This document shows, in pieces, positions 1 through 64,000 of a stretch of 64,000 bases of DNA. The stretch is from Pirellulales bacterium (GTDB lineage Bacteria > Planctomycetota > Planctomycetia > Pirellulales > DATAWG01): positions 90,393 through 154,392 of the forward strand of contig DATAWG010000099.1 in NCBI GenBank assembly GCA_036267355.1. Reading direction: 5' to 3'. The position numbers and the translations under genes were made by a program. Numbering within the stretch: position 1 is the stretch's first letter; every line of letters starts with the position of its first letter. The notes below the pieces were generated by a model. The model saw only the letters and a list, made by a program, of their open reading frames with translations. It ran no database searches and was not told where the DNA came from.

Positions 1-3000
1 CGAGCCGCCGCCGCTGACAGTCAGAGCGGTGCTGTTGAGATTCAATGCCGCCGAGACATTGGTGCCGTTGAGCGTGGCAATCGTGCGGGTTGGATTGTTG
101 AAGTTGACGGTGCCGTTGGCGGTTAGCGTGCTGGCCGTGGAGATCGAACCGCCGGGGAGAACGCTCAGCGTTCCGCCCGAGGAAACGCTGACGCCGGTGC
201 CGACGATCGCGCCGCCGCTGCCGATTGCGAGCGTGCCGCCGGTGACATTGGTGTTGCCGGTGTAGGTGTTCGCATTGGTGAGCGTGAGCACGTTCGGTCC
301 GCTTTCGGTGAAAGTGCCGCTGCCGCTGATCACGTTGCCGTAGCTCTGCGGGTTGAAATTGGCGAAGACGAGGGCGGCATTGTCGAGAATGTTGCCGGCG
401 ACCGAGCCGTTCGAGGTTGCGCCATCGCCCAAGCGCAGCGTGCCGCTTGTGATCGTGGTGCCGCCGCTATAAGCATTCGCGCCGGTGAGGGTGAGCGTTC
501 CGCCGTTGACGGTGAGGCTTCCCGCGGGCCCTCCGTCTGCAATCGTGCCGCTGAAGCTCCCGCCGCCGGTGACGGAGAGCGCGGTGCCGAAGAGATCCAG
601 CGCGGCGGAGCCGTTGGTGCCGTTGAGCATGGCAAGCGTGGTGGTCGAGTTGTCCAGGTTGACGACGCCGTTGTCGGTGAGATTCGTCGCCGTGGAGATC
701 GAACCGCCCGCGGCGATGTTCATCGTCGCGCCGGACGAAACATTGATGCCCGCGCCGGCGATCGAGCCCGTGGCGCCGACGTTGAGCGTGCCACTGGCGA
801 CATTGGTGTCGCCGGTGTAGGTGTTGGCGGCATTCAGCACGACGACGGCGCCGGGGCCCGATGTGGTGATTCCGTAGTTATTGCCGTTATCGGTGATCGC
901 TCCGAGAGTGAGCGTGCCGGCGCCGGAGCCGTTGTTGGCCACGTTGAATGTGGCGTTGCCGGTGAGTGTGACGGCGCCGAGCGTGAGTGCATAAGGAATA
1001 TTCGCCCCGGTGCTGCCGCCGGTGACGGAGAGCGTGCTGGCGCCGATCGTGGTTTGGCCGGTGATCGTGGCGAGATTGTATCCCGTGACGTCGATTGTCG
1101 AGTTCGCGGTTACCTGAACATTGTTCGCGAGCGTTTCGGCAACGAGACCGACGATTTCGAAACCTTCGAACGCGCCATTTCCGTTGATGTTGTCCAAGCC
1201 CACGGTTTGGCTAGTGCCGCTGAGGCCAGAGAACACGACATAGTCGCCGACCGTGTAGGTGCCGGGAGTGGTGCTGGTCGCTTGCGTGTAGGTGGTGGGC
1301 ACCGTATCGGAGGCGAGATAATAGGTGGTTCCGCCGAGAGTGATATTGTTGTCGCGACCGCCGGCCGTCGATTCCGCTGCGCCGGTGTAGACATACAGGC
1401 TGTAGCTCGAGTAAGGGATATTGCTGAGATTGAGCGAGAGCGTGCTGCCGGCAGCCCAGTAGAGATATCCGTTGAGCAGGGGAATGCTGCTTCCCGAGTT
1501 GTAGGTGCTGCCGACGCCGGTAAGGGTGAAGGATGCGCCGGTGGGATTGACCGAGGCATCGGTCAGCGACGTGGCCGAGCTGAAGCTGCTCCCCGCAAGA
1601 TTCATCCAGTTGTTCATCGTCGCGCCAGGGGCGCCGGAGCCGTTCGGGGCAAGCGCCGTGTAATTGCCGACGGCATTGCTGCCCTCAAAATGGACGCCGA
1701 TCTGGTTGTTCGTTCCGGGGAGACTTAAAGTGCCGCCATTCAGCACGACCGCGCCGGTGCCGAGCGTCGAATTGCCGAAAGTGGCGATCGTGCCTTGGTT
1801 GATCGTGGTGCCGCCGGTGTACGTATTGCTGCCGGAAAGAGCGAGCGTGCCGGCGTCGGTTTTGGTGAGTCCGCCGGCGCCGCTGATGACTCCTGGCACG
1901 GTCAACGTGTTCGTGGCGGTCACGTCGAAGGTGCCGCCGCTGCTGCCCAAATTGATGGCGCGATTGTTGGCGCCGGCAGTACCGTTAAAGAGTCCGAAGG
2001 TGGCGGTCGCTTGGAGCGTGCCGCCGTTGAGGTTGATCGCGGCGCCTGTGGATGCCGCGCCGAGATCGGCGTTGTTGGCAATGCTGGCGAAGCCGTTGAT
2101 GTAGGTCGCGCCGGTGTAGGTGTTCGTGGCGCCGCCGGCGAGCGTGGTGATGCCGGGGCCGGAAATCGTCAGCGTGTTGCCGGTGATGCCGGAGTTCACG
2201 GTCAGCGAACCGTAATCGATAAGAACGATCCCATTGCCGCCGCCGGCATGGAACGAGCCGCCGGTGATGATTGAACCGGTGGCGGCCGAGGTCACGAGAA
2301 TGCCGCCGGCGTCGACCAGGTCGTCGCCGGTCGCCGCCAACGTGAGCGTCGTGCTCGGGGTGCTGAACGTCAGCACTCCCGATTCCACGGCAGCGGTTGC
2401 GGTGTAGTTCTGCGTGAGATTGGTTTCACCGGCGTCGTTGCCAGAGAATGTATTCGTATTGGAGTAGCTTGCAAGCGCTGCGATCGCTCCGGCGCTGATC
2501 GTGGCCCAGGTGCTGCCATGATTGACCGTGGCATAGGCCGTCCAACTACTGGTGGCATCGACGAGAACGCCGGGGCCGACGGTCGTTTGCGTGGTGGTAA
2601 TGCTACCCGTTGTCGGCAGGACGAAGTCGATCGTTGCGCCGACCGTGCGGGTCAGTGCCCCGAGGACCAGATTATCGCCGGCGCCGAGCGCGACGCCGGC
2701 GGAGATCGACGAAGCGCCGGCGTTGAACGTGGTGCCGGTGAATGTTTCCGCGGCGGATCGGCCACCCAAGAGCTGCAGGGTTCCGCCCGCCAATTCGAGA
2801 GCCGAGCCGGTCGTGGTTCCCGTGACGGCCAATTGAAGCGTTCCGGCGTTGATCGATGTCGTGCCGGTATAGGTGTTCGCGCCGGCGAGGCTAACGAGCC
2901 CGGGGCCGGTCGTCGTCAATCCGCCCGAGCCGCTGATGGCGCTATTGACGGTGAGCGTGTTGCCGGTATTGACCGACCAGTTCTGCGTCGCGCCGAGCAC

Positions 3001-6000
3001 CAGCGGGGCGGCGATCGTCACCGCTCCCGCGGCCGAGTTCGTATTCCCGATCGTGATCCCGCCGGCGCCGATCGTAAGGGTGTTGAAGCTTGGATCGTTG
3101 CTCAGCGTCAGGGCGTTGGGATCGTTGCTGACCAAGCCGAGGATCGACATGTTGGCGCCGAGCGACATGTTTGCTTCGTTGGCGGCGCCGGTTGCGGAGA
3201 AATTGACGGTCGCGGTGGGGCCCGGCGGCAGCGGCGTCGCGATGCCCGTGATGTTCGACACCCAGTTGCTGGTGGCGCTTCCGTCGGAGGCGCCCCACAC
3301 TCCGCTGGCGGCGCCATAGCCGCCCGACCAATATTCAGCCGTGAGCTCGGGTTGAGGCGTGGTGGTAATCGTGACGGCATTTGCGCCGACGGTGAAATTG
3401 CTGACGGTGAAGTTCGTGTTGTTATAGACCGATAGGGCGTAGGTCGAGGCGCCGTTGGCGTTGAGGCCGCCGCCGACGGAACTGAGCAAGGTCTGAACGC
3501 CGGAGGGTACGGTTTGGCCCGCCACGCCATAGACATTCAGCGCCACCGAACCGCTGGCAGGCGTCGATGCGACGGCAGTGCCGCTGGTGGCGATCGTGTC
3601 GAGAATTTGCGTGCCGAGCGTGCTTCCGGCGGCAAAAGTAAGCGATGTGCCGCTGGTGGGCACGATCGCCAGCGTCGAGGGAGTTGTGCTGCCGGTGAGG
3701 TAGTTGAACGTCGCGCCCGCGCTAACGGTTAGCGCGCCGGTGCCGATGCCGCTACTGGTCGAGCCGACGGTTGGCGAGGTGGCCCCCAAGATGCCGGCGC
3801 TGACCGTGGTGCCGCCGGAATAGGTGTTCGCACCGGTCAGGGTGTTGAGGCCCGGACCAATCTGTTGAACGGCGCCGCTGCCGCCGATGACATTGGTGAC
3901 GCTCTGTGCGGCGGCAGTGCCCGGATCGAGCAAGAGCGTGCCGTTGTTGGTCAGGGTGGTAAGTGCGGAAATCGCGCCGCGGGTCGTGCCGTTGCCGAGC
4001 TGCAACGTTGCACCGGGATTGATCGTCGTAGCGCCGGTGTAGGAATCGGCGGCCGTGAGGATGGTCGTGCCCGGGCCGCTTGCCACAACCGCGATGGTTC
4101 CCGTGCCGCCCCCGATCGTGCTGCCGACCATGAGCGATCCGGAGTCGGCCAAGGTCAACGTTTCGGTTCCTGCGGCGCCGGAGGTGATCGCATCGGTGAT
4201 CGAAAGCGAGCCGCCGGCGACTTGCGAGACCGTCAGATTGTTGTCGAGCGTGATCGTCGAACCAGAGAAGGCGGAAGCGGCCGCGGCAGTGCCGCCGATC
4301 GTGAGCGTGCCGGTGTTGCCGGCCACGACCGTGATCGGGCTGGCGATCGTGTAGGAACCAGCCGTTAGCAAGCTGGCGGAGTTCGCGCCGAACGAGGCCC
4401 CGAGAGAAACGACGGCGGTCGAAAGGCCGAGCGGGCCGGTGGCTGAATTGGTGTTGTTCGCGCCGACAAGAATGGTGCCTGCATTGATTGTAGTGCCGAG
4501 CGTGTAGGTGTCGGCGCCGCTAAGCGTCATGATGCCGTTGCCGGTTTTCGAGACGCCGGCGGTATAGGCATTGAACGGCACGAGAGCGGACGAAACGTTC
4601 AGGTCCGACGGTGGATTTTGCGCGCCGCGGCTCACATTGAACGTTAGGTTGCCATTGATCTCGATGGCGACTTCGGTGGCGTTGATGGTTGCCGGATTGC
4701 CCGTCGTGGGATCGGACGTGGCGATGAAGCCTGCCCCGTTGTACATCGAATAATTGCCGTTGCCATCGCCCAGCCCGGCGGCGGAGGAGAGCGTTCCGCC
4801 GACCAGCGTCATGTTGTTGGCGATGGTTTGCCGCACGCCGCTGGCCGCGGTGACGGTGCCGCCGTTGTTGATCACGAGGGCTTCTTTGCCGGTGGTGTAG
4901 CCGAGCACATCGGTGGCATTCAGTCGCAGCGTGCCGCCGTTGTTGACGGTGATCGTCGGCGAGGCGGAAAGCTGCCCCGGCTGGCCGTTCGCCGTATTCA
5001 CCTGCAGCGTGCCGCCGCCGACGATCGTTCCGCCGGTGTAGGTGCTTACGCCGGTGAGGATCAATGTTCCGGAATCGGTTTTCGTGAGCGTGCCCGCTCC
5101 ATTCATCGCGGCCGACATGGTGAGCGTGTTGCTGCTGGTGACGTCGAAGGCGCCGCCATTGTTGCCCAGCGTGACTGCGTTGCCCAAGCTAAAGGTTCCG
5201 GTTGCCTGAAGCGTGCCGCCGTTGAACACGAGCGTTCCGCCGCCCATATTCGCCGCGGCCGCGATGCTCGCAAAGCCGTTTAGATACGTTCCGCCGCTGT
5301 AGGTGTTCGTGCCGCCGAGGGTCGTCATGCCGGGTCCGGAGATCGTCAGCGAGCCGCCGGTGATGGCGGAATTCACGGTCAGCGAACCGTAATCGATGAG
5401 AAGCACGGCGTTGCCGCCGCCGGCATGGAACGAGCCGCCGGTGATTGTTGTACCGGTTGCGGCCGGAATGACCAGGATGCCGCCGGCGTCGGCTAAGTCG
5501 TCATTGGTCGTCGCCAATGTGAGCGTGGTGTTGGGATCGCTGAACGTCACCACTCCCGATTCCACGGCGCCGGTGGCAGTGTAGTTCTGCGTGAGGTTAG
5601 TCTCACCGATATAGGTTGCAGGGAACGAATTCGTATTCGAATAGCTGGCGAGCGGCGCGATCGCTCCGCCGCTGATCGTGGCCCAGTTGGCGCCGCCATT
5701 GACGGTGGCGTACGCAGTCCAGTTGTTGGTGGCGTCGACGAGCACTCCGGGGCCGGTAAACGTGGTGGTCGTCGTGATGCTGCCGGTGGTCGGCAACGTG
5801 AAGTCGACCGTGGCGCCGGCGCTGCGAGTCAAACCGTTGAGCACCAAATTTTTTCCCGAACCGAGCGCGACTCCGGCGGAAATCGCAGACGCGCCGGCGT
5901 TGAACGTCGTCGCAGTGAATGTCTGGCTGGCGGATTCTCCGCCCATCAGTTGCAGCGTGCCGCCTCCCATGGCAAGAGAAGACGTGGCGATGCTGCCCGT

Positions 6001-9000
6001 GGCCGCGAGCCTCAATGTTCCACCGTTGACGCTTGTCGCCCCGGTGTACGTGCTGGCGCCGGAAAGCGTGAGCATGCCGGAGCCGATCTTCGTCAGAGCG
6101 CCGCTCGTTCCGTTGATCGAGCCGGCGAAGGCCGCGGGGCTGGTGTTGTCGCCGCCGACGGTCAAGGTCGCGGCGCCGATCGACACGGTGCCGCCGGTGC
6201 CGGTGAGCGAGCCGATCTGCGTGGCGTATTGAGTGCTCGAGCCGAGGCTCAATGTGCCGCCATTGACCGCTACGGCCGAGTTGTCGCCGAACGCACCGCT
6301 GACATTCGCGACCGACGCCACGCCGGCGGTGAGCGCGCTGCCGCTGCTGACAACTGTCGGGCCGGCGTAGGTGTTGGCGCCGGAGAGCGTTGTCGTGCCG
6401 GTGCCGATGATGGTCAGGCCGCCGGCGCCACTGATGACGCCGGCAAAAGCCGCGGGGTTGGTGTTGTTGCCGCCGATGGTGAGGGTCGCGGAGCCGAGAG
6501 CCACATTGCCGCCGATCGTGCCGCCGCCGGTGAGCGAGCCGATTTGCGTGTTGAGGCCTTCGAGATTCAGGCCCGCGCCGGCCGTATTGGCCAAGGTAAC
6601 GGCAGAATTGTTTCCGAGCGCTCCGCTCACGTTCGCCACCGAAGCGACACCCGCGGCAAGCGTGCCCGCGCTGACCAGGGTTGGTCCGGTATAGGTGTTC
6701 GCGCCGGAGAGATAGAGCGTGTTGGCGCCGGTTTGCGTCAGTCCGAGCACATTCGCGCCGCTGTTGGTGTTCGCGATCACGCCCGCGTAGGTAAAGGCGC
6801 CGTTGACGGCATTGGTCGTGTCGATCCCAAGGCTTGAGCCGCTCGCGAATCCGCCGCTGGCGACGCTCAAGTTCGTGAGCAGGGTTTGCAAGTCGGCGGC
6901 GGTAAAATGGCCCGACGCGCCGACGCCGAACGTCAGCGTCGCGCCCGGATTGACGGTGATATTGGCGGCGGTCCAACTCGCGGTGGTGTTGTCGTAGAGC
7001 GATGTTTCGGAGGTGAATTCGAGCGTGCCGGCGGAGGCCAGCGTCGGACCGGTGTAGGTGTTTGCGCCGGAAAGCGTCAGCGATCCGCTGCCGACTTTGG
7101 TCAAGCCGCCGTCGGGCGTGGCCCCCAAAGCCGTGGCGTGAAGGAGGGCTTGTGAAATCGTGACGGCGTTGGCTTGCGAGTCGATCACGGCGCCGCCGGC
7201 GAGGACATACGCATTGGAGATACCGGTCAAGAAGGTGGTCGAGGAAAGCGCCGCTTGTAGCGTGCCGCCGTTGAAATTGATCGTGCTCGAGCCACCGCTG
7301 CCAAAGCCTCGGGCCGTGCTCAGTATGCCGCCATTGAGATTGAGCACGCCCGTGCCACCATAACCGGCCAGGTAGATCAGATCGCTGGGAAACGCGCCGC
7401 CCGCGGCAACGGTGAGTGTGCCGCCGGCGATGGTGAGCGTGCCCGTTCCGTAAGTTCCGCTGTTGGTATCGCCGCCGCCGATAAACACTCGGCCGCCCCC
7501 CGCGCCGACGCTCAGCGATCCCGATGTGACATCGACCAGTCCGGTGGCGGCGTTGTAGCCGACGAGAAACTCGTCGCCCCCGGAAACGGCGAGCGTGCCG
7601 CCGGCGATGTTGAGCGTGCCATTGCCGCCCGAGCCGTTGCCGATGCGCACGCCGTTCACGCTGGCCGGATTGGCGCCGCTGGCGCCGGAGGCGTCGACAT
7701 TCAGTGTGCCGCCGTTGATGTTCAGCGTACCGGCGCTGGTGCCCCCGATGACGACTTCGCCGGACGTTCCCGCGAGGGAACTGGCGGTTGCGGAGCCGCT
7801 AAAAGTCAATGTCGCGCCGCCATTGACCGTTACGGCGCTACTGCCCGAATTGATGTAGGCGCCGTCGATGTTGGCGATGGTCGATGCGCCGTTGACGGTG
7901 AAGCCGCCGCCCGCGGCCGTGATCGAGCCGGCGGAGGCGATGGTCAAGGTGCCGGAGCTAACGATCGTGCCGCCGCTGTAGATGTTTGCGCCGCTGAGGG
8001 TCAAGGTGTCGCTGCCGGCCATGGTCAGACCGCCCGAGCCGGAGATTGGGCCGCTGATCGTGGTGCCGCCGGTGCCGGTGTCGGCGATCGTGAGCAGATA
8101 GCCGCCGTTGGCGACGCTGCCGCTCACGGTGAACAAGCTGCCGCTGGCATTGGTCCACGATTGGGCTGCGCCGAGGACAATCGGAGCGCTGATCGAATTG
8201 AGGCCCGCGCCGGAGGCGACCGTAATGCCCGAGCCGGCCGTGTTGGTGCCTGATGCGCCGGCCAGGATCGTAATTGAATTGGTCGCAACGGCGCCGGGGC
8301 CGATGGAAACTCCCGCAATGTTGAAATTTAGGCTATTGATCGTGAAGCTTTGGCCGAGCGATTGCGTCAGGTTGGCGGCTCCGGTTGCGGTTTCGAACAC
8401 GTTGGCGGTGCTGATCGGCAGGCCGCTGTTCACGCCACCAGTGGCCGCGGTGACCCAATTGGTTGTGCCGGCGGGGTTCGTGTTCCAATTGCCGTCGGTG
8501 CCGCCGGCCCAATACGTGTCGCCGGCTGCGCCGAGCGCGACATTCAATTGGACGCCTGTGCTCGATGCCGTCAGATACGCGACGTCGCCGGTGGGAGGCG
8601 TAAAGTTTCCAAGCGCAATCGCGGTAGGCGCTGGGCTGCTGGCGAAGCTGAGCAACGTGTACGGCGCCGAGCCGATGCCGAGCGTCGCTCCGCTCAAGGG
8701 CGATAGATTGATCGTGGCGCCGCCGGGGCCCGTGCTCAACATGCCCGTGGTGACGATTTGATCGGTCGCGCTGGCGCTGAAATTAAGATTTAGCACCGCG
8801 GCGCCCGAGGTGCTGCCTCCGAGCGTGAGATTGGTAGCCGACGTCGTCGCGTTGTTGATCGTGAGAGTGCTGGGAGAGGCTTCGGAGTTGGAGAACGCCA
8901 GAGTGCCGATGCCTGATGTGCCGCCGACTCTGAGGCTGCCGGCGCCGCCGGCTGCGGAGCCGATCGTGTAGTTGCCATTGATGAGCAATGTGCCGCTGTT

Positions 9001-10419
9001 GGCGGCGCTGCCGACGGCAACGGCCGTATCGCCCAACGAACCGGCGGTAAGGGCCAATGCGCCGGCATTGACGGTCGTCGCGCCGGTGTAGGTGTTCGGG
9101 CCGGAGAGGGTAAGCGTGCCGGTGCCGACCTTGATTATTCCACCCGGGCCGCTGAGGATGCCGCTGTAGGCCGTGCTGGCGTTGTTGCCGCCGACGAGGG
9201 GAGCCACGGCGGCCGGACTGCCGGCCAGATCTTGAAGCAGGATATTTCCCGAGCCCGAGAGGCCGCCGAGGTTCGGGGCATCGATTCCGGCGGCAAACGT
9301 CAATCCATTGTTCTCAATGACGGCGACGGTGCTGTTTTGGACGGCATTCGTGTTGGCCAATTGGAGCGTGCCGGTGCCAACGGTCGTGGCGCCGTTGTAG
9401 GTGTTGGCGCCCGCGAGGGCCAACGTGCCGCTGCCGGCCGTGGTGATGCCATAGCCGGCGCCGCTGATGACTCCGCCGATCGTCAACGTGTTGTTGCCGA
9501 CGGTGATGGTGGGCGAAGCAGTGAGCGCCACCGGGGCAGTTCCGAGATTGAGGCCGCTCGTCGAACCGGTGAACGTAAAACTTCCGCCGATGCTATACGA
9601 CCCCGAGCCGAGCGACAGCGTCATCGGCGAATTGCTGGTGTTGTCGATCGTGGTTCCACTGCCGATCGTAAACAGTTTGCCGGAGGCGAAACCGCTGAAC
9701 GCGCTCGCCGCCGCGGCCTGGGCAAAGTTCAAGGTGCCGGACGTCAACGTGAAGCCGGTGGTGAAGCCGGTGTTGCCTTCGGTGGTGTTGTTGCCGACGT
9801 CGAGGTTGACCGTCAGGCCGGCGCCGTTTTCCGTAATGATGCCACCGCCGCTCTGCTCATTGTAGCCGAGGGCCGTTTGAAAATTGATCGTGCCGCCGCC
9901 GGCAAGCGTAAGCGCGACTTCGTTGAAGTTCAGTGCAGCGCCGTTATATGTGTCGCCTTCATTCAAGACCGAGCCCGCGGCGACCGTCCAGGTTTGCGTG
10001 CCGCTGAGGTACGAGTTGGCCGAACCGGTCAACGTGATATTGGCGCTGCCGCTGCTGATCGCCAAACCGGTCCAATTGATTGCGGAATCGAGCGCCACAG
10101 TGAATGTGTCGCCGGCAAAGTCGGTCGACGAGGCCCCGAAGGTCAACTGCGCGCCGGCGGGGGCGGCGGCGAGGCCCGAATCGCCCCCCGTGTTGGAAGT
10201 TGTCCAGTAGCTGTAACCTTGCCCGGGGCTGTAAGTGCCCGTCGGACTTCCAAAGCCCGAACTGGTGGTGGTGTTGACGTCGAAGTAGTAGGCCGTTCCA
10301 TTCGCCGCGGCCAGGCGGGGCGCCGCAAACACGGCCGCGACCATGAGCAGCGCTTGCCAACCACAGCCGGCCCAGCCACCGCAGATCGAGGAAAACCAAG
10401 AACCGGTTGAACGACTCAT
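1..10419 (-). CDS. Giant secreted autotransporter-associated beta-strand repeat (PATR) / beta-helix surface protein, 5' (N-terminal) portion; gene continues beyond window start
   Basis: Minus-strand ATG at 10419..10417 gives MSRSTGSWFSSICGGWAGCGWQALLMVAAVFAAPRLAAANG (signal peptide), followed by an uninterrupted frame of Gly/Thr/Ser/Ala/Asn-rich repeats such as GTLTLSGANTYTGATTVNAGTLQL, LTLSGPNTYTGATTVNAGALAL and ITTAGSGTLALAGANTYNGATTVGTGTLQL, all the way to position 1. I spot-checked the frame at 1..36 and at 10381..10419. No stop in this frame would explain why the six-frame track (complete ORFs only) lacks it, while every other frame yields only short Arg/His/Gln-rich shadow ORFs. Confidence 0.8.
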   Translation of the reverse strand, partial: MSRSTGSWFSSICGGWAGCGWQALLMVAAVFAAPRLAAANGTAYYFDVNTTTSSGFGSPTGTYSPGQGYSYWTTSNTGGDSGLAAAPAGAQLTFGASSTDFAGDTFTVALDSAINWTGLAISSGSANITLTGSANSYLSGTQTWTVAAGSVLNEGDTYNGAALNFNEVALTLAGGGTINFQTALGYNEQSGGGIITENGAGLTVNLDVGNNTTEGNTGFTTGFTLTSGTLNFAQAAAASAFSGFASGKLFTIGSGTTIDNTSNSPMTLSLGSGSYSIGGSFTFTGSTSGLNLGTAPVALTASPTITVGNNTLTIGGVISGAGYGITTAGSGTLALAGANTYNGATTVGTGTLQLANTNAVQNSTVAVIENNGLTFAAGIDAPNLGGLSGSGNILLQDLAGSPAAVAPLVGGNNASTAYSGILSGPGGIIKVGTGTLTLSGPNTYTGATTVNAGALALTAGSLGDTAVAVGSAANSGTLLINGNYTIGSAAGGAGSLRVGGTSGIGTLAFSNSEASPSTLTINNATTSATNLTLGGSTSGAAVLNLNFSASATDQIVTTGMLSTGPGGATINLSPLSGATLGIGSAPYTLLSFASSPAPTAIALGNFTPPTGDVAYLTASSTGVQLNVALGAAGDTYWAGGTDGNWNTNPAGTTNWVTAATGGVNSGLPISTANVFETATGAANLTQSLGQSFTINSLNFNIAGVSIGPGAVATNSITILAGASGTNTAGSGITVASGAGLNSISAPIVLGAAQSWTNASGSLFTVSGSVANGGYLLTIADTGTGGTTISGPISGSGGLTMAGSDTLTLSGANIYSGGTIVSSGTLTIASAGSITAAGGGFTVNGASTIANIDGAYINSGSSAVTVNGGATLTFSGSATASSLAGTSGEVVIGGTSAGTLNINGGTLNVDASGASGANPASVNGVRIGNGSGGNGTLNIAGGTLAVSGGDEFLVGYNAATGLVDVTSGSLSVGAGGGRVFIGGGDTNSGTYGTGTLTIAGGTLTVAAGGAFPSDLIYLAGYGGTGVLNLNGGILSTARGFGSGGSSTINFNGGTLQAALSSTTFLTGISNAYVLAGGAVIDSQANAVTISQALLHATALGATPDGGLTKVGSGSLTLSGANTYTGPTLASAGTLEFTSETSLYDNTTASWTAANITVNPGATLTFGVGASGHFTAADLQTLLTNLSVASGGFASGSSLGIDTTNAVNGAFTYAGVIANTNSGANVLGLTQTGANTLYLSGANTYTGPTLVSAGTLAAGVASVANVSGALGNNSAVTLANTAGAGLNLEGLNTQIGSLTGGGTIGGNVALGSATLTIGGNNTNPAAFAGVISGAGGLTIIGTGTTTLSGANTYAGPTVVSSGSALTAGVASVANVSGAFGDNSAVAVNGGTLSLGSSTQYATQIGSLTGTGGTVSIGAATLTVGGDNTSPAAFAGSINGTSGALTKIGSGMLTLSGASTYTGATSVNGGTLRLAATGSIATSSLAMGGGTLQLMGGESASQTFTATTFNAGASAISAGVALGSGKNLVLNGLTRSAGATVDFTLPTTGSITTTTTFTGPGVLVDATNNWTAYATVNGGANWATISGGAIAPLASYSNTNSFPATYIGETNLTQNYTATGAVESGVVTFSDPNTTLTLATTNDDLADAGGILVIPAATGTTITGGSFHAGGGNAVLLIDYGSLTVNSAITGGSLTISGPGMTTLGGTNTYSGGTYLNGFASIAAAANMGGGTLVFNGGTLQATGTFSLGNAVTLGNNGGAFDVTSSNTLTMSAAMNGAGTLTKTDSGTLILTGVSTYTGGTIVGGGTLQVNTANGQPGQLSASPTITVNNGGTLRLNATDVLGYTTGKEALVINNGGTVTAASGVRQTIANNMTLVGGTLSSAAGLGDGNGNYSMYNGAGFIATSDPTTGNPATINATEVAIEINGNLTFNVSRGAQNPPSDLNVSSALVPFNAYTAGVSKTGNGIMTLSGADTYTLGTTINAGTILVGANNTNSATGPLGLSTAVVSLGASFGANSASLLTAGSYTIASPITVVAGNTGTLTIGGTAAAASAFSGSTITLDNNLTVSQVAGGSLSITDAITSGAAGTETLTLADSGSLMVGSTIGGGTGTIAVVASGPGTTILTAADSYTGATTINPGATLQLGNGTTRGAISALTTLTNNGTLLLDPGTAAAQSVTNVIGGSGAVQQIGPGLNTLTGANTYSGGTTVSAGILGATSPTVGSTSSGIGTGALTVSAGATFNYLTGSTTPSTLAIVPTSGTSLTFAAGSTLGTQILDTIATSGTAVASTPASGSVALNVYGVAGQTVPSGVQTLLSSVGGGLNANGASTYALSVYNNTNFTVSNFTVGANAVTITTTPQPELTAEYWSGGYGAASGVWGASDGSATSNWVSNITGIATPLPPGPTATVNFSATGAANEANMSLGANMSILGLVSNDPNALTLSNDPSFNTLTIGAGGITIGNTNSAAGAVTIAAPLVLGATQNWSVNTGNTLTVNSAISGSGGLTTTGPGLVSLAGANTYTGTTSINAGTLQLAVTGTTTGSALELAGGTLQLLGGRSAAETFTGTTFNAGASSISAGVALGAGDNLVLGALTRTVGATIDFVLPTTGSITTTQTTVGPGVLVDATSSWTAYATVNHGSTWATISAGAIAALASYSNTNTFSGNDAGETNLTQNYTATAAVESGVLTFSTPSTTLTLAATGDDLVDAGGILVTSAATGSIITGGSFHAGGGNGIVLIDYGSLTVNSGITGNTLTISGPGITTLAGGATNTYTGATYINGFASIANNADLGAASTGAAINLNGGTLQATATFGLFNGTAGANNRAINLGSSGGTFDVTATNTLTVPGVISGAGGLTKTDAGTLALSGSNTYTGGTTINQGTIATFGNSTLGTGAVVLNGGTLSLPGTNNQIGVHFEGSNAVGNYTALAPNGSGAPGATMNNWMNLAGSSFSSATSLTDASVNPTGASFTLTGVGSTYNSGSSIPLLNGYLYWAAGSTLSLNLSNIPYSSYSLYVYTGAAESTAGGRDNNITLGGTTYYLASDTVPTTYTQATSTTPGTYTVGDYVVFSGLSGTSQTVGLDNINGNGAFEGFEIVGLVAETLANNVQVTANSTIDVTGYNLATITGQTTIGASTLSVTGGSTGANIPYALTLGAVTLTGNATFNVANNGSGAGTLTLGAITDNGNNYGITTSGPGAVVVLNAANTYTGDTNVASGTLNVGATGSIAGAGINVSSGATMNIAAGGSISTATNLTDNGVVNLDNSTTTLAMLNGTNGSAALDLFGTALSVTGGGSFSGTIADGGPAGSLTVNGGTLTLTGANAYSGGTTITSGTLRLGDGATSNGSVAGNILDNAALVFANFNPQSYGNVISGSGTFTESGPNVLTLTNANTYTGNTNVTGGTLAIGSGGAIVGTGVSVSSGGTLSVLPGGSISTASTLTANGTVNFNNPTRTIATLNGTNVSAALNLNSTALTVSGGGS

Positions 10420-11103
10420 TGTTGTGCTCCTACGGATTCCTCGTTGTCGCGGGCAGGTCGGCGCGCGGCATCATGCGGTGAAAAGCAAGTTGAATCGATC
10501 GAGAAAAGAGGGGTGTGCGAAATTCGCCCGTCGCTGCTCGCAACGTGCGCAGCCGGGCCATATAGAGCGCTGCGCGGCGATTCGCTGGTCGAAGGATCGA
10601 CCGAATGAAGGTTGGCGATGTATATCGACTTCATGAGCGCAGTCGAACGGCCAGGGTACTGAAATCAGAGCAAACAAGCCGCCTGTGCGACATGCGAACG
10701 CGGAACCGCATTCCCCCATCCAAGCCAGCCAATCCTAACAAGCGGCCGAAAACTTGTCACGCATTTGGATCGGTTGGCAGTCGGACGTGTTCAAGGAGGT
10801 CAGGCTTTCCAGCCTGAAATTCCTCGGGTTCCTTCAGCCTAGGAAGGCTGACCTACGGCAAACGTGCTACTACCGTTTGGTTCGCCACCGACCGTTCCAC
10901 GCCGGCAACCGCCGGGGTGCTAGGTTCTAGCCTCGAATCATTGCGACCCAAATTCGGAAAAATCTTCAAGCAGATATGCGAATACATTTCGGCTTTGTAG
11001 AATGCCGCCTTCAGGCAACCGGCCGATTTCGCTTTTCTTTTCCGGCCAATGCGGGGGCTGGCATGTGCCAATTCTTGGCGACTGTCATGAGCGGAGTTTG
11101 ACA

Positions 11104-12096
11104 ATGAGAACGGAAAAAGCCGCGGGCTTTACGTTGGTCGAACTGCTCGTAGTGATCACGATCATTGGCATCCTGATGTCGCTATTGCTGCCTGCCGTGC
11201 AATCGGCGCGCGAGTCGGCCCGAATCGCGCAGTGCGAGAACAACCTGCACCAGATTGGGATCGCGGCCCAGTTGCACGTGCAAACGCTCGATTATTTCCC
11301 CTGCGCGGGCTGGTTTTGGACCTGGGCCGGCGATCCCGATCAAGGCACGGGGCTGAATCAGCCGGGCGGGTTCTTCTACAACATTCTTCCCTACATCGAC
11401 CAGAAAAATCTCTGGCAATTGGGGGCCGGAACCGCGCAATTAAGCTCGACGAAGAACGCCGCGATCGAGCAGGCCGCCACCACGCTATTGTCAGTGTACA
11501 ACTGCTCGAGCCGCCGGCCACTCCAGCTTTGGCCCTTTGTGAACGGCACCAGTTTCGTCAACATGACGCGCCCGGCGAGTCTCGCCCGCTGCGACTACGC
11601 GGCCAACGGCGGCGATGCAGGGTTGCCGATCTACAACCCCGGGCCGCCGAACTATGCCGATGGCCAATCCTTACCATGGTGGCAGAGCTTTTTGGGGTCT
11701 AACATTCCGGCCAATTATTCGGGCATTTGCGAGCCGGCCTGCCTGATCCGGGCCAGCGCGGTTCACACGGGAATGAGCAACCTGCTTTTGGCCGGCGAGC
11801 GATACATCAATCCCGACAATTATTTCAACGGCACCGACTCGGGCGACGACCAAGGCTGGGACATGGGCTACGATCTCGACACGAATCGCTGGGCCGGCAC
11901 CAGTTTCGCCCCGATGCAAGACACGCCGGGCTACGACAGCTACGAGAATTTTGGCAGCGCCCACCCGAGCGGATTTGCGGCCGTTTTCTGCGATGGCTCG
12001 GTGCACAAGCTCAGCTATGCCATCGACCCGACGACGATTGGCCACATGGCTAATCGCAACAGCACGATGGCGATCGACCCGACGAAAGTGCAGTAA
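11104..12096 (+). CDS. DUF1559 / H-X9-DG family protein with prepilin-type N-terminal cleavage/methylation domain (type II secretion pseudopilin-like; a Planctomycete-expanded family)
   Basis: ATG at 11104 gives [37 protein letters not shown], the classic prepilin leader plus hydrophobic helix. The C-terminal motif [15 protein letters not shown] is H-X9-DG. Divergently oriented to the giant gene across a 680-bp lower-GC spacer. Confidence 0.85.
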
Positions 12097-12228
12097 TTCC
12101 CCCGCGTGGGGCAAGCCGCGGCCGTTCACCGAACTACGCGCCGAAATTGTCCGCAAAATAGATCAAAAGATGCGAACGCGAATTGGGCACGGAGCCCAGC
12201 GAATGTCGAAGATTTGGCCGGCTACTTA

Positions 12229-12675
12229 ATGGTTGGTTCAGGCACCGCATCAACGCTCAATGTCACCGCATCGACCGTCCCCATCGGGCTCGCCTACGGC
12301 CTCACAACTCGGAGCAACAACTCTCAATAGCAACGTCACGTTCAATGTCGCGGACAACATCAACGGCGGCGGCAATGCCCTGGGCACGTTGACACTCGGT
12401 TCCATCAGCGACAGCGGCGGCGGATACGGAATCACCACGGCCGGCCCCGGCACGGTAGTCCTTTCGGCGGCCGCCAATCCCTACGGCGGCGCAACCGCAA
12501 TCAACTCCGGCGCCTTGCGCTTGGCCATGCCACGACAAATACGCGTTCTCTCCGAACGCGACATTCGCCGGCAGCCCCGCCGCGGTGCCCGAGCCCTCGG
12601 CAATCGTGTTGGCCGTATTCGCCGCGATCGGCCTGTTGCTCACCGTGCGTCGGCGAAGCGTTTGTTGCCGGTAGT
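12229..12675 (+). pseudogene. Degenerate remnant of a PATR-repeat protein with a PEP-CTERM sorting signal, disrupted by two frameshifts
   Basis: Three successive + frames carry the pieces. Frame 1 (ATG 12229) reads MVGSGTASTLNVTASTVPIGLAYG...stop at 12328. Frame 2 reads LGATTLNSNVTFNVADNINGGGNALGTLTLGSISDSGGGYGITTAGPGTVVLSAAANPYGGATAINSGALRLA (PATR-like). Frame 0 reads ATFAGSPAAVPEPSAIVLAVFAAIGLLLTVRRRSVCCR* (canonical PEP-CTERM: PEP, hydrophobic span, Arg cluster) ending about 12675. Confidence 0.4.
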
Positions 12676-12998
12676 ATGCGGCGGCCCTCGACCTCAATAG
12701 CATGCGGTTTCGCCTCGTTGTCGTAGTAAAGCGACATCGCGTTGCCGATTGGCAACGCGGTATGAGGCAAATCTTTGTCGGCGGGTCCAGACCGGCTGCC
12801 CAATGTCGCGACGGAAGTCGCAATTCCGATTCGCTTTGCGCTTAGGATCTCCCGCGGCATGGCGCGCGCGGGTCTTAGCGGGCGCATTCTTTGCCTTTTC
12901 TTCTCCGCACCGCCGGCACCCCCTGCTGCTTTTCCCGGGGGCGATCGCTCGGCGACCCAGCGGTTTTGTTCTCCCGCTTCACACAATGTCGAGCTGCC

Positions 12999-13763
12999 AT
13001 GAGCACACAAACCGATACGCAATTCGATTCGCTGGCACCATCGATTCGGTTGCACGACGGATCGCGCCGCACAGCGGAAGCAGTCGCTGCGCCGTATTTT
13101 TCGTTGGCGCGGCTACGGTTGGAGCGGAACGAGCCGATCGTCGAACCCGAGGGCAATCTGCGTGCGGGCTATCGAATTGCAAAGCGGGGGTTCGATATCG
13201 CCGGCGCGATTGTTGCGATTGTGCTGCTTTCGCCGGTGTTGGTCACGGTGTTCGTCGTGCTCTCGATTAGCACCTGGGGGCGGCCCTTGATTCGGCAAGA
13301 GCGGGTCGGATATTTGGGACGACGATTCGGCATGTACAAATTTCGCAGCATGCGCCTCGATGCCGAAAAGCTGCAGCATCTCGTCAAGAATGAACACAAT
13401 TCCGGGCCGATTTTCAAGAACCGCCGCGATCCGCGGATCACGCGCATCGGCCGACTTCTCCGCCGCACGAGCATCGACGAGATGCCGCAATTGTTCAACG
13501 TGCTTTTCGGACACATGTCGCTGGTCGGCCCGCGGCCGCCGTTGGCGAAGGAAGTGGCCCACTATAAGGCGTGGCAACGCCGTCGTTTGGCCATCCCGCC
13601 GGGGCTGACGTGCCTTTGGCAGGTGAGCGGGCGGTCGGAAATCGGCTTCGACGAGTGGGTGCGGATGGATATCTGGTATTTGCGAAATCAAAACCTGGCC
13701 ACCGATTTGCAGCTTCTGGTCCGCACGCCCTTGTGCGTGCTGAGCTGCCGCGGAGCGTATTGA
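12999..13763 (+). CDS. Bacterial sugar transferase (polyprenyl-phosphate glycosyl-1-phosphate transferase; EpsB/WcaJ/ExoY C-terminal-domain type; exopolysaccharide initiation)
   Basis: ATG at 12999 (MSTQTDTQ...). Family motifs KRGFDIAGAIVAIVLLSPVLV, GRRFGMYKFRSM, GPIFKNRRDPRITRIGRLLRRTSIDEMPQLFNVLFGHMSLVGPRP and LWQVSGRSEIGFDEWVRMDIWYLRNQNLATDL match PF02397. Confidence 0.85.
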   Translation: MSTQTDTQFDSLAPSIRLHDGSRRTAEAVAAPYFSLARLRLERNEPIVEPEGNLRAGYRIAKRGFDIAGAIVAIVLLSPVLVTVFVVLSISTWGRPLIRQERVGYLGRRFGMYKFRSMRLDAEKLQHLVKNEHNSGPIFKNRRDPRITRIGRLLRRTSIDEMPQLFNVLFGHMSLVGPRPPLAKEVAHYKAWQRRRLAIPPGLTCLWQVSGRSEIGFDEWVRMDIWYLRNQNLATDLQLLVRTPLCVLSCRGAY

Positions 13764-13810
13764 CTAGGGATTAGGGTGAGGGGTTAGGGTGAGGGGGTTA
13801 GGGTGAGGGC
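13764..13810. repeat. Family C G-rich telomere-like repeat (ctagggattagggtgaggggttagggtgagggggttagggtgagggc); G-quadruplex-capable
   Basis: Four or more GGG runs with short loops and TTAGGG units. Its reverse complement recurs 70 bp downstream at 13881..13918. Confidence 0.7.
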
Positions 13811-13880
13811 TGTGCGACGATGGGTTTCCCGCAACGATGCCCGGTGCGCTATAATCCAGGGGAGGCTCGTCCCGCGTCGT

Positions 13881-13918
13881 CCTATCCCCTCACCCTCGCC
13901 CTCACCCTCACCCTTTCC
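13881..13918. promoter_or_regulatory. Family C C-rich partner (cctatcccctcaccctcgccctcaccctcaccctttcc) 5 bp upstream of the ctpA ATG; a potential 5'-UTR stem with 13764..13810
   Basis: Inverted complement of the upstream G-rich element. The same C-rich box abuts the start codons at 19369, 22768, 29019 (minus) and 56658 (minus). Confidence 0.55.
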
Positions 13919-13922
13919 TCCG

Positions 13923-15293
13923 ATGCCTCGTCGAAATTATCTGATCATCCTCGCGATGGCGGTTGTGTCGTTTGCCTGCTACGGAGCGGTTGACCACAAT
14001 CGCTACGGCCGTTTTTTCGCGGAAGTCATCAACAAGGTCGACCGCGATTATGTGAAGCCGGTCGACAAGGAAAAGCTGTTCGATGCCGCAGTGAATGGAA
14101 TGCTGGCGACGCTCGACGAGAATTCCAAGTTCTACGAACCGGAAGATGCACAATCGAAGTTGCTTTCGGTGATCGATCAACAGTTCGGCGGCGTGGGCAT
14201 CGAGGTCAGCGCAGATCCGGCGACGCAGCAGATCGTCGTCCGCGGCACGATCGTCGGCTCGCCCGCTTATGCCGCCCACCTGCTGGTCGGCGATCGGATT
14301 GCAGGCATCGACGGTCAGTCCATCGCGCCGGATCCAAATCGGACAACCGGGCCATCGCTGATCGAGCAGGCGACAAAGCTGATCCGCGGCCCGATCGGCA
14401 CGACCGTGCGGCTGGAGTTGATTCGCGCCGGACAGGCCAAGCCGGTCGAAGTGACGCTCGAGCGGGCCGAAATCAGGGTCGATTCGGTGCTTGGCGACAG
14501 CCGCAATGCCGACGATTCCTGGAACTTTCACCTCGCGGGCCATCCCGAGATCGGCTACGTGCGAATCCGATCGTTCGGCGATCGCACGCCCCAGGAACTG
14601 CAAACCGCGCTCACCTCGATCGGCGCCGACAAGCTGAAGGGGCTCGTGCTCGATCTGCGCGGCGATCCGGGCGGCCGGCTCGATGCGGCCATTGATGTGT
14701 GCAGCTTTTTCATCCCGTCCGGGCAAACCGTTGTCACCACGCGCGGCCGCAATGACCGAGTGCAAGAGCGAGAGATCTCGCACGGACCGGCGATCTGCAC
14801 CGATGTGCCGATGGTGGTGTTGATCGATTCGATGAGCGCCAGCGCGAGCGAAATCGTTTCGGCATGCTTGCAAGACTACCATCGAGCGGTGATTTGCGGC
14901 CAGCGCTCGTTCGGCAAGGGAACCGTGCAGCGGATCATTCCGATGGGGGGCAACAACAGTGTGCTCAAGCTGACCACGGCCACGTATTGGCGGCCGAGCA
15001 ACAAGAACATCCATCGCCACAAGGGCGCCAAGGATTCGGACGAATGGGGTGTGCTACCGGACAAGGGTTTCGAGGTGAAAATGACCGACAAGGAACTCGA
15101 CGATTGGCTTAAAGACCGCGCTGCCCGGGATGTCGTGCATCGTTCGCAGCCGCCCGCGATCGGCGACGATCCACACGCCGAGGCAGCGGCGGCGATCGAT
15201 CCGCAATTGCAGCGGGCCGTCGATTATCTCGAGCACAAACCGGCCGAGGCCGCGCCGGCCGGAACGGCCGAGACCAAGAAAAACGCGGCATGA
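13923..15293 (+). CDS. ctpA: S41 family C-terminal processing peptidase (Ctp/Prc-like) with PDZ domain, N-terminal membrane anchor/signal
   Basis: ATG at 13923 gives MPRRNYLIILAMAVVSFACYG. FGGVGIEV tail-specific protease motif; PDZ segment GSPAYAAHLLVGDRIAGIDGQS; catalytic region GLVLDLRGDPGG...SASASEIVSACLQD...GKGTVQ. The track ORF starts upstream at 13803 inside the G-rich repeat; I chose the signal-peptide ATG. Confidence 0.85.
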   Translation: MPRRNYLIILAMAVVSFACYGAVDHNRYGRFFAEVINKVDRDYVKPVDKEKLFDAAVNGMLATLDENSKFYEPEDAQSKLLSVIDQQFGGVGIEVSADPATQQIVVRGTIVGSPAYAAHLLVGDRIAGIDGQSIAPDPNRTTGPSLIEQATKLIRGPIGTTVRLELIRAGQAKPVEVTLERAEIRVDSVLGDSRNADDSWNFHLAGHPEIGYVRIRSFGDRTPQELQTALTSIGADKLKGLVLDLRGDPGGRLDAAIDVCSFFIPSGQTVVTTRGRNDRVQEREISHGPAICTDVPMVVLIDSMSASASEIVSACLQDYHRAVICGQRSFGKGTVQRIIPMGGNNSVLKLTTATYWRPSNKNIHRHKGAKDSDEWGVLPDKGFEVKMTDKELDDWLKDRAARDVVHRSQPPAIGDDPHAEAAAAIDPQLQRAVDYLEHKPAEAAPAGTAETKKNAA

Positions 15294-15886
15294 ACGCGCC
15301 AGCGCGGGCGGCGGGCATGCCTGCTGGATTGAAAATATTGCCGGCATGCTGGCGCTCTGCTAGCACCCCTGGAACTCGGCAATTCGCAAACGGCCGAATC
15401 GTCCCTAAGTGGTTGTTCCCCTTGCCGCTAGAGGCGATTGGCCGGCGCGCGAATTCGATTCTTGCAGGGCAAGCGGCGCAGTTGGCCCGCGAGTTGCTTG
15501 GAAGACATGTTATGAAACGCGAACCCATCGCCGGTTCGGCTTGTCCCAGCATCACGTCGACGGAGCCACGCCATGCTTATGCAATCTCACCGCGCACTCG
15601 TCAAAGGCAATTCGATCATGGCAAGATGCCGCCCAGCCACGGCCGCCCAACATTCGCCGCACCACAATTCCGGGCAGCGCATTGCGATCCTCCGCGATCC
15701 TTCCAGTACGCTGAGGCTGCACCAACCGATTGCCGCCTCGCGAGCAATGGAGCCGAGCATTGCCGAATCGAACGATCATTCGTCCGGAACGCTGCTACCG
15801 TGGGCTGATCCCTATATCGCGGATCTGCATCGTCGGCATGAAGGCGAATTGCGCCGCGAGCGACGTGAAAACTCGTAGCGGCACCG

Positions 15887-15961
15887 GTCGACGTCCAGCC
15901 TATCGACCTCCAGCGTATCGACGTCCACCGTATCGGCCTCCAGCGTATCGGCCTCCACCGG
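15887..15961. repeat. 15-bp imperfect tandem repeat x5 (CGRCSTCCASCSTAT) within an ~1 kb apparently non-coding gap
   Basis: cgacgtccagcctat cgacctccagcgtat cgacgtccaccgtat cggcctccagcgtat cggcctccaccggca. Only short overlapping ORFs in all frames between 15294 and 16331. Confidence 0.6.
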
Positions 15962-16331
15962 CAGACTTTGCTTCCCAGTGCCGCAACCGAATTCGCAGCC
16001 GAATTCGCGGCCGATATGGTCATTTCCAAGACTCGAGCACCGTGTTGCGCGACTCACTCTCGAGTTGGTCAAACAACGACCCTTGCACCTGAGCGCCGTT
16101 CTCGTGCGTTCCGCTTTTTGAGCCCCTCACACTGCCCTCTCCCGGAAGGCGAGGGGGTTTGTGGAGAAGTCATTTTTCGGCCGAGCCCGAGCAGGCGTTC
16201 GAAGGCTCGTTCGACGATCGTGCGAAGTTGCTCTTGAGTGAGAAATTCGAATTTCAGGTCGTTCGCCAACCGCGCCTTCATCCGCTCGTCCGGCGCGGTG
16301 CTTCGCCTCCAAAAAAAGACTGGCCGCCGCG

Positions 16332-17660
16332 CTAAGTCGCCTCCGCCTGATTGAAGCTCTGTTCCTGGTAGCCTGTGGCGACGGCACTGAAAATGGTTGC
16401 GGTGGCGGCCATCAAGCCGGCGTAGAACCAGTAGTAGCCCGCGCCGGTGAGGTTGGGCATGGTCCAGTGGACGAGCGAGGCGAGCAGGTTGCCGGCGGAG
16501 ATTGATAAGAGATACAAGGCCATGATCACCGATTTCATTTCGCGCGGGGCCTGCGTGTATGAAAACTCCAGGCAGGTGATCGAGACCAGAATCTCGGCCG
16601 CGGTAAGCAGTGCATAGGCCAGGATTTGCCAGCCGACGCTCGGCGTTTGGCCCGCGGCGAGCCAGGCTTCGATCTTCGCCGGAACGATGAAGGTCAGGCT
16701 CATCAAGAACAGGCCGATCGCGATCTTGCGCAGCGGCGTGACTCGGAACACCAGGCCCGCGGCCGGGTAGACGATGTACGAAAATAGCGGGATGAACACC
16801 AGGATCAATACGCCGTTGACGGCCTGGATCTGCGATGGTTCCCAAGTGTGGCCGAGCCAGTGCAGGTTCAGCTTCTCCGCCTGCAGCACCCATTCCGAAT
16901 TGGCCTGCTGATAAAGGGCGTAAAAGACGGCCACGAACAGATAGATCACCAGCAGCCGAAGAATCGCCCGTAGGCCGACGCCGCTGAACGCTTCGCGGAC
17001 GAATCGCAGTCCGCCCGGCGGCACGTGCACGAACTTGTATCGCCCGAGCCAAAAGAAAATCGTCGCCAACAGCATCAACAGCCCGGGCACGGCGAACGCT
17101 ACGTGCGGCCCGAAACGCCTGAGCAGCACGGGCGTCAACAATTGCGAAACGAATGCGCCCAGATTGATCGAGAAATAGAACCAGCCGTACACCTTCGCGA
17201 GCAGATGCTGATTCTGTCGGCCGAACTGATCGCCGACGTGGGCCGACACGCAGGGCTTGATTCCGCCCGCGCCGAATGCGATCAGTCCCAGTCCGAGAAC
17301 AAGGCCGAGCCGGGTGTCGTCGAGGGCCAGGGCAAGGTGGCCGAGACAGTAGATGAACGAGAAGCTGAGAATCGTGCGATATTTTCCCAGCAAGCTATCG
17401 GAGAGAATTGCGCCGAGGACGGGGAAAAAATACACAGCAGCCGCGAAGTTGTGGAAGCAGATCGTGGCGTCGTGGTCCGACATCGGGGCCGGCTGGCCGC
17501 CGCGGCCCATCAGATAGTGGGTGAGAAAGACGGTGAGGATCGCGCTCATGCCATAGAAGCTAAACCGCTCGGCCGCTTCGTTGGCGACGATGTAGGGAAT
17601 GCCGCCCGGCATATTCGGCGAGGGGAGCGGCTTCGACAGATAGCGATCGGGTTGCGTCAT
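16332..17660 (-). CDS. POT/PTR2 family proton-dependent oligopeptide transporter (MFS)
   Basis: Minus ATG at 17660 (MTQPDRYLSKPL...). PTR2 signature ERFSFYGMSAILTVFL, GAGGIKPCVSAHVGDQF and 12 predicted TM helices. The track ORF extends upstream to 17762 with Arg/Pro-rich text and was trimmed. Confidence 0.85.
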   Translation of the reverse strand: MTQPDRYLSKPLPSPNMPGGIPYIVANEAAERFSFYGMSAILTVFLTHYLMGRGGQPAPMSDHDATICFHNFAAAVYFFPVLGAILSDSLLGKYRTILSFSFIYCLGHLALALDDTRLGLVLGLGLIAFGAGGIKPCVSAHVGDQFGRQNQHLLAKVYGWFYFSINLGAFVSQLLTPVLLRRFGPHVAFAVPGLLMLLATIFFWLGRYKFVHVPPGGLRFVREAFSGVGLRAILRLLVIYLFVAVFYALYQQANSEWVLQAEKLNLHWLGHTWEPSQIQAVNGVLILVFIPLFSYIVYPAAGLVFRVTPLRKIAIGLFLMSLTFIVPAKIEAWLAAGQTPSVGWQILAYALLTAAEILVSITCLEFSYTQAPREMKSVIMALYLLSISAGNLLASLVHWTMPNLTGAGYYWFYAGLMAATATIFSAVATGYQEQSFNQAEAT

Positions 17661-17756
17661 GCGACAGGTGAAAAAGGGGGGTGGGCGAGGCTCTCTCCTA
17701 AAACACCGACGCGCCGCGGAAGTCGGGCGGGGCCTGCATCGTCGGTCAAACTTCAT

Positions 17757-17790
17757 CGCCAACGCTTCGGGCCAGTGTGCCGAGCGGCGA
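17757..17790. repeat. Family B half-element (ccaacgcttcgggccagtgtgccgagcgg)
   Basis: Matches one arm (CGCTTCGGGC) of the family B palindrome plus the gtgtgcc box seen in the 59.7-kb tandem array. Confidence 0.45.
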
Positions 17791-18037
17791 GTTCTCGAGA
17801 TAAAGCCGAGAATCGCCAGCCGGGATGATACGCCGCGGGCCGGACGTGGGAAGGGGCCGGCTCAATCGAAAATCGCTCGCCCACGACACATGGGTTGATA
17901 CCGCGGAATTCGCGATGACCGTTCGTGCTGGCAAAGGAAGTGCGGTTGTAGCGATTTTCTCGACTCTGACGGTTCGCCGGGCCGATAAGCCCTATGGGTC
18001 GAAAGCGGAGATTTCTCGCCAGCGCAGAACCAGCAAC

Positions 18038-18091
18038 GCAGCAGGCACACTCCGTGTCGTGGCGCGGACGGCACACGGAGTGTGCCTGCTA
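18038..18091. repeat. Family A palindromic element (REP/MITE-like): gcagcaggcacactccgtgtcgtggcgcggacggcacacggagtgtgcctgctacg
   Basis: Near-perfect inverted repeat of about 23 bp (CAGGCACACTCCGTGT / ACACGGAGTGTGCCTG) with a 10-bp loop, in the divergent spacer between the POT transporter and the Cys-rich protein gene. Confidence 0.8.
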
Positions 18092-18166
18092 CGTTGGCGC
18101 CGCCGCGATTGGTGGCCGCGTGGCAAAGAGATAGAAACCGGCTGATTTTTCAGGGGGGAGACTCGG

Positions 18167-19072
18167 ATGAGAAAGTATTATCTGGCATTGTTTGCCGCAG
18201 TGGCGCTGGTTGGTTGGATGGATGCCACCAGCCGCGCCGATTGCGGTTGCGGCGCTGGTCCGTCTTGCGGAAGCGAAGGGGGAGGCTGCGGCGATCCCTC
18301 GTGCGTCGAGCCCTATTGCTGCGACCACGTCTGCAATTCCGGCTGGATTTGCGGCGGCGGATGCTCCTCGTGCGGCTCACGCCCGTGCTGCGGGCTGTTT
18401 CCGTTGTTTCCATGCCGTAACGAGTGCGAATGGCGGCGCTACCGGCCCTGCGATTCGTGCGGCTGTGGCGATTCCTGCGGCGGTGGCGGGTCGTGTGGTT
18501 GCCATGAATCTTGCGGTTGCGCGAAATCGTCTGGCTGCGAAAAGTCTTGCGGTTGCGAATCGTGTGGATGTGAGAAACCGTGCGGCTGCGAATCATGCGG
18601 GCGGCGCGCGTCATGCGGTTGCGAATCGTGCGGCTGCCATGAGTCTTGCGGTTGCGATGATGGCGGCTGCCGCCCGTGTGGATTGTTTCCGTGCCTTTTC
18701 CCCTGGATCCGCAGCGAACGGTGCAAGGGGGGCGGCGAGCGCTATGGGGAATGTGGCCAATGCGGTTGCGGCGAACTGTACCTTGGCGATTGGCGAAGCC
18801 AGCCGCCGCGCTGCGAACCGTGCAACTGCTGCGGCGGTTGGGTGGGACCCGGCGAACCGATCCCGTCCTATCAAATGCCGCCGCGAGCCGGCTCGGGCTA
18901 CGGCTACGGCCAAATCGTGCCCGGCCCGAATGGCTCGGCGCCGACGACGCCGAACGATTCGATGCCGAACGCCGCTCCGCCGCTAGCGCCCCCGACCACT
19001 CCGCCGCCGACGACCCTGCCGCCGTCGTATCCGCCGCGCACGTCGCAACGCCCGCATTGGAGCAACTACTAG
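18167..19072 (+). CDS. Secreted cysteine-rich tandem-repeat protein (about 12 S-C-G-C-x-x repeats flanked by two CGLFPxFPC boxes) with Pro/Thr-rich C-terminal tail; function unknown (metal/redox binding?)
   Basis: Signal peptide MRKYYLALFAAVALVGWMDATSRA. Core SCGCHESCGCAKSSGCEKSCGCESCGCEKPCGCESCGRRASCGCESCGCHESCGCDD lies between PCCGLFPLFPCRNEC and RPCGLFPCLFPWIRSERC. Cys is roughly 20% of residues, and the DNA shows matching 18-bp periodicity (tgcggttgcgaatcgtgt...). Confidence 0.6.
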   Translation: MRKYYLALFAAVALVGWMDATSRADCGCGAGPSCGSEGGGCGDPSCVEPYCCDHVCNSGWICGGGCSSCGSRPCCGLFPLFPCRNECEWRRYRPCDSCGCGDSCGGGGSCGCHESCGCAKSSGCEKSCGCESCGCEKPCGCESCGRRASCGCESCGCHESCGCDDGGCRPCGLFPCLFPWIRSERCKGGGERYGECGQCGCGELYLGDWRSQPPRCEPCNCCGGWVGPGEPIPSYQMPPRAGSGYGYGQIVPGPNGSAPTTPNDSMPNAAPPLAPPTTPPPTTLPPSYPPRTSQRPHWSNY

Positions 19073-19177
19073 CAAGCGCGCGGCATGCGGTGCGTGATTT
19101 AAAAACACCGAAGTGATGGGAGCGATTGGACGGCCCCGGCTCGCGGCAGCGAGTTGGGGTCGTGGTGTTTTGTAGCG

Positions 19178-19232
19178 GCGAGGGGCGAGGGACTAGGGAC
19201 TAGGGACGAGGGGCGAGGGGCGAGCAAGGGGG
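19178..19232. repeat. Family C G-rich repeat (gcgaggggcgagggactagggactagggacgaggggcgaggggcgagcaaggggg)
   Basis: Multiple GGG/GGGG runs. The complementary C-rich box lies at 19342..19368. Confidence 0.7.
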
Positions 19233-19341
19233 AACGCCTTTGTTGGTGGCGCTTCTGGGCGAGCCAACCGCCGCACGCTAAACTGGCAATCGCAAGTAAG
19301 CCCGCCACCTGCACCAGGGCACCAGCCCCGAGCCACATTCT

Positions 19342-19368
19342 CTCGCCCCTCGCCCCTCGCCCCTTCCC
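19342..19368. promoter_or_regulatory. Family C C-rich box (ctcgcccctcgcccctcgccccttccc) ending at the base before the ATG of the TPP enzyme gene
   Basis: Directly abuts ATG 19369 and is the inverted complement of 19178..19232, about 110 bp upstream. Confidence 0.55.
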
Positions 19369-21060
19369 ATGCGCGGCATCGACGCTTTTCTCGAAATGCT
19401 CGCCGCCGCCGGCGTTCGCCACATTTTCGGCAATCCGGGCACGACCGAGTTGCCGCTTTGCGATGCCATGCTGGCGGATGGCCGGCTGCAATACATTCTC
19501 GGGCTGCAAGAAGTGCCCGTAATGGCCATGGCCGACGGCTATGCGATGGCTTCTGGCAAGCTGGGCGTGGTAAATGTGCATATTTGCGCCGGCTTGGGCA
19601 ATGCGATGGGGATGCTCTACAACTCGTTTCGCTCCGGCACGCCGCTCTTGCTCACCGCCGGCCAGCAAGATCGCCGCTTGCGATTCGAAGAACCGATTCT
19701 GTGGGGCGACATGTTGGGCGTCGTGCGGCCGTGGACGAAATGGGCCGTGGAGGTCGAGCGCGTCGAAGATATTCCCTCGGCCATGCGGCGGGCGATGCAA
19801 ACCGCGCTCATGCCGCCGACCGGCCCCGTGTTCCTGTCGATCCCGCTCGACTTGCAAACCGCGTCGGCCGAATTCGACACGACGCTATCCAATCCGCCCG
19901 ATCCCCAAATTATTCCGGCTGCGGCGGCGATCGAGCGAGCAGTCGACGTGTTGCTTGCGGCCAAGCGGCCGGGAATTCTGGTCGGCAGCCGCGTAGTGGA
20001 GCGCGGGGCGGTGCAGGAATTGGCGACCGTGGCCGAGCGCCTCGGAGCGGCGGTGCTTTCGGAACCAGGAACGACGCACGGCCGGCTCAGCTTTCCCTCC
20101 GACCATCCGCTCTATGCCCAGGGCCTGCCGCTTTGGTCGCCCGAGATACGCCAGCGGCTCGCGGAGTTCGACACGCTGTTGGTCGTCGGCATGGACTTGT
20201 TTCGCCCATATCTTTATCACGAGCCGGCCCGCGCGATGCCCGAGCACATTCGCCTCGTGCATCTGGATGAAGATCAATATCAACTCGGGAAGAACTATCC
20301 GCTGGCCGCGGCGATTTGGGGCAGCACCAAAGGCGGCCTGGCGGCGCTCGACGCCGAATTGTCGCGCCGCATGACCGCCGAGCAAACCGCTGCCGCCCGA
20401 GGCCGGGCCGAATCGCTCGCGGCAGCGCAGCGGCGGGTCCGCGAATCGTTGCGCCGCGAGGCCGATGCGCAGCGGCGATTGCGCCCGATGACGCCGCTGG
20501 CGGCAATGGCGGCTGTCGCCGGCGTACTGCCGAAGAACGTCGCGGTCGTCGAAGAAGCAGTCACCACCACCAACACCACGCTCGAACGCTTGGGCGCGAT
20601 CGCCGATCCCTCGGGCTATTTCGGCCATCGCGGCTGGGCGCTGGGCTGGGGATTGGGCTGCTCGATCGGCGTGCGGTTGGCGTGGCCCGATCGGCCAGTA
20701 CTGGCCCTACTCGGCGACGGTGCGTCCCTCTACGGAATTCAAGGGCTGTGGACGGCCGCCCGCTATCGCATTCCAGTGACCTTCGTGATTTTCAACAATG
20801 CCCAGTACCAGATTCTGAAGATCGGCTCGCGAATGATGAACCTGCCGGAGGCCGGCGCGAGCCGGTTTTTGGGCATGGACATCACGGATCCCGAGGTCGA
20901 TTTTCTGGGATTGGCCCGATCGCTGAGCATCGCGGCCGAACGAGTGACCGAGCCGGAGGAATTGGCCGAGCGTGTGGCAACCTCGCTGGCCGGCGATCGA
21001 CCGCAATTGATCGAAGTGCCAATTGCCCGCGACGTGCAGGAGCGATTAACGTATGGGTGA
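19369..21060 (+). CDS. Thiamine pyrophosphate-dependent enzyme (acetolactate synthase large subunit / benzoylformate decarboxylase family)
   Basis: N-terminal TPP-enzyme Pyr domain IFGNPGTTELPL...GYAMASGK and the C-terminal TPP-binding motif LLGDGASLYGIQGLWTAARYRIPVTFVIFNNAQY (GDG...NN). An unusual Arg/Ala-rich coiled linker (RRMTAEQTAAARGRAESLAAAQRRVRESLRREADAQRRL) sits between the middle and PP domains. Confidence 0.8.
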   Translation: MRGIDAFLEMLAAAGVRHIFGNPGTTELPLCDAMLADGRLQYILGLQEVPVMAMADGYAMASGKLGVVNVHICAGLGNAMGMLYNSFRSGTPLLLTAGQQDRRLRFEEPILWGDMLGVVRPWTKWAVEVERVEDIPSAMRRAMQTALMPPTGPVFLSIPLDLQTASAEFDTTLSNPPDPQIIPAAAAIERAVDVLLAAKRPGILVGSRVVERGAVQELATVAERLGAAVLSEPGTTHGRLSFPSDHPLYAQGLPLWSPEIRQRLAEFDTLLVVGMDLFRPYLYHEPARAMPEHIRLVHLDEDQYQLGKNYPLAAAIWGSTKGGLAALDAELSRRMTAEQTAAARGRAESLAAAQRRVRESLRREADAQRRLRPMTPLAAMAAVAGVLPKNVAVVEEAVTTTNTTLERLGAIADPSGYFGHRGWALGWGLGCSIGVRLAWPDRPVLALLGDGASLYGIQGLWTAARYRIPVTFVIFNNAQYQILKIGSRMMNLPEAGASRFLGMDITDPEVDFLGLARSLSIAAERVTEPEELAERVATSLAGDRPQLIEVPIARDVQERLTYG

Positions 21061-21361
21061 GCGGATGGTTGTGAGGCAAAAGAGGACTGCCGGGGCGCCA
21101 CCGCTGGATTGCCCGGACAAGCCGGCAGTGGCATGCTTCATGCGCGGCGTCGCGCCGCTGTGCCGCTCAAATCATTGACCGGCCAAAGTGGGCCAGCGTA
21201 CAATCCGCGAATTCTTGTAGAGGCGGCCGGAGCGCGGACTGCGACGTTTGCAGGTTGCGACGTTCGCACTGCCGCGAAAGCGTTCTAGCCCGTTGCCGCG
21301 ATGCGTCGTCGAGGCGCCGTTTCTGTTGATCGTTCCTACGTTTTGTCATTGGGAATCTTCC

Positions 21362-22717
21362 ATGAATTGCCGCGCGTGTCGCGCCTGTTTGGCGATCGTC
21401 GGGCTGACATCAATTCTTGCGAGCGGATGCGAGCGGCGATCGAATGCCGATGCCCAGTCGGTTCGGCAGGTCGTGCGATTTGCTCCGGCGCAAACTCGCA
21501 AGGTCACCGACTACGCTTTCTATAATGGGCGGACGGCCGCGGTCGAGTCGGTCAACATCAAGGCGCGTGTCGACGGGTATCTCAATTCGGTCGATTTCGT
21601 CTCGGGCACGGAAGTGACGAAGGGAAAGCAACTCTTCAAGATCGATCCCCGGCCATACCAGGCAGCTTACGACGAGGTCGAGGGGCAAGTGCAGCTGGCC
21701 CAAGCCCGGCTCGGCCTGGCCGACGCCGATTTGAAGCGGGCAAACGAGCTTTTCAAAACGCCCGGCGCGATCAGCCAGCAAGACATCGACACGCGTGTCG
21801 CCGCTCAAAAGGAAGCCGTGGCCGCGGTCGCCGCTTCGAAAGCGAATGCCGAATCGGCAAAGCTGAATCTCGAATTCACGAGCATCGCTTCGCCGATCGA
21901 CGGCGTGGTCGATCGCAATCGGATCACGGTCGGGAATCTCGTGACCAAGGATTCGACGTTGCTGACGACGGTTGTGTCGCAAACGCCGATGTACGTTTAT
22001 TTCGACGTCGATGAATACACGATGCTTCGCGTCGAAAAGCTAATTCAGGAGGGCAAAGTTCCGTCGCACGAAAGGGGGAAAGCGGTGCCGGTGGAAATGG
22101 GCCTTTCCGACCAAGGCGACGAATATCCGATTTCCGGAAACATCGACTTCGTCAGCAATCAACTCGATTCGGGCACCGGCACGATCGCTGTCCGCGCGGT
22201 GTTCGACAATCCGAAGTTGACTTCCGCCGATGCTGCCGCCGATTCGACCGGAAGCCATCGTCTGATGCGGCCCGGCTTGTTCGTGCGAATCCGGCTTCCG
22301 CTCGGACCGCCGTACACGGCATTGGTCGTTCCGCAAGCGGCCGTCGGCACCGATCAGGGGCTGAAATATCTACTCGTGGTGAACGACAAAGGCGCGGTCG
22401 AATATCGCCCGGTGATTCAAGGCGCCGAGCAGGCCGACGGATGGCAGGTGGTCGTTCCCAAAAAGATGGTGCAAACGAACGAGGGCTTGCGGCCCCTCGA
22501 AGCCGGCGAGACCACGAGCGAGCCTACGGTCGATAGCCTGCGAGCCGACGATCGGGTCGTGGTCGGCGGACTGCAGCAAGTGCGGCCGGGCATGATCGTC
22601 AACGCGAAACCGATTCCGCCCGGCGAGCCGATGGCGATGCCGGCCACGGCGGGCCCGGGCCCGTCGCCCGCCGACCTGTCGCCGCCCGTTCCCACCAAAA
22701 CCGAGAAACAGCACTAG
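21362..22717 (+). CDS. Efflux RND transporter periplasmic adaptor subunit (membrane fusion protein, HlyD/AcrA family), lipoprotein
   Basis: ATG at 21362 gives MNCRACRACLAIVGLTSILASGC (lipobox LASGC). It has a coiled-coil hairpin (QAAYDEVEGQVQLAQARLGLADADLKRANELF) and lipoyl/beta-barrel segments, and sits immediately upstream of the RND permease. Confidence 0.85.
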   Translation: MNCRACRACLAIVGLTSILASGCERRSNADAQSVRQVVRFAPAQTRKVTDYAFYNGRTAAVESVNIKARVDGYLNSVDFVSGTEVTKGKQLFKIDPRPYQAAYDEVEGQVQLAQARLGLADADLKRANELFKTPGAISQQDIDTRVAAQKEAVAAVAASKANAESAKLNLEFTSIASPIDGVVDRNRITVGNLVTKDSTLLTTVVSQTPMYVYFDVDEYTMLRVEKLIQEGKVPSHERGKAVPVEMGLSDQGDEYPISGNIDFVSNQLDSGTGTIAVRAVFDNPKLTSADAAADSTGSHRLMRPGLFVRIRLPLGPPYTALVVPQAAVGTDQGLKYLLVVNDKGAVEYRPVIQGAEQADGWQVVVPKKMVQTNEGLRPLEAGETTSEPTVDSLRADDRVVVGGLQQVRPGMIVNAKPIPPGEPMAMPATAGPGPSPADLSPPVPTKTEKQH

Positions 22718-22724
22718 GCGTTTT

Positions 22725-22767
22725 TCCCCGAACCCTATCCCCTCACCCTCGCCCCCACCCTTTCCCC
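22725..22767. promoter_or_regulatory. Family C C-rich box (ccccgaaccctatcccctcaccctcgcccccaccctttcccc) directly abutting the GTG start of the RND permease
   Basis: Same CCTCACCCTCGCCC core as at 13881, 19342 and 29124. It lies in the 50-bp gap between the adaptor and permease genes; no G-rich partner was found nearby. Confidence 0.5.
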
Positions 22768-25700
22768 GTGTTCTCACGCTTCTTCATCGAACGGCCGATC
22801 TTCGCCTGGGTGGTGTCGATCGTCATCGTCTTGGTCGGCGGAGTGGCGGCGTTTCGATTGCCGATCGCGCAGTATCCCGATATCACGCCACCGACCGTGC
22901 AGGTGTCGGCGATCTATCCCGGCGCGAATGCGCAAGTCGTCGCCGACAGCGTGGCCGCGCCGATCGAGCAGCAAGTCAACGGCGTCGAGCGGATGATGTA
23001 TATGTCGTCGCAATGCACCAACGACGGCGCGTATTCGCTGACGATCACGTTCGAGCTTGGCACCGATCTCAATATGGCGCAGGTGTTGGTGCAAAACCGC
23101 GTGGCGCTTGCCATGCCGCAATTGCCGTCGCAGGTGCAGGTGCAAGGAGTCACGACGAAAAAGAAATCGCCAAGCATTCTCTTGGCGGTAAACCTGATAT
23201 CGCCACACCACTCGCTCGACGATCTTTACCTTTCGAACTACGCCACGATCCAGATCAAAGACGAATTGCTGCGGCTTCCCGGCGTCGGCGATTTGAGCTA
23301 TTTGGGCCAGCGCGATTACAGCATGCGAGTGTGGCTCGATCCACAAAGGATGGCCTCGCGCAATCTGACCGCCAGCGAGGTCGTGCGCGCGGTGCAAAAC
23401 CAAAACGTGCAAGTGGCTGCCGGGCAGATCGGCCGCGAACCGATGCTTCCCGGCCAGCAATTTCAGTTCACGATGAGCACGCTGGGCCGATTGCTGGATC
23501 GCTCGCAGTTCGAAAACATCATCATCAAAACCGGCGCTGCCGACGCGACACAAGGCGACACATCCAGCCAAGTGGTTCGGCTCCGCGACGTGGCCCGCGT
23601 CGAGCTCGGAGCGCAGCAATACGATCAAATATGCCGGCTCGACGGGCAGCCGTCGGTCGGATTGGCGGTGTTCCAATTGCCCGGCTCGAACGCGCTCGCC
23701 GTGGCCAATGCGGTCAAAGCCACGATGGAAACGCTCAAAAAGCGGTTTCCCAAAGACCTCGACTACCGCATCGTTTACGACACAACGCCGTTCATTGACC
23801 AATCGATCCACGAAGTGTTCAAGACGCTCGGCGAAGCGATCTTGTTGGTGGCGATCGTGGTGCTGTTCTTCCTGCAAGATTGGAAGGCGATGATTTTGCC
23901 GATGATCGACGTGCCCGTCTCGCTGGTGGGCACATTTGCCATCATGGCCATTCTGGGATTCAGCCTGAACAATCTTACGCTGTTCGGCATGGTGCTAGCG
24001 ATCGGCATCGTGGTCGATGATGCCATTGTCGTGCTGGAAAATGTCGAGCGGCAACTGTCGTTCGGGCTCGACCCAAAAACTGCCACGATCAGGGCCATGG
24101 ACGAAATCACCGGCCCGATCATCGCCATCACGCTGGTGCTCTGTGCGGTGTTTTTGCCGAGCGTGTTCATGCCGGGCGTGACGGGACAGTTCTTCCGGCA
24201 GTTTGCACTGGTGATTTCCTCCGCGATGGTTATCTCGGCGATCAATGCCCTCACGCTAACGCCGTCTCGCGCCGTGGCCATCTTCTCGTCCGAAGAACTC
24301 GACGAGCACGGCCATCCGCGGCGCGAGGCGCTTCCCTGGTGGATTTTCGCGATCCTTGGCGGGCTGATCTCGGCGAAGCTACTGCACGATCCGATGATGG
24401 GCTGGCTGGGGATTTCGATGGGGCATGACTCGCACGGGGCGGCGGCGTCCCGCGGCATGTCGGAATTGCTCTCGTGGCTAGTTTTCGCAGCCGCCGCGCT
24501 GCCGGGACTCATCGCCGGCGGCGTGCTTGGAAAGATCGTGATCCGGCCGGTCAACAAAGCGCTGGCGCGGCTGTTCGGCGCATTCAATCGCCTGTTCGAC
24601 CGATTGACGGTTTTCTATGGCCAAACGATCGCCCGGCTGTTGCGTGTGTCGGCGATCGTGATGCTGGTGTACGTCGGCTTGCTCTTCCTGACCGGCTGGT
24701 CGATGAACCGAGCGCCGAAGGGATTCATTCCGACGCAAGATCAGGGCTACTTGCTCGTGAATGTCCAATTGCCCGACTCGGCTTCGGTGCAGCGAACGAA
24801 ACAGGTGATGGCGCAAATCGATCGGATCGCGCTCGGCAGCGCCGACGGCAAGGATCGCACGCCCGGCGTGATCCACACGCTGTCGATTGCCGGGCAGTCG
24901 TTCTTGCTCAATGCCAATGGATCCAATTTCGGTTCGTGCTTTGTCATCCTCGACGATTTTTCCAAGCGCCACACGGCGGCGGAATACGACGAAGCGGTCG
25001 CCCAAACGCTCCGCAAGCGATTCGCCGCCGAGATCGACGGGGCGCAGATTCAAGTGTTTCGCGCTCCGCCGATTCAAGGCCTCGGCACGGCGGGCGGCTT
25101 TAAGGTGCAAGTCGAGCAGCGCGGCTATTCCGATTTGCCGGCACTGCAGCAGCAATGCGAACAATTGGTGGCCGATGCCGGCAGCGACCGTCGGCTCGTC
25201 GGGTTATTCAGCATGTTCCGAGCCGGCACGCCGCAGATTTTCCTCGATATCGATCGCAGCAAATGCCAATTGCTCGGCGTCAATGTCAACGAAGTGTTCA
25301 ACACGCTCGAAGTGTACATGGGGGGCTATTTCATCAATTTGTTCAATGCGTTCGGCCGCACCTGGCAAGTGAACATGATGGCCGAATCGCGGTTCCGCAA
25401 TCGCGCCTCCGATTTGCAGCAACTGCAGGTCCGCAACGCGGCCGGCCAGATGGTTCCGCTGGGAACGCTGGTGAAATCGGAAAGCGTCGGCGGGCCCGTG
25501 ATGGTTATCCGCTACAACATGTATCCCTCGGCCCCCGTGGTCGGCAATCCCGCGCCGGGCACCAGTTCCGGCGACGTGGTGCGGATCATCGAAAACAAAG
25601 GCGATCAAGCCGGCATCGTATCGGAGTGGACCGAGATCATGTATTTACAGTTGCAAGAAGGGAGTGGGGCAATTGTCGTGTTCCTCGTCGGCTCGGCACT

Positions 25701-26196
25701 GGTGTTTTTCGTGTTGGCCGCGAAATACGAAAGCTGGAAATTGCCGATGGCGGTGATTCTCGTCGTGCCGATGTGTTTGCTTTGCTCGGTCGAGGGAATG
25801 ATGCTGGTCGCGCTGCCGGTCGATATTTTCGTGCAGATCGGCTTTCTGGTGTTGGTGGGTCTGGCGGCGAAGAATGCGATTTTGATCGTTGAATTCGCCG
25901 CACAGATGGCGGCCGAGGGGAAGCCCGTGTTCGAAGCCACCGTCGAGGCGGCCCGATTGCGGCTCCGGCCGATCGTAATGACCTCGCTGGCATTTATCCT
26001 AGGCGTGGTGCCGCTGATGATCGGCGAAGGGGCCGGAGCCGAAATGCGCCGCTCGCTGGGCACGGCTGTTTTCGCGGGCATGATCGGCGTTACCGGCTTC
26101 GGGATCATTCTCACGCCGATTTTTTTCTACGTGATCCTCCGCCGCAGCCCACCCAAGCCGGCCGCTGCCGATCACACGAAACCGGCCGGGAAATAG
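22768..26196 (+). CDS. RND efflux permease (HAE1/AcrB-AcrD-AcrF family), 1142 aa, with GTG start and long insertions
   Basis: MFSRFFIERPIFAWVVSIVIVLVGGVAAFRLPIAQYPDITPPTVQVSAIYPGANAQVVADSVAAPIEQ is the canonical AcrB N-terminus, and 12 TM plus two large periplasmic loops are recognisable. The ORF starts with gtg at 22768. A histidine/Met-rich insert (LDEHGHPRREALPWW...GISMGHDSHGAAASRGM) makes it about 100 aa longer than the E. coli homolog. Confidence 0.9.
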   Translation: MFSRFFIERPIFAWVVSIVIVLVGGVAAFRLPIAQYPDITPPTVQVSAIYPGANAQVVADSVAAPIEQQVNGVERMMYMSSQCTNDGAYSLTITFELGTDLNMAQVLVQNRVALAMPQLPSQVQVQGVTTKKKSPSILLAVNLISPHHSLDDLYLSNYATIQIKDELLRLPGVGDLSYLGQRDYSMRVWLDPQRMASRNLTASEVVRAVQNQNVQVAAGQIGREPMLPGQQFQFTMSTLGRLLDRSQFENIIIKTGAADATQGDTSSQVVRLRDVARVELGAQQYDQICRLDGQPSVGLAVFQLPGSNALAVANAVKATMETLKKRFPKDLDYRIVYDTTPFIDQSIHEVFKTLGEAILLVAIVVLFFLQDWKAMILPMIDVPVSLVGTFAIMAILGFSLNNLTLFGMVLAIGIVVDDAIVVLENVERQLSFGLDPKTATIRAMDEITGPIIAITLVLCAVFLPSVFMPGVTGQFFRQFALVISSAMVISAINALTLTPSRAVAIFSSEELDEHGHPRREALPWWIFAILGGLISAKLLHDPMMGWLGISMGHDSHGAAASRGMSELLSWLVFAAAALPGLIAGGVLGKIVIRPVNKALARLFGAFNRLFDRLTVFYGQTIARLLRVSAIVMLVYVGLLFLTGWSMNRAPKGFIPTQDQGYLLVNVQLPDSASVQRTKQVMAQIDRIALGSADGKDRTPGVIHTLSIAGQSFLLNANGSNFGSCFVILDDFSKRHTAAEYDEAVAQTLRKRFAAEIDGAQIQVFRAPPIQGLGTAGGFKVQVEQRGYSDLPALQQQCEQLVADAGSDRRLVGLFSMFRAGTPQIFLDIDRSKCQLLGVNVNEVFNTLEVYMGGYFINLFNAFGRTWQVNMMAESRFRNRASDLQQLQVRNAAGQMVPLGTLVKSESVGGPVMVIRYNMYPSAPVVGNPAPGTSSGDVVRIIENKGDQAGIVSEWTEIMYLQLQEGSGAIVVFLVGSALVFFVLAAKYESWKLPMAVILVVPMCLLCSVEGMMLVALPVDIFVQIGFLVLVGLAAKNAILIVEFAAQMAAEGKPVFEATVEAARLRLRPIVMTSLAFILGVVPLMIGEGAGAEMRRSLGTAVFAGMIGVTGFGIILTPIFFYVILRRSPPKPAAADHTKPAGK

Positions 26197-26352
26197 CACG
26201 ACGAAGCCGTGCTCGACAACACTTGCTCCGCGCTTTGGATACCGTAAACTCAACGAATATGGCAGCGTAAGTTTGACCGGCCGGCCCGCGCCGAGCATCG
26301 CTTGTGGTTTCGCGCGTCGGCCATTCATAAATCGCTCACCACTCGAACCACC

Positions 26353-26964
26353 ATGCACCACAGAATACACCGAACATCCCTTTTTGCCGCAATGCTCGCT
26401 GTCGCGGCGGCGACCGTGTTGGTAGCCGGCGCCGGCTGCCAGGCCGGTTCTTCGGCGCCGGCGAGCACGGCCCCGGGAGCAAACGCGATGACGATATCGA
26501 TCACCAGTAGCGCGTTCAAAGCTGGCGAACCGATTCCCGCGCAGTATACTGCCGACGGCAAGGATATTTCACCGCCGCTGGCATGGACCGGCGCGCCGCG
26601 GGCGACGAAGGAATTCGTCCTAATCTGTGACGATCCCGACGCTCCGTCGGCCCAGCCGTGGGTCCATTGGGTGATGTATAAAATTCCGGCCGACACGAAA
26701 TCACTCGCCGAGGCGATTCCCCGCGAGACGAATCCACCATCGCCGGCCGGCGCGGTGCAAGGAATCAATTCGTTCGGCAAAGGCAAACTCGGCTATCTCG
26801 GACCCTCGCCGCCGAAGGGAAAGCCACACCACTACCATTTCCATCTCTACGCCCTCGACACGACGCTCCCGGCAACGCCCGGCCTCGACAAGGAAAAAGT
26901 GCTCGCCGCGATGAAGGGTCACATGATTGGCGAAGGCGAATTGATTGGCACCTACCAACGTTGA
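26353..26964 (+). CDS. YbhB/YbcL family Raf-kinase-inhibitor-like (PEBP) lipoprotein
   Basis: ATG at 26353 gives MHHRIHRTSLFAAMLAVAAATVLVAGAGC (lipobox). PEBP motifs DISPPLAWTGAP, CDDPDAP and HHYHFHLYALD. Confidence 0.8.
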   Translation: MHHRIHRTSLFAAMLAVAAATVLVAGAGCQAGSSAPASTAPGANAMTISITSSAFKAGEPIPAQYTADGKDISPPLAWTGAPRATKEFVLICDDPDAPSAQPWVHWVMYKIPADTKSLAEAIPRETNPPSPAGAVQGINSFGKGKLGYLGPSPPKGKPHHYHFHLYALDTTLPATPGLDKEKVLAAMKGHMIGEGELIGTYQR

Positions 26965-26993
26965 CGCATTGGTTGTGGCGGAGCGATCCGCCG

Positions 26994-27057
26994 GGGCTCC
27001 CTCGCTAACGCTTCGGGCCAGTATGACCGACACCAGCCCGAAGCGTTAGCGAGGGGC
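26994..27057. repeat. Family B palindromic element: ggggctccctcgctaacgcttcgggcc-agtatgaccgacacca-gcccgaagcgttagcgagggg
   Basis: Perfect 20-bp arms CCCTCGCTAACGCTTCGGGC / GCCCGAAGCGTTAGCGAGGG with a 16-bp loop, 30 bp after the PEBP stop. Confidence 0.8.
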
Positions 27058-27118
27058 GGCCCCGCGAGGCAGAGTGAATCCGCTACGACCGCCATTAAAC
27101 ACCAGAGAACCCGACACC

Positions 27119-28153
27119 ATGCCGAGCCATCGCCAAACCATTTGCGTTCGCCGCCGAATGTTGCTTGCCGCGACCATTGCCGTCGGATCTTGTATCCAAC
27201 TCGCGGCCGCCGCCGATCAGCCAGCCACCATTGGCGCGCACACGAATTGGGTCACGGCCGTGGCGTTCTCGCCGACCGACGGCACGTTGGTCAGTGTCGG
27301 CGGGCAGAGCCTTTTGTATCGGCCCGGTGAAGTGCTGCTGTGGAACCCGAGCGATGGAAAATTGAAAGCGTCGCTCGACGGATCGGCCACGACGGTCTGG
27401 TCGGTGGCAGTTTCACCGGATGGCAAAATGCTCGCCACCGGCGGCTACGACGGAGTCGTCAAGCTCTGGGAAATGCCCTCGGGCAAACCGCTCCGCGATT
27501 TGAAAAAACACAAGCATTGGGTCCGCGCGCTGGCCTTTACGCCCGACAGCAAGTTTCTCGTCTCGGGGAGCGAAGACACGACGGTGATCGTGTGGGAAGC
27601 TGGCTCTGGCAAGGATGTGAAAACAATCGAGGCCCATGCGGGGCCGGTCTATGGCGTGGCCGTTTCGCCGGACGGCAAGACGATTGCCACCGCCGGCGGC
27701 GACAACTTGGCCAAGCTCTGGGATTTCGACAAGGGCACGATGCGGGCGAAGCTCGAAGGGCACCAGGATGCGGTGTGGACCGTGGCCTATCGCAAGGATG
27801 GCTCGCTGCTGGCGACGGCCGGGGCGGATCATGTCGTGAAGCTGTGGTCGCCCGACGGCAAATCGCAGGGCGAGTTGACGGGGCACAAGGATTGGATCCT
27901 CTCGGCCGCGTTTTCGCCCACCGACGGCAACGTGCTCGCCACCGGCAGCCACGATCGCACGGCCAAGCTGTGGGACATCGGCGCTAAGAAAGAATCGCAA
28001 TCGATTCCGTTGAAAGGAGCGGCCTGGGGCGTCGCCATTTCACCGGACGGCAAGCTGCTGGCGATCGGCAGCCATGGCGATTCGCTGACGGTGTGGGATA
28101 TCGCGGCCAAGAAGAGCCGCTTCGCAGCGCCGGCGACCGCGGCTAACAAATAA
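27119..28153 (+). CDS. Secreted WD40 repeat (7-bladed beta-propeller) protein
   Basis: Signal peptide MPSHRQTICVRRRMLLAATIAVGSCIQLAAAADQP, then repeated units such as HTNWVTAVAFSPDG..LVSVG, VWSVAVSPDGKMLATGGYDGVVKLWE, HWVRALAFTPDSKFLVSGSEDTTVIVWE, GPVYGVAVSPDGKTIATAGGDNLAKLWD and ILSAAFSPTDGNVLATGSHDRTAKLWD. Confidence 0.8.
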   Translation: MPSHRQTICVRRRMLLAATIAVGSCIQLAAAADQPATIGAHTNWVTAVAFSPTDGTLVSVGGQSLLYRPGEVLLWNPSDGKLKASLDGSATTVWSVAVSPDGKMLATGGYDGVVKLWEMPSGKPLRDLKKHKHWVRALAFTPDSKFLVSGSEDTTVIVWEAGSGKDVKTIEAHAGPVYGVAVSPDGKTIATAGGDNLAKLWDFDKGTMRAKLEGHQDAVWTVAYRKDGSLLATAGADHVVKLWSPDGKSQGELTGHKDWILSAAFSPTDGNVLATGSHDRTAKLWDIGAKKESQSIPLKGAAWGVAISPDGKLLAIGSHGDSLTVWDIAAKKSRFAAPATAANK

Positions 28154-28302
28154 TTTTTGCGCCGGCGAGCGAAGCAATCCGACGATCGCAAGTCCGCGGG
28201 CCCAAGCCCGGGGAAGGCCTGGAGAGCCGCCACGACTGGCGAATGCTTTCCTTGGCCTTCCCTGGGCTTCGCGAAGTGCATTCGAAGATCGACCTACCGC
28301 CG

Positions 28303-29019
28303 TCAGGCCGCGGTGAGCAATTTCCGCGGCGCACGGTCACGGCGGCCCGGCTGTTCGCACTGCTTTCGCGTTCCGGATTCCGCCCAGGCTTCCGCTTCGA
28401 CCGTGAGCCGGTTCAGCAGCCGTTCCACTTTTCCGCGATAAAGCTCGATGCCAGCGCGATCCAGATTCGGCGGAATCGCGATTGTCGGGCTGGTAACGGC
28501 TCGAATTCGGGAGCCCAGCCGTGGCACGGCGAAGCGATCCCACGAACCCGCCCGCCACGGCCGATCGTAGCCGAAGCCCATCAGCACCAGCGGCAGCCCC
28601 AGCTTCGACGCCAGAAAAATGCAACCGGGAGCGAGCGTGCGCCGCGGGCCGCGTGGGCCGTCGGGCGTAATGGCCAGATTGAGTTCGTTGCAATCGCAAA
28701 GCAATTCGCGCAGCGCCACCGCGCCCCCTTTATACGTCGAGCCGCGCACGCAATCGAAACCCATGTGGTAGGCGATGCGGGCCAAGATTTCGGCGTCGCG
28801 ATGCCGGCTCAAGAGCATTGCCAGATTGCAATTTCCGCGCAGATAGAGCGGGGCGAGAATGTATTCGTGCCAGAAGATATAAATCTTTTGGCCCTCGCAT
28901 GCCGGATTCACCGGGTCGACGGCCGGATCGTACAACGCCGCCTTGTATTCCATCGTGCCCATCCAACGCCGCACCGCGGCGGAGGCGAGAAGGCCGGCGA
29001 AGTTCGTAAATAGGGGCAT
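28303..29019 (-). CDS. Lysophospholipid acyltransferase-like protein (DUF374 / LPLAT family)
   Basis: MPLFTNFAGLLASAAVRRWMGTMEYKAALYDPAVDPVNPACEGQKIYIFWHEYILAPLYLRGNCNLAMLLSRHRDAEILARIAYHMGFDCVRGSTYKGGAVALRELL...ITPDGPRGP matches the DUF374 architecture (Kdo2-lipid A / lipid acyltransferase accessory family). Minus ATG at 29019. Confidence 0.7.
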   Translation of the reverse strand: MPLFTNFAGLLASAAVRRWMGTMEYKAALYDPAVDPVNPACEGQKIYIFWHEYILAPLYLRGNCNLAMLLSRHRDAEILARIAYHMGFDCVRGSTYKGGAVALRELLCDCNELNLAITPDGPRGPRRTLAPGCIFLASKLGLPLVLMGFGYDRPWRAGSWDRFAVPRLGSRIRAVTSPTIAIPPNLDRAGIELYRGKVERLLNRLTVEAEAWAESGTRKQCEQPGRRDRAPRKLLTAA

Positions 29020-29050
29020 GGGCGAGGGGCGACGGGCGAGGGGCGAGTGA
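29020..29050. promoter_or_regulatory. Family C element (gggcgaggggcgacgggcgaggggcgagtg on +; C-rich on the coding strand) abutting the start codon of the minus-strand LPLAT gene
   Basis: Reverse complement reads cactcgcccctcgcccgtcgcccctcgccc-ATG. The partner copy at 29124..29157 overlaps the dapF stop. Confidence 0.5.
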
Positions 29051-29120
29051 AGCGGCCGATACCGCTACGCGATTTTTTCGGGTTCGTTCAAGTCACTCAA
29101 AAAAAACTTCCACATCTGGG

Positions 29121-30095
29121 TTACTCGCCCCTCGCCCCTCGCCCCTCGCCCCTCACGTCGTTCCAATCGCCGTTAAATACTTCCACGGCGGGGCCAGTCA
29201 TGTAGACGTGTTGGTCGCTCGAGCGCCATTCGAGTTCCAAATCGCCGCCGGGCAGATGGGCCAGGATACGACGATCGGTGCGGCCCGTGAGCACTCCCGC
29301 CACACACACCGCGCAAGCCCCGGTGCCGCAGGCCAACGTGATCCCGCTGCCGCGCTCCCACGTTCGCATCGTCACTTCCTGCCGGCCATCGACCTGCACG
29401 AAATGCACGTTGATTCGCTTGGGAAAAAACACGTAGCGTTCCAACAGCGGCCCATAACACTCGAGCGTCACGCGAGCCACGTCCGGATCATAAATCACCA
29501 AGTGCGGATTACCCATCGACACACCCGTAATGTGCAGCCTTCCACCGAAGGGCTCAAAGATATCCGGTTGTGCGAGCGCAGCTGCAGCGCCAGATCCGGG
29601 AGGCAAAATTTTGGCTGCTTCTACGGCCGCCATTTTGAAAAGCTCGGCCAATGGAAAATCAACGACCTGCGCCGTCGGCGGAACGCCGGGCAGCGCCATC
29701 GGAATCTTGGCCATTTCCAAGATCGGCGCGCCCATGTCTACCCGCACGCGGTCAACCCGATCATTCTCGATCTCCAAATCGAGCGTGAGCACGCCGTTGC
29801 CGGTTTCGATTTTCAACTGCGGCTTGCGGGCAATGCCGTGGTCGTAGATATATTTCGCCACGCAGCGAATCCCATTGCCGCACATCTCCGATTCCGAGCC
29901 GTCGGCGTTGAACATCCGCATCCGGGCATCGGCCATTTCGGAGGGGCAAATCAAGATCAGCCCGTCGCCGCCGACGCCAAAATGCCGGTCCGCGATCCGC
30001 CGGGCCAAGTCGGCCGGATCGTCCGGAATCGGTTCGGCAAAGCAATCGACGTAAACATAGTCGTTGCCTGCCCCGTGCATTTTGGTAAATCGCAT
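29121..30095 (-). CDS. dapF: Diaminopimelate epimerase
   Basis: MRFTKMHGAGNDYVYVD, the catalytic Cys motifs MCGNGIRC and LACGTGACAV, and two-domain DapF length. The C-terminal 12 aa are encoded by the family C repeat. Confidence 0.9.
   Translation of the reverse strand: MRFTKMHGAGNDYVYVDCFAEPIPDDPADLARRIADRHFGVGGDGLILICPSEMADARMRMFNADGSESEMCGNGIRCVAKYIYDHGIARKPQLKIETGNGVLTLDLEIENDRVDRVRVDMGAPILEMAKIPMALPGVPPTAQVVDFPLAELFKMAAVEAAKILPPGSGAAAALAQPDIFEPFGGRLHITGVSMGNPHLVIYDPDVARVTLECYGPLLERYVFFPKRINVHFVQVDGRQEVTMRTWERGSGITLACGTGACAVCVAGVLTGRTDRRILAHLPGGDLELEWRSSDQHVYMTGPAVEVFNGDWNDVRGEGRGARGE
29124..29157. repeat. Family C C-rich repeat (ctcgcccctcgcccctcgcccctcgcccctcacg) overlapping the last codons of dapF
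   Basis: Encodes the odd C-terminal tail ...NDVRGEGRGARGE* of DapF and is the inverted complement of 29020..29050 (about 100-bp stem-loop potential). Confidence 0.65.
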
Positions 30096-30301
30096 GCGAA
30101 AATTCCCGTCATCGAATCAACCTGTGGCCGAGAGATTTTACGGAAAGCAGCGAATCGCGGCAAACCCGGTTTCAGGGCGGAAGGTGACTCACGCGGAGTC
30201 GCGTCGGGACGGAGAGCCGGGAGCCGGCCGGAATCTGAAATTCGTACCCTCCGCTCCCTCCTTGGCTCCGCGTGAGAAGCTGCCAAGCTTATACTACTTG
30301 C

Positions 30302-32440
30302 ATGTCGCAGGCAGAGCCGATGATCGACGATTCCGGCGGTCCCGCAGCGGCCTCTGCCGCCGCTCCGCCGCCGCGCGCGCTGCACACGCCGGTGCAGTTT
30401 CTCAAAGGAGTCGGTCCGGCTCGGGCGGAACTGCTCAACCGGCTCGATTTGAACACCATTGCCGACACGCTGTTCTATTTCCCGCGCGATTATCAAGACC
30501 TGACCGATCTGCGCAGCATCGCCGATTTGGAAGAAGACAAACTGATTTCCGTTCGCGGCATTATCGAAGAATCCGAACTGCGAAACACTGGGCCCGGCCG
30601 CTCGCTTCTGGGAGTGTTGGTGCGAGACGAGCGGCGGCTATATCTGCGGGCCCTATGGTTCAACCAGCCATACATGCTCGAAAAATTCTCGCGCGGCCAG
30701 GAATTGCTTCTGACGGGCAAGGCGGTGCTGCATGGCGGGCGATGGGAGATGGTCCACCCCCGTGTGCAATGGCTCGATCCCGACGAACCGCCGCCGGCGG
30801 GCCAAATGCTGCCGATTTATCCGCTCACCGAAGGGCTGACGCAAGGCAATCTGCGAAATATCGTGCGCGGCGCGATCGAATCTCACGTCGAGCAGTTGGA
30901 CGAAGTGTTTACCGCGGAGTTTCTCGCCCACAAGCAGCTTTGGGCGCTACGGCAAGCGCTGCCGGCGATCCATTTCCCGGCCAATCCGGCCGAACTGGCT
31001 CACGCCCGGCGGCGGTTTCGCTATCAAGAACTCTTTATCCTGCAACTGGCGCTGGCTGTGAAACGCCAAACGCAACAGAGCCAGGCCGCGGCCAGCCGAC
31101 TCGAAGTCGATGCTCGGATCGATGCCCGCATCCGCCGGCTGTTTCCCTTCGAGTTGACCGCGGGGCAGCAGGATGTAATCCGCCAGATCGCGGCCGACAT
31201 GGCTCGCCCGACGCCGATGAACCGGCTTTTGCAGGGCGATGTCGGCAGCGGCAAAACCATCGTGGCTGTGTATGCAATGTTGCTCGCGGTGGCACACGGC
31301 CATCAAGCGGCTCTGATGGCGCCCACGGAAGTTCTCGCCCGGCAACATGCCCGCACGCTCGGCCGGCTATTGGCCACCAGCCGCGTGCGGATCGGCGTGC
31401 TCACGGGGGGCGTCGGCGGCAAGGATCGCGAATCGCTGCTGGCTCGAATCACGGCCGGCGAGATTGATATCGTCGTCGGCACGCAGGCCATCGTCCGCAG
31501 CGAAGTGGAATTCGCGCGGCTGGGGCTGGTGGTGATCGACGAACAGCATAAATTCGGCGTTCGCCAGCGGGCCTTGCTGAAGCGGGCCGGCGGCGATCCG
31601 CATTGCCTCATCATGACCGCGACGCCCATTCCGCGCACCCTGACGATGACGCTGTACGGCGATCTGGATGTCTCGACGCTCTCCGATCGTCCGCCGGGCC
31701 GGCAGAGCATCCACACCTATCTCGCCGCCGCAGCCGATCGGCCGAAATGGTGGGATTTCTTTCGCCGCAAGATTCGCGAGGGACGACAGGGATACGTCAT
31801 CGTTCCGCTGGTCGAGGAATCAGAAAACGTCGCCACGGCCAACTTGGAAGCGACATTCGAGGAACTCACCCAAGATCAACTCGCCGAATTCCGGCTCGGA
31901 TTGATTCATGGCCGAATGTCGGCCGAGGAAAAGGACGCCGCGATGCAGGCCTTCGCCGAGGGGCGGACGCAAGTGCTCGTGGCGACGACGGTGGTCGAGG
32001 TGGGCGTCGATGTGCCGAATGCGACGCTGATGACGATCGCCGGCGCCGAGCGATTCGGGCTGGCTCAATTGCACCAACTTCGCGGCCGCATCACGCGCGG
32101 CGCACACCCGGGCTATTGTTGCGTGCTCACCGACGCGAAATCCGACGAAGTGGTCGACCGGCTGATGCGATTCGTTGAAACGACCGACGGATTTCGCCTG
32201 TCCGAGCTCGATTTGGAGTTGCGAGGCCCCGGCGACATGCTCGGCACGCGGCAACACGGCCTGCCGCCATTTCGGGCCGCCGATCTGCTGCGCGATGCGG
32301 GCCTGCTGACCGAAGCCCGCGCCGACGCGGCCCAAATGGTCGCTGCCGACCCCGGCCTGCGATCGCCCGAGCACGCAAAACTCCGCCGCATGGTGCTCGC
32401 CCGCTACGGCCAAGCGCTCGACCTCGGCGATGTGGGATAA
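30302..32440 (+). CDS. recG: ATP-dependent DNA helicase RecG
   Basis: Wedge domain, helicase motifs GDVGSGKT (Walker A), VIDEQHKFG (DEQH box) and ATPIPRTL, and the C-terminal TRG motif LRGRITRGAHPGYC. ATG 30302 (MSQAEP...) chosen; the track ORF begins 30272, so the start is uncertain by about 10 codons. Confidence 0.9.
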   Translation: MSQAEPMIDDSGGPAAASAAAPPPRALHTPVQFLKGVGPARAELLNRLDLNTIADTLFYFPRDYQDLTDLRSIADLEEDKLISVRGIIEESELRNTGPGRSLLGVLVRDERRLYLRALWFNQPYMLEKFSRGQELLLTGKAVLHGGRWEMVHPRVQWLDPDEPPPAGQMLPIYPLTEGLTQGNLRNIVRGAIESHVEQLDEVFTAEFLAHKQLWALRQALPAIHFPANPAELAHARRRFRYQELFILQLALAVKRQTQQSQAAASRLEVDARIDARIRRLFPFELTAGQQDVIRQIAADMARPTPMNRLLQGDVGSGKTIVAVYAMLLAVAHGHQAALMAPTEVLARQHARTLGRLLATSRVRIGVLTGGVGGKDRESLLARITAGEIDIVVGTQAIVRSEVEFARLGLVVIDEQHKFGVRQRALLKRAGGDPHCLIMTATPIPRTLTMTLYGDLDVSTLSDRPPGRQSIHTYLAAAADRPKWWDFFRRKIREGRQGYVIVPLVEESENVATANLEATFEELTQDQLAEFRLGLIHGRMSAEEKDAAMQAFAEGRTQVLVATTVVEVGVDVPNATLMTIAGAERFGLAQLHQLRGRITRGAHPGYCCVLTDAKSDEVVDRLMRFVETTDGFRLSELDLELRGPGDMLGTRQHGLPPFRAADLLRDAGLLTEARADAAQMVAADPGLRSPEHAKLRRMVLARYGQALDLGDVG

Positions 32441-32474
32441 GTTTCTGTATCAAACTTCACTGACCGGCACACTA

Positions 32475-32610
32475 ACCCGAAGCGTTAGCGAGGTCGCGCC
32501 CGAGGACCGGTCATGCTCGCTTAGAGCGCGAGCCAATGTGTACGCGGAATGGCCCTCATTGAGCGGTATGAAGCCGTCGTTGCGGGGCTCCCTCGCTAAC
32601 GCTTCGGGCT
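32475..32610. repeat. Family B element, open configuration (arm acccgaagcgttagcgagg ... 90-bp spacer ... ccctcgctaacgcttcgggct)
   Basis: Same 20-bp arms as 26994..27057 but in the opposite arrangement, around an approximately 90-bp spacer that contains its own palindrome (gcgcgagc / gctcgcttagagcgcgagc). It fills the recG to LysR-like gap. Confidence 0.7.
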
Positions 32611-32637
32611 AGTATTGTTTTCGCGCGGAGGCGCGGA

Positions 32638-33618
32638 GTGAATTTTGGATTGGCTCGGTCATTGTTTGCTGGGGGAGTCGCCGGGGACCGTGAACGCGTC
32701 GAGATCGTAGATTGCGATGAATTTCGCCAGCGCGGGAGCCGGATGGCGGCGCTGGGCATCGAGAATCAATGCGTTGCGGAATCGGCCCAGATCAAGATAC
32801 GCCTGGTAGTCGGCCGGGATGGAAACGCCAAGCTGCCCGAAATCGCTCCGGCCGGCGAAGAACGCCCGGGCGTTTTTGGACCGGTAAATCTGCTGCGTCC
32901 AACTCGGATCGGAAACGGCCATCTTGGAAAGCTTTTCGAGCGTCGCGCGCTGCTGCGGGAAGAGCTTTGCGAGCTGTTCGATTCGGAAAATCCGACGCGG
33001 GAAGTGCGCGTCGCGGCCAGCCAGTACCTGATTCACTACGTGCTCATCGATGCGATCCGGCGCTTCCACGCTTCGTTTCCGACAATTCGGATTCGCCTGG
33101 AAACGCGCACCGAGCACGAAATTGAGCACGCATTGCAGAACGACGCCGAATTGGACGTCGGCATCGCCGCTCCGCTCGAGCCGTCGCCGGATCTGGAATA
33201 CCGCCATCTCTTCTCGCTGGATTGGAGCCTTTTGACGCCGCCGAGCCATCCGCTGCTCAAGCGACGTCGCTTGACCTTGGGCGATCTGGTGAACGAGCCG
33301 CTGATTTTGTTCGAGCGAGGCTCGACGGGCCGGCAACACATCGTGGATGCGTTTCGCCGCGAGGGTTTGTCGCCGCGCGTCGAAATGGAAACGACCACCA
33401 CGCAAGTGATCGTGCAGATGGTCGAGGCGGGGTTGGGAGTTTCGATTGTGCCGCTGTTGGCCAGCGGCATCGTTACGCGATCGCGGCGAGTCGGAGTGCG
33501 CAGCCTCGCAGCGCGCATCCGCCCGATCGATTCCGGAATCTTGGTGCGTCGCGGCGACCCGCCGTCGACGGCCGCGAGTGAATTCATCGAATTCATCGCG
33601 AAGCGCTGTGCGAAGTGA
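32638..33618 (+). CDS. LysR-family regulator substrate-binding domain protein; N-terminal HTH not recognisable (atypical or degenerate N-terminus)
   Basis: Residues from ...GKLFERRALLREELCELFDSENPTREVRVAASQYLIHYVLIDAIRRFHASFPTIRIRLETRTEHEIEHALQNDAELDVGIAAP...LILFERGSTGRQHIVDAFRREGLSPRVEMETTTTQVIVQMVEAGLGVSIVP match LysR linker plus effector-binding domains. The first 90 aa (GTG start per track) show no winged-HTH signature (no SQPAVS-like box). Confidence 0.6.
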   Translation: MNFGLARSLFAGGVAGDRERVEIVDCDEFRQRGSRMAALGIENQCVAESAQIKIRLVVGRDGNAKLPEIAPAGEERPGVFGPVNLLRPTRIGNGHLGKLFERRALLREELCELFDSENPTREVRVAASQYLIHYVLIDAIRRFHASFPTIRIRLETRTEHEIEHALQNDAELDVGIAAPLEPSPDLEYRHLFSLDWSLLTPPSHPLLKRRRLTLGDLVNEPLILFERGSTGRQHIVDAFRREGLSPRVEMETTTTQVIVQMVEAGLGVSIVPLLASGIVTRSRRVGVRSLAARIRPIDSGILVRRGDPPSTAASEFIEFIAKRCAK

Positions 33619-33647
33619 TCCGGTTTTCGGGGCGGTTTGCGTTCCGT

Positions 33648-35159
33648 CTAAAATTGATCCGCGCCGGTCAGCTTTTCTTCGACTTTGTCTGCCTGCCAGG
33701 CGATGGCCGTTAGCATTTGCGAAATGGCCGGGCCCGTAAGCGTGTCGGCCAGCGCGCTGCCTTGAAGGACAACCATTTCGCGGTCGCCGATTTTGTTGAA
33801 TGCAAACGCACCGTGAACCAGCTTCATGTTGTATCGCAACAGGGCGGCGGCATTCTGGTCCGTGGCCGGGCCGCACGTGGAGCGGAAATTCACGGTCGCC
33901 TGTCCGCTTTCATCATGTTGGCCGAACGCGACCGTGACGATTTGTTTGCGGAGCGCGCCGACGGGAATGGTGACTTGCCATTCGTCGGCACTGTCGTCGA
34001 GCTTGTAACCGCCGGCCTGAACGACGTTGCGAACCAATTGTTTCGGATCGACCGACGCCGTGAGATCGTCGAAATCGGGTCCGCCGGATGCCGTGGCAAC
34101 GATCGAACCGCTCGCGCTGGCGGCCGGCCCGCTGGCGTGGCTCGCAGCGGCCGTAGAAACCATCGGCGCCGCGACGCCCATCGCCGCCGTCGGTTGCGGC
34201 TGCTGCGGCGCGTAGCCCTGTTGGGGAGGATATTCCTGGGGCGGCGAATATCCTTGGGGAGCCGCCGTCACCGTGCCCATGCCCCCCGGCTGCGGAGCGT
34301 ATTGCGTGCCGCTCATCATCGCGTCGCGAATCATGGCGGGCATCATCATGCCGAAGCCGGCTCCCATACCCATGCCCATCGTCGAGGCGGCCCCGTCGCT
34401 GCCTCCAGCCGCGGCCATCTTAGCCATGCTCTGCGCGGCTTGGAATTTCATGAACGCATTCAAATCGCCGACGGCGCCCATCGAACTGCGGGCGTCGATC
34501 GCTTGCTGCACTTCGTCGGGCGGGGTAATGGCGTTGATGAAGAAGTCGACCAGCTCGAGGCCATATTTGCTGAAATCGGCGGCGACTTTGGCGCGGGCCG
34601 CCGAAGCGATCTGCTCGTAGTGCGTCGCCATGTCCAACAGGCTCATGCCGGCCGCGCCGAGCACGTCGGCCAATCGCGACACGATCAGATCGCGGAGAAA
34701 TTCGGTCACTTGATCGGTCGTGTATTTTCCCTGCGTGCCGACGAGCGTGTTCAAGAGCACCGAGCTATTGGCCACGCGGAGCGAATACTTCCCGAACGAG
34801 CGGAGCCGCACCATGCCGAAATCGCGATCGCGAAATGGAATCGGCTGCGGCGTACCCCACTTCTGATCGAGGAACGTCTGCTTGCCGATGAAATAAACGC
34901 TGGCTTGAAACGGCGATTTTTCCCAGGGAATCGTCAGCAGACGGGTGAGAATCGGCACATTGGCCGTCGTGAGCATGTGCCGGCCCGGCGGGAACGAGTC
35001 GAGCGCTTTGCCATCGCGAAAAAAAACCGCCTCCTGGTTTTCTTGCACGATCAATTGCGCCCCGTATTTGATGTCGGCCGAGCCCTCCGGCGGAATCCGC
35101 TCGACTAGCGAATGGTTCGATTCATCGAAGAACTGGATCACTTCCAAGCGCAGGCCCAT
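33648..35159 (-). CDS. SPFH/band-7 domain protein (COG4260-like) with Gly/Met/Pro/Gln-rich linker and a C-terminal YbjN-like domain
   Basis: Internal ATG ([54 protein letters not shown]...) starts an approximately 300-aa SPFH fold, followed by a low-complexity linker ([23 protein letters not shown]...[12 protein letters not shown]) and then a roughly 150-aa alpha/beta domain ([34 protein letters not shown]...[30 protein letters not shown]). The track ORF's first 104 codons are Arg-rich junk and were trimmed. Confidence 0.7.
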
Positions 35160-35232
35160 GAGAAAATCTCCATGCGGATATGGCGGTTCATGTCTAGCGT
35201 TTATACTACCTGCCGAAGGCTCGCCACAGCCC

Positions 35233-35892
35233 TTATGCCAAGCCTTTGAGCAGTTCGGTTCGCTGATCGCAATTCTGTTGAATCGTGTCGAGCTTCGCTG
35301 CCAAGATCGGGATCGCCGCCTCGGGATCGCTCGGCATCGTGTTCGCGGCCGACACCGGATCTTCTGCCGGCGCGGCAGACGGCGGCGGGCTGCCGGGCAT
35401 CGGATTATCCGCCGGCGGAGCGGCAGCGGCAACGGGCGGCGCGACGGCAGCCGGCGGTTTTGCGATCGCATCGCCGCTCGGCGGCATGCCGGCCAGATGT
35501 TCGGTCATCGCGACATATTCGTCGACCGAATGCATCAGCAGCACATCGTGGTCGTACACCTGATCCAGCAGGGCCTGGTCGACTTTCACCAAGTCGAACA
35601 CGCCCGTGTAGCCTTCCCATGCTCCCCGAATGCGAGCGATCAGTTCGTCGGTTTTGGCCCGCAGCCGGTCGAACTGCGGGAGGATCGCGATCTTGCCGGC
35701 ATCGGCCAACTTTAGCGCGACCGCATCCATCGCCCGCTTGCTCCGCTGCAGACGATCGGCCAGCCAAGTGCGCTGGAGTGCGTCGCTATCGCGGCGATAT
35801 TCGCGTTCCAAATAGCCGTGGAAGCCCGGAATCGCACCGACGAGCATCATCAACGAATTGCGATGTTGGACATAGGATCGCGGCTCGGGCAT
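35233..35892 (-). CDS. Hypothetical protein (219 aa; N-terminal helical domain, Pro/Ala-rich middle), co-directional and 74 bp upstream of the SPFH gene
   Basis: [51 protein letters not shown]...[64 protein letters not shown]... No family recognised, but codon usage is typical of neighbouring genes. Confidence 0.5.
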
Positions 35893-36051
35893 AAGGATCT
35901 CGACAAGGGGAGGGATTCAAGGAATTTGGCGAACGCACGATCGACGGGGCAAAAGAGCCGAGGATAATTCGCCGGCCGAGCGTCGATCTTGCCCCGCCGC
36001 CATGATAGCACTTGTCCCAGCCGCCGGGCAAACGCCCCGCGCCGGTTGCAA

Positions 36052-36199
36052 AGTAGCAGGCACACTCCGTATGCCGTCTGCCGCGGTACGGCCCGCACTA
36101 GCCCGAAGCGTTGGCGAGGGCGCGCCGCCAACGCGGGTTCACCCTCGCTAACGCTTCGGGCTAATGTGGGCAGACGGCGCACGGAGTGTGCCTGCTACG
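36052..36199. repeat. Composite nested repeat: family A arms (agtagcaggcacactccgtatgccgtctgcc ... gcagacggcgcacggagtgtgcctgctacgt) enclosing a complete family B palindrome (36100..36163)
   Basis: Outer arms pair over about 30 bp. The inner segment is gcccgaagcgttggcgaggg-cgcgccgccaacgcgggttcac-cctcgctaacgcttcgggct. It occupies the divergent spacer between 35892 (minus gene start) and the HEAT-repeat gene. Confidence 0.8.
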
Positions 36200-36311
36200 T
36201 ATCGCGTTTTATTTCGTTGACCGGTCTTGGCTTGCCGCGGACGGTTCGCTATAGTCCCCGCCGCTCACGTCTACGCGAGTCTCCTCTCGTTCAATCTCTT
36301 CGAACCAGCCG

Positions 36312-37163
36312 ATGGCGATTTTGATGCGCGCATCCAACGAGCCCCTGCGACGATCGGGCTGGCTCCAGGCGACCGAGCGGCATCGTTTCGCTGTTTGCGC
36401 CGCCATGGCGTGTCTGTCTGCCGCGATCTTCAGCGGTTGTTGGTGGGGCGGAGCCGACGGTGTTCCGTTCTACTACAGCAAGAAAGACAAACAGCAGCAG
36501 CTTGCCGATTTGGAACACTATGGCCCATTCGCCTTCCAGCGAATCGAAACAATCAAGAAGATGGGCGAATACGCCGCCAAGTCGCCGCAGCTCGAGAAGG
36601 AAAAGGTAGCCGCCAAACTGGCTTCCAATATCCAAACGGAGCAAGATCCGCTGGTGCGAATGGTGATCATCCGCGAGCTGGGGCGCATTCCGACCGAGAT
36701 TTCATCGTCTGTGCTCACCGCGGGAATCAAGGATCCCGATCCGGAAGTGCGGATGGAGGTTTGCACGGCCTGGGGCAAACGGGTGCATCAATCGCTCGCC
36801 AAGGGTGGCGGAATTCCGCCCGGGCCGACCGAAGATTCGGCCGTGCGAGTGCTCGCCGGGGCGCTGGCGAGCGACACGAATTTCGATGTGCGCATGTTCG
36901 CCGCCCGTGCGCTCGGCGAAGTGCCGCGCGATCCGCGGGCGATCGCCGCGCTGGGAATCGCGCTGAAGGGTTCGACGGATCCGGCCATGACGTACAACGT
37001 GGTCACGTCGCTGAAATCGGTTTCCGGCAAAGATTTCGGCAGCGATGTGAAGCAATGGCAGCAATTCGCCGACAGCTTCATTCCACAAGCCATCGTGCCG
37101 CCCACCGGCCTCGGCCAGCAAGCCCCCAGTGCCATTGCCTCGCGCCCATCGCGGACGAACTAG
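36312..37163 (+). CDS. HEAT-repeat (PBS-lyase-like) protein, probable lipoprotein
   Basis: Repeated units DPLVRMVIIRELGRIP, DPDPEVRMEVCTAWGK, DTNFDVRMFAARALGEV and DPRAIAALGIALKGSTDP. A possible lipobox MACLSAAIFSGC begins at 36405, so the true start may be that internal ATG. Confidence 0.65.
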   Translation: MAILMRASNEPLRRSGWLQATERHRFAVCAAMACLSAAIFSGCWWGGADGVPFYYSKKDKQQQLADLEHYGPFAFQRIETIKKMGEYAAKSPQLEKEKVAAKLASNIQTEQDPLVRMVIIRELGRIPTEISSSVLTAGIKDPDPEVRMEVCTAWGKRVHQSLAKGGGIPPGPTEDSAVRVLAGALASDTNFDVRMFAARALGEVPRDPRAIAALGIALKGSTDPAMTYNVVTSLKSVSGKDFGSDVKQWQQFADSFIPQAIVPPTGLGQQAPSAIASRPSRTN

Positions 37164-37348
37164 CGCCCAAGCGATCGGGCCTCGCTATTTCTCTCTCGCC
37201 GCTACAGTTTCACTCCCCGCGTGGGTCCGCATGGGGCAACTCTGAGCAAGCGGCGCCGCGGTTCGCTAGAATGGCTTCGGCGGTTTTGCTCGCCCGCGGT
37301 TACTAAAGCCGTATGCCAAGTCTTCAATCGAACCATTGGGAGGTCGTT

Positions 37349-38185
37349 ATGAACCGTCGTTGGACTCGTGCTTTGGCGATTGCCGTATCGATTGCTGTTC
37401 TAGTTGCCCTGAAGTTTTCAATGGCCGCCGAGCCGGATGACAAAGGGGCGCCGGCAGAGCCTCCTGACCGACCGGCCGGTGCGCCGGCCGAACCGGAAGC
37501 GAAAAAATTCACCGGCACCGTGGCCCAGTTCAACTACACGCCACGTGGCGAACGCGACGGCATTTTGCTCACCAGCGACGGCAAACTCGTGCAACTCAAT
37601 TTCCCGCCGCACGAGGCCGGCAAGCTAACCGGTACGGTGGCCGTCGGCGACCAGATCACTGCCGAGGCAACGCCCGAACGCGCGCGAGCCGACCATGCCG
37701 TTCTCCATCTCCAAAAGCTGACGACCGTCAAGGGGAAAGAGATAGAAATGGCCGGACCGCGGCGGCCGCGTGGCCCGGAAGGCGGCCGTGGCGCCGGCCG
37801 CGGCGATGGACCGGAGCAAACCGGTTCGACTGGCCGAGAGCGGGCATTGCCCAAGACCGAAACGGTCAAAGGCGTCGTGAAGTCGCTCAACCGCGGCGCT
37901 CGCGGCGAAGTCGACGGGGCAACGCTCGAAAGCGGCGATTTCGTTCACATCGGACCGCGCGAAGCCGAAGAGGCCAAACTCGCCGTCGGACAGGAAATCT
38001 CAGTCGAGGGCTATGCGATGAAAATGGCCGATGGACACACGATGATTTCATTCCCGGTGAAGATCAATGACAAGGAAGTGTCGCGGCCGGGCCCCGGCCA
38101 CCGCGGCGTCGCTGCGGACCGTCGACCGCCCTCCGACGGCGATGCGCCGCCGCGCGGCGAGGCCCCGCCGCCGGACGAGAAATAA
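37349..38185 (+). CDS. Secreted hypothetical protein with two tandem homologous about 45-aa domains and Gly/Arg/Pro-rich linkers
   Basis: ATG 37349 gives MNRRWTRALAIAVSIAVLVALKFSMAAEP (signal peptide). Internal repeat FTGTVAQFNYTPRGERDGILLTSDGKLVQLNFPPHEAGKL versus VKGVVKSLNRGARGEVDGATLESGDFVHIGPREAEEAKL. Confidence 0.55.
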   Translation: MNRRWTRALAIAVSIAVLVALKFSMAAEPDDKGAPAEPPDRPAGAPAEPEAKKFTGTVAQFNYTPRGERDGILLTSDGKLVQLNFPPHEAGKLTGTVAVGDQITAEATPERARADHAVLHLQKLTTVKGKEIEMAGPRRPRGPEGGRGAGRGDGPEQTGSTGRERALPKTETVKGVVKSLNRGARGEVDGATLESGDFVHIGPREAEEAKLAVGQEISVEGYAMKMADGHTMISFPVKINDKEVSRPGPGHRGVAADRRPPSDGDAPPRGEAPPPDEK

Positions 38186-38324
38186 ACCTTGCCGATCCGC
38201 CCTGCTCCAATCGCGCAAAACGGCCCAGGCAAGGCCTGCAATCCAAGACGGTAGCCAGAAGCTGCCGACGGCATGACAACCGTGGACAATTCGAACGATT
38301 TTGCGGATGTGGCCGCGCCCCGCT

Positions 38325-38660
38325 ATGTCAATCAAGCATCGACTCCGAAATCCGTTCTACGCCTTGGCGATGGTGCTCGGCCTGTTGTTTACCATTACCA
38401 CCTGTGCCGATGCGGTTTTGATGATGAAAACGAATCGGGCCGGGGCAATGCCGCGACCGGGCGAGCCGGGATACGAATTGATGACCTTGCTCGATCGGCA
38501 TGGGACGGAGATACTTGTCGGCGAATTGGCCGCCCTGGGGCTATGCACTGTCGCCGCAATCCGATTGGACCATGTGCGCGATCGGCGCAAATTCGCCCGG
38601 CGGCAGGAAGGCAACCGATCAGAGACCGGGGGCGGCGCCGCGAATGCGGACCAGGGATAG
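38325..38660 (+). CDS. Possible small two-TM membrane protein
   Basis: MSIKHRLRNPFYALAMVLGLLFTITTCADAVLMM...ILVGELAALGLCTVAAIRL gives two hydrophobic helices. No homolog recognised; weak. Confidence 0.3.
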   Translation: MSIKHRLRNPFYALAMVLGLLFTITTCADAVLMMKTNRAGAMPRPGEPGYELMTLLDRHGTEILVGELAALGLCTVAAIRLDHVRDRRKFARRQEGNRSETGGGAANADQG

Positions 38661-38795
38661 TCCCCTTTTGCGGACCGGCGACTGTCCCCATTCGCGGACC
38701 GGGGACTGTCCCCCTTAGCACCACCCCCTCAGCACCCGGGAAAGGCGCCGAGACACGAGAAGCCACTGAGGGCCAAAGACCAGGAAGCAAAGAAC

Positions 38796-39176
38796 ATGAA
38801 CGTGCAAAATTATGAACAGTTGCCCGCGACGCCCGTCGATATGGAAGGCGCGCACGATTGCCGGATTCGAGTGCTTGTGGGACAGCGCGAAGGGGCGCCG
38901 AATTTCGTCATGCGGCAATTCGAAGTCGCACCCGGCGGCCATACGCCAAAGCACTCGCACGATTACGAGCACGAAGTGTTCGTGTTGGAAGGCTCGGGCG
39001 TGGCGATGGAAGGCGAGCGTGAACACGCGCTTGCGGCCGGCGATGTCGTGTTCGTGCGGCCGAACGAAGTCCATCAGTTTCGCAACACCGGTGGCAATCC
39101 GTTGAAGTTTCTTTGCCTGATCCCGAATTCGGCGGCGGGAAAACCGGTAACGGTCGCACCCGGCGCAAGTTGTTAG
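38796..39176 (+). CDS. Cupin domain protein
   Basis: Two cupin motifs, PGGHTPKHSHDYEHEVFVLEGSG and GDVVFVRPNEVHQFRNTG. 126 aa. Confidence 0.8.
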   Translation: MNVQNYEQLPATPVDMEGAHDCRIRVLVGQREGAPNFVMRQFEVAPGGHTPKHSHDYEHEVFVLEGSGVAMEGEREHALAAGDVVFVRPNEVHQFRNTGGNPLKFLCLIPNSAAGKPVTVAPGASC

Positions 39177-39180
39177 GAAC

Positions 39181-39269
39181 GTAGTAGGCACACTCCGTGT
39201 GCCGCCTGCCGTGCTCTGTGCGCAACGTTCCGAGGTGCGCAGACGGCACACGGAGTGTGCCTGCTACGT
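39181..39269. repeat. Family A palindromic element (gtagtaggcacactccgtgtgccgcctgcc...42-bp spacer...gcagacggcacacggagtgtgcctgctacg)
   Basis: About 30-bp perfect arms around the spacer, between the cupin gene and ligA. The same arms occur at 18038, 36052 and 42696. Confidence 0.8.
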
Positions 39270-39294
39270 TGGCCGCGGCTGGGCCGCGATCTAA

Positions 39295-41355
<2,061 letters not shown>

Positions 41356-41457
41356 TGTCCATGCCCCGATGGAGCCGCCGAGACCGAGGTTCGAAAAAAT
41401 AAACCGCGTTCATGAGACGGCGCAAACGTTGACCAGCGATCCGTCGAATTGGCGGCA

Positions 41458-42000
41458 CTATCCCTTTTCCGGGATGTGCAACTTCTTTAATTCGGCGGCC
41501 ACCTGAGAGCCGGCCTTGTCGGTATTGATCTTCTTATCGATGGCCAGAATCTTGCCGTCCTTGCCGATGTAAAAAGTCCAGCGGTTGGCGAAGCCACGCT
41601 CCTTGTTCACCACGCCGTAGGCCTTGGCCGTTTCGCGCGTCGGATCGGCGAGGATCGCATAGTCCTTCACGCCCAGAGATTCGGCAAATTTCGTGTTTTC
41701 CTCCGGAGTGTCGACGCTGGCGGTGAAATACGCCACGTTGAACTTCTTGATCGCATCGCTATCGGCTTGAAACGATTTGCATTCCTTGGTGCAACCGCCG
41801 GTGAATGCCTTGGGAAACCAAGCCAACACGACGGCTTGCTTGCCTTCGAAATCTTTCAGGCTGTGCGTTTTGCCGTCGGAGCCTTTGAGCGAGAAATCGG
41901 GCGCCTGATCGCCGACCTTCAAATCCGCCGCATGCACTTTGGCGCCGCCGAAAATAAAACTCAATCCGACGGCCATGAGACTCGAAAGAACCTTTTTCAC
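41458..42000 (-). CDS. Secreted peroxiredoxin (AhpC/TSA/Bcp thioredoxin-fold family)
   Basis: Signal peptide MKKVLSSLMAVGLSFIFGGAKVHA, a thioredoxin-like fold with peroxidatic Cys context WFPKAFTGGCTKEC, and DFSLKGSDGKTHSLKDFEGK. Confidence 0.85.
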   Translation of the reverse strand: MKKVLSSLMAVGLSFIFGGAKVHAADLKVGDQAPDFSLKGSDGKTHSLKDFEGKQAVVLAWFPKAFTGGCTKECKSFQADSDAIKKFNVAYFTASVDTPEENTKFAESLGVKDYAILADPTRETAKAYGVVNKERGFANRWTFYIGKDGKILAIDKKINTDKAGSQVAAELKKLHIPEKG

Positions 42001-42093
42001 GGCGATGACTCCTGTGAGGGCAAAATTCAGGTGGGAAAGCAGGCGGCAACGAACCGTTAGATTAACACGGCGATAGATGAGATTCCACTCACC

Positions 42094-42564
42094 CTAATAC
42101 TTCAACCCGTTCTTGCGGATGTGGACGAGTGGACGAGCACCGGTTGCGAGCCGCCCCGCGACCACGCGGGCGAGGAAGACGTGGTGGTCGCCCGAGTCGA
42201 TTTTGCCGGCAGGTTCGCATTCCAAAAAGCCCACCACGCCATCGAGAAGCGGCAGCCCGGTGGCGGTTCGCTCCAGCGGCAGGCCGGAAAACGCTTTGCC
42301 CGGAGGCCGTTCGCGGCTGAAATGTCGAACCAGCGAAAGTTGGTCGTCGGCCAACACGTTCAACACAAACGGCGTCCCTGCGGCCAGCCACTCGGCGAGC
42401 CGGCGATCCTTTCGCAGCGCGATCGAAATCATCGGCGGCTCGAAGCCGGCCTGCATCACCCAACTGGCGAGCATGCCATCCTCCTCGTCGCCGCGCCGGG
42501 CCGCTAAAACGAACAATCCGCTGGGCAATCGCCCTAAAACACCGGCAAGCTGAGCAGGACTCAA
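42094..42564 (-). CDS. Flavin reductase-like (FMN-binding split-barrel) domain protein
   Basis: LPSGLFVLAARRGDEEDGMLASWVMQAGFEPPMISIALRKDR...GDHHVFLARVV matches HpaC/RutF-like flavin reductase domains. Co-directional with the peroxiredoxin. Confidence 0.75.
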   Translation of the reverse strand: MSPAQLAGVLGRLPSGLFVLAARRGDEEDGMLASWVMQAGFEPPMISIALRKDRRLAEWLAAGTPFVLNVLADDQLSLVRHFSRERPPGKAFSGLPLERTATGLPLLDGVVGFLECEPAGKIDSGDHHVFLARVVAGRLATGARPLVHIRKNGLKY

Positions 42565-42695
42565 TGGTTATTCCCCTGCTTCAGCGTGCAGCGTGGCACG
42601 CTGAAGCGTGAACTCCAACAAGGATTCAAAAGCCACGTTATACTCGGGCGCTTGACGATTGGACACACGCAACAAAACGACGCCACAGCTCGTAT

Positions 42696-42840
42696 CGTAG
42701 CAGGCACACTCCGTGTGCCGTCCGCCGTGCTCCGTGCTCCGTCCGCCGTGCTTCGTCCGCCGTGCTCCGTGCTTCGTCCGCCATTTATGGCGTGGACCGC
42801 GCCGCGGAGTGCCGACGGCAAACGGCGTGTGCCTCCTACG
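42696..42840. repeat. Family A element with expanded, internally repetitive spacer (cgtagcaggcacactccgtgtgccg + [tccgccgtgctccgtgct]n + degenerate right arm ggcaaacggcgtgtgcctcctacg)
   Basis: The left arm is identical to other copies. The spacer holds 4-5 tandem about 18-bp units (ccgtgctccgtgctccgtccgccgtgcttcgtccgccgtgctccgtgcttcgtccgcc), and the right arm carries mismatches. It lies upstream of the methyltransferase gene. Confidence 0.7.
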
Positions 42841-42954
42841 TTGGCTGCGACCGCGCAAGTGCTTCGTCGGCCTTCCAACGGTCACCGGTTTTCCGTACCC
42901 TGGTGGCTTCATGTCAGGCTGGAAAGCCAGACGTACAACTGCCTGGAATCGATT

Positions 42955-43644
42955 ATGGCCGGCCTGCTGAGCGATTATCGCGTGTTCGTGCGGCAATTTT
43001 TCCGTCGCTATCATACCACCGGCGCGATTTTGCCGAGCGGACGGCGGCTCGCATCGGCACTATGCCATTATGTCGGCGAAAGCGACGGGCTCGCGGGGCG
43101 GCAGATTCTCGAAGTCGGCCCGGGCACCGGGGCCGTCACCGCCCGGCTCGTCGAAGTGCTGCGCCCCGACGACGATCTAACGCTCGTCGAGCTGAACGAC
43201 GAATTTGTCCAGCACCTCCAAACTCGGTTTGCAAGCGAGCCGGGCTTTCGCGCCGTTGCCGGCCGCACGCAGATTATCCATTCCCGGCTCGAAGAATTGG
43301 CCGGCGAACGGCGTTATGACCGGATCATCTCCGGGCTGCCATTGAACAACTTTGCCGCCGCGGAGGTCGAACAAATACTAGGGGTGTTTGGCCGACTGTT
43401 GAAGGCCGGCGGTATCCTCTCGTTCTTCGAATACATCGCGATTCGGCGCGTAAAGGTCGTCATCAGCGGTCGGGCCGAGCGGCAGCGGCTCCGCGAAATC
43501 GGCCGTTTGCTGGGTGATCTGTTCGAGCATCGCCAAATCCGTTGCGATGCCGTTTGGCCAAACGTCACGCCGGCCTGGGTGCATCATGTGCGGTTTGCCG
43601 ATGCGCCGGAGGATGGGGTCGCAATCGGTAGGCCGGCGCGGTAG
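42955..43644 (+). CDS. Class I SAM-dependent methyltransferase (phospholipid N-methyltransferase-like, COG3963-type)
   Basis: ATG 42955 (MAGLLSDYRVFVRQFF...), motif I ILEVGPGTGAVTARL and acidic motif II DLTLVELNDEFV. The track ORF begins 42586 but its first 123 codons read through the family A repeat. Confidence 0.7.
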   Translation: MAGLLSDYRVFVRQFFRRYHTTGAILPSGRRLASALCHYVGESDGLAGRQILEVGPGTGAVTARLVEVLRPDDDLTLVELNDEFVQHLQTRFASEPGFRAVAGRTQIIHSRLEELAGERRYDRIISGLPLNNFAAAEVEQILGVFGRLLKAGGILSFFEYIAIRRVKVVISGRAERQRLREIGRLLGDLFEHRQIRCDAVWPNVTPAWVHHVRFADAPEDGVAIGRPAR

Positions 43645-43853
43645 GAAACGCAGTTCCTGTGGCACGCGCGAAACCGCAAGCGAACCCCGAACTCGACAGG
43701 CATGAAGCTCGCTTGCGGTTTCGCTCGCTCGGCAATCCCTTGCCGGCGCTGCGGGTTCTGGGAGGCTGTTTGGGCTTCGCTTGTCGCGTTCGTGCGGGCT
43801 CCCTATACTGAACAGCGGTGGCAACGGGGCAATCTTTAGGGAGTTTTCCCGGT

Positions 43854-45422
43854 ATGAAAAGTCGCCTTTTGCTCGGGGTGTTGTTGGTTGCCGGGGCCGT
43901 CGCTCCGGCGGCATGGCTTGGGTGGTCGGTGCGTGGGTTTGCCGAAGAACCGGCGAAATCAAGCAACACCGTGGCCATGCACGACGACGGCACGCTCGCC
44001 GAACCGGCGCCCAAAACTCCGGCCCAAGCCGCCTCTGAAAAGCGCGAAGAGCAGGAATTCTTCGAAATGTACAAGGCCCTGGCCGACACGGTCGATCAGG
44101 TCGATCGCAACTATGTCAAAAAGATCGATCGCCGGGAGTTGATGGAGGCCGCGATCAAGGGAGTGCTCAGCAAGCTCGATCCCTATTCCAGCTACATCGG
44201 GCCGGAAGACGCCGGCCGCTTCAAGGATACAGTCGAAAATCAGTTCGGCGGCATCGGTATCCAAATCGTTGCCGAAGATGGGCAAATCAAGGTGCTCAGC
44301 CCGCTGCTCGGCAGCCCGGCATACAAGGCCGGTTTGCAGGCCGGCGATCGAATTCTTAAAATTGGCGGCCAATCGGCCGTCGGCATGCTGCTCGACGATG
44401 CGGTCCATAAGCTCAAAGGCGACGTGGGCACGAGCGTGTCGCTTACCGTGGCGCATGCCATCGGCGGCAAGCAAGAAACCGTCACGGTCAATCGCGAGTT
44501 GATTCATGTCGACACCGTGCTCGGCGATCACCGCAAGAGCGACGACACCTGGGATTTCATGCTCGATCCCGAACGGCGAATCGGCTACATCTGCATCACC
44601 ACTTTCAGCCGCGATACGGCCCAAGACCTTAAGAAGGCGATGATCGAACTCAAGGCCCAAAAGCTCCGCGGCCTGATCCTCGACCTGCGGTTCAATCCCG
44701 GTGGCCTTTTGACCGCCGCGGTCGACACCTGCGATATGTTTCTGAAAGAAGGCCGAATCGTCAGCACCGAAGGGCGCAATTCTCCGAAACGTGTGTGGGA
44801 TGCAACGAAAAAGTCCGACGCCTACAGCGGCTTCCCGATGGTCGTGCTCGTGAACCACTACAGCGCCAGCGCCAGTGAAATCGTTTCGGCCTGTTTGCAA
44901 GACCACCAGCGAGCAATCGTCATCGGCGATCGAACGTGGGGCAAAGGAAGCGTGCAAAACGTCATCGAGCTCGAAGACGGCAAAAGCCTGCTGAAGCTGA
45001 CCACGGCCAGCTACAAGCGGCCCAACGGACACAACATCCATCGGTTTCCGGATTCGAAGGAATCCGACGAATGGGGCGTCATGCCGAATCCCGGCTTCGC
45101 GGTGAAGCTGAGCGAGGAGGAAATGGGCGAACTGCTCGCCGAACGCCGCGAGCGAGACATCTTGCTGCCGCAGAAAAAGGCCAATCCGCCAGACGCCAAT
45201 AACGCCAAGCCGGATGCAAAAACGCAGGCAGCGCACGACGCCAAGAAGCCCGACGCGGGAAAATCCGAAACGGCCAAAGCACACGATCTGAAACCCGATG
45301 CCGGCAAGCCGGAAGCAGCCAAGCCAGAAGCAGCCAAGGCTGACTCGGAAAAACCCGCCAACGATCGTCAGCTTCAAAAGGCAATCGACTATCTCACGAC
45401 GGAACTGGCCAAGACCTCTTGA
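43854..45422 (+). CDS. S41 family C-terminal processing peptidase, paralog of 13923..15293, with Lys/Ala/Pro-rich C-terminal extension
   Basis: ATG 43854 gives MKSRLLLGVLLVAGAVAPAAWLGW (signal). It is collinear with the first paralog (FGGIGIQIV, PDZ GSPAYKAGLQAGDRILKIGGQS, ILDLRFNPGG, SASASEIVSACLQDHQRAIVIGDRTWGKGSVQ, SDEWGVMPNPGFAVKLSEEEMGELL). Tail: KPDAKTQAAHDAKKPDAGKSETAKAHDLKPDAGKPEAAKPEAAKADSEKP. Confidence 0.85.
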   Translation: MKSRLLLGVLLVAGAVAPAAWLGWSVRGFAEEPAKSSNTVAMHDDGTLAEPAPKTPAQAASEKREEQEFFEMYKALADTVDQVDRNYVKKIDRRELMEAAIKGVLSKLDPYSSYIGPEDAGRFKDTVENQFGGIGIQIVAEDGQIKVLSPLLGSPAYKAGLQAGDRILKIGGQSAVGMLLDDAVHKLKGDVGTSVSLTVAHAIGGKQETVTVNRELIHVDTVLGDHRKSDDTWDFMLDPERRIGYICITTFSRDTAQDLKKAMIELKAQKLRGLILDLRFNPGGLLTAAVDTCDMFLKEGRIVSTEGRNSPKRVWDATKKSDAYSGFPMVVLVNHYSASASEIVSACLQDHQRAIVIGDRTWGKGSVQNVIELEDGKSLLKLTTASYKRPNGHNIHRFPDSKESDEWGVMPNPGFAVKLSEEEMGELLAERRERDILLPQKKANPPDANNAKPDAKTQAAHDAKKPDAGKSETAKAHDLKPDAGKPEAAKPEAAKADSEKPANDRQLQKAIDYLTTELAKTS

Positions 45423-45568
45423 GCCGCTTTGCGAGATGTCTGCGACAAAGGCACCGGCGGCTAGCGTCTTGCCCGCTCACGTTGGTTTGATGGCGCGTGA
45501 GCGGCAAGGCGCTAGCCGCAGGTAGACATTTTTACCGCTTGCCCTACGCCGCCCGGATTTCGCCGGCG

Positions 45569-46585
45569 ATGAATATCCTCACGATCGAAACCACCTGCGA
45601 CGAAACCGCCGCGGCCGTCGTCACCGATCAGCTCGCCGTGCTTGGTTCGTCGGTCGCATCGCAGGATGAATTGCACCGGCCGTTCAACGGCGTCGTGCCG
45701 GAAATCGCCTCCCGCGCTCACGTCGAGCGAATTCTCCCGGTGATCGATCGCGCGATGTCGCAAGCGGGGCTAAAGCTCTCGCAACTCGACGCGGTCGCTG
45801 TCGCTCATACGCCCGGTTTGGCCGGTTCGCTATTGGTCGGTCTCTCGGCCGCGAAGGCGCTCGCGGTCGCGCTGCAGATTCCGCTCGTGGCGATCGACCA
45901 TCTGCAGGCCCATGTCTATGCCTGCCGGCTCGCTGCCGGCCGCGACGTTTTTCCGTGCATCGGGCTGATCGTCAGTGGCGGCCATACGAGCTTATATCGC
46001 TGCCTCGGGCCGCTCGATTTCACGTTGCTGGGGGGCACGATTGACGACGCCGCCGGCGAAGCGTTCGACAAAGTGGCCGCTTTGATGGGCCTTGGCTATC
46101 CCGGTGGCCCGGCAATCGAAGCCGCGGCACGCGACGGCAACCCGCGGGCTTTTTCTTTTCCCAGGCCGTTTCTTTCCGACAAGACTCGGCTCGAGTTCAG
46201 CTTTAGCGGATTGAAAACGGCCGTGCGCTATCAAATTCAGCCCCCCGGCGAGGCCCCGCGAGCCGAACCACCGGCGGCCGAGGAGCTGGCCGATCTGGCC
46301 GCCAGTTTTCAGGCGGCCGTGATCGATTGCCTCGCGGGAAAGGCGATGGCCGCGATCGAGCAGAGTGGATTGCGGCGGTTTTGCGTGGGCGGGGGCGTAG
46401 CGGCCAATTCGGCTCTGCGCCGCCGCTTGGAGACAGATTGCCGGCGCCGCGGCGTCGAATTGCACATTCCGCCGCTGGCCCTATGCACCGACAATGCCGT
46501 AATGGGCGCCATTGCAGTCGAACGCCTCAAGGCCGGCCAATTCGCCCCCCTCGATCTCGACGCCTTCCCCGCAGCGGCACGCTAG
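45569..46585 (+). CDS. tsaD: tRNA N6-adenosine threonylcarbamoyltransferase
   Basis: MNILTIETTCDETAAAV, HVERILPVI and SGGVAANSALRRRL, and Kae1/TsaD family length. ATG 45569. Confidence 0.9.
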   Translation: MNILTIETTCDETAAAVVTDQLAVLGSSVASQDELHRPFNGVVPEIASRAHVERILPVIDRAMSQAGLKLSQLDAVAVAHTPGLAGSLLVGLSAAKALAVALQIPLVAIDHLQAHVYACRLAAGRDVFPCIGLIVSGGHTSLYRCLGPLDFTLLGGTIDDAAGEAFDKVAALMGLGYPGGPAIEAAARDGNPRAFSFPRPFLSDKTRLEFSFSGLKTAVRYQIQPPGEAPRAEPPAAEELADLAASFQAAVIDCLAGKAMAAIEQSGLRRFCVGGGVAANSALRRRLETDCRRRGVELHIPPLALCTDNAVMGAIAVERLKAGQFAPLDLDAFPAAAR

Positions 46586-46681
46586 GTGGGCGGGGCGGCC
46601 AATAGAGGGGCACCGAAGAGCAGGCATGTTTCGACACGGGCACGGCGGGCTTTCGGGCCCTGACAAAGGCCCCTCGCTGTC

Positions 46682-48838
46682 TCAATGCCCGATGCGCATT
46701 TCTTCAGGGCGTAGCGAGCCGTTTCCGCTGACGCGGGCTTCGACCGGCGTGGCGGCTGGATGCAGGGCCAAGAGCCGTTCCTGGCAGCGGTAGGCGACGC
46801 CTCCTTCCGGCGGGCGAAGGTGAACATAGGTGCCGTCGGCTTGCAGAATTCGCGCTTTCACGTTGTCGTTCAAATAAGCCGGCACAATCTCGTGCAGAAT
46901 CCGCTCCTTCAACTCCGGCGATTCAATCGGAAACATAACTTCCACGCGGCGATAAAAATTTCGCGGCATCCAATCGGCGCTCGCCAGATAGATCTGGCAA
47001 TCTTCGTCGGGGCCGAAGACATACACCCGGCTGTGCTCCAAAAACCGATCGACAATGCTGCGCACGCGAATGTTGTCGGAAATGCCCGGCAGCCCCGGGC
47101 GCAAGCAGCAGATGCCGCGAGCTACGAGATCGATCGGCACACCCGCCTGGCTCGCCCGATAAAGCGCTTCGATAATGCGGTGGTCCACCACGGCGTTGGT
47201 CTTGGCGAAAATTCGGGCCGGCCTCCCTTCGCGGGCACGATTGGTTTGTTCTTCGATCAATTGCAGCGTGCGGCGCTGCAAATCGGTGGGGGCCACGAAC
47301 AATCGCCGCCATTGATGGCCTTGCGAATAACCGGTGAGCAAGTTGAACAAGGCCGAGGCGTCGGCGGCGATGTCTTCGTCGGCGGTGAACAGGCCAAGAT
47401 CGGTGTAGAGCAGAGCGGTCGAGGGGTTGTAGTTGCCCGTGCTGAGGTGCACATAGCGGCGCAGCAAGTTTCCCTCTTGCCTCACCACCAGCGACACCTT
47501 GCAATGCGTTTTCAAATCCAAAAAGCCGAACACGACGTGAACGCCGGCACGTTCCATTTGCCGCGCCCAGCTCACGTTGTTCGCTTCGTCGAAACGGGCC
47601 TTCAGCTCGACGAGGGCCGTTACATGCTTGCCGTTTTCCGCCGCGGAAATCAGGGCTCGGGTGACCGGCGAATCGCCGCTGGTACGGTAAAGCGTTTGCT
47701 TGATGGCCAGCACGCGCGGATCGTTCGCCGCCCGGCTGATAAAATCGACCACCGGATCGAAACTGTCGTACGGATGATGCAGCAGGATGTCGCGACGGGC
47801 GATCAATGCAAACAAATCGTCGCCGCGGCGCCGCATCCCGCGCGGCAATTGCGGCGAAAACGGCGGATCGCGCAGGGCGTCGAAATTCGGCAGCTTCGTC
47901 AGCTCGACAAGTGCCGTCAGATCCAGCGGGCCAGGAATCCGGTACACCTCGCTATAACCCTCGGGCACACCGTCGCGAATCGATTCTTCGTCGGTGATCA
48001 ATTCGAGCAATTCGTCGCTGCCGCCGGCGGCAATTTCCAATCGCACCGCTTCGCCGCGTTGCCGGGCCTTGAGCCGATCTTCGATCAGCCGCAACATGTC
48101 GTCGGATTCTTGCTCCAACAGTTCGATATCGCTGTCGCGCGTGATGCGAAAGGTTGTCCACGACAGCACGTCGAACCCGCCGAACAACTCCGGCAATCGA
48201 GCCGAGACGGCCTCCTCTAACAAGATAAATTGCTGGCGATCGCCTTGACCCAGCGCCACGAGCCGCGGCAACACCTGCGGCACCTGCACGACCGCAAACA
48301 GTTGCTTCGGACCCAAGCCGCGCCGCCGCTCGAGAATCGCCGCCAGATAGAGCCCGCGGTTGTGATAGCGCGGACTGGGATGCGCCGGATCGACGGCCAT
48401 CGGCGTGAGGATTGGAAAGGCTCGTTCGCGGAAAAACCGATCGAGCGTTTCCAGTTGTACCGGGTCGAGTTCGCTGTGTTTCAAAAGCGTAACGCCGGCT
48501 TGCGCCAGTTGCGGCAGCACAGCGTCGTTCCAGCAGCGATATTGCGCGGCGACAAGTTCTTGCGTCCGCCGGGCGATGCGCTGCAGTTGCGTGATCGGCC
48601 GCATTCCGTCGGGCGCGAAATCTTGTGGAGCGCCGTCGCCAAATGCCTGCTCACGCAAGCCCGCCACGCGCACCATGAAAAACTCGTCCAAGTTCGAGCT
48701 GAAGATCGAGAGGAATTTGACACGCTCCAGCAGCGGGTTGGTCGGGTCTTCTGCCTCTTCCAACACCCGCGCATTGAACTCCAGCCAACTCATCTCGCGA
48801 TTGACAAACTGCTCAGCCTGAAACGTCTGCTCGAACAT
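46682..48838 (-). CDS. ppk: Polyphosphate kinase 1
   Basis: N-terminal MFEQTFQAEQFVNREMSWLEFNARVLEEA, the conserved Ppk1 box VDRFLEHSRVYVFG, two PLD-like HKD regions and about 720 aa length. Minus ATG 48838; the track ORF starts 48889. Confidence 0.9.
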   Translation of the reverse strand: MFEQTFQAEQFVNREMSWLEFNARVLEEAEDPTNPLLERVKFLSIFSSNLDEFFMVRVAGLREQAFGDGAPQDFAPDGMRPITQLQRIARRTQELVAAQYRCWNDAVLPQLAQAGVTLLKHSELDPVQLETLDRFFRERAFPILTPMAVDPAHPSPRYHNRGLYLAAILERRRGLGPKQLFAVVQVPQVLPRLVALGQGDRQQFILLEEAVSARLPELFGGFDVLSWTTFRITRDSDIELLEQESDDMLRLIEDRLKARQRGEAVRLEIAAGGSDELLELITDEESIRDGVPEGYSEVYRIPGPLDLTALVELTKLPNFDALRDPPFSPQLPRGMRRRGDDLFALIARRDILLHHPYDSFDPVVDFISRAANDPRVLAIKQTLYRTSGDSPVTRALISAAENGKHVTALVELKARFDEANNVSWARQMERAGVHVVFGFLDLKTHCKVSLVVRQEGNLLRRYVHLSTGNYNPSTALLYTDLGLFTADEDIAADASALFNLLTGYSQGHQWRRLFVAPTDLQRRTLQLIEEQTNRAREGRPARIFAKTNAVVDHRIIEALYRASQAGVPIDLVARGICCLRPGLPGISDNIRVRSIVDRFLEHSRVYVFGPDEDCQIYLASADWMPRNFYRRVEVMFPIESPELKERILHEIVPAYLNDNVKARILQADGTYVHLRPPEGGVAYRCQERLLALHPAATPVEARVSGNGSLRPEEMRIGH

Positions 48839-49058
48839 TTTCGCATCTCTGAACCATCGAACGTCGAAAACAGGCCGGATTCCATTCACCGGCCAACTGA
48901 ATCATATGGCCAATTTGCCGAAGGCGGAACCCCGTATGCCGCTGCGCGCAATACCGCAACGATGATCTCATCAGAAACTAATACCTCGCTAATCGGCCAC
49001 GCCCAAATGCAACTATTGACATGCCACAAGCCCGGCGAATATATTTGCGTACACGAAT

Positions 49059-49406
49059 ATGAAGATCCGCCCCGCCAGCGACGTCGATCTCATGTTCCGA
49101 GCGTGCTCGGACCGAACCCGATTGCGCATGCTGTCTTTGCTTCGCGGCGGCGAACGTTGCGTTTGCGATTTGGTCGACACGCTCCGCGTGCCGCAGCCAA
49201 AGGCCTCGCGACATCTGGCCTATCTACGTCGGGCGGGGCTGGTTCGATGCCGCAAGGAAGGCCTCTGGAGCTATTACTGCCTGGCGCCGGCGAAGACCTC
49301 CTTCCACGCCAAGTTGTTGGATTGCCTGAGCTGTTGTTTCGAAGACGTGCCCGAGCGGACCGATGCCGCCCGGCGCTTGGCCGCGCGCGGAAGCCGTTGC
49401 CCATGA
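49059..49406 (+). CDS. arsR: ArsR/SmtB family metalloregulator (arsenic-responsive repressor)
   Basis: DLMFRACSDRTRLRMLSLL...ERCVCDLVDTLRVPQPKASRHLAYLRRAGLV: a winged HTH with the ELCVCDL-type As(III)-binding Cys pair. Overlaps the start of the downstream channel-ArsC gene (operon). Confidence 0.8.
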   Translation: MKIRPASDVDLMFRACSDRTRLRMLSLLRGGERCVCDLVDTLRVPQPKASRHLAYLRRAGLVRCRKEGLWSYYCLAPAKTSFHAKLLDCLSCCFEDVPERTDAARRLAARGSRCP

Positions 49407-49437
49407 ATTTTTTTCTCCATTCGATTTGCCTCAGCGC

Positions 49438-50580
49438 ATGAAAATCCACGCAGCGGAGGCAATCGGCACATTCGCGCTTGTTTTCGCCGGCACGGGCGCG
49501 GTTGTCGTCGACGAACGGACGGGCGGGCAGGTGACTCATGTCGGCGTCGCCTTGACGTTTGGCCTGGTGGTGATGGCGATGATTTACGCCGTCGGCGACA
49601 TTTCCGGCGCCCATCTCAACCCGGCCGTGACTCTCGGATTCTGGTTCGCTCGGCGGCTACCGGGCCGGGCGGTTGCTGCTTATATTCTCAGCCAAGTGAG
49701 CGGCGCATTGGTCGCGAGCGCGTCGTTGCGGGCGATGTTCGGTGCGGGAGACCTCGGCGCGACACTTCCCGCCGGGTCGGTGTGGCAAAGTTTTTTTCTG
49801 GAATTGCTGCTGACGGCTCTGTTGATGTTCGTGATTCTTCGCGTCTCTTCGGGCCCGAAGGAAAAGGGATTGCTGGCGGGCGTTGCGGTCGGCGGCGTCA
49901 TCGCATTTGAGGCTCTCTTCGGTGGACCGATTTCCGGGGCATCGATGAACCCGGCCCGTTCGCTCGCGCCGGCGATCGTGGGTGGTTCTATCAAGGATTT
50001 GTGGGTGTATCTCACCGCGCCGCCGCTTGGCGCGCTGCTCGCCGTCGTGGCATTTTACTGCGTAGGGAGCGCCGACGAACGCAATGCGGCCGGCTCCGAC
50101 TTTGCAAAATCTTCCGTCAGATCCGCCAATCAGGGTGGCTCAATGCAACGCGTCGTGTTTGTCTGCATCGAAAATTCCAATCGTAGCCAAATGGCCGAAG
50201 CCTTCGCACGAATGCTCGGCGGCGTGGAGGCATTTAGCGCGGGATCGCGGCCGTCGGGCCAGGTTAGTCCGAAGGCCATCGCCGCGATGAACGAGCTTGG
50301 CTACGACCTTTCGACGCACCACTCCAAATCGCTTGCCGATCTGCCAGATCTGCCGTTTGATGTCGCCGTCACGATGGGTTGCGGCGACGCTTGTCCGAAT
50401 TTGAAAGCGATGCGGCGCGAGGACTGGAAGATCCCCAATCCCAATGAGCTGTCGCCCGAGCAATTTCGCACGATCCGCGATTTAATCGCCGGTAAGGTCA
50501 ATAAGCTGATTTTCGATCTGCGAAAATCGGATTGCGGGCATTCGCAATGCCCGAGTATACCGGCTAACGAAATGGCATAA
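49438..50580 (+). CDS. Aquaglyceroporin (MIP family) fused to C-terminal LMW-PTP-type arsenate reductase ArsC (channel-enzyme fusion)
   Basis: ATG 49438 (MKIHAAEAIGTFALVFAGTGAV). Two NPA boxes (SGAHLNPAVTLG and GASMNPARSLAP) and six TM helices, then a linker and VVFVCIENSNRSQMAEA (CX5R P-loop of low-molecular-weight phosphatase/ArsC) with downstream redox Cys (CGDAC). Confidence 0.8.
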   Translation: MKIHAAEAIGTFALVFAGTGAVVVDERTGGQVTHVGVALTFGLVVMAMIYAVGDISGAHLNPAVTLGFWFARRLPGRAVAAYILSQVSGALVASASLRAMFGAGDLGATLPAGSVWQSFFLELLLTALLMFVILRVSSGPKEKGLLAGVAVGGVIAFEALFGGPISGASMNPARSLAPAIVGGSIKDLWVYLTAPPLGALLAVVAFYCVGSADERNAAGSDFAKSSVRSANQGGSMQRVVFVCIENSNRSQMAEAFARMLGGVEAFSAGSRPSGQVSPKAIAAMNELGYDLSTHHSKSLADLPDLPFDVAVTMGCGDACPNLKAMRREDWKIPNPNELSPEQFRTIRDLIAGKVNKLIFDLRKSDCGHSQCPSIPANEMA

Positions 50581-50749
50581 GCGGCGGCACGATGACCTCA
50601 GGCGCAGACGCAAGCGTGCCGCCGCGTCTGTCGGGCCATCTGCGGCCGGAACAGCCGATAATCTAATGTTGGGCCGTTTGACGCGACTGGCTATAATCCG
50701 GCCGCTATCAGCCGGGTGGCCGATGCGCTTTTGGCTCCGAGGAGAGAGT

Positions 50750-51103
50750 GAAATGACACGGAAGTTTGCTTTTGTTGCCGCAATCGGAATGTTGCTGGCG
50801 TCGCTCTCGGCGACGCCCGTTCGGGCGGGCGGGGTCCGCGTCGGCGTTGGTATTGGCATCGGAATCCCGGGTCCCTACTGGGGCGGCTATCCCGGCTATT
50901 ACCGTCCCTATTATTATCCGCCCTACGGCTATTACCCCTATTACCCGTACTATCCGTACTACGCTCCGCCGCCGCCGGCCTACGCCCCGGCTCCTGCCCC
51001 GGTTTACGCGGGGCCAGCGCCGGTGTACGCCCAGCCGGCCCCGGTTTACACGCCGGCTCCGGTGCCCCAACAGGTGCCCCCCTATCCGCAGCCGAGCCGT
51101 TAG
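50750..51103 (+). CDS. Secreted Tyr/Pro-rich low-complexity protein
   Basis: ATG 50750 gives MTRKFAFVAAIGMLLASLSATPVRA (signal), then GVGIGIGIPGPYWGGYPGYYRPYYYPPYGYYPYYPYYPYYAPPPPAYAPAPAPVYAGPAPVYAQPAPVYTPAPVPQQVPPYPQPSR. Confidence 0.5.
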   Translation, partial: EMTRKFAFVAAIGMLLASLSATPVRAGGVRVGVGIGIGIPGPYWGGYPGYYRPYYYPPYGYYPYYPYYPYYAPPPPAYAPAPAPVYAGPAPVYAQPAPVYTPAPVPQQVPPYPQPSR

Positions 51104-51186
51104 GAAAGCTCCGGGAGCCCGCGGCGCTAGCAAGGAATTGGGCCCTCGTACGTTCCTGGCTGGCCCGGATTATTCATGGCGCCACA

Positions 51187-51245
51187 CTAGCCCGAAGCGT
51201 AAGCGAGGGAGCCACCGACGCTTACCCTCTCTAACGCTTCGGGCT
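51187..51245. repeat. Family B palindromic element (agcccgaagcgtaagcgaggg-agccaccgacgcttac-cctctctaacgcttcgggct)
   Basis: Slightly diverged arms (gtaagc vs gttagc). Flanked by its own 12-bp inverted repeat cattcatggcgcc...ggcactatgaataatccgg. Confidence 0.7.
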
Positions 51246-51335
51246 ACTATTTCGCAGCGTGTCGCGAATTCCTGGCACTATGAATAATCCGGGCTAGCGC
51301 TGCGGGCTCGAGAAGCCACTTGCTTTGCCGCTCGA

Positions 51336-51617
51336 TCAATCGCCGGCCGACTCGCCCGCTCTTATTGTACGCACCCGGCACAGCAGGCAGGGCATGAACA
51401 CCAGGCCGCCGCATCCGGCGCAGCGCCGCGGCGGCCCCAATGGCCGATGCGGATCGCCCCAACGATCTTCCGTGCGGCGAATTCTCGGGCGATGCCCTTT
51501 GGCGATCGCCCCGATCGTTCCCCGGCTCACGCCGACGGCGCGCGAAATCGTGCGTTGCGAAAGCCGACCTTCGGCAAGCAGGCGGACGATTTCATCGACG
51601 ATTCCCTGAGAGATCAT
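51336..51617 (-). CDS. Small HTH protein with C-terminal CxxC...CxxC zinc-ribbon-like tail (94 aa)
   Basis: MISQGIVDEIVRLLAEGRLSQRTISRAVGVSRGTIGAIAKGHRP (helix-turn-helix) followed by RRCAGCGGLVFMPCLLCRV. Internal ATG of the 224-aa track ORF, whose upstream part is Arg/Ser-rich junk. Confidence 0.45.
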   Translation of the reverse strand: MISQGIVDEIVRLLAEGRLSQRTISRAVGVSRGTIGAIAKGHRPRIRRTEDRWGDPHRPLGPPRRCAGCGGLVFMPCLLCRVRTIRAGESAGD

Positions 51618-51675
51618 GGCCGAGCGCCTCCGATTTTCGCGGGAAGAAGGTTCGTTCAAACGGCGGAAAAGCGGC

Positions 51676-51939
51676 TCAATTCCAGCCGTCTTCCGACTCG
51701 TCCGGATCGATCCAGAAATCTCCGTCGTCGGGCTCGGGCTCCTCATCAATTTCCAGTCCGGAATCGTCCAGCGGATCGAGCGACTCATCCGCATCGTCGT
51801 CCCACTCGGTTTCTGCCTCGCCGTCGGGGAGCGGAAAATCTTCGGGCAGAAAATTCGCCTGGGAAACGATGCAGCCTGCGCGGCCGTCGGCGTGGCGGGG
51901 ACCGGGAAGAGGCGATTGTGGCTTTGAAGGATTCGACAT
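51676..51939 (-). CDS. Possible very acidic small protein (87 aa, D/E-rich C-terminus)
   Basis: MSNPSKPQSPLPGPRHADGRAGCIVSQANFLPEDFPLPDGEAETEWDDDADESLDPLDDSGLEIDEEPEPDDGDFWIDPDESEDGWN. Co-directional, 58 bp upstream of the HTH gene. The antisense Ser-rich ORF is the alternative reading; weak. Confidence 0.3.
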   Translation of the reverse strand: MSNPSKPQSPLPGPRHADGRAGCIVSQANFLPEDFPLPDGEAETEWDDDADESLDPLDDSGLEIDEEPEPDDGDFWIDPDESEDGWN

Positions 51940-52136
51940 GATGGTTTTCTCCGGCTGGAATGCGAACGGACTAATGTAACTATGTACACTATTTGCCGGC
52001 CATTTTTCAAACAGATTTTTGAACATTATTTTGGACATTATTCTGAGCTTTATGGACAATCTGCTCCGGCCTTGGTAAACTCAAGCGGATGGCGTGGACG
52101 GGGCGATTCAAATCCGTCACGCGGAGCTTCGCAGCC
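51940..52136. promoter_or_regulatory. AT-rich (locally about 40% GC) divergent intergenic region; candidate bidirectional promoter
   Basis: aactatgtacactatttgccggccatttttcaaacagatttttgaacattattttggacattattctgagctttatggacaatctg stands out from the about 68% GC background, and it separates the minus-strand small genes from the plus-strand small ORF at 52137. Confidence 0.4.
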
Positions 52137-52388
52137 ATGACGCTTAAGCCCTACAATGCCGAGCAGTTGGATCAGCTTGCGCTCAGAATTCTCGATATTT
52201 CGTATCAAATTCGGCAGATGAGCGTCGCCAAGAGCAATTCGCCCGAGTTGGAACTCGCGGTGCATGAGAAGAAGGCGTTGGAATGGATCGCCCATCTCGA
52301 AGCATGGGCCGCAGATGCCCGCGCCCGGCTTGAAATGGCCACCGTTCGCTATCGTGGCGCAAAGCTCGCCAGCCGAATTTCTGAATAA
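52137..52388 (+). CDS. Hypothetical small helical protein (83 aa)
   Basis: MTLKPYNAEQLDQLALRILDISYQIRQMSVAKSNSPELELAVHEKKALEWIAHLEAWAADARARLEMATVRYRGAKLASRISE. No family recognised; lower-GC codon usage. Confidence 0.3.
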   Translation: MTLKPYNAEQLDQLALRILDISYQIRQMSVAKSNSPELELAVHEKKALEWIAHLEAWAADARARLEMATVRYRGAKLASRISE

Positions 52389-52758
52389 AATTCGGTGTAT
52401 ACATGCGCTGATTAACAACGCCTGGGATGGCGCTCTTCGCGAACAGCGTCCACTACCCCATCCGCTTCGCCCCGAAGCTTCTATGGCAGCCGGCTGTACG
52501 GGTGCGGCAAGCATTGCCGTCTGCGGTCAGTTGCCGCATTCCTCCGCCGGCGCACGCGGTTCGCAGGCGTCTTCAGCGGGGAGGTGCTAGCGTCCGAAGA
52601 TCGAAAGGGAACGCACAAGTGCAACGCCTTCCGAGCCCGTTCCCTTGGCAAGGAGACCGATATCCATCCTTGCTGGCGCAACGGGCTCTCACGCTTGCCG
52701 CGCGACGTACACCGACAAACCACCGCACTGCAACATCTCTCACTCGATCGGGATCGTC

Positions 52759-52884
52759 ATGGCCGAGCTCTGGATTCAACCCGTCATCAGCATCGTGTTT
52801 TTGGTCGTGTGCGGGCTGGCCAGCGACATCCTGATCTGCGGCCGCAAGGCCGCCCGCGAAGCTCGCCGATCACGCTCACACTAG
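52759..52884 (+). CDS. Candidate 41-aa hydrophobic membrane peptide with basic C-terminus
   Basis: MAELWIQPVISIVFLVVCGLASDILICGRKAAREARRSRSH: one TM helix plus an R/K-rich tail. Sits in the lower-GC islet; weak. Confidence 0.25.
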   Translation: MAELWIQPVISIVFLVVCGLASDILICGRKAAREARRSRSH

Positions 52885-53084
52885 CCGAGCGCTGGCTATT
52901 CTTGCTTCGCATTTTTCGCGATACTGGCGCATCGCGCAACAGCCGTGCCGCCGCCCAGGTCTGCCGCGGCTTTTGAATCCGTTGCCGGCGCGATCGTTTT
53001 TGGTGACAGAACCGGCGGCATTTCGGTTACCACCGTAGCCTGCGAATCGTTCCACGTGCCAATCACCCCGGCGCCGCGCCGCGC

Positions 53085-54116
53085 GTGCAAATGCAGCCAG
53101 AATCGCGTGGATTTTTGCAAACGCTTGTCGGCGACGGACGGCCGCTCTTCATCTTCACCGGGCTGTGCCTCGGCCTGTCGGGCGGTTTCGCCCTGTTTCA
53201 ATCGGCGACCGGCCAGTTCTTGCCGCAGGACACGGAGTTTTTGCGAATGGCCGCGGAAGATCTGTGCAATATCCGCGAGTGCCGCATCGTCCATTTCATG
53301 TTCCACGACCGGGTCAGCTTCGGCGGCTCGCTGATCGCGATCGCGGCACTGTATTTGTGGCTGGCCGAGTTTCCGCTGAAGGCCGGGGCCGCGTGGGCTT
53401 GGTGGACGTTCTTGCTAAGCGGCGTCGTCGGCTTCGGCAGCTTTTTGACGTATCTCGGCTACGGCTATTTCGACACCTGGCATGGCGCCGCCACGCTTGG
53501 CCTGCTTCCCTGCTTCGTCGCCGGCTTGTGGCTCTCGCGGCGAATCGTGAAAGCGCAGTCTTCCGCCAACGGAGCCGACGCCTCATGGCGAAGCTTGTTC
53601 CGCTTGCCGAGCGGATTGAACTGGCGATCGTGTCGCGGCTTCGGGATCGTGTGTTTGCTCGCGACCGCGTGTGGAATGATCGGGGCGGGCTTCACGATCC
53701 AATACATCGGGATGACACGCGTGTTCGTGTCCACCGATCTGGCGTTTATCGGCCTGACTCGCCAGCGGCTCGACCTGATCAACCCGCGACTGATTCCGCT
53801 GATCGCCCACGATCGGGCCGGCTTCGGCGGCGGCGTGGCGACCGCGGGGCTTTTGCTCTTCTCATGCGTGTGGCATGGCGGCGTTTCGCGGTCGCTATGG
53901 CAAGCCCTTTTGATCGGCGGCATCGCCGGCTGGGGCACGGCGATCGGAATCCATCCGATCATCGGCTACACCGATCCCAGCCACCTCGCCCCGGCCATCG
54001 CCGGCGCCGCACTTTTTTTCGCCGGTCTCGCCTTTACACACCGCGACGGGCGAGAGAAAAATGTGGAGAGCAAAATGGGACAGCCACCAAATTCGACTAA
54101 AACGCACCGCCGTTAG
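53085..54116 (+). CDS. Hypothetical polytopic integral membrane protein (about 9-10 TM)
   Basis: Long hydrophobic segments (LFIFTGLCLGLSGGFALF, LIAIAALYLWLAEFPL, WWTFLLSGVVGFGSFLTYLGYGYF, LGLLPCFVAGLWL, GIVCLLATACGMIGAGFTIQYIG, VATAGLLLFSCVW, LLIGGIAGWGTAIGIHPIIGY, AIAGAALFFAGLAF). No motif recognised. Confidence 0.55.
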   Translation: MQMQPESRGFLQTLVGDGRPLFIFTGLCLGLSGGFALFQSATGQFLPQDTEFLRMAAEDLCNIRECRIVHFMFHDRVSFGGSLIAIAALYLWLAEFPLKAGAAWAWWTFLLSGVVGFGSFLTYLGYGYFDTWHGAATLGLLPCFVAGLWLSRRIVKAQSSANGADASWRSLFRLPSGLNWRSCRGFGIVCLLATACGMIGAGFTIQYIGMTRVFVSTDLAFIGLTRQRLDLINPRLIPLIAHDRAGFGGGVATAGLLLFSCVWHGGVSRSLWQALLIGGIAGWGTAIGIHPIIGYTDPSHLAPAIAGAALFFAGLAFTHRDGREKNVESKMGQPPNSTKTHRR

Positions 54117-54315
54117 TGAATAGCCGACATGCCGAGTGGCGAACCGACCGTTGCCCGCCCACAGACGGGCGGTAACAGGCTCAGGGGCAGAAAACGGGGT
54201 CAGAACTAATTACGAGCCCCAGATTATCGGGGTGAGAACTAGTTCTGACCTTCTGGCCCGTTTTCCCGTCAAGAAGAGTCGCCTCCGCTATCCGGCTGCG
54301 ACGTCCGCGCGTGGC

Positions 54316-55137
54316 TCACGCGTGGGAGGATACACCGCGCCTACGTCGCACGACCGCGAGCAGGCCGATTGCACCTAGGCCAAACAGCGCGAGCGACGCT
54401 GGCTCGGGCACGGCGGTTACGCCGCTGGTGATCGTCAGATCGCTTGCGAGGCCGTCGTAGTTCGGTCCGCCGCCGCCGGGGGCGACCGCAAGATGAATCG
54501 CATTAAAGCCGCCGAATGTGCCGGTTGGGGTGACGCCCGTGCCGGCCTCCACGCCGTTGACAAAGAACGAGAAGACGCCGCCGATATCGTCCACCTTTAG
54601 ATCGTAGTCGGTGTCGAGAGCGACCGGAGCGGAGCCGATAAGAACGCCCGAATACCCTCCGGAAGTTCCGGAAGTGAAATTGTTCCCGTCGTAGCTGAAA
54701 TAAGCCACCCAATCACCGCTGGCATCTTCGCCGATCTGCAGATCTCCACCGCGACCGCCGTCGGACGAAAACAGAATGCCCTGCGCATAACTGGTGAGGG
54801 CCGCGTGTACTTCGACGGAAAAGTTGTCGTTGGGCAGCGTCGTGGCGCCCGACTGCGTGCCATAAAATCCGCCGGTAGCGCTCCAATCCGAGCTGGTCGA
54901 GCTCGGGCCGCCAAGGGGACCTCCCGGGGCCGGATTGGCGCCGCTGTATGGGGTCTCGAAATTATGGCCGCCGACGCTATCGAGCGGCATGCCCGAGGCG
55001 GTCGAGCCGCCAGAATATCCGGTGGCGTCGTTCGAGAGCGTCCAATCGGCCACGATCGTGCTTGCCGAAGCACGGTCGGCCACGAATGCGAAGGCCAGCA
55101 AACCAGCCGCCACCGCAATTGCATGATGCAGTTTCAT
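54316..55137 (-). CDS. PEP-CTERM sorting domain-containing secreted protein (Gly/Ser/Thr-rich lectin-like body)
   Basis: Minus ATG 55137 gives MKLHHAIAVAAGLLAFAFVADRASA (signal peptide). The C-terminus GVTAVPEPASLALFGLGAIGLLAVVRRRRGVSSHA is a canonical PEP-CTERM (PEP + TM + Arg cluster). The upstream 48 codons of the track ORF were trimmed. Confidence 0.8.
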   Translation of the reverse strand: MKLHHAIAVAAGLLAFAFVADRASASTIVADWTLSNDATGYSGGSTASGMPLDSVGGHNFETPYSGANPAPGGPLGGPSSTSSDWSATGGFYGTQSGATTLPNDNFSVEVHAALTSYAQGILFSSDGGRGGDLQIGEDASGDWVAYFSYDGNNFTSGTSGGYSGVLIGSAPVALDTDYDLKVDDIGGVFSFFVNGVEAGTGVTPTGTFGGFNAIHLAVAPGGGGPNYDGLASDLTITSGVTAVPEPASLALFGLGAIGLLAVVRRRRGVSSHA

Positions 55138-55389
55138 CGGATGCCAAATCTTAGTGTTGAAGAAAAACACAATAGCCCGTGCCTCGCATTCCCCGTGCGA
55201 GTTCCACAGGCCGGCGTGACTCATCCCACGCAGAATCGCGATCCCCCGAGGCGATCGAATGCAATGCGCAGGCGACATCAACTTGCGCCTAGTTTACGCA
55301 GCCGCGCCAACCACTGTCAACCAAGCACCTTTGCAGGGGTGTCTTCGCTGATAGCGGCATCGTGAATTCAGTCGGCATCAAGGCAAGCC

Positions 55390-56658
55390 TCATTTCAGCA
55401 GCCGCGCGTTGAGCCAATCGGCGTGGGCTTGGATATCGCCTTGGTCGGCGAAATCGACCAACAGGCTCAGGCGTTTGGCGCCCGCCAGATCGACCTTGAT
55501 CGATTGCGAGGCTGTGCCGCCGCGGACGATGGGGCCGTCGTATTTGAGCGTCCAATGGCCGCTGCCGTCGTCGGTGTAAACGCGGAAAAGGGCGCTGCCG
55601 TGGCCGGCGGTTTGGTCGTCGATCGCCGTTTCAGCCGCGAATTCGCGAAATGGCTTGTCGAGCACATACGTCAGCCGCGATGCACTGTGCATCCCCAGGC
55701 CCTTCAAAAAAAGCTGCCCGCCGGCGCGAAGCTGCGTGCCGAGCACATTGCGGTCGGCATGCCATGGCCATTTCAGATCCAACAGCGGGATATATTGGTA
55801 GCTCGCGGGCTTCAGGTCCGAGAGATAGACGCAGCGGCCGCCCAACGGCTGGAGCGCACAAATGTCGTCGGCCGAGAGTTCCAGCGGTGGAGCGTTTGCC
55901 GGCGCGGACGCCAATGACACATGGGCTTTGACGTCGTCGAACGTCGTCGCCGACACCAGGAGCCGGGAGCCATCGGACAAGCCGAGCCAAGCGCGAGCGC
56001 TGGTCGGATGCGGTTTGGCGGCCAGCGCGGAATTCATCGCAAGGGCAGCGATCTTGGCGGTGCGCACTTTGAGTTCGCCGGCGGCAGTGCGAATGCGAAC
56101 CACGTCGTCGGTCAGCGAAAGAAGTTCGCCGCTGATTGCGTCGCCGTTGACCAACAGCAATCGATCGCCCCCGGCGCCGGCGGTCGGCAGTTTGGCCAGC
56201 AGTGCATCGCCGCTTTGCGGATCGGCCGGCGGATGAAACACGATTCCGGCGATAATTTCCAGCGGCAATTTGACGCTGCCGCCGGACGACCAATCCAACA
56301 GAGCCCGCTGCTTGTCGATATCGGCGATGTCGGCAACGATGAGCGAGCCATCGACCAGCAAGACTTGCGTTTGGCCATGCGGCTCGGCCCAGCGTCCCCA
56401 CCAGCACAAATCGGCAGCCGGCATTTGCTTTGGCGCGGCCGTGGCGGCGGGGCCGGCGAAAGTGAGCCGCCAATCGGCATCGACCGTGCGGAGGCGAGCT
56501 TCGAACGGAGCGCCATCTACGGGAACGGCGGTGGGCAAGTCGGCAGCCGCGGCGGCGGAGCAGAGTGCTGCGAGCAGGAAGAGAGGGGCGAGGGGAAGGA
56601 CAGGGGTCAGGGGTCGGGGGTCAGGGGTCAGAATAAGAAGTGGGACGCGAGGCGGCAT
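55390..56658 (-). CDS. Secreted NPCBM/NEW2 domain-containing protein
   Basis: The C-terminal about 150 aa (YLSDLKPASYQYIPLLDLKWPW...LFLKGLGMHSASRLTYVLDKPFREFAAETAIDD...GSALFRVYTDDG...QGDIQAHADWLNARLLK) match the NPCBM carbohydrate-binding module pattern (ends ADWxNARL). The N-terminal signal region is encoded by the family C repeat. Confidence 0.7.
   Translation of the reverse strand: MPPRVPLLILTPDPRPLTPVLPLAPLFLLAALCSAAAAADLPTAVPVDGAPFEARLRTVDADWRLTFAGPAATAAPKQMPAADLCWWGRWAEPHGQTQVLLVDGSLIVADIADIDKQRALLDWSSGGSVKLPLEIIAGIVFHPPADPQSGDALLAKLPTAGAGGDRLLLVNGDAISGELLSLTDDVVRIRTAAGELKVRTAKIAALAMNSALAAKPHPTSARAWLGLSDGSRLLVSATTFDDVKAHVSLASAPANAPPLELSADDICALQPLGGRCVYLSDLKPASYQYIPLLDLKWPWHADRNVLGTQLRAGGQLFLKGLGMHSASRLTYVLDKPFREFAAETAIDDQTAGHGSALFRVYTDDGSGHWTLKYDGPIVRGGTASQSIKVDLAGAKRLSLLVDFADQGDIQAHADWLNARLLK
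56581..56630. repeat. Family C G-rich repeat (gagaggggcgaggggaaggacaggggtcaggggtcgggggtcaggggtcag) inside the first 25 codons of the minus-strand NPCBM gene
   Basis: On the coding strand it is C-rich and encodes PLLILTPDPRPLTPVLPLAPL. Six GGG+ runs. Confidence 0.65.
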
Positions 56659-56710
56659 GGATGGATTAGGAATATTCCTTGCTGGCGCTGCGGGCTCGTG
56701 GGCGGGGGAG

Positions 56711-58981
56711 TTAGCGCTTTAAAATCGGATTTACCCAGACGGCCCAGGCATCGCCGTTGTCGCCGGCGCTGTGTACCTCGAGCTGCAGCACTCTGAAGTT
56801 TCCGACGGGGACATTGCACTCTTGGCTTTCTTCCGCCCCGCGGATCGGACGCGAGATCCAAAGGATTTTTCCATCGCCGCGGGCTTCGAAAGTGATCGCC
56901 GATTTCGGCTTCGCCTTGTCTTGCAATCCGACTACTGCCGTAAAGTTGTGAAACTTGCGATCGACCGTGAACGACACGGTCGCCTTGCCGTTTTCCGGCG
57001 GGGCCATCGCCAGCGCGTGCTTCACCGTCACGCCGCGGAACGAAACTGTTTGCGGCGACCCCTCGGGCAAACCGCTTGCCCCCTGCTTCCCGAGCGATCC
57101 GAGCCCCACCGAAACGTCTTGTTCCGGTAGATCGTCGAGATAAACCATTTTCACGGCGCCGAGTTCGACGCCGGCGTCTTCGCTCGACCGCTTTTCGGCC
57201 TTTTTCAAATCCAACCCGCTCAGGCCGGGCAGTGCTTCGTGATACCAGTATTTCGCCCGGGCAAACATTGCGATGACAAACGGGCTCTTATTGTCGCCGA
57301 TCTTTTCGGCCGCGTTCCACCATGCGTCGCCGAGCTTGGCGCGGTCGGCGGCGCCCGTGGGAGAATCGGGGGGCGCATCCGGAGCGGCAGCTTCCATTCC
57401 GGCAAGCTTTTTCAGCGCCACATCGCTGCCGTGCGACAGAAATGGTAGCCCCGCTTTCCAGTCTCCCTTTTGAAAACATAGAAACCGGCCGACGATGAGG
57501 TTCGCGTCGGCATCGTCGGGATGCGCGGCGAGCTTCTGCTTCGCGGCTTTAAAATCCTCCGCGACATTCTGCATCCGCTGAGCTCGCGATCGGGCCTCGT
57601 GGGCCTGATCGCGCAGCAGTGGCTCGCCGACGGCATCGGCCATCATGGCGGCCACGTTTGCGATTTCGACCGCGGCATCGTAATGATCGGCGGCCAGCGC
57701 GTTATCGGTCATCGACAACGCGTGGGTAGCGACGTATTGTTTCTCCGGCGTCGACTTTGCCAGATGCGAAAGCTTGATCATCGCTTGGGCCTTCATATCC
57801 CACCCGTCGACGGCGAAGTATGAATCCAAACCGTCGATCGCTTCGAACGCCAGATCGGCGTCGCCGGCTTTGACGGCCAAATCCATCGCCTGCGTGCCCA
57901 TCACGTAACGCTGATCGGCGTTGTCCTTGGTCTCGGAGGCCAGCTTGATCAAGCTGCGAACTAAATCGAGACGAGCGTCGGCCGTGAGCGCTTTGGCGTA
58001 GTCGTCTTTCAGCACGTCGCGCACCTGCGCGAGCGCCTTGGCTTGTGCCGCTTGGTCGGGGATGGGTTTTCGGGTTTCGGCCGCCGCTTCCGGAAGTTTC
58101 GGTGATTCTGGCGGCTGTTTGTGCGGTCGCGGCTTGTCTGGTTTGTCGGGATCTGGATTCGTCGCAACCGGCGGATGGATGGCCACCTCCGTTGGCGCGA
58201 CATCGGGCGTCGAAGGCGGGTGCGGATTGCTGGGCGTATTCGCCGGTTGGATTTTTGGCAATGCCGGATGGGGGGGCGTTTTCGGCTTACCGGTCAACAA
58301 CTCGTCGCCGGGGTGCTTTTCGACGTTCGTGCCCGAGTTGCTCGGATTCGCTTGGTTCGTGTCGCCGGCGCTTTGGCTAGTGACGACGATATATGCACCG
58401 ATCGCGATCCCCACGACGACGACCGCTGCCACGATCCCGAAAATCGGCGTCTGCGAGCTTTTTTTCGTCTTGCGCGATGAATAGCCTGAAGCGCTCGATT
58501 TGAACGACCCGCGAGGGCTGAGCGGCAGCGGCTCTGGCTCCCAAACGCCGGTCTTTGGCGCCGGCGCGGGATTGTCGATAAAATCCAAGGGTCCGGCAGC
58601 AACCGGCTCCTGCACCGCCATGCGAGCCTCGGCCGACGAAGCCGCCGACGGTAGATCGCCCGGCGGAGCCGCTGGGGGCGCCTGCGGCGGAGCGGCCTTG
58701 GCCAGCTTTGCCCGCAAGCGGTCGTCATATTCCTTTTTCTTGTCGGGCCGCAGCAGACAAACCTTGGCGGTGGAAATCTGATTGAGCAGCTTCTGCGTAA
58801 GTTCGGCGTGCTGGCCCGTTTGCAACGATCGCAGATGCACCATCCGCTGGTCGGCAGCCGCTTCGATCACATCCGGATCCGTCTCGAACGGATTGATCGC
58901 CAACAACCGATAATAGTTCGGCGGCTGCTCGGCGGGCGGAATGCCAAGCCATTTGTAATATGGATCGAACGTCGCTGCCAT
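56711..58981 (-). CDS. Membrane-anchored protein with conserved Planctomycete N-terminal motif (DPYYKWLGIPP...PNYYRLLAI), single TM, Pro-rich linker, helical middle domain and C-terminal NPCBM-like domain
   Basis: MAATFDPYYKWLGIPPAEQPPNYYRLLAINPFETDPDVIEAAADQRMVHLRSLQTG; TM IFGIVAAVVVVGIAIGAYIVV; C-terminus LDDLPEQDVSVGLGSLGKQG...VKHALAMAPPENGKATVSFTVDRKFHNFTAVVGLQD...GDAWAVWVNPILKR, parallel to the neighbouring NPCBM protein. Confidence 0.7.
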   Translation of the reverse strand: MAATFDPYYKWLGIPPAEQPPNYYRLLAINPFETDPDVIEAAADQRMVHLRSLQTGQHAELTQKLLNQISTAKVCLLRPDKKKEYDDRLRAKLAKAAPPQAPPAAPPGDLPSAASSAEARMAVQEPVAAGPLDFIDNPAPAPKTGVWEPEPLPLSPRGSFKSSASGYSSRKTKKSSQTPIFGIVAAVVVVGIAIGAYIVVTSQSAGDTNQANPSNSGTNVEKHPGDELLTGKPKTPPHPALPKIQPANTPSNPHPPSTPDVAPTEVAIHPPVATNPDPDKPDKPRPHKQPPESPKLPEAAAETRKPIPDQAAQAKALAQVRDVLKDDYAKALTADARLDLVRSLIKLASETKDNADQRYVMGTQAMDLAVKAGDADLAFEAIDGLDSYFAVDGWDMKAQAMIKLSHLAKSTPEKQYVATHALSMTDNALAADHYDAAVEIANVAAMMADAVGEPLLRDQAHEARSRAQRMQNVAEDFKAAKQKLAAHPDDADANLIVGRFLCFQKGDWKAGLPFLSHGSDVALKKLAGMEAAAPDAPPDSPTGAADRAKLGDAWWNAAEKIGDNKSPFVIAMFARAKYWYHEALPGLSGLDLKKAEKRSSEDAGVELGAVKMVYLDDLPEQDVSVGLGSLGKQGASGLPEGSPQTVSFRGVTVKHALAMAPPENGKATVSFTVDRKFHNFTAVVGLQDKAKPKSAITFEARGDGKILWISRPIRGAEESQECNVPVGNFRVLQLEVHSAGDNGDAWAVWVNPILKR

Positions 58982-59297
58982 CGGGCTCCCTCTTCCAGGC
59001 GCATGTTCCGCTTCCCCGCCGCGCCCGATCGGAAATTTGGTCGTCTGTTGCCATTATGCGGCAGCACTGTTGCAATCGCAAGACTCGCGAGCGCTTGGTT
59101 TCGGAGAAGCCAGATGCAACAAGGTGCGGAAGCGCAGGCTTGCTCTGGCGGCCTGTTCAGTCGATCGTTTGCTGCCGCCTGAGACGAGGGATGCGGTCGA
59201 AAGGTTCCCTGCCCTGGAACGCTTTTGAACCAAGCGCTATACTAGCATTGGAGCCGTGGTGCAAGGGATGATCGGCGGCGTTCGGGAGATGAGAAGC

Positions 59298-59585
59298 ATG
59301 GACCGTGCCCACGCACGACAACGCCGAACGGTGCATTACAGCGGCCGTGTGCAGGGCGTTGGCTTCCGATTTTCGGCCGAACGTATCGCCGGCCAATACC
59401 AAGTCGCGGGATTTGTGAAGAACCTTGCCGATGGCCGCGTGTTGCTGGTGGTTGAGGGGGAAATCCCGGAACTGGATCGTTTTCTGGCCGAAGTTCAAGC
59501 GGAGATGGCCGGAAACATTCGCACCGTTGCGGTCGAGCCGGGAACCGCATCGAGCGAATTTTCCGAGTTTGGAGTGCGATATTGA
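59298..59585 (+). CDS. acyP: Acylphosphatase
   Basis: [44 protein letters not shown] is the acylphosphatase signature (VxGxVQGVxFR + GxVxNxxDGxV). Start chosen at [10 protein letters not shown]; alternatives are 59256 or 59289. Confidence 0.8.
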
Positions 59586-59654
59586 CCCCGCCCGAGGAAA
59601 CTCTGCCGACGCCCGGTGCGTAGAGAAGAAGTTAGGTTTTGCCTCTAGACACTA

Positions 59655-59850
59655 GTCTGATGCGTAAGCGAGGCTAAGCTAGCCAGATGCGTTCGCGAGG
59701 CAGAGGATGCCTCAATCCTCGCTGACGCTTCGGGTTAGTGTGCCGCGTGGCACTCGGCCAATCCTCGCTGACGCTTCGGGTTAGTGTGCCGTGTGGCACT
59801 CGGCCAATCCTCGCTGACGCTTCGGGCTAGTGTGCCGCGTGGCACTCGGC
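59655..59850. repeat. Family B-derived array: degenerate palindrome arms followed by 3 tandem copies of a 47-bp unit (caatcctcgctgacgcttcgggttagtgtgccgcgtggcactcggc)
   Basis: Tandem copies occur at about 59712, 59759 and 59806 with 1-2 substitutions (gttag/gctag; gcgtgg/gtgtgg). Each unit carries the CTCGCTGACGCTTCGGG arm plus a gtgtgcc/ggcac mini-palindrome. There are no unique spacers, so it is not CRISPR. Confidence 0.75.
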
Positions 59851-59934
59851 CTCGTCTGCGAATCGCTCGTGACTTCGGTAGTCACGAACTCGACCGCGAC
59901 TGCCGTTGCTCGGCGCAACAGGATAAGAAATAGA

Positions 59935-61443
59935 ATGACTCTTGGCGGCGGAATGTTGCTCGCAGCGCTCGGCACCTGGCTGACGCCCCCTTGGCTGTTG
60001 GGCGTCGGCGCGGCGATTGGCCTGCTTGTGCTGGCGATCGGTTATGGCATTGCCATGGGTGTTTCGCGTCGGTCTGGCCTGTTTCTACATGATGCCTTAC
60101 GCGAAGGCTTCTTGCGGCCGGTGTTGATCGTGGCCTGTGTGCTTGCGGTCATCGCGCTGGCGGCTTCGCCCGTGGTGCCGGTCAAAGATTTGATCCGCTC
60201 GATCACACGGCTGCCGCACTCCGGGAAAATCGCCCTCGCGGAAACGATTGCTCCGGGCGCCCAGGATCAGCGAGTGGCGCTCGACATCCGCCCGGCCGAG
60301 TTGAAATCGCTGCACATCGACAGCGATGAGGATGTGAAAATCTCGTTGATGCAGTTCGGCATCATCAAGCAGGCCCAGCAAGGGCATATCGAGATTACGG
60401 CCGGCGAGCCCTACGATTGGTCGCGCGCCAACAGCGAAAACAATCTTTTCTACGGGGAACGAAGCGATGAATCGATGATGAGCATTCGCAACTTGAGCGA
60501 CAAGCCGGCCCATCTTCAGTTCACCGGCATGACGAGCGAGGAATTTCCGGCCGTGCAAACCGTGCCGCAAACGGCAGCGGCCCTGGTGGGGCTCGTGCTG
60601 TTGTTCCTGTTGTTCAAGGCGCTGGCGCCGAAAATTGCCGCCGTGGCTTTGGCAACCGCGCGCGAAGTGACAGTGCAGCCGCTATTTCAGATCGTGGCCG
60701 TCGTCGGAGCCTTTGCCCTGCTGGTGGTCATCTATATTCCCGGGAATACGTTTGGCGAAGACGTGAAGATGCTCAAATCGAGCGACGTCACGCTGATCAA
60801 GATCCTCTCGGTGATCGTGGCGCTGTGGGCGGCCAGTGAATCGGTCTCCGGCGAACTCGAAGGCCGCACGGCCATGACCGTGCTATCGAAGCCGATCGGC
60901 CGGCGACAATTCTTGATCGGCAAATTCGTGGGCATCATCTTGCCGGTGGCCCTGCTGTTCTTGATCCTGGGCTCGGCGTTTCTGCTCACGGTTTCCTACA
61001 AAGTGGTTTACGATGCCCGCGAATCGGCGAAGCTCGAGCCGAACTGGATCGAATGTTATCAGGCGATGATCACGTCGGTGCCGGTGCTGGTGCTGGCGTT
61101 TTTCGAGGCCGTCGCGCTGGCCGCCTTGAGCGTGGCCATCTCGACGCGGCTATCGGCCTTGGCGACGCTGATCATCTGTTGCTCGGTGTACGTGCTCGGG
61201 CACTTGGTGCCGATGCTGGTGGCGTCGAGCGCGAGCGACAGTTACGGATTTATCAATTTTACCGGTCAATTATTTTCTGCCGTGTTGCCGGTGCTCGACC
61301 ATTTCGAGAGCGAAGCGGCTGTGGCAACCGATGCCGCCATCCCGCTGGTGTACATTGCTTGGGCCGGCCTCTATTGCCTTCTCTACAGCACGGTGGCTAT
61401 GCTCGTCGGTTTGACTCTTTTCGAAGACCGCGATCTGGCCTGA
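59935..61443 (+). CDS. ABC-2 family transporter permease (about 10 TM, with large extracytoplasmic loop)
   Basis: ATG 59935 (MTLGGGMLLAALGTWL...). Multiple TM helices; the C-terminal half (LSKPIGRRQFLIGKFVGIILPVALLFLILGSAFLL ... ICCSVYVLGHLVPMLVAS) matches the ABC-2 permease pattern. The upstream track codons run through the repeat array. Confidence 0.7.
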   Translation: MTLGGGMLLAALGTWLTPPWLLGVGAAIGLLVLAIGYGIAMGVSRRSGLFLHDALREGFLRPVLIVACVLAVIALAASPVVPVKDLIRSITRLPHSGKIALAETIAPGAQDQRVALDIRPAELKSLHIDSDEDVKISLMQFGIIKQAQQGHIEITAGEPYDWSRANSENNLFYGERSDESMMSIRNLSDKPAHLQFTGMTSEEFPAVQTVPQTAAALVGLVLLFLLFKALAPKIAAVALATAREVTVQPLFQIVAVVGAFALLVVIYIPGNTFGEDVKMLKSSDVTLIKILSVIVALWAASESVSGELEGRTAMTVLSKPIGRRQFLIGKFVGIILPVALLFLILGSAFLLTVSYKVVYDARESAKLEPNWIECYQAMITSVPVLVLAFFEAVALAALSVAISTRLSALATLIICCSVYVLGHLVPMLVASSASDSYGFINFTGQLFSAVLPVLDHFESEAAVATDAAIPLVYIAWAGLYCLLYSTVAMLVGLTLFEDRDLA

Positions 61444-61520
61444 TGCGAGCAGCCTGTTGAAGACATCTTGCCGCCGGATGGCGTCTGCCATCCTCTGTGG
61501 GCAACCCACCGCGGGGCGCA

Positions 61521-61547
61521 GAAGGCACACGGAGAGTGCCTGCTACG
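61521..61547. repeat. Family A half-element (gaaggcacacggagagtgcctgctacg)
   Basis: Matches the right arm GGCACACGGAGTGTGCCTGCTACG with one mismatch. No left arm nearby. Confidence 0.55.
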
Positions 61548-61674
61548 ATGACGGGGCCGAAGCCAGCTAGTTGCAGTCGCCGGATTGCTTGCGCGGCCGT
61601 CTCCAAGCAGAATGTCAGAGAGTCGCTGCGTTGACCGCTGGCCTTGATCCCGACATCTCTTCTCCGCTTGCTTC

Positions 61675-63630
61675 ATGCAGAAATTTGGCTGGAACTCGTT
61701 CCACCGCACCCGGCGATTTGCGTCTCCATCGAGCGGCGCGAAATTTCGCCTGGCGGCGGCAAGCGTTGCCGCGGCGGTGATGCTCGTCCTGCTGTTGATG
61801 TTGCTCTCGGCATTGGCCGACTTGCTGGTCACTCGCGGAAGCTTGGAAGTATTTCCAGGCGAGCGGGCCGAGGCGCCCGCAGCGGCAGGCAACCCCGATC
61901 AGATCGGCCCGACAGTCGAATATCGCGATCGCGGCCTGCTGCCGCTCGTTTGGCGGTTGCGTGGGACGATGCTTGGTTCGTTCGCCGAGTGGTCCTACGA
62001 TCATTGGTATGCTCTACGATCGAACTCGAAATGCCTGCTGGCGTTGATTGTCGTGGGTTGGAGTTTGGCGCTGGCGTATGGATTATCGCGCTACGGTTTG
62101 GAGCGCTGGGCGCAAACGGCAACGCTCGATGTCGTGCGGCGGTTGCGAAATGACCTGTTTCAACATTCGACGCGGCTTGGGGCGGGCGATTTGCTGCTCG
62201 GACAGCGGCAAAATGTCGTCGAGTTGTTCGTCGAGCGCATCGAAACGTTCGCCACCGGATTGGTCGCGTGGTATCGCGCGGTGCCGCATGCGGTATTAGT
62301 GTTGGTGCCGTTGGCAATCGTCGCGCTGTGGGTGGATCCTTTCTTGGCGCTCGCGATTATTCTGCTGGCGGCGTTGAGCCGGCTGATGTTCAACGCGCTT
62401 CGAATTCGCTCTCAGCAGCGCGATAAATATTGGGGCGATCGAGCGGCGCAACAGCGGGCCACCCTGGTTGAAGATCTGCGGCAGGTGCGATTGCTGGCCA
62501 ATTTTGCGCCGATCGCCGATCAGGTCGGTCCGTCGTTCGAAACGCGATTAAACCAAGCGCATGCGGCCGCGGTTCGCCAGCACACGAGCCGGGCAGCCAC
62601 TTGGCCAAGCGTCATCGTGTTCATTCTTGCCGGCGTGGGACTGAGCCTTTTGGTCTGCGGATGGAATGTGTTGCACGAGCCGCCGCGGCTTTCGCTTTCA
62701 GGCACGGTGTTGATGAGCGGCGCGCTGCTGGCGGCCGTATTTCCGATTTGGACGTTGCGGCAATTGTCCACGGCCCTCTCGACTGCCGAACCGGCCGCGG
62801 CGGAAATCATGGCTTATTTAGAGCGGCAACCCGCCGTGGGGCAAGTCCCCGAGGCCAAACCGCTAACGCGGCCGAGCCGCGATTTGGCGCTCGCCGGCGT
62901 TACGCTGGCCGCCGTGCGCGGGCATCGGCTTTTGGACGACGTTTCACTGACGATTCCATGCGGCAGCAGTATGGGAATTCTCGCCTCGGATCATGAAACG
63001 CCGCTGGCGATGGCCGGCCTTTTGGCCCGATTCTACGATCCCACCGCGGGCCGTGTTTTGTTCGACGGCAAAGACATTGGCCGGGCGACGTTGGCGTCCG
63101 TCCGATCGCTGGTCAGCCTGTTGTTGCCCGATCGCTTTTTGGCAACCGGAACGGTGACGGAGAATTTGAGCTGCGGCGATGCGCGGATTTCCGCGGTCGA
63201 AGTTGCGGATGCCGCGCGGCAAGCCCATGCCTATGAATTCATTCAGCGGTTGCCGCAAGGATTCGATACGATCATCGGACCGCATGGCTTTCATCTCGCG
63301 CCGGCAGAGCAAATGCTGTTGGGCTGGGCGCGCGTCGTATTGCGGAATCCGGCAATCATCATCCTGGGAGAATGGAAACAAGAATTCGATGCGGCGATGA
63401 GCGAACAATTGGCTGCCGCCGCCGCCCGAGCGATCGCCGGCCGCACGGTAATCGTCTTGGCTCGACGGTTGCCCACGCTGCGCGCCGTGGAACGGATTCT
63501 GTTGTTCCACCAGGGAAAGCTGCACGGCGACGGTAGCCACATCGATCTGCTCGCGGAATCCGAGCTGTACCGGCACTTGAACTACGTGCGGTTCAATGAA
63601 TTTCGTAATCAAGTAAGCGGGGAGTGGTGA
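61675..63630 (+). CDS. ABC exporter-like fused TMD-NBD protein with degenerate (probably non-catalytic) nucleotide-binding domain
   Basis: N-terminal 6-TM exporter fold (LLALIVVGWSLALAYGL, VLVLVPLAIVALWVDPFLALAIILLAAL, VIVFILAGVGLSLLVCGW). In the C-terminal NBD-like region, the Walker A position reads GSSMGILASDHETPLAMAGLLARFYDPTAGRV (no GxxGxGKS/T), the signature position reads LAPAEQ instead of LSGGQ, and Walker B reads IIILGE. Confidence 0.65.
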   Translation: MQKFGWNSFHRTRRFASPSSGAKFRLAAASVAAAVMLVLLLMLLSALADLLVTRGSLEVFPGERAEAPAAAGNPDQIGPTVEYRDRGLLPLVWRLRGTMLGSFAEWSYDHWYALRSNSKCLLALIVVGWSLALAYGLSRYGLERWAQTATLDVVRRLRNDLFQHSTRLGAGDLLLGQRQNVVELFVERIETFATGLVAWYRAVPHAVLVLVPLAIVALWVDPFLALAIILLAALSRLMFNALRIRSQQRDKYWGDRAAQQRATLVEDLRQVRLLANFAPIADQVGPSFETRLNQAHAAAVRQHTSRAATWPSVIVFILAGVGLSLLVCGWNVLHEPPRLSLSGTVLMSGALLAAVFPIWTLRQLSTALSTAEPAAAEIMAYLERQPAVGQVPEAKPLTRPSRDLALAGVTLAAVRGHRLLDDVSLTIPCGSSMGILASDHETPLAMAGLLARFYDPTAGRVLFDGKDIGRATLASVRSLVSLLLPDRFLATGTVTENLSCGDARISAVEVADAARQAHAYEFIQRLPQGFDTIIGPHGFHLAPAEQMLLGWARVVLRNPAIIILGEWKQEFDAAMSEQLAAAAARAIAGRTVIVLARRLPTLRAVERILLFHQGKLHGDGSHIDLLAESELYRHLNYVRFNEFRNQVSGEW

Positions 63631-64000
63631 AGGCTCGAATGGCGGGCGACGCCACGTGGCGATTCAAGGGGGTCAGGCACATTTTCCGGCGGTGCGCCGA
63701 TCGGCGATTCAAAGGGGCTGAAAAGGTGTCAGGAACCGTTTTTTCCGCTTTCTGCCCCGCCGGCTTGCAAATGAACCGCTTTGTGGAGCGCGTCGGTCTC
63801 TGTTTCTTGGTTCGAGTGGTCATCCCAGTATCTCCTATTTGAGGGTTGGGCAAACTCCTCAATAGAAGCGCTGGGACGGTCCTTTTTCATTGATTTAAAG
63901 GATTTTGGGGACATACCAGGGGACGCAGCTCTTTTTCACGACTGATCGTCGGGCGGGTTCTTCGGCGGGCAACAGAAACGAGCTGCGTTCTGCTGCGTCC

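What the first reader, a model, noticed from the sequence alone, without database searches (positions are those of the whole stretch)
1..10419. Giant (>3470 aa within window) PATR/beta-helix surface protein running off the window edge
A single minus-strand frame from ATG 10419 to position 1 encodes a signal peptide followed by hundreds of copies of the autotransporter-associated beta-strand repeat (G-x-L-T-L-S-G-x-N-T-Y-T-G-x-T-T-V-N-A-G-T-L). There is no enzymatic domain and no autotransporter barrel in view, and the gene continues beyond the window. The six-frame track shows only out-of-frame shadow ORFs here (for example the 457-aa Arg/His-rich ORF at 5603..6976), so the true gene would be missed by track-driven annotation. 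Such giant repeat adhesin-like proteins in Planctomycetes are largely uncharacterised.
Basis: partly seen in the sequence, partly recalled or inferred. Interest (0 to 1): 0.6.

Follow-up and report, generated by a model that had tools for sequence, protein, structure and literature searches.

The report
Giant beta-helix surface protein, Pirellulales
This is a real but ordinary giant gene: the first 3473 residues of a secreted, repeat-built beta-helix surface protein of a Pirellulales planctomycete, a kind with thousands of relatives in public data, and its far end, which decides how it is anchored, lies outside the window.

Summary
The minus-strand frame from ATG 10419 to position 1 has 3473 codons and no stop. 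It matches PATR (PF12951, E 6e-68) and TIGR02601.

There are about 17-19 PATR repeats, not hundreds. The rest of the chain is degenerate Gly/Thr/Ala/Ser/Asn rungs.

It is a beta-sandwich that weakly resembles CBM6/35 modules and matches no Pfam family. Its relatives are about 250-aa proteins built as signal peptide, domain, PEP-CTERM, plus PATR proteins of Planctomycetia MAGs. Six of those were checked and carry PATR plus PEP-CTERM and no autotransporter barrel.

My best reading is a Sec-exported, tens-of-nanometres-long beta-helical fibre with a probable glycan-binding module, most likely sorted by PEP-CTERM/exosortase rather than type V secretion. The C-terminus could not be retrieved, so the anchor is inferred.

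The family is very large: 11,306 representative relatives, and 25 of the best 147 are at least as long as this fragment. Giant genes are well documented in planctomycetes. This is a new member of a known kind and of low interest.

The parts
1..10419 (-). N-terminal 3473 codons of one giant gene. It is open to the window edge and the stop codon is not in view.
   Evidence: No stop in frame. PATR E 5.8e-68. GC3 0.81. Window 5416-12571 is reproduced at 100% identity by an independent Logan assembly contig.
10427..10430 (-). GGAG, a possible Shine-Dalgarno site 7 nt upstream of the ATG at 10417-10419
   Evidence: Read directly from the sequence. An in-frame stop lies about 20 codons upstream.
10303..10419 (-). 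Putative long signal peptide, aa 1-39 (hydrophobic core aa 23-33, AAA|N)
   Evidence: Sequence inspection and Kyte-Doolittle scan. No dedicated predictor was run.
205..9435 (-). PATR-bearing beta-helix body, aa 329-3405. Full PATR repeats start at aa 329, 432, 802, 1110, 1231, 1339, 1446, 1695, 1782, 1960, 2115, 2188, 2505, 2756, 2855, 3190, 3305 and 3374.
   Evidence: Pfam and TIGRFAM hits. Self-built HMM. Fifteen copies of a 69-nt unit at 60-77% identity.
8455..8520 (-). Internal 'module start' motif W-x-G..W..NW (aa 634-655: DTYWAGGTDGNWNTNPAGTTNW)
   Evidence: The same motif lies within the first 120 residues in 33 of the 49 relatives that have it. Internal copies occur mainly in the longest relatives.
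3262..3336 (-). Second internal 'module start' motif (aa 2362-2386: EYWSGGYGAASGVWGASDGSATSNW). It is preceded by TTPQPE, a possible remnant of a PEP motif.
   Evidence: The remnant reading is an inference.
4753..6216 (-). Copy A of a roughly 500-aa internal duplication (aa 1402-1889)
   Evidence: Chunked self-BLASTP gives 62-78% identity to aa 2457-2958. The DNA copies are 78-83% identical.
1546..3051 (-). Copy B of the internal duplication (aa 2457-2958)
1144..1701 (-). Non-PATR insert domain (aa 2907-3092), a beta-sandwich weakly like CBM6/35/22 jelly rolls. It matches no Pfam family.
   Evidence: No Pfam hit at E<=0.1. AlphaFold model pTM 0.74, pLDDT 69. Foldseek matches to CBM35 2w1w, CBM6 1uxz and the porphyran-binding CBM 8xmz, with TM 0.5-0.56 on the target. 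Homologues are PEP-CTERM proteins.
1..1059 (-). Two diverged tandem units of about 180 aa (aa 3121-3288 and 3300-3473). The second is cut by the window edge, so more units may follow.
   Evidence: 45-61% identity between the units. DNA copies 5-273 and 560-828 are 75% identical with 555-nt spacing. The modelled fold is a beta-helix.

Best explanation
The gene encodes a giant exported structural protein of a Pirellulales planctomycete.

After Sec export through an N-terminal signal peptide, the chain folds into a very long right-handed parallel beta-helix. About 18 canonical PATR repeats are interspersed with degenerate Gly/Thr/Ala/Ser/Asn rungs. Charged residues make up about 4% of the chain, and there is no Cys outside the leader.

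At roughly 22 residues and 0.48 nm per rung, the visible part alone would be about 70 nm long. This is an inference from known beta-helix geometry.

Near aa 2907-3092 the helix carries a beta-sandwich module of CBM6/35-like fold, which probably binds a glycan.

The protein most likely ends, beyond the window, in a PEP-CTERM signal. Exosortase would process that signal, leaving the fibre on or in the cell envelope or exopolysaccharide layer. There it would serve attachment or matrix building rather than catalysis.

The gene looks like at least three units fused head to tail, each resembling a stand-alone PATR protein, with later internal duplication.

What is shown: the open frame, the PATR membership, the predicted beta-helix and sandwich folds, and the PEP-CTERM ends of the closest homologues. 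What is inferred: the signal peptide cleavage, the PEP-CTERM end of this particular gene, surface location, glycan binding, the adhesive role and the fusion history.
For: - Open frame and coding signal.
- PATR/TIGR02601 well above the curated cut-offs.
- The only sequence match to a solved structure is the PATR-containing beta-helical stalk of the Ssp autotransporter, 8e7f (PMC9977779).
- Insert domain: sandwich model, and weak CBM6/35/22/61 and Cry domain III matches.
- PEP-CTERM inference, part 1: the sequence homologues of the insert are about 250-aa proteins with a signal peptide and a PEP-CTERM tail.
- PEP-CTERM inference, part 2: P0135, the only representative matching aa 2950-3473 in one stretch, has 24 PATR stretches and two insert domains, and it ends in PEP-CTERM.
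- PEP-CTERM inference, part 3: 13 of the 14 genome loci carrying the insert are planctomycete MAGs (one is Prosthecobacter). Seven of the ORFs end in a PEP-CTERM-like tail. The six I scanned have PATR plus PF07589 and no PF03797.
- PEP-CTERM inference, part 4: the same window encodes another PEP-CTERM protein at 54316-55281.
- PEP-CTERM/EpsH occurs in Planctomycetes, and its substrates are Ser/Thr-rich, probably glycosylated extracellular proteins (PMC1569441).
- Modular build.
Against: - The C-terminus of this gene was not seen. An exact 50-mer from the window edge is absent from both contig collections, a protein-based metagenome scan found nothing above 57% identity, and the 154-kb source contig could not be read.
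- Among the best 147 representative relatives, more end like autotransporter barrels (about 78) than in PEP-CTERM (about 36). PATR content alone therefore does not favour PEP-CTERM.
- No exosortase gene was found among the window ORFs scanned.
- The CBM resemblance is weak (TM 0.3-0.37 on the query; 57 of the model's 206 residues have pLDDT below 50), and no sugar-binding residues were examined.
- There are no expression or localisation data.
- Window positions 1-5415 have no independent assembly support.
Confidence: 0.6

Rival explanations
1. It is the passenger of a classical type Va autotransporter (or a two-partner-secretion exoprotein). A 12-stranded beta-barrel beyond the window edge would translocate and anchor it in the outer membrane.
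For: PATR is defined by its association with autotransporter passengers (PMC8111173, citing Doyle 2015). About 78 of the 147 best representative relatives end with the aromatic terminus typical of outer-membrane barrels, and they reach 6576 aa. The top structural neighbours are autotransporter and TPS passengers. The weak NCBIfam matches are to fusolisin and ShdA.
Against: Every planctomycete relative that shares the insert domain and has an intact end carries PEP-CTERM and no PF03797. No barrel lies within the 3473 aa. The taxonomy of the barrel-ended relatives is unknown, and they share only the generic PATR part with this protein.
Confidence: 0.2
2. It is a released, unanchored extracellular fibre or matrix protein, or it uses another C-terminal signal such as T1SS, T9SS or a dockerin-like module.
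For: About 33 of the 147 relatives end in neither a PEP-CTERM nor a barrel-like terminus, although many of these look truncated or frameshifted. L012 has a different C-terminal region.
Against: No RTX, T9SS or dockerin match occurs in the visible 3473 aa. The closest architectural relatives are PEP-CTERM proteins.
Confidence: 0.12
3. The 10.4-kb frame is an artefact: either a chimeric join of two PATR genes through the internal duplication in a metagenome-assembled contig, or a decaying pseudogene that is not expressed as one protein.
For: The independent Logan contig stops at window 5416, inside the duplicated segment. Window 1-5415 has no second assembly. The source is a MAG.
Against: The two copies are only 78-83% identical in DNA, too diverged to collapse or mis-join. 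The frame stays open with uniform GC3 and composition across the junction. Relatives of 3000-6500 aa are common.
Confidence: 0.05

Closest known systems
PATR (PF12951) / TIGR02601 'autotransporter-associated beta strand repeat' proteins of PVC bacteria that end in PEP-CTERM. Examples: P0135 (3040 aa, JGI) and the Thermoguttaceae and Planctomycetia MAG genes in L003-L007, L011 and L015.
   Same: They share the signal peptide and the PATR repeats spaced about 100-200 aa apart. They share the insert domain followed by the conserved 'STIDVTG...LSVTGGG...FNVANNGSG' segment. They have the same low-charge Gly/Thr/Ser/Asn composition and come from planctomycete hosts.
   Different: Identity is only 36-56% in the shared parts. 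This protein is longer than any of them (>3473 aa against 650-3040 aa). It has one insert domain in view where P0135 has two, and its own C-terminus is unseen.
Classical type Va autotransporter adhesins with many PATR repeats, such as Brucella BmaC, Salmonella ShdA and Shigella IcsA
   Same: PATR repeats within a long right-handed beta-helix passenger, an N-terminal signal peptide and an adhesin-type role (PMC8111173).
   Different: No beta-barrel translocator is seen. The closest relatives use PEP-CTERM instead. The host is an environmental planctomycete, and the CBM-like insert is not described for these adhesins as far as I know.
Planctomycetal 'giant genes' (>5 kb), as catalogued for Fuerstia marisgermanicae and 29 other genomes
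   Same: A gene over 10 kb in a planctomycete, predicted to encode a surface or structural protein. The paper reports giant genes in all 29 genomes analysed and up to 19 genes over 10 kb in one strain (PMC5177795).
   Different: That catalogue is by size only. The >20-kb genes it analysed were reported with cell-adhesion and carbohydrate-binding annotations. I did not check whether any is a PATR protein.
CBM6/CBM35-type carbohydrate-binding modules (e.g. 2w1w, 1uxz, 8xmz)
   Same: A beta-jelly-roll sandwich of about 130-150 aligned residues.
   Different: Sequence identity is 14-19%. TM is only 0.3-0.37 on the query. There is no Pfam CBM hit. Ligand-binding residues were not assessed. The family is linked to PEP-CTERM proteins, not to glycoside hydrolases.

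Membership tests
PATR / TIGR02601 repeat proteins | Matches to PF12951 and TIGR02601 above the curated cut-offs | tested here: met
   PF12951 scores 225 bits against a cut-off of 27, with 16 stretches. TIGR02601 scores 207 bits against a cut-off of 19.85, with 17 stretches.
PATR / TIGR02601 repeat proteins | The repeats form rungs of a right-handed parallel beta-helix | tested here: met
Type Va (classical) autotransporter | C-terminal 12-stranded beta-barrel translocator (PF03797) | not testable with these tools
   There is no PF03797 hit in the 3473 aa in view. The C-terminus is outside the window and could not be fetched.
Type Va (classical) autotransporter | N-terminal Sec signal peptide followed by a beta-helical passenger | tested here: inconclusive
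   The passenger-like fold is met. The signal peptide was judged only from the sequence and a hydropathy scan.
PEP-CTERM / exosortase substrates | C-terminal Pro-Glu-Pro motif, a transmembrane helix and a basic cluster (PF07589/TIGR02595) | not testable with these tools
   The C-terminus is not in the window. Support is indirect: the closest architectural homologues carry it.
PEP-CTERM / exosortase substrates | The genome uses the system (other PEP-CTERM proteins and an exosortase/EpsH gene) | tested here: inconclusive
   A second PEP-CTERM protein is encoded at 54316-55281 (PF07589 E 5e-7). No exosortase was found among 30 window ORFs scanned, and the rest of the genome is not available.
Bacterial 'giant genes' (>5 kb, Reva and Tummler criterion as used in PMC5177795) | A single coding sequence longer than 5 kb | tested here: met
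   At least 10,419 nt of uninterrupted frame.
CBM6/CBM35-like carbohydrate-binding modules | Beta-jelly-roll fold with a family HMM match and conserved ligand or calcium sites | tested here: inconclusive
   Fold resemblance is weak. There is no Pfam match at E<=0.1. Binding residues were not examined.

The most novel reading that the evidence does not exclude
The insert at aa 2907-3092 may represent an undescribed glycan-binding module. It would be specific to PEP-CTERM-sorted proteins of Planctomycetota and Verrucomicrobiota. It occurs both as small stand-alone surface proteins and embedded in beta-helical fibres.

The giant gene itself may record how such fibres grow. Neighbouring PATR/PEP-CTERM genes would fuse in frame and lose the intervening sorting signals. 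Possible traces are the internal W-x-G..W..NW 'start' motifs and a TTPQPE remnant at aa ~2355.
Probability: 0.3. Interest if true: 0.35.

Novelty: new member of a known kind. Interest (0 to 1): 0.15.

Why it matters
It matters little beyond annotation. The gene adds one more very long PATR beta-helix protein to a family with thousands of members. Giant surface-protein genes are already a recognised feature of planctomycete genomes.

Three modest points are useful:
- In planctomycetes these 'autotransporter-associated' repeats appear to be paired with PEP-CTERM/exosortase sorting, not type V secretion. Automatic names such as 'fibronectin-binding autotransporter adhesin' are therefore misleading.
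- A recurrent PEP-CTERM-linked beta-sandwich domain has no Pfam family. It could be a lectin module relevant to how these bacteria attach to polysaccharide surfaces.
- Such genes fragment short-read assemblies, so they are under-counted.

Tried and rejected
- Extending the gene leftwards failed. The exact 50-mer of window 1-50 is absent from genome contigs and metagenome contigs. A protein-based metagenome scan with aa 3254-3473 gave only relatives of at most 57% identity, and none came from the sample that holds this organism.
- Neighbour-gene look-ups gave only short contigs: 7.2 kb, 3.0 kb and 10.6 kb. The first look-up failed because the longest-ORF start (11002) is not the called start, which is 11104. 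The 154-kb NCBI contig (LigA HEX4000027.1) is not readable here.
- The word-indexed homologue search with the last 600 aa returned only proteins of at most about 1045 aa and nothing near-identical. It could not show full-length relatives. The exhaustive representative search did.
- I tested the fusion idea by BLASTing the N- and C-terminal regions of homologues against the giant. The test was swamped by PATR matches. Only two pre-PEP regions (L004, P0184) mapped to the first junction, aa 515-594, so I treat it as weak support.
- Whole-protein self-BLAST reported only the identity hit. Chunked BLAST was used instead.
- A recent tandem expansion or a phase-variable repeat tract is rejected. The repeat copies are 60-83% identical, and TRF finds only trivial 21-nt arrays.
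- An enzymatic passenger is rejected for the visible part. The fusolisin match is 48.7 bits against a cut-off of 999 and falls in the beta-helix, not the protease domain.
Full report

Yes, in its essentials. Translating the reverse complement of window 1-10419 gives 3473 codons without a stop. The other five frames of the same stretch contain 20-242 stops. GC at the third codon position is 0.81, in line with the other genes I called in the window at 0.68-0.80.

The ATG at 10417-10419 has a GGAG 7 nt upstream, and an in-frame stop lies about 20 codons further up. The first 39 residues have one early Arg, a hydrophobic core at aa 23-33 and an AAA|N site. That fits a long signal peptide, but I judged it only by eye and by a hydropathy scan.

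The 457-aa shadow ORF at 5603-6976 exists. It lies in another frame of the same strand and is 30% Arg and 10% His. An ORF list misses the real gene only because ORFs that run off the sequence end are not listed.

An independent Logan assembly contig (SRR11836411) and a JGI contig (3300036820) reproduce window 5416-12571 and 9391-12347 at 100% identity. The left 5.4 kb has no second source.

**2. What the protein is made of**

Pfam gives a single family, PATR (PF12951), at E 5.8e-68 with 16 stretches. NCBIfam gives TIGR02601 at E 9.5e-63 with 17 stretches. The weak sub-threshold matches to fusolisin and ShdA fall in beta-helix parts of those models. An HMM built from the protein's own repeats finds 17-19 full copies, about one per 180 residues. 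'Hundreds of copies' is therefore wrong.

The rest of the chain is degenerate. Six residues make up 75% of it (Gly 17%, Thr 16%, Ala 13%, Ser 11%, Leu 9%, Asn 8%). Lys, Arg, Glu, Asp and His together make up about 4%, and both Cys residues lie in the leader.

At the DNA level the PATR-coding unit recurs 15 times at 60-77% identity, and there is no recent tandem array.

The larger-scale structure is as follows:
- A roughly 500-aa duplication, aa 1402-1889 against aa 2457-2958, at 62-78% identity.
- Units of about 110 aa between aa 1105 and 1560.
- Two units of about 180 aa at the very end, aa 3121-3288 and 3300-3473. The second is cut by the window edge.

**3. Fold**

An AlphaFold model of aa 2874-3473, built with a 21-sequence alignment, has mean pLDDT 79 and pTM 0.67. 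It consists of short, regularly spaced strands.

By sequence, the only solved relative is the PATR-containing beta-helical stalk of the Serratia Ssp autotransporter, 8e7f (PMC9977779). The beta-helix reading is therefore supported for the modelled part. For the rest it is inferred from the repeat content.

**4.

Residues 2907-3092 are not PATR-like. Modelled alone with 10 sequences, the segment forms a beta-sandwich with pTM 0.74 and pLDDT 69, and several loops are poorly predicted.

Foldseek finds weak similarity to CBM35 (2w1w), CBM6 (1uxz, 2cdp), CBM22, a porphyran-binding CBM (8xmz) and Cry toxin domain III. TM is about 0.5 on the small targets and 0.3-0.37 on the query. No Pfam model matches the domain at E<=0.1.

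Its sequence relatives are informative. Several are proteins of about 230-255 aa built as signal peptide, this domain and a PEP-CTERM tail (P0125-P0130). P0122 matches the segment just downstream of the domain at 66% identity and ends in PEP-CTERM.

**5. Relatives and the missing C-terminus**

The gene's end could not be obtained. An exact 50-mer from the window edge is absent from both contig collections. A protein-based metagenome scan found nothing closer than 57%.

An exhaustive HMMER search with aa 2950-3473 found 11,306 representative proteins at E<=0.001 and 1017 at E<=1e-30. Of the best 147:
- 43 are at least 3000 aa, 25 are at least 3473 aa, and the longest is 6576 aa.
- About 78 end like outer-membrane barrels.
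- About 36 end in PEP-CTERM.
- The rest look truncated or have other ends.

PATR content alone therefore does not decide the anchor. The architecture does point one way:
- The only representative that matches the query in one stretch is P0135. It is 3040 aa, has 24 PATR stretches and two copies of the insert domain, and ends in PEP-CTERM.
- A genome scan with an alignment of the insert domain returned 14 loci, 13 of them planctomycete MAGs (one named Thermoguttaceae) and one Prosthecobacter.
- Seven of the enclosing ORFs end in a PEP-CTERM-like tail. The others look frameshifted, run into a contig end, or have a different end.
- All six that I scanned carry PATR plus PF07589 and no autotransporter barrel.

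The window itself encodes another PEP-CTERM protein at 54316-55281. PEP-CTERM/EpsH is known from Planctomycetes, and its substrates are typically Ser/Thr-rich, presumably glycosylated extracellular proteins (PMC1569441). In Akkermansia such proteins have been detected by mass spectrometry (PMC4960237).

**6. Most likely mechanism**

- Step 1, Sec export through the leader. This is inferred.
- Step 2, folding into a beta-helical rod. This is predicted for the last 380 aa and inferred for the rest. With about 22 residues and 0.48 nm per rung, the visible part would span about 70 nm, an estimate from general beta-helix geometry.
- Step 3, presentation of a CBM-like module that probably binds a polysaccharide. 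The fold resemblance is weak, and binding is untested.
- Step 4, processing by exosortase at a C-terminal PEP-CTERM signal and retention in the envelope or exopolysaccharide layer, where the protein would act in attachment or matrix formation. This is inferred from homologues, and I put it at about 0.6.

The main rival is a type Va autotransporter with a barrel beyond the edge, at about 0.2. Another secretion signal or no anchor comes to about 0.12. An assembly chimera or pseudogene is about 0.05 and is disfavoured because the internal duplicates are only 78-83% identical in DNA.

**7. How the giant may have arisen**

The motif W-x-G..W..NW lies within the first 120 residues, directly after the signal peptide, in 33 of the 49 relatives that have it. 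Internal copies occur mostly in the longest proteins.

This protein has two internal copies, at aa 637 and 2364. Each follows a segment that resembles the stretch preceding PEP-CTERM in homologues:
- '...VQLNVALGAAGD|TYW...'
- '...AVTITTTPQPELTAE|YW...'

For comparison, homologues read '...VVLNVVPEPST...' at that point.

In locus L007, two adjacent PEP-CTERM genes are joined in frame with no stop between them. This suggests growth by in-frame fusion of neighbouring PATR/PEP-CTERM genes. The support is motif-level only, and the L007 case could be a sequencing error.

**8. Comparison with what is known, and verdict**

The protein is a member of the PATR/TIGR02601 class by HMM. It is a 'giant gene' in the sense used for planctomycetes, where all 29 genomes analysed had genes over 5 kb and one strain had 19 genes over 10 kb (PMC5177795).

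It works like an autotransporter passenger as a structure. Membership of type V secretion cannot be tested here, and the nearest architectural relatives argue against it.

It is a new member of a known kind. Interest is low (0.15). The only mildly new element is the unannotated PEP-CTERM-linked sandwich domain.

Noticed in passing
window 18167-19072 (+): A 301-aa protein with a signal-peptide-like start and an extremely Cys-rich body made of CGC/CGCESCGC-type repeats, followed by a Pro-rich tail. It has no Pfam match.
   Followed up: no
window 54316-58981 (-): A cluster of probable surface glycan-binding proteins. One is a Laminin_G_3 protein with a PEP-CTERM tail (54316-55281). Two carry NPCBM domains (55390-56658 and 56711-58981). 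The cluster shows that this genome uses PEP-CTERM sorting.
   Followed up: partly
window 49363-50580 (+): A single ORF combines a MIP channel domain with a low-molecular-weight phosphotyrosine phosphatase/ArsC-like domain. It may be an aquaglyceroporin-arsenate reductase fusion.
   Followed up: no
window 11002-12096 (+): This is a DUF1559 / N-terminal methylation-motif protein, a planctomycete hallmark. Its called start is 11104, not the longest-ORF start 11002. The exact-sequence look-up succeeded only with 11104.
   Followed up: yes
window 5416 (left end of Logan contig L001): The independent short-read contig ends inside the 500-aa internal duplication of the giant gene. This illustrates how such genes fragment assemblies and are under-counted.
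   Followed up: partly
L007:1848-6992: In a Planctomycetaceae MAG, a Kelch + PATR + PEP-CTERM gene runs in frame, with no stop, into the next gene, which has its own signal peptide, PATR repeats, the insert domain and a PEP-CTERM tail. It is either a sequencing error or a snapshot of gene fusion.
   Followed up: partly
P0135 (JGI protein, 3040 aa): The source names it 'fibronectin-binding autotransporter adhesin', yet it has PATR repeats and a PEP-CTERM tail and no Pfam hit to an autotransporter barrel. Automatic names for this class are misleading.
   Followed up: yes
window 12891-13763 (+): A bacterial sugar transferase (PF02397), of the kind that primes polysaccharide synthesis, lies 2.5 kb from the giant gene. 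It would be compatible with an exopolysaccharide-linked PEP-CTERM system, but no linkage was tested.
   Followed up: no
tool behaviour: The word-indexed homologue search listed no protein longer than about 1045 aa for a PATR query. The exhaustive representative search returned many of 2000-6500 aa. Giant relatives are invisible to the first tool.
   Followed up: partly

Follow-up and report, generated by a model that had tools for sequence, protein, structure and literature searches.

Nine heptamer arrays were found in the window (the whole 64-kb stretch of Pirellulales DNA that was analysed), all at gene boundaries (Table 1). Five of them are C-rich: four end 0–9 nt 5′ of verified start codons, those of ctpA, a TPP enzyme, an RND pump, and a DUF374 protein, and the fifth lies inside the NPCBM gene. 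G-rich complementary arrays are found 5′ of three C-rich arrays, separated from them by spacers of 76 (ctpA), 117 (TPP), and 76 nt (DUF374). In two of these three pairs the G-rich arm begins at or shortly 3′ of the stop codon of the preceding gene, and all three pairs lie between co-directional genes. The coordinates and sequences given for these arrays in an initial annotation hold. The remaining array, at a methyltransferase gene, had escaped the initial annotation and has a TATACT box ∼60 nt upstream of it.

Table 1. Heptamer arrays of the window, with the spacer of the ctpA pair
Feature	Position	Strand	Units and context
ctpA G-rich arm	13767..13809	+	(TTAGGG TGAGGGG)x3; 3 nt past sugar-transferase stop (13761-13763); G4Hunter 1.95
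ctpA pair spacer (loop)	13810..13885	+	TATAAT box 13851-13856; unlike other spacers
ctpA C-rich arm	13886..13921	+	CTCACCC/CTCGCCC units, then CCCTTTCCTCC; ATG 13923
TPP-enzyme G-rich arm	19177..19224	+	GGGGCGA x2, GGGACTA x3, GGGGCGA x2
TPP-enzyme C-rich arm	19342..19368	+	CTCGCCC x3, then CCTTCCC; adjoins ATG 19369
RND-pump (AcrB-type) solitary C-rich array	22723..22767	+	fills 50-nt gap from membrane-fusion gene stop (22717) to GTG 22768
DUF374/LPLAT-like C-rich arm	29020..29047	-	adjoins ATG 29019
DUF374 pair G-rich arm	29124..29154	-	(GGGGCGA)x4; codes last ∼10 codons of dapF, up to TAA (29121-29123)
Methyltransferase-gene array	42709..42782	+	∼10 units CTCCGTG/CGCCGTG/CTTCGTC; ends 4 nt 5′ of in-frame ATG 42787 (putative start)
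NPCBM C-rich array	56578..56631	-	TGACCCC units and CTCGCCC; codons ∼10-27; no partner arm

Eight arrays were resolved by TRF as tandem repeats with a period of 7 (or 6, or a composite of 13–14), 3.3–6.9 copies, and 83%–100% matches. The units are ∼7 nt long and of the type CCCCTNN/NNAGGGG, with base counts of 16–28 C vs. 1–3 G in the window arrays, and several families occur within 64 kb (G-type units GGGTGAG, GGGTTAG, GGGGCGA, GGGACTA, and GGGGTCA). The initial annotation had proposed a common C-rich core, which proved correct for two sites: CCTCACCCTCGCCC is present in exact form at ctpA and RND only, whose C-rich arms have 21 identical nucleotides in common (CCTATCCCCTCACCCTCGCCC), but the other window sites use related yet distinct units (CTCGCCC and TGACCCC). 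The covariance models of Rfam 15 gave no match at gathering score anywhere in the window.

The start codons of ctpA, TPP, DUF374, and RND are backed by conservation of the N terminus among orthologues (MPRRNYL in the case of ctpA), and that of RND additionally by a Pfam alignment from residue 2. The recorded ctpA protein model (P0001) begins 11 codons downstream, and the exact protein with the present start is not on record. Array sequence also intrudes into coding ends. The dapF protein ends in an array-encoded tail, VRGEGRGARGE*, which had been recognized as repeat-derived and which the orthologues lack, and the NPCBM array is translated as TPDPRPLTPVLPLAP within the n-region of the signal peptide. 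As a practical matter, the arrays mislead gene callers, which place the N termini of ctpA and DUF374 too far upstream and add a false extension of 40 codons at 13803, and they break assemblies, the contigs of related loci L003 and L096 beginning at or just past the position of the G-rich arm.

Neither the number nor the placement of the arrays is random. In the window the 14-mer (≤2 mismatches) occurs seven times vs. 0.92 expected, and four out of eight arrays end ≤10 nt 5′ of a start with the C-rich strand as the sense strand (P = 1.5e-4, random placements restricted to intergenic DNA). In a wider set of 1.33 Mb (94 related loci and the window), period 7 is the most frequent short period, with 70 arrays compared with 38 of period 6 and 36 of period 9 in a histogram made before two of the loci were added. 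Throughout the 1.33 Mb, arrays ≤30 nt upstream of starts have C > G on the sense strand in a ratio of 28:5 (p = 7e-5), and those located between −25 and +12 relative to a stop have G > C in a ratio of 16:4 (p = 0.012), the gene calls underlying both counts being automatic and including a few artefacts. The related loci contain ∼20 more inverted pairs, mostly between co-directional genes. Most pairs place the arm −1 to +8 nt from the stop, as do 13 of the 21 arrays that lie within −25 to +12 nt of a stop. One pair, in L009, is flanked by minus-strand genes although its better fold is that of the plus strand.

Placement at translation starts, which the initial annotation had judged to be more than chance, is also kept at the orthologous junctions of related uncultured Pirellulales, where arrays at the same position are built from other units (CTCACCC, CTCGCCC, CCCCTAG, CCCCTGA, CTCCGCC, and AACTGAC). 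At the ctpA junction all five genomes compared (62%–74% amino acid identity) have an array, with units that differ: CTCACCC in the window, CCCCTAG in L001, CTCGCCC in L002, and CCCCTGA in L096; in L097 the array is 150 nt of CTCCGCC/CTCCACT and has 100 C vs. 16 G. Arrays are likewise present at the DUF374 junction in four genomes, at the RND junction in four (C arrays of other units in orthologues L016, L017, and L018), and at the TPP junction in two; the DUF374 junction of L015 uses AACTGAC units. The persistence of arrays at these four junctions spans 62%–90% amino acid identity, and the C-rich arm lies 0–9 nt from the start in nearly all orthologues. Different genes and genomes have a common 3′ end, CCCCTTCC(TC)-ATG. 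In L001 the gene neighbouring ctpA differs, and the array is still with ctpA. No functional link joins the flanking genes, and which gene lies upstream varies between species.

The two arms differ in constancy. The C arm is present at every orthologous junction compared and the G arm variably so, in three of five genomes at ctpA (it is absent in L097, and the L096 contig ends short of that position), one of two at TPP, two of four at DUF374, and none of four at RND. Where present, the G arm matches in sequence its own C arm across genomes. The central GGGACTA units of the window TPP G arm are an exception in that they have no partner: the TPP orthologue L013, with a C arm and no G arm, has TAGTCCC, the complement of GGGACTA, in its C arm, and the window C arm lacks it. 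In distant Pirellulales and Thermoguttaceae, inverted pairs that flank stops and starts consist of heptamers unable to form a G-quadruplex (AAGGATG/TTCATCC, AGTAGTC/CTACTGA, and GTCAGTT/AACTGAC).

Aligned C arms conserve little beyond the C-tracts and the CCCCTTCC end, and with the exact core at two sites only we reject a shared regulator box. A common trans-regulator is unlikely because there is no common sequence box. Of the shared regulatory device suggested in the initial annotation, what stands is the conserved position together with the 7-nt periodicity and the C-richness, and what falls away is the common element, the units varying by site and by species.

When both arms are folded together they are predicted to form stems of 25–45 bp with energies of −96, −111, and −90 kcal/mol (z = −4.4, −2.8, and −6.8), in line with the pairing proposed in the initial annotation. 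Folded without the G arm, the region from −40 to +40 of the four genes has a predicted energy of −7 to −13 kcal/mol vs. −22.7 ± 9.4 kcal/mol for 27 other genes of the window, and the predicted unpaired probability from −20 to +10 is 0.64–0.72 vs. 0.46 (p = 0.004 and 0.002; the start codons of the comparison genes are crude calls). A test of RNA against DNA level by G-U/A-C asymmetry, in whole-region folds of both strands and in arm-only duplex energies, gave mixed signs. Since the arms are near-perfect Watson-Crick complements and the sense strand has no G-U excess, the complementarity lends no support to RNA-level selection over a DNA-level or mutational origin.

No Shine-Dalgarno (SD)-like motif was found upstream of the four verified C-arm starts (ctpA, TPP, RND, and DUF374). 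In the close clade an SD-like motif lies ahead of 15 starts out of 90, compared with 33 out of 78 in distant loci, and AcrB homologues outside the clade have GGAG or GAGG at the place of the clade's C arrays. A low SD fraction has been listed for the Planctomycetes, among other phyla (PMC5397173).

The spacers have no significant similarity to each other or elsewhere in the window. Within orthologous spacers, −10-like boxes (identified by eye) are conserved in four of four ctpA orthologues (TATAAT, TATAAT, TAAAAT, and TACCAT; L001, L002, and L096 have one as well as the window) and in two of two for TPP (TAAACT and TACACT). A two-hexamer sigma-70 scan found no full promoter in the three window spacers. 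Judging from the boxes, the ctpA and TPP genes may have transcripts of their own that start downstream of the G arm, a situation that the initial annotation had itself put forward as speaking against a hairpin in the mRNA. A terminator-like hairpin with a T-run (19130–19173) is located 3 nt ahead of the TPP G-rich arm, and because it precedes that arm, read-through into the TPP gene may be rare.

We favour, with roughly an even chance of being right, an interpretation in which the arrays belong to the class of G-rich heptameric repeats known from Xanthomonas and Nostoc, with the C arm acting as an open leader and the G arm as a clamp on read-through. The primary, persistent piece would be the C-rich, G-poor array, (C3-4 T N N)n, directly 5′ of the start: it would provide a start-region leader incapable of folding on itself, in a lineage that rarely uses SD motifs. 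The G arm would be a secondary, inverted copy of the C arm at the far end of the intergenic region, at or after the preceding stop. If both arms were on one read-through RNA, they would form a stem of 25–45 bp with the intergenic region looped out, which would make the leader inaccessible as far as the start codon and bring stop and start together; transcripts from the promoter-like box in the loop would carry the open C arm alone. The origin and homogeneity of the arrays could be accounted for by replication slippage together with inverted template switching or gene conversion, which would yield units that are species specific and arms that are nonetheless complementary. Several observations sit poorly with this model: the strand preference of the L009 pair, the spill into coding ends (which looks like unselected expansion), the partnerless GGGACTA units, the lack of a full sigma-70 promoter in the spacers, and the terminator-like hairpin at TPP.

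The mutational part of this model might suffice without any function. The arrays would then be self-expanding repeats that grow by slippage and inverted template-switch copying until they meet a selected sequence (stop, promoter, or start), and the strand bias would reflect tolerance only, G-rich or structured RNA being intolerable beside a start. The turnover of units between species is what such repeats would show, as are the intrusions into the dapF C terminus and the NPCBM signal peptide and the array that stayed with ctpA in L001 when its neighbour changed; near-perfect arms imply recent homogenization, and there is no G-U asymmetry. Rehm et al. (2015; PMC4692102) found no regulatory role for the repeats they studied. 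However, ordinary simple sequence repeats are short-lived, and the persistence of these arrays at four junctions, the strong orientation bias at starts and at stops, the near-constant distance to the start, the CCCCTTCC end, and the 21-nt identity between two window sites are not what expansion alone would lead one to expect. We regard this explanation as possible and somewhat unlikely.

The model of the initial annotation, a long 5′-UTR hairpin with both arms on one mRNA that sequesters the ribosome-binding region of co-regulated genes, draws on the stable predicted stems, on the closeness of the C arm to the start, and on a start region predicted to be accessible when the G arm is absent and closed when it is present. 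But the G arm is missing at two of five window sites and at many orthologous ones, and it overlaps coding sequence at dapF and follows the stop codon at the transferase gene, so that it would be part of the upstream transcript. The −10-like boxes in the ctpA and TPP loops, the lack of an SD to sequester, and units that vary by site and species with no shared box (and hence imply no common trans-factor) also count against it, and we think it unlikely.

Equally doubtful is a G-quadruplex or i-motif, in DNA or RNA, that modulates transcription, for example a G-quadruplex located on the non-template strand past the end of the upstream gene or ahead of the promoter. The G arms qualify for this by sequence prediction, as the initial annotation had expected: they have 4–7 tracts of G3 or longer (at least four tracts of G3-4), loops of 3–4 nt, and G4Hunter scores of 1.62–1.95. 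Oligonucleotides of related heptamers fold as G-quadruplexes and i-motifs in vitro (PMC4692102). As a general principle the idea is not supported, however, since relatives build the same architecture from heptamers without G-tracts, including the AACTGAC units at the DUF374 junction of L015. The conserved arm, moreover, is the C arm on the sense strand, and where both arms exist a duplex or hairpin would strongly compete.

Translational coupling by stop-to-start bridging, in which a terminating ribosome melts the base of the stem, exposes the nucleotides beside the start codon, and re-initiates at this adjacent start across a long intergenic region, seems to us quite improbable. The stem would reach from 0–8 nt past the stop to 0–25 nt before the start, and the tight spacing of most pairs at both ends, their location mainly between co-directional genes, and the low use of SD motifs are all consistent with it. 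Set against this are flanking genes that are functionally unlinked and differ upstream between species, promoter-like boxes in long loops, the terminator-like hairpin ahead of the TPP G arm, and the frequency of solitary C arms.

Even less probable is a C arm that serves as a rut-like loading site for Rho and attenuates the downstream gene, with the G arm as its mask. The C-rich, G-poor composition, extreme in the 150 nt of L097 and evident in the window, would suit Rho, and the G arm is transcribed first, so that the C arm would be hidden once made. Typical rut sites, however, are longer than the 25–45 nt of most of these arrays, which also adjoin the site of ribosome loading.

Insertion of a REP/REPIN- or MITE-like mobile element at the junctions is highly improbable, for although the inverted arms 76–117 nt apart, the genome-specific unit families at several sites, the 21 nucleotides identical in the ctpA and RND C arms, and a REP-like nearness to stop codons recall such elements, the arms are tandem heptamers that are not individually palindromic, target-site duplications were looked for in vain, arrays at orthologous junctions hold their place with a different unit, and the mutually unrelated spacers, found nowhere else in the window, lead us to reject an element with a conserved core. 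A phase-variable contingency locus was also set aside: the genes concerned are housekeeping genes (a protease, the TPP enzyme, an efflux pump, and an acyltransferase-like protein), and L003 is identical to the window.

The comparative data place constraints on any account of such arrays, the open-leader and clamp interpretation included. The start-side array persists with its unit replaced, the optional partner arm always agrees with the C arm of its own pair, the order of G before C relative to translation is nearly invariant, and the same architecture is also made from heptamers that cannot form G-quadruplexes. Together these features argue against sequence-specific binders and against G-quadruplexes as the common principle, and they direct attention to the composition of the strands and to pairing near the stop and start codons of SD-poor organisms. 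A bolder and correspondingly improbable extension is that in SD-poor Planctomycetota the paired heptamer arrays are a general, evolvable expression device across long intergenic regions. The stem would join stop to start, and the downstream gene would depend for its translation solely on ribosomes that have terminated upstream, in a shunt-like termination-reinitiation, or on the open C-rich leader of its own promoter; a single-strand RNA chaperone, for example S1 or a cold-shock protein, may also bind cooperatively along the 7-nt lattice. If true, this reading would give a function to the STRR, TAACTGA, and GGGNATC heptamers of several low-SD phyla.

Literature searches on G-quadruplexes, heptamer repeats, and SD usage in Planctomycetes brought up no account of these arrays in the phylum, and we compared them with repeats known from elsewhere. 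The label "telomere-like" in the initial annotation has to be dropped. TTAGGG is a variant unit of a single array, occurring as three hexamers interleaved with TGAGGGG in the ctpA G arm, 13.8 kb into the 64-kb window and at no replicon end; the site is internal and intergenic, the orthologous arrays use other units (GGGGCTA or GGGCGAG), and we reject a telomere identity. REP, BIME, and REPIN sequences of enterobacteria and pseudomonads are intergenic, often lie near stops, form inverted doublets that give long mRNA hairpins, and come in genome-specific families. Their units, however, are imperfect palindromes of 20–40 nt with conserved sequence, and REPINs have a conserved spacer, whereas the window arms have an extreme G/C bias, are incapable of self-pairing, and flank unrelated spacers. 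In hairpins that mask a ribosome-binding site or couple translation, such as that of the MS2 coat and replicase genes and those of operons, the downstream start pairs with the end of the upstream cistron and is opened by translation. The putative stems described here would differ from these in having no SD, in consisting of 25–45 bp of repetitive sequence, and in an upstream partner gene that is not conserved.

Knowledge of tandem heptanucleotide repeats at gene borders goes back to the STRR sequences of cyanobacteria, heptamers reportedly described by Mazel and colleagues in 1990. TAACTGA repeats are found just 5′ of starts in Beggiatoaceae, Cyanobacteria, and Bacteroidetes (MacGregor 2015; PMC4679880). 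They are without a canonical ribosome-binding site, occur in low-SD lineages, and have been proposed, without proof, to act post-transcriptionally; almost all are direct repeats, with one inverted set among 170 in that genome, and the single conserved unit suggested a sequence-specific binder (PMC4679880). The Pirellulales arrays resemble both the STRR and the TAACTGA repeats in that tandem heptamers end a few nucleotides from a start that has no canonical ribosome-binding site. The window units are of the C4TNN type, and only the distant loci L015 and L043 use AACTGAC/ACTGAAC, which are similar to TAACTGA. Unlike TAACTGA, the unit is not conserved in these Pirellulales, and inverted pairs occur.

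The closest resemblance is to the G-rich, quadruplex-forming heptameric repeats of Xanthomonas (GGGAATC) and Nostoc (GGGGA(C/T)T) (Rehm et al. 2015; PMC4692102). These have a G3-4 tract in each 7-nt unit, usually ∼4 or more units, and a strongly intergenic location that favours co-directional ORFs; their G strand is the coding strand ≤50 nt past a stop or the noncoding strand ≤50 nt upstream of an ORF. They often form inverted pairs that converge, the sites are conserved among relatives with variable length and sequence, there is no link to gene function, and the function is unknown (PMC4692102). The arrays of the window have the tandem ∼7-nt units with G3-4, at least four G-tracts, the sites at gene boundaries between co-directional ORFs, the convergent inverted pairs, and the same strand rule of G after the stop and C before the ORF. 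They do not have the unit GGGAATC or GGGGAYT, and they extend repeats of the Xanthomonas/Nostoc type to a third, unrelated phylum. They differ further in showing several unit families within one 64-kb window, where each of those genomes has a single consensus unit or two related ones, in arms that lie 0–9 nt from codons, in relatives that use heptamers unable to form G-quadruplexes, and in a C arm on the start side that is the persistent one.

Eight short-period arrays were found in the window (uncultured Pirellulales bacterium, 62% G+C) by Tandem Repeats Finder (TRF) together with a scan for G/C tracts, and the coordinates assigned to them in the initial annotation proved accurate. The array period is 6–7 nt by TRF, or 13–14 nt where two unit variants alternate. 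By Pfam, the neighboring genes encode a sugar transferase, a CtpA S41 protease, a TPP enzyme, a HlyD-type fusion protein, an AcrB-type pump (RND), a DUF374 (LPLAT-like) protein, DapF, and two NPCBM proteins.

Short-period arrays, start codons, and associated features of the window
Feature	Coordinates	Strand	Remarks
G-rich array	13767-13809	plus	TRF and tract scan
C-rich array	13886-13914	plus	TRF and tract scan
Start (ctpA)	13923	plus	ATG after C-rich array
Terminator-like hairpin	19130-19173		ACGGCCCCGGCTCGCGGCAGCGAGTTGGGGTCGT + GGTGTTTTGT; directly before TPP G arm
G-rich array	19177-19224	plus	TRF and tract scan
C-rich array	19342-19364	plus	TRF and tract scan
Start (TPP)	19369	plus	ATG after C-rich array
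C-rich array	22723-22768	plus	TRF and tract scan
Start (RND)	22768	plus	GTG after C-rich array
G-rich array	29012-29047	plus	TRF and tract scan
Start (DUF374)	29019	minus	ATG after C-rich array
C-rich array	29124-29154	plus	TRF and tract scan
TATACT box	42641-42646		Upstream of extra heptamer array
Extra heptamer array	42709-42782		~10 units CTCCGTG/CGCCGTG/CTTCGTC; overlooked in initial annotation
G-rich array	56578-56631	plus	TRF and tract scan

Read in gene direction, C-rich arrays (C arms) stop 0–9 nt short of the start codon at four genes: ctpA, TPP, DUF374, and RND. These starts are secure, since the first residues are kept in orthologues, with synonymous codon differences. The array of the NPCBM gene lies inside the coding sequence, with codons ~10–27 translated from its C-rich strand. 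At three C arms (ctpA, TPP, and DUF374) a complementary G-rich array (G arm) lies 76–117 nt upstream. The ctpA G arm begins 3 nt past the stop codon of the preceding gene, and the DUF374 G arm forms the final ~10 codons of dapF (VRGEGRGARGE*), confirming the repeat-encoded tail described initially; this tail is missing from orthologous DapF proteins. The TPP G arm begins 3 nt past a terminator-like hairpin with a T-run. The hairpin is kept in the related locus L013 (~13930–13975, minus), where a G-to-A change turns a G-U pair into A-U, without the T-run and without a G arm. The extra array stops 4 nt before ATG 42787, which is in frame with a methyltransferase gene; were translation to begin at the GTG chosen by the gene caller (42586), it would run through the array.

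Other repeats are also present. A REP-like palindromic element with core GCGAAACCGCAAGCG ... CGCTTGCGGTTTCGC (43664–43727) lies just past the stop of the 42586–43644 gene, with a partial copy at 26294–26317, and a long related palindrome lies in the loop of the ctpA pair of locus L002 (10030–10095). Three tandem copies of a 46-nt unit (59713–59851; 96% identity, score 264) lie upstream of and overlap the predicted start of the 59830–61443 gene. On the minus strand, an ORF of >3,470 codons (1–10419, GC3 0.81) runs off the left end and is therefore a giant protein gene; it contains several 21-nt repeats (472–522, 7404–7443).

The placement of arrays at starts exceeds chance. With up to two mismatches, the 14-mer occurs seven times in the window against 0.92 expected. 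For four of the eight arrays, the C-rich strand is the sense strand and a start lies no more than 10 nt past the array's end; the Monte Carlo expectations are 0.035 such arrays under random placement and 0.26 under intergenic-only placement (P = 1.5e-4). The position-specific placement proposed initially holds. The proposed hairpin potential holds as well: the three G/C pairs have predicted folds of -95.7, -110.8, and -89.6 kcal/mol (z-scores against shuffles -4.4, -2.8, and -6.8).

The most informative step was the comparison of orthologous junctions fetched from related metagenome-assembled genomes. At ctpA, L001 (74% amino acid identity) has a GGGGCTA array, a 112-nt spacer, a CCCCTAG array, and the ATG, while L002 (73%) has a GGGCGAG array, a spacer, and a CTCGCCC-type array before the ATG. 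L096 (72%) has TGACCCC TGTCCCC TGACCCC TTCCTCCC-ATG, on a contig that begins just past the expected G-arm position, and in L097 (62%) a 150-nt C-rich array (CTCCGCC/CTCCACT) without a G arm occupies the entire intergenic region. The gene preceding ctpA in L001 differs from that in the window; the array pair therefore travels with ctpA. At DUF374, the C arrays of L013 (87%) and L014 (90%) stand alone and use other units, and L015 (73%) has an inverted pair (GTCCGTG/GTCAGTT and AACTGAC/CACTGAC). RND junctions of L016 (86%), L017 (83%), and L018 (71%) also carry C arrays, again built of different units; below ~70% identity, most homologues show a Shine-Dalgarno (SD) motif of the GGAG/GAGG type in place of the array. 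At TPP, L013 reads CCCCTAGTCCCTCGCCCCTCGCCCCTTCCTC-ATG without a G arm.

Across these junctions, what is kept is position, 7-nt periodicity, and C-richness (consensus C3-4TNN); the sequence of the unit changes, and not every site has a G arm. The initial idea of a shared regulatory box does not hold. The window TPP G arm holds three GGGACTA units, the complement of which (TAGTCCC) survives in the L013 C arm and is gone from the window's own, so the simplest reading is that this G arm is an inverted copy of an ancestral C arm. The ctpA and RND C arms of the window have 21 identical nucleotides in common, and the 3′ end CCCCTTCC(TC)-ATG is common to different genes in different genomes, so some copying between sites has taken place. 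Comparing the window spacers with each other revealed no similarity, and this speaks against a composite mobile element.

Short-read assemblies seem to break at the arrays: the L003 contig begins exactly at the window's G arm (position 1). Positions 1–23 of L096 are Illumina adapter sequence (CCTACACGACGCTCTTCCGATCT). Public ctpA and DUF374 protein models carry spurious N-termini encoded by the repeats: the called ctpA of L002 (10001–11542, 513 aa) runs through the array, and DUF374 models (P0122–P0128) are extended through arrays to 252–260 aa, compared with 238.

We surveyed 1.33 Mb with TRF (93 sources: the window and the 92 loci fetched by then, many planctomycete-like and some from other phyla). 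Among short periods, 7 is the most frequent, with 70 arrays (38 have period 6 and 36 have period 9). Many arrays form inverted pairs; their first arm begins between -1 and +8 nt relative to a stop codon, and 0–30 nt separate the end of the second arm from the next start. With an automatic gene caller on these sources and two further ctpA loci, the sense strand is C>G in 28 versus five arrays within 30 nt upstream of starts (p = 7e-5) and G>C in 16 versus four arrays starting -25 to +12 from a stop (p = 0.012), counts that include a few artefacts of crude start calls. One inverted heptamer pair (L021 2349–2513; ATCGAGG x5.7 and CTCGATC x4.7, duplex about -72 kcal/mol) sits within an AcrB-homologue match, a possible insertion or frameshifted gene.

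The analysis shows anatomy, orientation, position kept through sequence turnover, and pairing potential; the mechanism we infer. SD-like motifs precede 15 of 90 starts in this clade and 33 of 78 in distant loci (same caller), and the Planctomycetes have been counted among the phyla with low SD use (PMC5397173). When the G arm is left out of the fold, the start regions of the four C-arm genes are predicted to be unusually open: -40..+40 folds at -7 to -13 kcal/mol (27 other window genes: -22.7 +/- 9.4), and unpaired probability over -20..+10 is 0.64–0.72 against 0.46 (p = 0.004 and 0.002). Adding the G arm buries the same leader in a predicted 25–45 bp stem. The G-U/A-C asymmetry that RNA-level selection would leave had mixed signs, and one L009 pair between minus-strand genes has a better predicted fold on the plus strand. 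All four ctpA orthologues with a spacer carry a -10-like box in it (TATAAT, TATAAT, TAAAAT, TACCAT), about 50–65 nt before the ATG, and both TPP orthologues have the block TA(A/C)ACTGGCA.TCGC. G-poor C/T-rich stretches of no clear periodicity directly precede several other predicted starts (30242–30271, 36282–36311, 61645–61674, 26323–26352; for example, tcgtaccctccgctccctccttggctccgc-GTG at 30272); they may be what is left of arrays that decayed, or may reflect a preference for such leaders across this genome.

Low SD use, open start regions, and -10-like boxes in spacers lead us to favor, tentatively, a model in which the C arm would be a G-poor, unstructured, SD-independent leader and the gene's own promoter would lie inside the spacer. 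The G arm would reach RNA only at the 3′ end of mRNA from the preceding gene; in read-through transcripts it would clamp the leader and bring stop and start together. The arms would arise and be homogenized through slippage together with gene conversion or template switching in inverted orientation. The strongest rival, possible though doubtful, sees the arrays as repeats that expand without serving a function and that selection trims back at the boundaries of codons and promoters. The near-perfect arms fit this view, as does the way arrays intrude into the dapF tail and NPCBM signal peptide; the strand rule and the persistence at orthologous junctions agree with it less closely. Regulation through G-quadruplexes (G4) is unlikely, and G4 fails as the general principle first suggested, as related loci use heptamers unable to form them (AAGGATG/TTCATCC, AGTAGTC/CTACTGA, GATTGCA/CAATCTG, TGGTGAG/ACCACTC). 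Slightly less likely still is that the pairs bridge stop to start for termination-reinitiation; that the C arm is a Rho site masked by the G arm is improbable, and REP-like mobility of the arrays highly so.

The initial observation is thus confirmed and its interpretation partly supported. The arrays lack the defining features of REP/REPIN elements and of telomeric repeats (the initial label), and they match no Rfam family. Our literature search found no published description of such arrays in Planctomycetes. Rehm et al. (2015, PMC4692102) described G-rich heptamer repeats from Xanthomonas (GGGAATC) and from Nostoc (GGGGAYT). They are intergenic and favor co-directional ORF pairs, with the G strand coding within 50 bp past a stop or non-coding within 50 bp before an ORF; convergent inverted pairs number 70–75 per Xanthomonas genome, and sites common to two species vary in length and sequence (PMC4692102). 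They form G4 and i-motif structures in vitro, and their function was not identified (PMC4692102). TAACTGA heptamers just before start codons in Beggiatoaceae, Cyanobacteria, and Bacteroidetes have been proposed to act in translation (MacGregor 2015, PMC4679880). The Rehm class of repeats and the rules of its placement have been described before, and the comparative pattern given here sharpens an old question about it. The window arrays match that class in every structural and positional trait compared and differ in unit sequence, and so very probably belong to it.

Follow-up and report, generated by a model that had tools for sequence, protein, structure and literature searches.

What a protein with 48 cysteines among its 301 residues does once exported from the cell is the question raised by a gene in a 64,000-nucleotide stretch of DNA from a Pirellulales bacterium, here called the window. 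A sequence-only reading had described its product as a secreted, repeat-built protein, either metallothionein-like or redox-active. The open reading frame is confirmed at the position given in Table 1: it starts with ATG, its stop codon lies within the coordinates, and the identical protein (P0001) was independently called in a public assembly. In comparison with the orthologue of locus L001, dN/dS is 0.15 for the whole protein and 0.06 for its C-terminal module, with a dS of ~1.5; for the array segment, orthologue comparison gives a dN of 0.16 with saturated synonymous sites. The gene is real, conserved and under purifying selection. One outcome that could have undone the sequence-only reading, namely a frame that is not translated (for instance because the true gene is antisense), did not materialise, given the dN/dS of 0.15 and the homologues present across assemblies.

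The N-terminus of the product (MRK, a hydrophobic core of 14 residues and S-R-A ahead of Asp25) is of the Sec type, the n-region being devoid of a twin-arginine (RR) motif. Residues 2–20 are helical in the AlphaFold2 model (pLDDT 88–93), and cleavage probably follows S-R-A. The signal peptide recognised in the sequence-only reading is thus borne out, as are its two CGLFP boxes (at residues 75 and 171), which are connected in the DNA by a direct repeat (D9), and its Pro/Thr-rich tail, where 17 prolines and no cysteine are found in residues 244–301 and where the terminal QRPxWS[NA]Y is conserved within the clade. Its estimate of about 20% cysteine is a fair rounding, since the share is 15.9% overall, 23.9% in residues 25–225 and 29% in the array (residues 96–170). 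The protein also contains 52 glycines, 36 prolines and 23 aromatic residues. In alignment A1, the N-terminal Cys-rich region includes the clade-conserved EPYCCDH[VT]CNSGWxCGGGC, and the linker behind the first box has the counterpart C[DE]WRRWRPC in P0002–P0004. The second box corresponds to a hydrophobic segment found ahead of the module in many of the family members read.

Table 1. Position of the gene, of the segments of its product and of the flanking signals in the window
Feature	Residues	Position	Strand	Basis
Shine-Dalgarno-like GGGAG, 6 nt 5′ of ATG		18156..18160	+	direct sequence reading
Complete CDS, Cys/Gly/Pro-rich exported protein		18167..19072	+	ORF list; P0001; dN/dS
Sec-type signal peptide MRKYYLALFAAVALVGWMDATSRA	1–24	18167..18238	+	sequence features, AlphaFold2 helix
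N-terminal Cys-rich region, 24% Cys	25–74	18239..18388	+	alignment A1, composition
Hydrophobic box 1, CGLFPLFPC	75–83	18389..18415	+	sequence, alignment A1
Basic/aromatic linker, CEWRRYRPC	87–95	18425..18451	+	conserved in relatives
CGC array, 13 units, 33-nt DNA period	96–170	18452..18676	+	sequence, shuffle test
Hydrophobic box 2, CGLFPCLFPW	171–180	18677..18706	+	alignment A1, distant members
Family-defining C-terminal module CKGGGERYGECGQCGCGELYLGDWRSQPPRCEPCNCCGGWVGPGEPIPSYQMPPRAGS	186–243	18722..18895	+	profile hits, alignment A2, dN/dS
Cys-free Pro/Thr/Ser-rich tail, 17 Pro	244–301	18896..19069	+	composition, alignment A1
Terminator-like GC-rich hairpin, 15 pairs, then GGTGTTTTGT		19130..19163	+	consensus scan only

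Eleven CGC motifs and one CNC occur in the whole protein. The array is made of 13 units in which none to two residues of the set E/H/K/S precede S-C-G-C, the CGC being complete in nine of the 13, and it holds 22 cysteines, 11 acidic and 6 basic residues, 2 histidines and no aromatic residue. When the mature protein was shuffled 20,000 times with its composition preserved, CGC was found 1.5 times on average and at most 8 times (11 observed) and SCGC 0.16 times on average (8 observed). Because no shuffle attained either observed count, the repetition goes beyond chance, and the claim of about 12 tandem S-C-G-C repeats describes something real. The history that was read into an 18-bp periodicity does not stand. 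The dominant period in the DNA is 33 nt, corresponding to an 11-residue double unit (SCGCE + SCGCHE) present in six copies of 62–86% identity, while an 18-nt sub-period is restricted to short stretches of 2–3 copies (68–90% identity). Since the copies have diverged to this extent in DNA and synonymous sites are saturated between orthologues, the repeats are old, and the recent expansion that had been proposed is contradicted. The number of CGC motifs differs among orthologues, from 10–14 in P0002–P0004 to 2 in P0005 and P0007.

Curated libraries offer no name for this protein. No Pfam or NCBIfam family was matched at E ≤ 10 by the window protein or at E ≤ 1 by ten canonical relatives, a sequence search of the PDB with the full-protein profile gave no match, and separate searches with the module and the array returned chance-level matches only (E ≥ 0.4), none of them a metallothionein; nor was a metallothionein present among the PDB matches that the whole-protein profile and the array taken by itself gave up to a threshold of E ≤ 10. 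The impression that the architecture belongs to no described family therefore holds for the protein, the array, the module and ten distant relatives, and the comparison with Pfam and the metallothionein families, which might have revealed a known family, gave no hit at E ≤ 10.

Homologues in other planctomycetes, where the sequence-only reading had suggested looking, were found and are confined to Planctomycetota. Six genome hits all come from metagenome-assembled genomes of that phylum (Pirellulales, Lacipirellula, Lacipirellulaceae and Planctomycetaceae), and the named sources of family members are limited to Planctomycetota, Pirellulales, Rubripirellula and Pseudobythopirellula maris. (A DUF1559/N_methyl gene in the window belongs to a kind typical of Planctomycetota.) The full-length profile gave 154 hits in an indexed protein database, and a module-only profile, apparently limited by the word index, gave 27 short proteins out of 42 candidates; the family comprises ~190 sequences (192 module-bearing members counted), mostly from Pirellulales. 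Judged by sequence, the window protein is a divergent member of an uncurated, undescribed family restricted to Planctomycetota, and not an orphan. No paralogue turned up when the window and the fetched loci were scanned in six frames with an HMM.

By the same kind of evidence, this family is defined by its C-terminal module rather than by the repeats, because most hits of the whole-protein profile align solely to the module-containing part (positions ~160–260) and arrays of at least 4 CGC occur in just 31 of the 192 module-bearing members. The module spans ~40 residues with the pattern GCGE-x-YW-x-[DE]W-x2-DPP-x-C-x-DPCD-x-CGNW-x-GP. In alignment A2 (63 sequences) its consensus is C..GCGE.YWGDW.S.PP..CDPCD.CGNW.G, with two invariant cysteines and nearly invariant G, G, Y, W, P, P, P, G and G; residues C201, Y205, W209, P213, P214, P218, C219, G223 and G227 of the window protein fill invariant or ≥90% conserved columns (alignments A2 and A3), and the A2 profile finds the window frame by hmmsearch with 65 bits (E = 4e-19).

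Around the module the family shares a plan consisting of a signal peptide, a variable Cys/Gly-rich region, a short hydrophobic box, the module itself and, in most members, an extended Pro-rich tail, the overall cysteine content ranging from 2% to 21%. A lipobox follows the hydrophobic stretch in 98 of the 192 members, its cysteine often being directly followed by further cysteines (e.g. ...SSGCCCCC). It is present (GGC, SGC, TGC) in the nearest outgroups P0005, P0006, P0007 and P0011. At the position where its relatives have [ST]GC, the window clade reads ATSRADC or ATGRCDC; we propose that an ordinary signal-peptidase-I-type site has replaced the lipobox in the window protein. The variable region would likewise have expanded there to form a pair of Cys-rich blocks, both ending in a CGLFP box. 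The last residue is Arg in 103 members (54%) and Tyr in the window clade.

The arrays of relatives are diverse. The repeat unit differs by lineage, being SCGCAEEPCDL in P0016 and P0041, GCGCADPGCGCEP in L008 and CEPxCGC in P0118, P0121 and P0198. Over the 31 array-bearing members, the arrays contain 10.5% acidic and 4.8% basic residues (2:1) and 1.3% His, and an acidic residue placed right after CGC recurs across lineages with independently arisen repeats. This recurrence suggests selection beyond cross-linking, possibly for cation binding. A similar CGC array is also found in a secreted protein that is without the module (P0070) and that received no family assignment from the curated-library search.

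Structure prediction yielded no usable model, either for the full protein (88-sequence alignment; mean pLDDT 54, pTM 0.26) or for the isolated 57-residue module (63 sequences; pLDDT 51). Residues 43–190 stay below a pLDDT of 50, with no autonomous fold predicted. In the full-length model, confidence outside the signal peptide is highest in the module (67–77); residues 270–290 of the tail reach 71–77 in the absence of regular secondary structure, and the only helix beyond the signal peptide is a 4-residue turn or short helix at 179–182.

As for its genomic setting, the hairpin listed in Table 1 begins 58 nt past the stop codon, which suggests that the gene is monocistronic and separate from the TPP-enzyme gene at 19369. 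A TPP enzyme also lies downstream of the gene in L011 and L005, the orthologue being 63% identical. The order M42 peptidase, gene, TatD recurs in seven loci, where the length of the orthologue varies from 179 to 324 residues. With a gene order conserved alongside housekeeping neighbours, this is, on positional evidence, a stand-alone gene of the core genome. No credible regulatory RNA was found by Rfam over 17500–19500, and a strong hairpin at 18034–18096, considered as a gene-specific element, proved to be a dispersed genomic repeat.

The reading that best accommodates these features, with a probability of roughly 40%, is that of an envelope protein which can be cross-linked by disulfides, in analogy to OmcA of chlamydiae and the YTV wall proteins of planctomycetes. 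The protein would be exported by the Sec route, unstructured on its own, to act in the cell envelope, where its ~48 thiols would form intra- and intermolecular disulfides. The CGC array would be a dense cross-linking segment of adjustable length, with the conserved module responsible for specific binding or folding and the Pro-rich tail acting as a spacer. Jointly these parts would contribute to the protein layer, rich in cystine and proline, that planctomycete envelopes are reported to have. In this picture we infer that the cysteines are oxidised, that they form cross-links and that the protein resides in the envelope. The plasticity of the array in unit, length and presence is expected of a spacer or cross-linker and not of a metal cluster of fixed stoichiometry, and the lack of a predicted fold over residues 43–190 fits a segment that gains structure solely through cross-links, although low AlphaFold2 confidence would equally be expected of an apo-metallothionein. 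Fully disulfide-bonded exported proteins should be biased towards even numbers of cysteines. Such a bias was seen in the first 47 lipobox members (31 even versus 16 odd, p = 0.04) but is no longer apparent in the enlarged lipobox set (54 versus 44, p = 0.36), the non-lipobox members giving 17 versus 14.

Precedents for such a role exist. Planctomycete wall chemistry has been reported as protein-dominated, and Cys-rich YTV proteins have been recovered from wall preparations (PMC8567305, PMC12673574). Reports of them come from Planctomycetia, among them Rhodopirellula, Gemmata and Tuwongella, and they are the only proteins so far experimentally tied to the cystine-rich wall fraction (PMC8567305, PMC12673574). 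Like them, the window protein is Cys-rich, exported and planctomycete-restricted; unlike them, it has neither a Pfam YTV match nor a ‘YTV’ string, and no wall-proteome report on its family was found in the literature. In Chlamydiae, which belong to the same PVC superphylum, the 9-kDa Cys-rich lipoprotein OmcA forms with OmcB and MOMP a disulfide-linked envelope scaffold (PMC2811131). OmcA is a small exported Cys-rich protein of that superphylum, and the stabilisation of the envelope through disulfides is what is proposed here for the window family, which also includes lipoproteins. The two differ as follows: no Pfam family, Chlam_OMP3 and Chlam_OMP6 included, is matched by the window protein (E ≤ 10) or by ten relatives (E ≤ 1); a tandem CGC array, a GCGE..DPP..CDPC module and a Pro-rich tail are all lacking in OmcA; the canonical lipobox appears to be lost in the window protein; and a counterpart of the partners OmcB and MOMP is not known. 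In the absence of homology to YTV proteins, OmcA or OmcB, the analogy is architectural only, and the localisation of the window protein is less certain because the lipid anchor of its relatives is apparently missing.

For the wider family only, the plan is also reminiscent of an outer-membrane-to-wall tether such as Braun's lipoprotein (Lpp), in that many members start with a lipid anchor, continue with an extended linker and end in a conserved basic residue. Lpp itself is a coiled coil devoid of cysteine whose terminal Lys is covalently linked to peptidoglycan. In the present family the chain ends in Arg, or in Tyr within the window clade, there is no coiled coil, and any attachment would be hypothetical.

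The strongest rival, in itself unlikely, is an extracytoplasmic metallothionein-like buffer in which reduced CGC motifs and acidic units would chelate Cu(I), Zn(II) or Cd(II) as periplasmic thiolate clusters for high-capacity sequestration or storage. What speaks for it is confined to the composition of residues 96–170: rich in cysteine, aromatic-free and with CxC accompanied by Ser, Gly, Glu and His, the array resembles CxC-containing metallothioneins (plant types 1 and 2, fungal Cu-metallothioneins, bacterial SmtA/BmtA), which it also matches in being predicted to be unstructured alone. Disorder of this kind is typical of apo-metallothioneins, which fold only upon metal binding (PMC7558416), and the acidic residue after CGC in independently expanded arrays could reflect selection on ligand geometry. 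Against this, no similarity to any Pfam metallothionein model or to a solved metallothionein was detected even at E ≤ 10, and known metallothioneins are described as cytosolic (PMC7558416), whereas the window protein carries a Sec-type signal, is 301 residues long, includes 23 aromatic residues and possesses a conserved non-metallothionein module and a tail. It is the module that is conserved in the family; most members do without an array, and array length differs between orthologues. The window array is moreover acid-rich and not Lys-rich, histidine is scarce in the arrays of relatives, and a net acidic charge would probably be unfavourable to, and destabilise, metal–thiolate clusters that are already anionic.

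Exported Cys-based copper storage is not without precedent, since Csp1 is extracytoplasmic and holds metal through many cysteine thiolates (PMC7558416). Csp1, however, is a rigid four-helix bundle exported pre-folded by the Tat pathway, whereas the window protein has a Sec-type signal without RR, no predicted helices in the mature chain except a single 4-residue turn, and no PDB match. Metal-homeostasis genes are absent from the neighbourhood in the window, and in 15 independent loci (the window and 14 others) no Dsb, metal-efflux, metallochaperone or metal-regulator gene is adjacent; the downstream RND pump and adaptor, considered as a metal-efflux system, are of the multidrug (HAE1) type and not CusA/CzcA. 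An envelope cross-linker is, on balance, more likely than a metal sponge. If the arrays were nevertheless kept reduced outside the cytoplasm, they would represent the first metallothionein-like polythiolate metal buffer that is Sec-exported and often lipid-anchored, a Pirellulales-wide envelope system tuning soft-metal availability at the cell surface, with the module docking to an envelope partner and array length setting capacity; this elaboration is more doubtful still than metal binding as such.

A redox function, the other half of the original proposal, appears improbable. Each CGC would close into a vicinal disulfide, a strained 11-membered ring whose potential is intermediate, and the array would serve in the envelope as a thiol/disulfide buffer or relay, a sink or source of electrons that guards against oxidants or assists disulfide isomerisation of other Cys-rich envelope proteins. 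The passage of PMC3173608 that cites Woycechowsky and Raines (2003) gives a potential of about −167 mV for the CGC tripeptide and treats CxC as a PDI-like redox centre. Eleven such motifs in one exported flexible chain agree with this idea, as do the many Cys-rich proteins of planctomycete envelopes that require oxidative folding. Yet none of the examined loci encodes a thioredoxin-fold or Dsb partner close to the gene, CxC arrays are missing from most family members, and a stoichiometric buffer lacking a regenerating partner would be mechanistically weak.

An equally slight chance attaches to a cation- or mineral-binding or adhesive matrix protein, that is, a disulfide-stiffened acidic scaffold whose D/E-rich module would bind Ca2+ or surfaces, whose tail might be glycosylated and which would act in a holdfast, capsule or biofilm. 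The acidic array, the conserved Asp, Glu and Pro of the module (GDW..DPP..CDPCD) and the mucin-like Pro/Thr tail (17 Pro per 58 residues) are compatible with it, although the case is purely compositional and no known Ca-binding Cys-rich module is matched in Pfam. A GT1 glycosyltransferase immediately precedes the gene in two orthologous loci, L001 and L005, and in L001 the pair stands at the end of a polysaccharide-synthesis cluster, but neither the window nor L011 shows this arrangement. A window frame at 9232..10410 (392 residues), checked as a possible equivalent, is not the glycosyltransferase of L001 and L005.

Finally, the frame might be spurious, a by-product of GC-rich DNA or of a gene lying in a different frame or on the opposite strand, and long overlapping open reading frames such as 18192..18986 (+) and 18150..18614 (−) might plead for this. 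The idea is effectively refuted by protein-level conservation despite saturated synonymous change and by same-architecture homologues in many assemblies, with a Shine-Dalgarno site and a terminator-like hairpin flanking the 18167..19072 frame and the alternative frames translating into Ala/Arg-rich low-complexity strings.

Planctomycete envelopes have long been described as protein-dominated, and the proteins responsible are partly known, the YTV proteins being the main candidates. The gene studied here reveals an unannotated family of exported, often lipid-anchored, Cys-rich proteins with a sharply conserved 40-residue module and, at least in the subgroup lying between the M42 peptidase and TatD genes, a conserved chromosomal position across Pirellulales. 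If its members are disulfide cross-linkers or tethers, they would constitute a new planctomycete envelope component and a parallel, inside the PVC superphylum, to the chlamydial Cys-rich outer-membrane complex; if they hold metal, they would be the first Sec-exported metallothionein-like proteins. Under either reading the family merits a curated model. A family member is also encoded in a cultured relative, Pseudobythopirellula maris (Mal64_09660).

The window protein (the 301-residue product of the ORF in the table below) is, by sequence comparison, a divergent member of a family known in databases solely as 'hypothetical protein' and lacking a curated model. The ORF listing gives exactly the coordinates assigned in the sequence-only reading. 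The product contains 48 Cys (15.9%), 52 Gly and 36 Pro, with a Cys density of 23.9% over residues 25–225 and 29% in the array (residues 96–170), which is built of 13 units of the type x0-3-S-C-G-C; the final 58 residues contain 17 Pro and no Cys. The CGC motif occurs 11 times, while ∼1.5 occurrences are expected from composition-preserving shuffling of the mature protein (maximum 8; 0 of 20 000 shuffles match 11). In the DNA of the array, a 33-nt period dominates (six copies, 62–86% identity), and the 18-nt periodicity reported earlier persists only as a local sub-period.

An identical protein exists as an independent gene call in a public assembly, and orthologues at 50–63% identity have the whole architecture in common. 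Comparison with the orthologue at L001 (a locus in another assembly) gives a dN/dS of 0.15 overall and 0.06 in the module (the C-terminal segment defining the family, residues 186–243), with dS ∼1.5. This low ratio and the conserved orthologues establish the ORF as a real gene and exclude a spurious ORF or antisense shadow. In the array, dN is 0.16 with saturated synonymous sites, which shows the repeats to be old and selectively maintained, and not the recent expansion previously proposed.

Features of the window (nt positions unless marked aa)
Feature	Position	Strand	Remark
DUF1559/N-methyl (type II pseudopilin-like) protein	11002–12096		
S41 tail-specific protease	13803–15293		
Palindromic element	18034–18096, 36049–36072, 39177–39271, 42693–42716, 61527–61550		core GTAGCAGGCACACTCCGTGT
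Shine–Dalgarno-like GGGAG			6 nt 5′ of ORF ATG
Window ORF	18167–19072	+	ATG start, 301 codons
CGLFPLFPC box	aa 75–83		N-terminal bracket of array
CGLFPCLFPW box	aa 171–180		C-terminal bracket of array
Terminator-like hairpin	19130–19163		3′ of ORF stop
GGGGCGA(G) heptamer arrays	19175–19224 with 19342–19364; 29019–29047 with 29124–29152		inverted
Multidrug RND adaptor and permease pair	21248–26196		

The window protein matches no Pfam or NCBIfam model even at E ≤10, and ten diverse relatives give only chance-level noise at E ≤1. Among PDB sequences, none matches the whole-protein profile and nothing significant is found with the module or isolated-array profiles, no metallothionein being among the matches; the earlier impression that this is not a described family is thus borne out. 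Whole-protein resemblance is restricted to six proteins in a collection of 5.8 billion sequences. Their profile retrieves 75 clusters among 1.84 billion representatives, most aligning only at profile positions ∼160–260 (the C-terminal part with the module), and a full-length profile search recovers 154 proteins. One member (Pseudobythopirellula maris Mal64_09660) is from a cultured strain. Their source names all read 'hypothetical protein', except for the P. maris protein, which has the automatic UniRef label 'Stigma-specific protein, S...'. Homologues occur in other Planctomycetes, a point raised by the sequence-only reading, and all named sources are planctomycetal; a one-genome-per-species scan likewise yields six loci, all in Planctomycetota, mostly Pirellulales and Lacipirellulaceae.

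Family members begin with a signal peptide, continue with a variable region rich in Cys and Gly, and end with the module and a Pro-rich tail, the module being often preceded by a short hydrophobic segment. The module is the family-defining unit, with the consensus C..GCGE.YWGDW.S.PP..CDPCD.CGNW.G. In a 63-sequence alignment, only two Cys are invariant, and G, G, Y, W, P, P, P, G and G reach ≥90%; the window protein has all these positions. AlphaFold2 (88 sequences) gives the window protein a mean pLDDT of 54, with ∼90 for the signal-peptide helix, <50 for residues 43–190, 67–77 for the module and 71–77 over part of the tail, which lacks secondary structure; the module alone reaches 51.

Signal peptides very frequently carry a lipobox (...[ST]GC, commonly followed by CC or CCCC). 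Among 192 pooled module-bearing sequences, with Cys contents of 2–21%, 98 carry a lipobox, 31 have a signal without one and 62 show no hydrophobic stretch at the N-terminus, many of the latter being short proteins and perhaps truncated gene calls. Many ∼100-residue 'members' follow a long unannotated gap (e.g. 763 nt in locus L014), and in two relatives (P0010 and P0012) the Cys-rich sequence switches midway to unrelated low-complexity sequence (Arg-rich and Ala-rich, respectively), as if by an assembly frameshift or a gene miscall. These gaps and switches suggest that family genes are often miscalled or truncated.

The window protein departs from the family by a lost lipobox, a C-terminal Tyr instead of Arg and a doubled Cys-rich block. 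Its clade (with P0002–P0004) has ATSRADC, ATGRCDC or ASRAAC where its nearest relatives (P0005, P0006, P0007 and P0011) have the canonical GGC, SGC or TGC, which would imply either that a lipoprotein has become a soluble exported protein or that the lipobox is non-canonical. C-terminal Arg is found in 103 of the 192 sequences, against an overall Arg content of only 5.7% in the first 99 that were checked. Such C-termini typically read ...TYQR, ...IEIRR or ...T[LIV][FV]R, whereas those of the window clade share a conserved QRPxWS[NA]Y (19046–19069 in the window). Conservation of the last residue, on a protein that is lipid-anchored and rich in Pro, points to a candidate signal for sorting, docking or attachment. 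In one subfamily of short proteins (P0019, P0020, P0022 and P0023), a conserved extra Cys pair, ...HC[AS][AT]CG[TDE], takes the place of the terminal Arg.

The Cys arrays are accessory, plastic inserts. Only 31 of 192 members have four or more CGC motifs. Within the window clade, the count is 10–14 in the closest orthologues and 2 in the next relatives, and orthologues at the conserved M42-peptidase(−)–gene(+)–TatD(−) locus vary from 179 to 324 residues. Units differ by lineage (SCGCAEEPCDL, GCGCADPGCGCEP, CEPxCGC and, in the window clade, SCGC[E/HE/EK]). Pooled arrays contain C 24%, G 21%, S 7%, A 6%, P 6%, E 5.6%, D 4.9%, K 1.1% and H 1.3%, so that the array His noted earlier is a peculiarity of the window clade. 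CGC is most commonly followed by G, E, A or D, and an acidic residue there is a more general feature than His. A similar array (CNTCGCNSCSCDTCGCNSACGCCNTCGCENCC) in P0070, which is secreted but has no module, indicates that CGC arrays occur in at least one further exported protein.

The window protein bears an export signal and its gene is constrained. In functional terms it would most simply be a new kind of Cys-rich bacterial envelope protein, non-homologous to known ones. With dozens of Cys, the exported protein would be mostly oxidised, and the array could therefore act as a dense disulfide cross-linking segment whose length is free to drift. We tentatively favour, with a probability of about 0.4, a disulfide-cross-linking role in the envelope. 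This is consistent with the cystine- and proline-rich protein reported for the planctomycete envelope and with the Cys-rich YTV wall proteins (PMC8567305, PMC12673574), and parallels chlamydial OmcA, a Cys-rich lipoprotein of the disulfide-linked outer-membrane complex (PMC2811131); the window protein offers a specific and testable candidate for a long-standing question on this envelope. An even-Cys bias across family members, which might have told the readings apart, is not robust. A metallothionein-like protein, the earlier suggestion, is in keeping with array composition, the recurrence of an acidic residue behind CGC and the existence of an exported precedent, Csp1, but is unlikely given the lack of homology, the non-conserved length and net acidic charge of the array, the scarcity of His in relatives and a neutral gene context. 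Moreover, the metallothioneins known so far are reported to be cytosolic, and Csp1 to be Tat-exported and folded (PMC7558416), whereas the window protein has a Sec-type signal; that it represents the first Sec-exported metallothionein-like system is quite doubtful. A CxC-based redox buffer, for which the CGC tripeptide potential of −167 mV (PMC3173608) speaks, is improbable, and the chance of a cation-binding or adhesive matrix protein is likewise slim. None of the loci examined has a gene for Dsb, thioredoxin, metal efflux, a metallochaperone or a metal regulator next to the family gene, and neither metal handling nor redox catalysis is indicated by any partner gene.

The window gene lies between a divergent POT-family peptide transporter and a benzoylformate-decarboxylase-like TPP enzyme, followed by an RND pump of the multidrug and not the heavy-metal type; DUF1559/N-methyl proteins, also encoded in the window, are typical of planctomycetes. 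The same TPP enzyme is found 3′ of the gene in loci L011 (63% identical) and L005. In two orthologous loci (L001, 1007–7791; L005, 6447–7625), a GT1 glycosyltransferase lies directly 5′ of the gene, in L001 at the end of a polysaccharide-synthesis cluster (acetyltransferases, deacetylase, flippase). Together with the Pro/Thr/Ser tail, this adjacency may hint that the protein is glycosylated or works with surface polysaccharide. Other subfamilies occupy different conserved positions, the order M42–gene–TatD recurring in seven loci and gene–AP-endonuclease-2–GMC oxidoreductase in two. No second copy was found within the window, and family genes look stand-alone and vertically inherited, with several paralogous lineages in Pirellulales.

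Two kinds of dispersed repeat flank the gene. The GTAGCAGGCACACTCCGTGT element (7 matches observed, 0 expected) forms a hairpin with 24-nt arms (96% complementary) at a distance of 71 nt 5′ of the ORF, and another hairpin pair elsewhere (39177–39271); it looks REP-like and not like a gene-specific regulator. The GGGGCGA(G) arrays (12 matches, 0.6 expected) form long G/C-rich hairpins, the first between the Cys-rich and TPP-enzyme genes.
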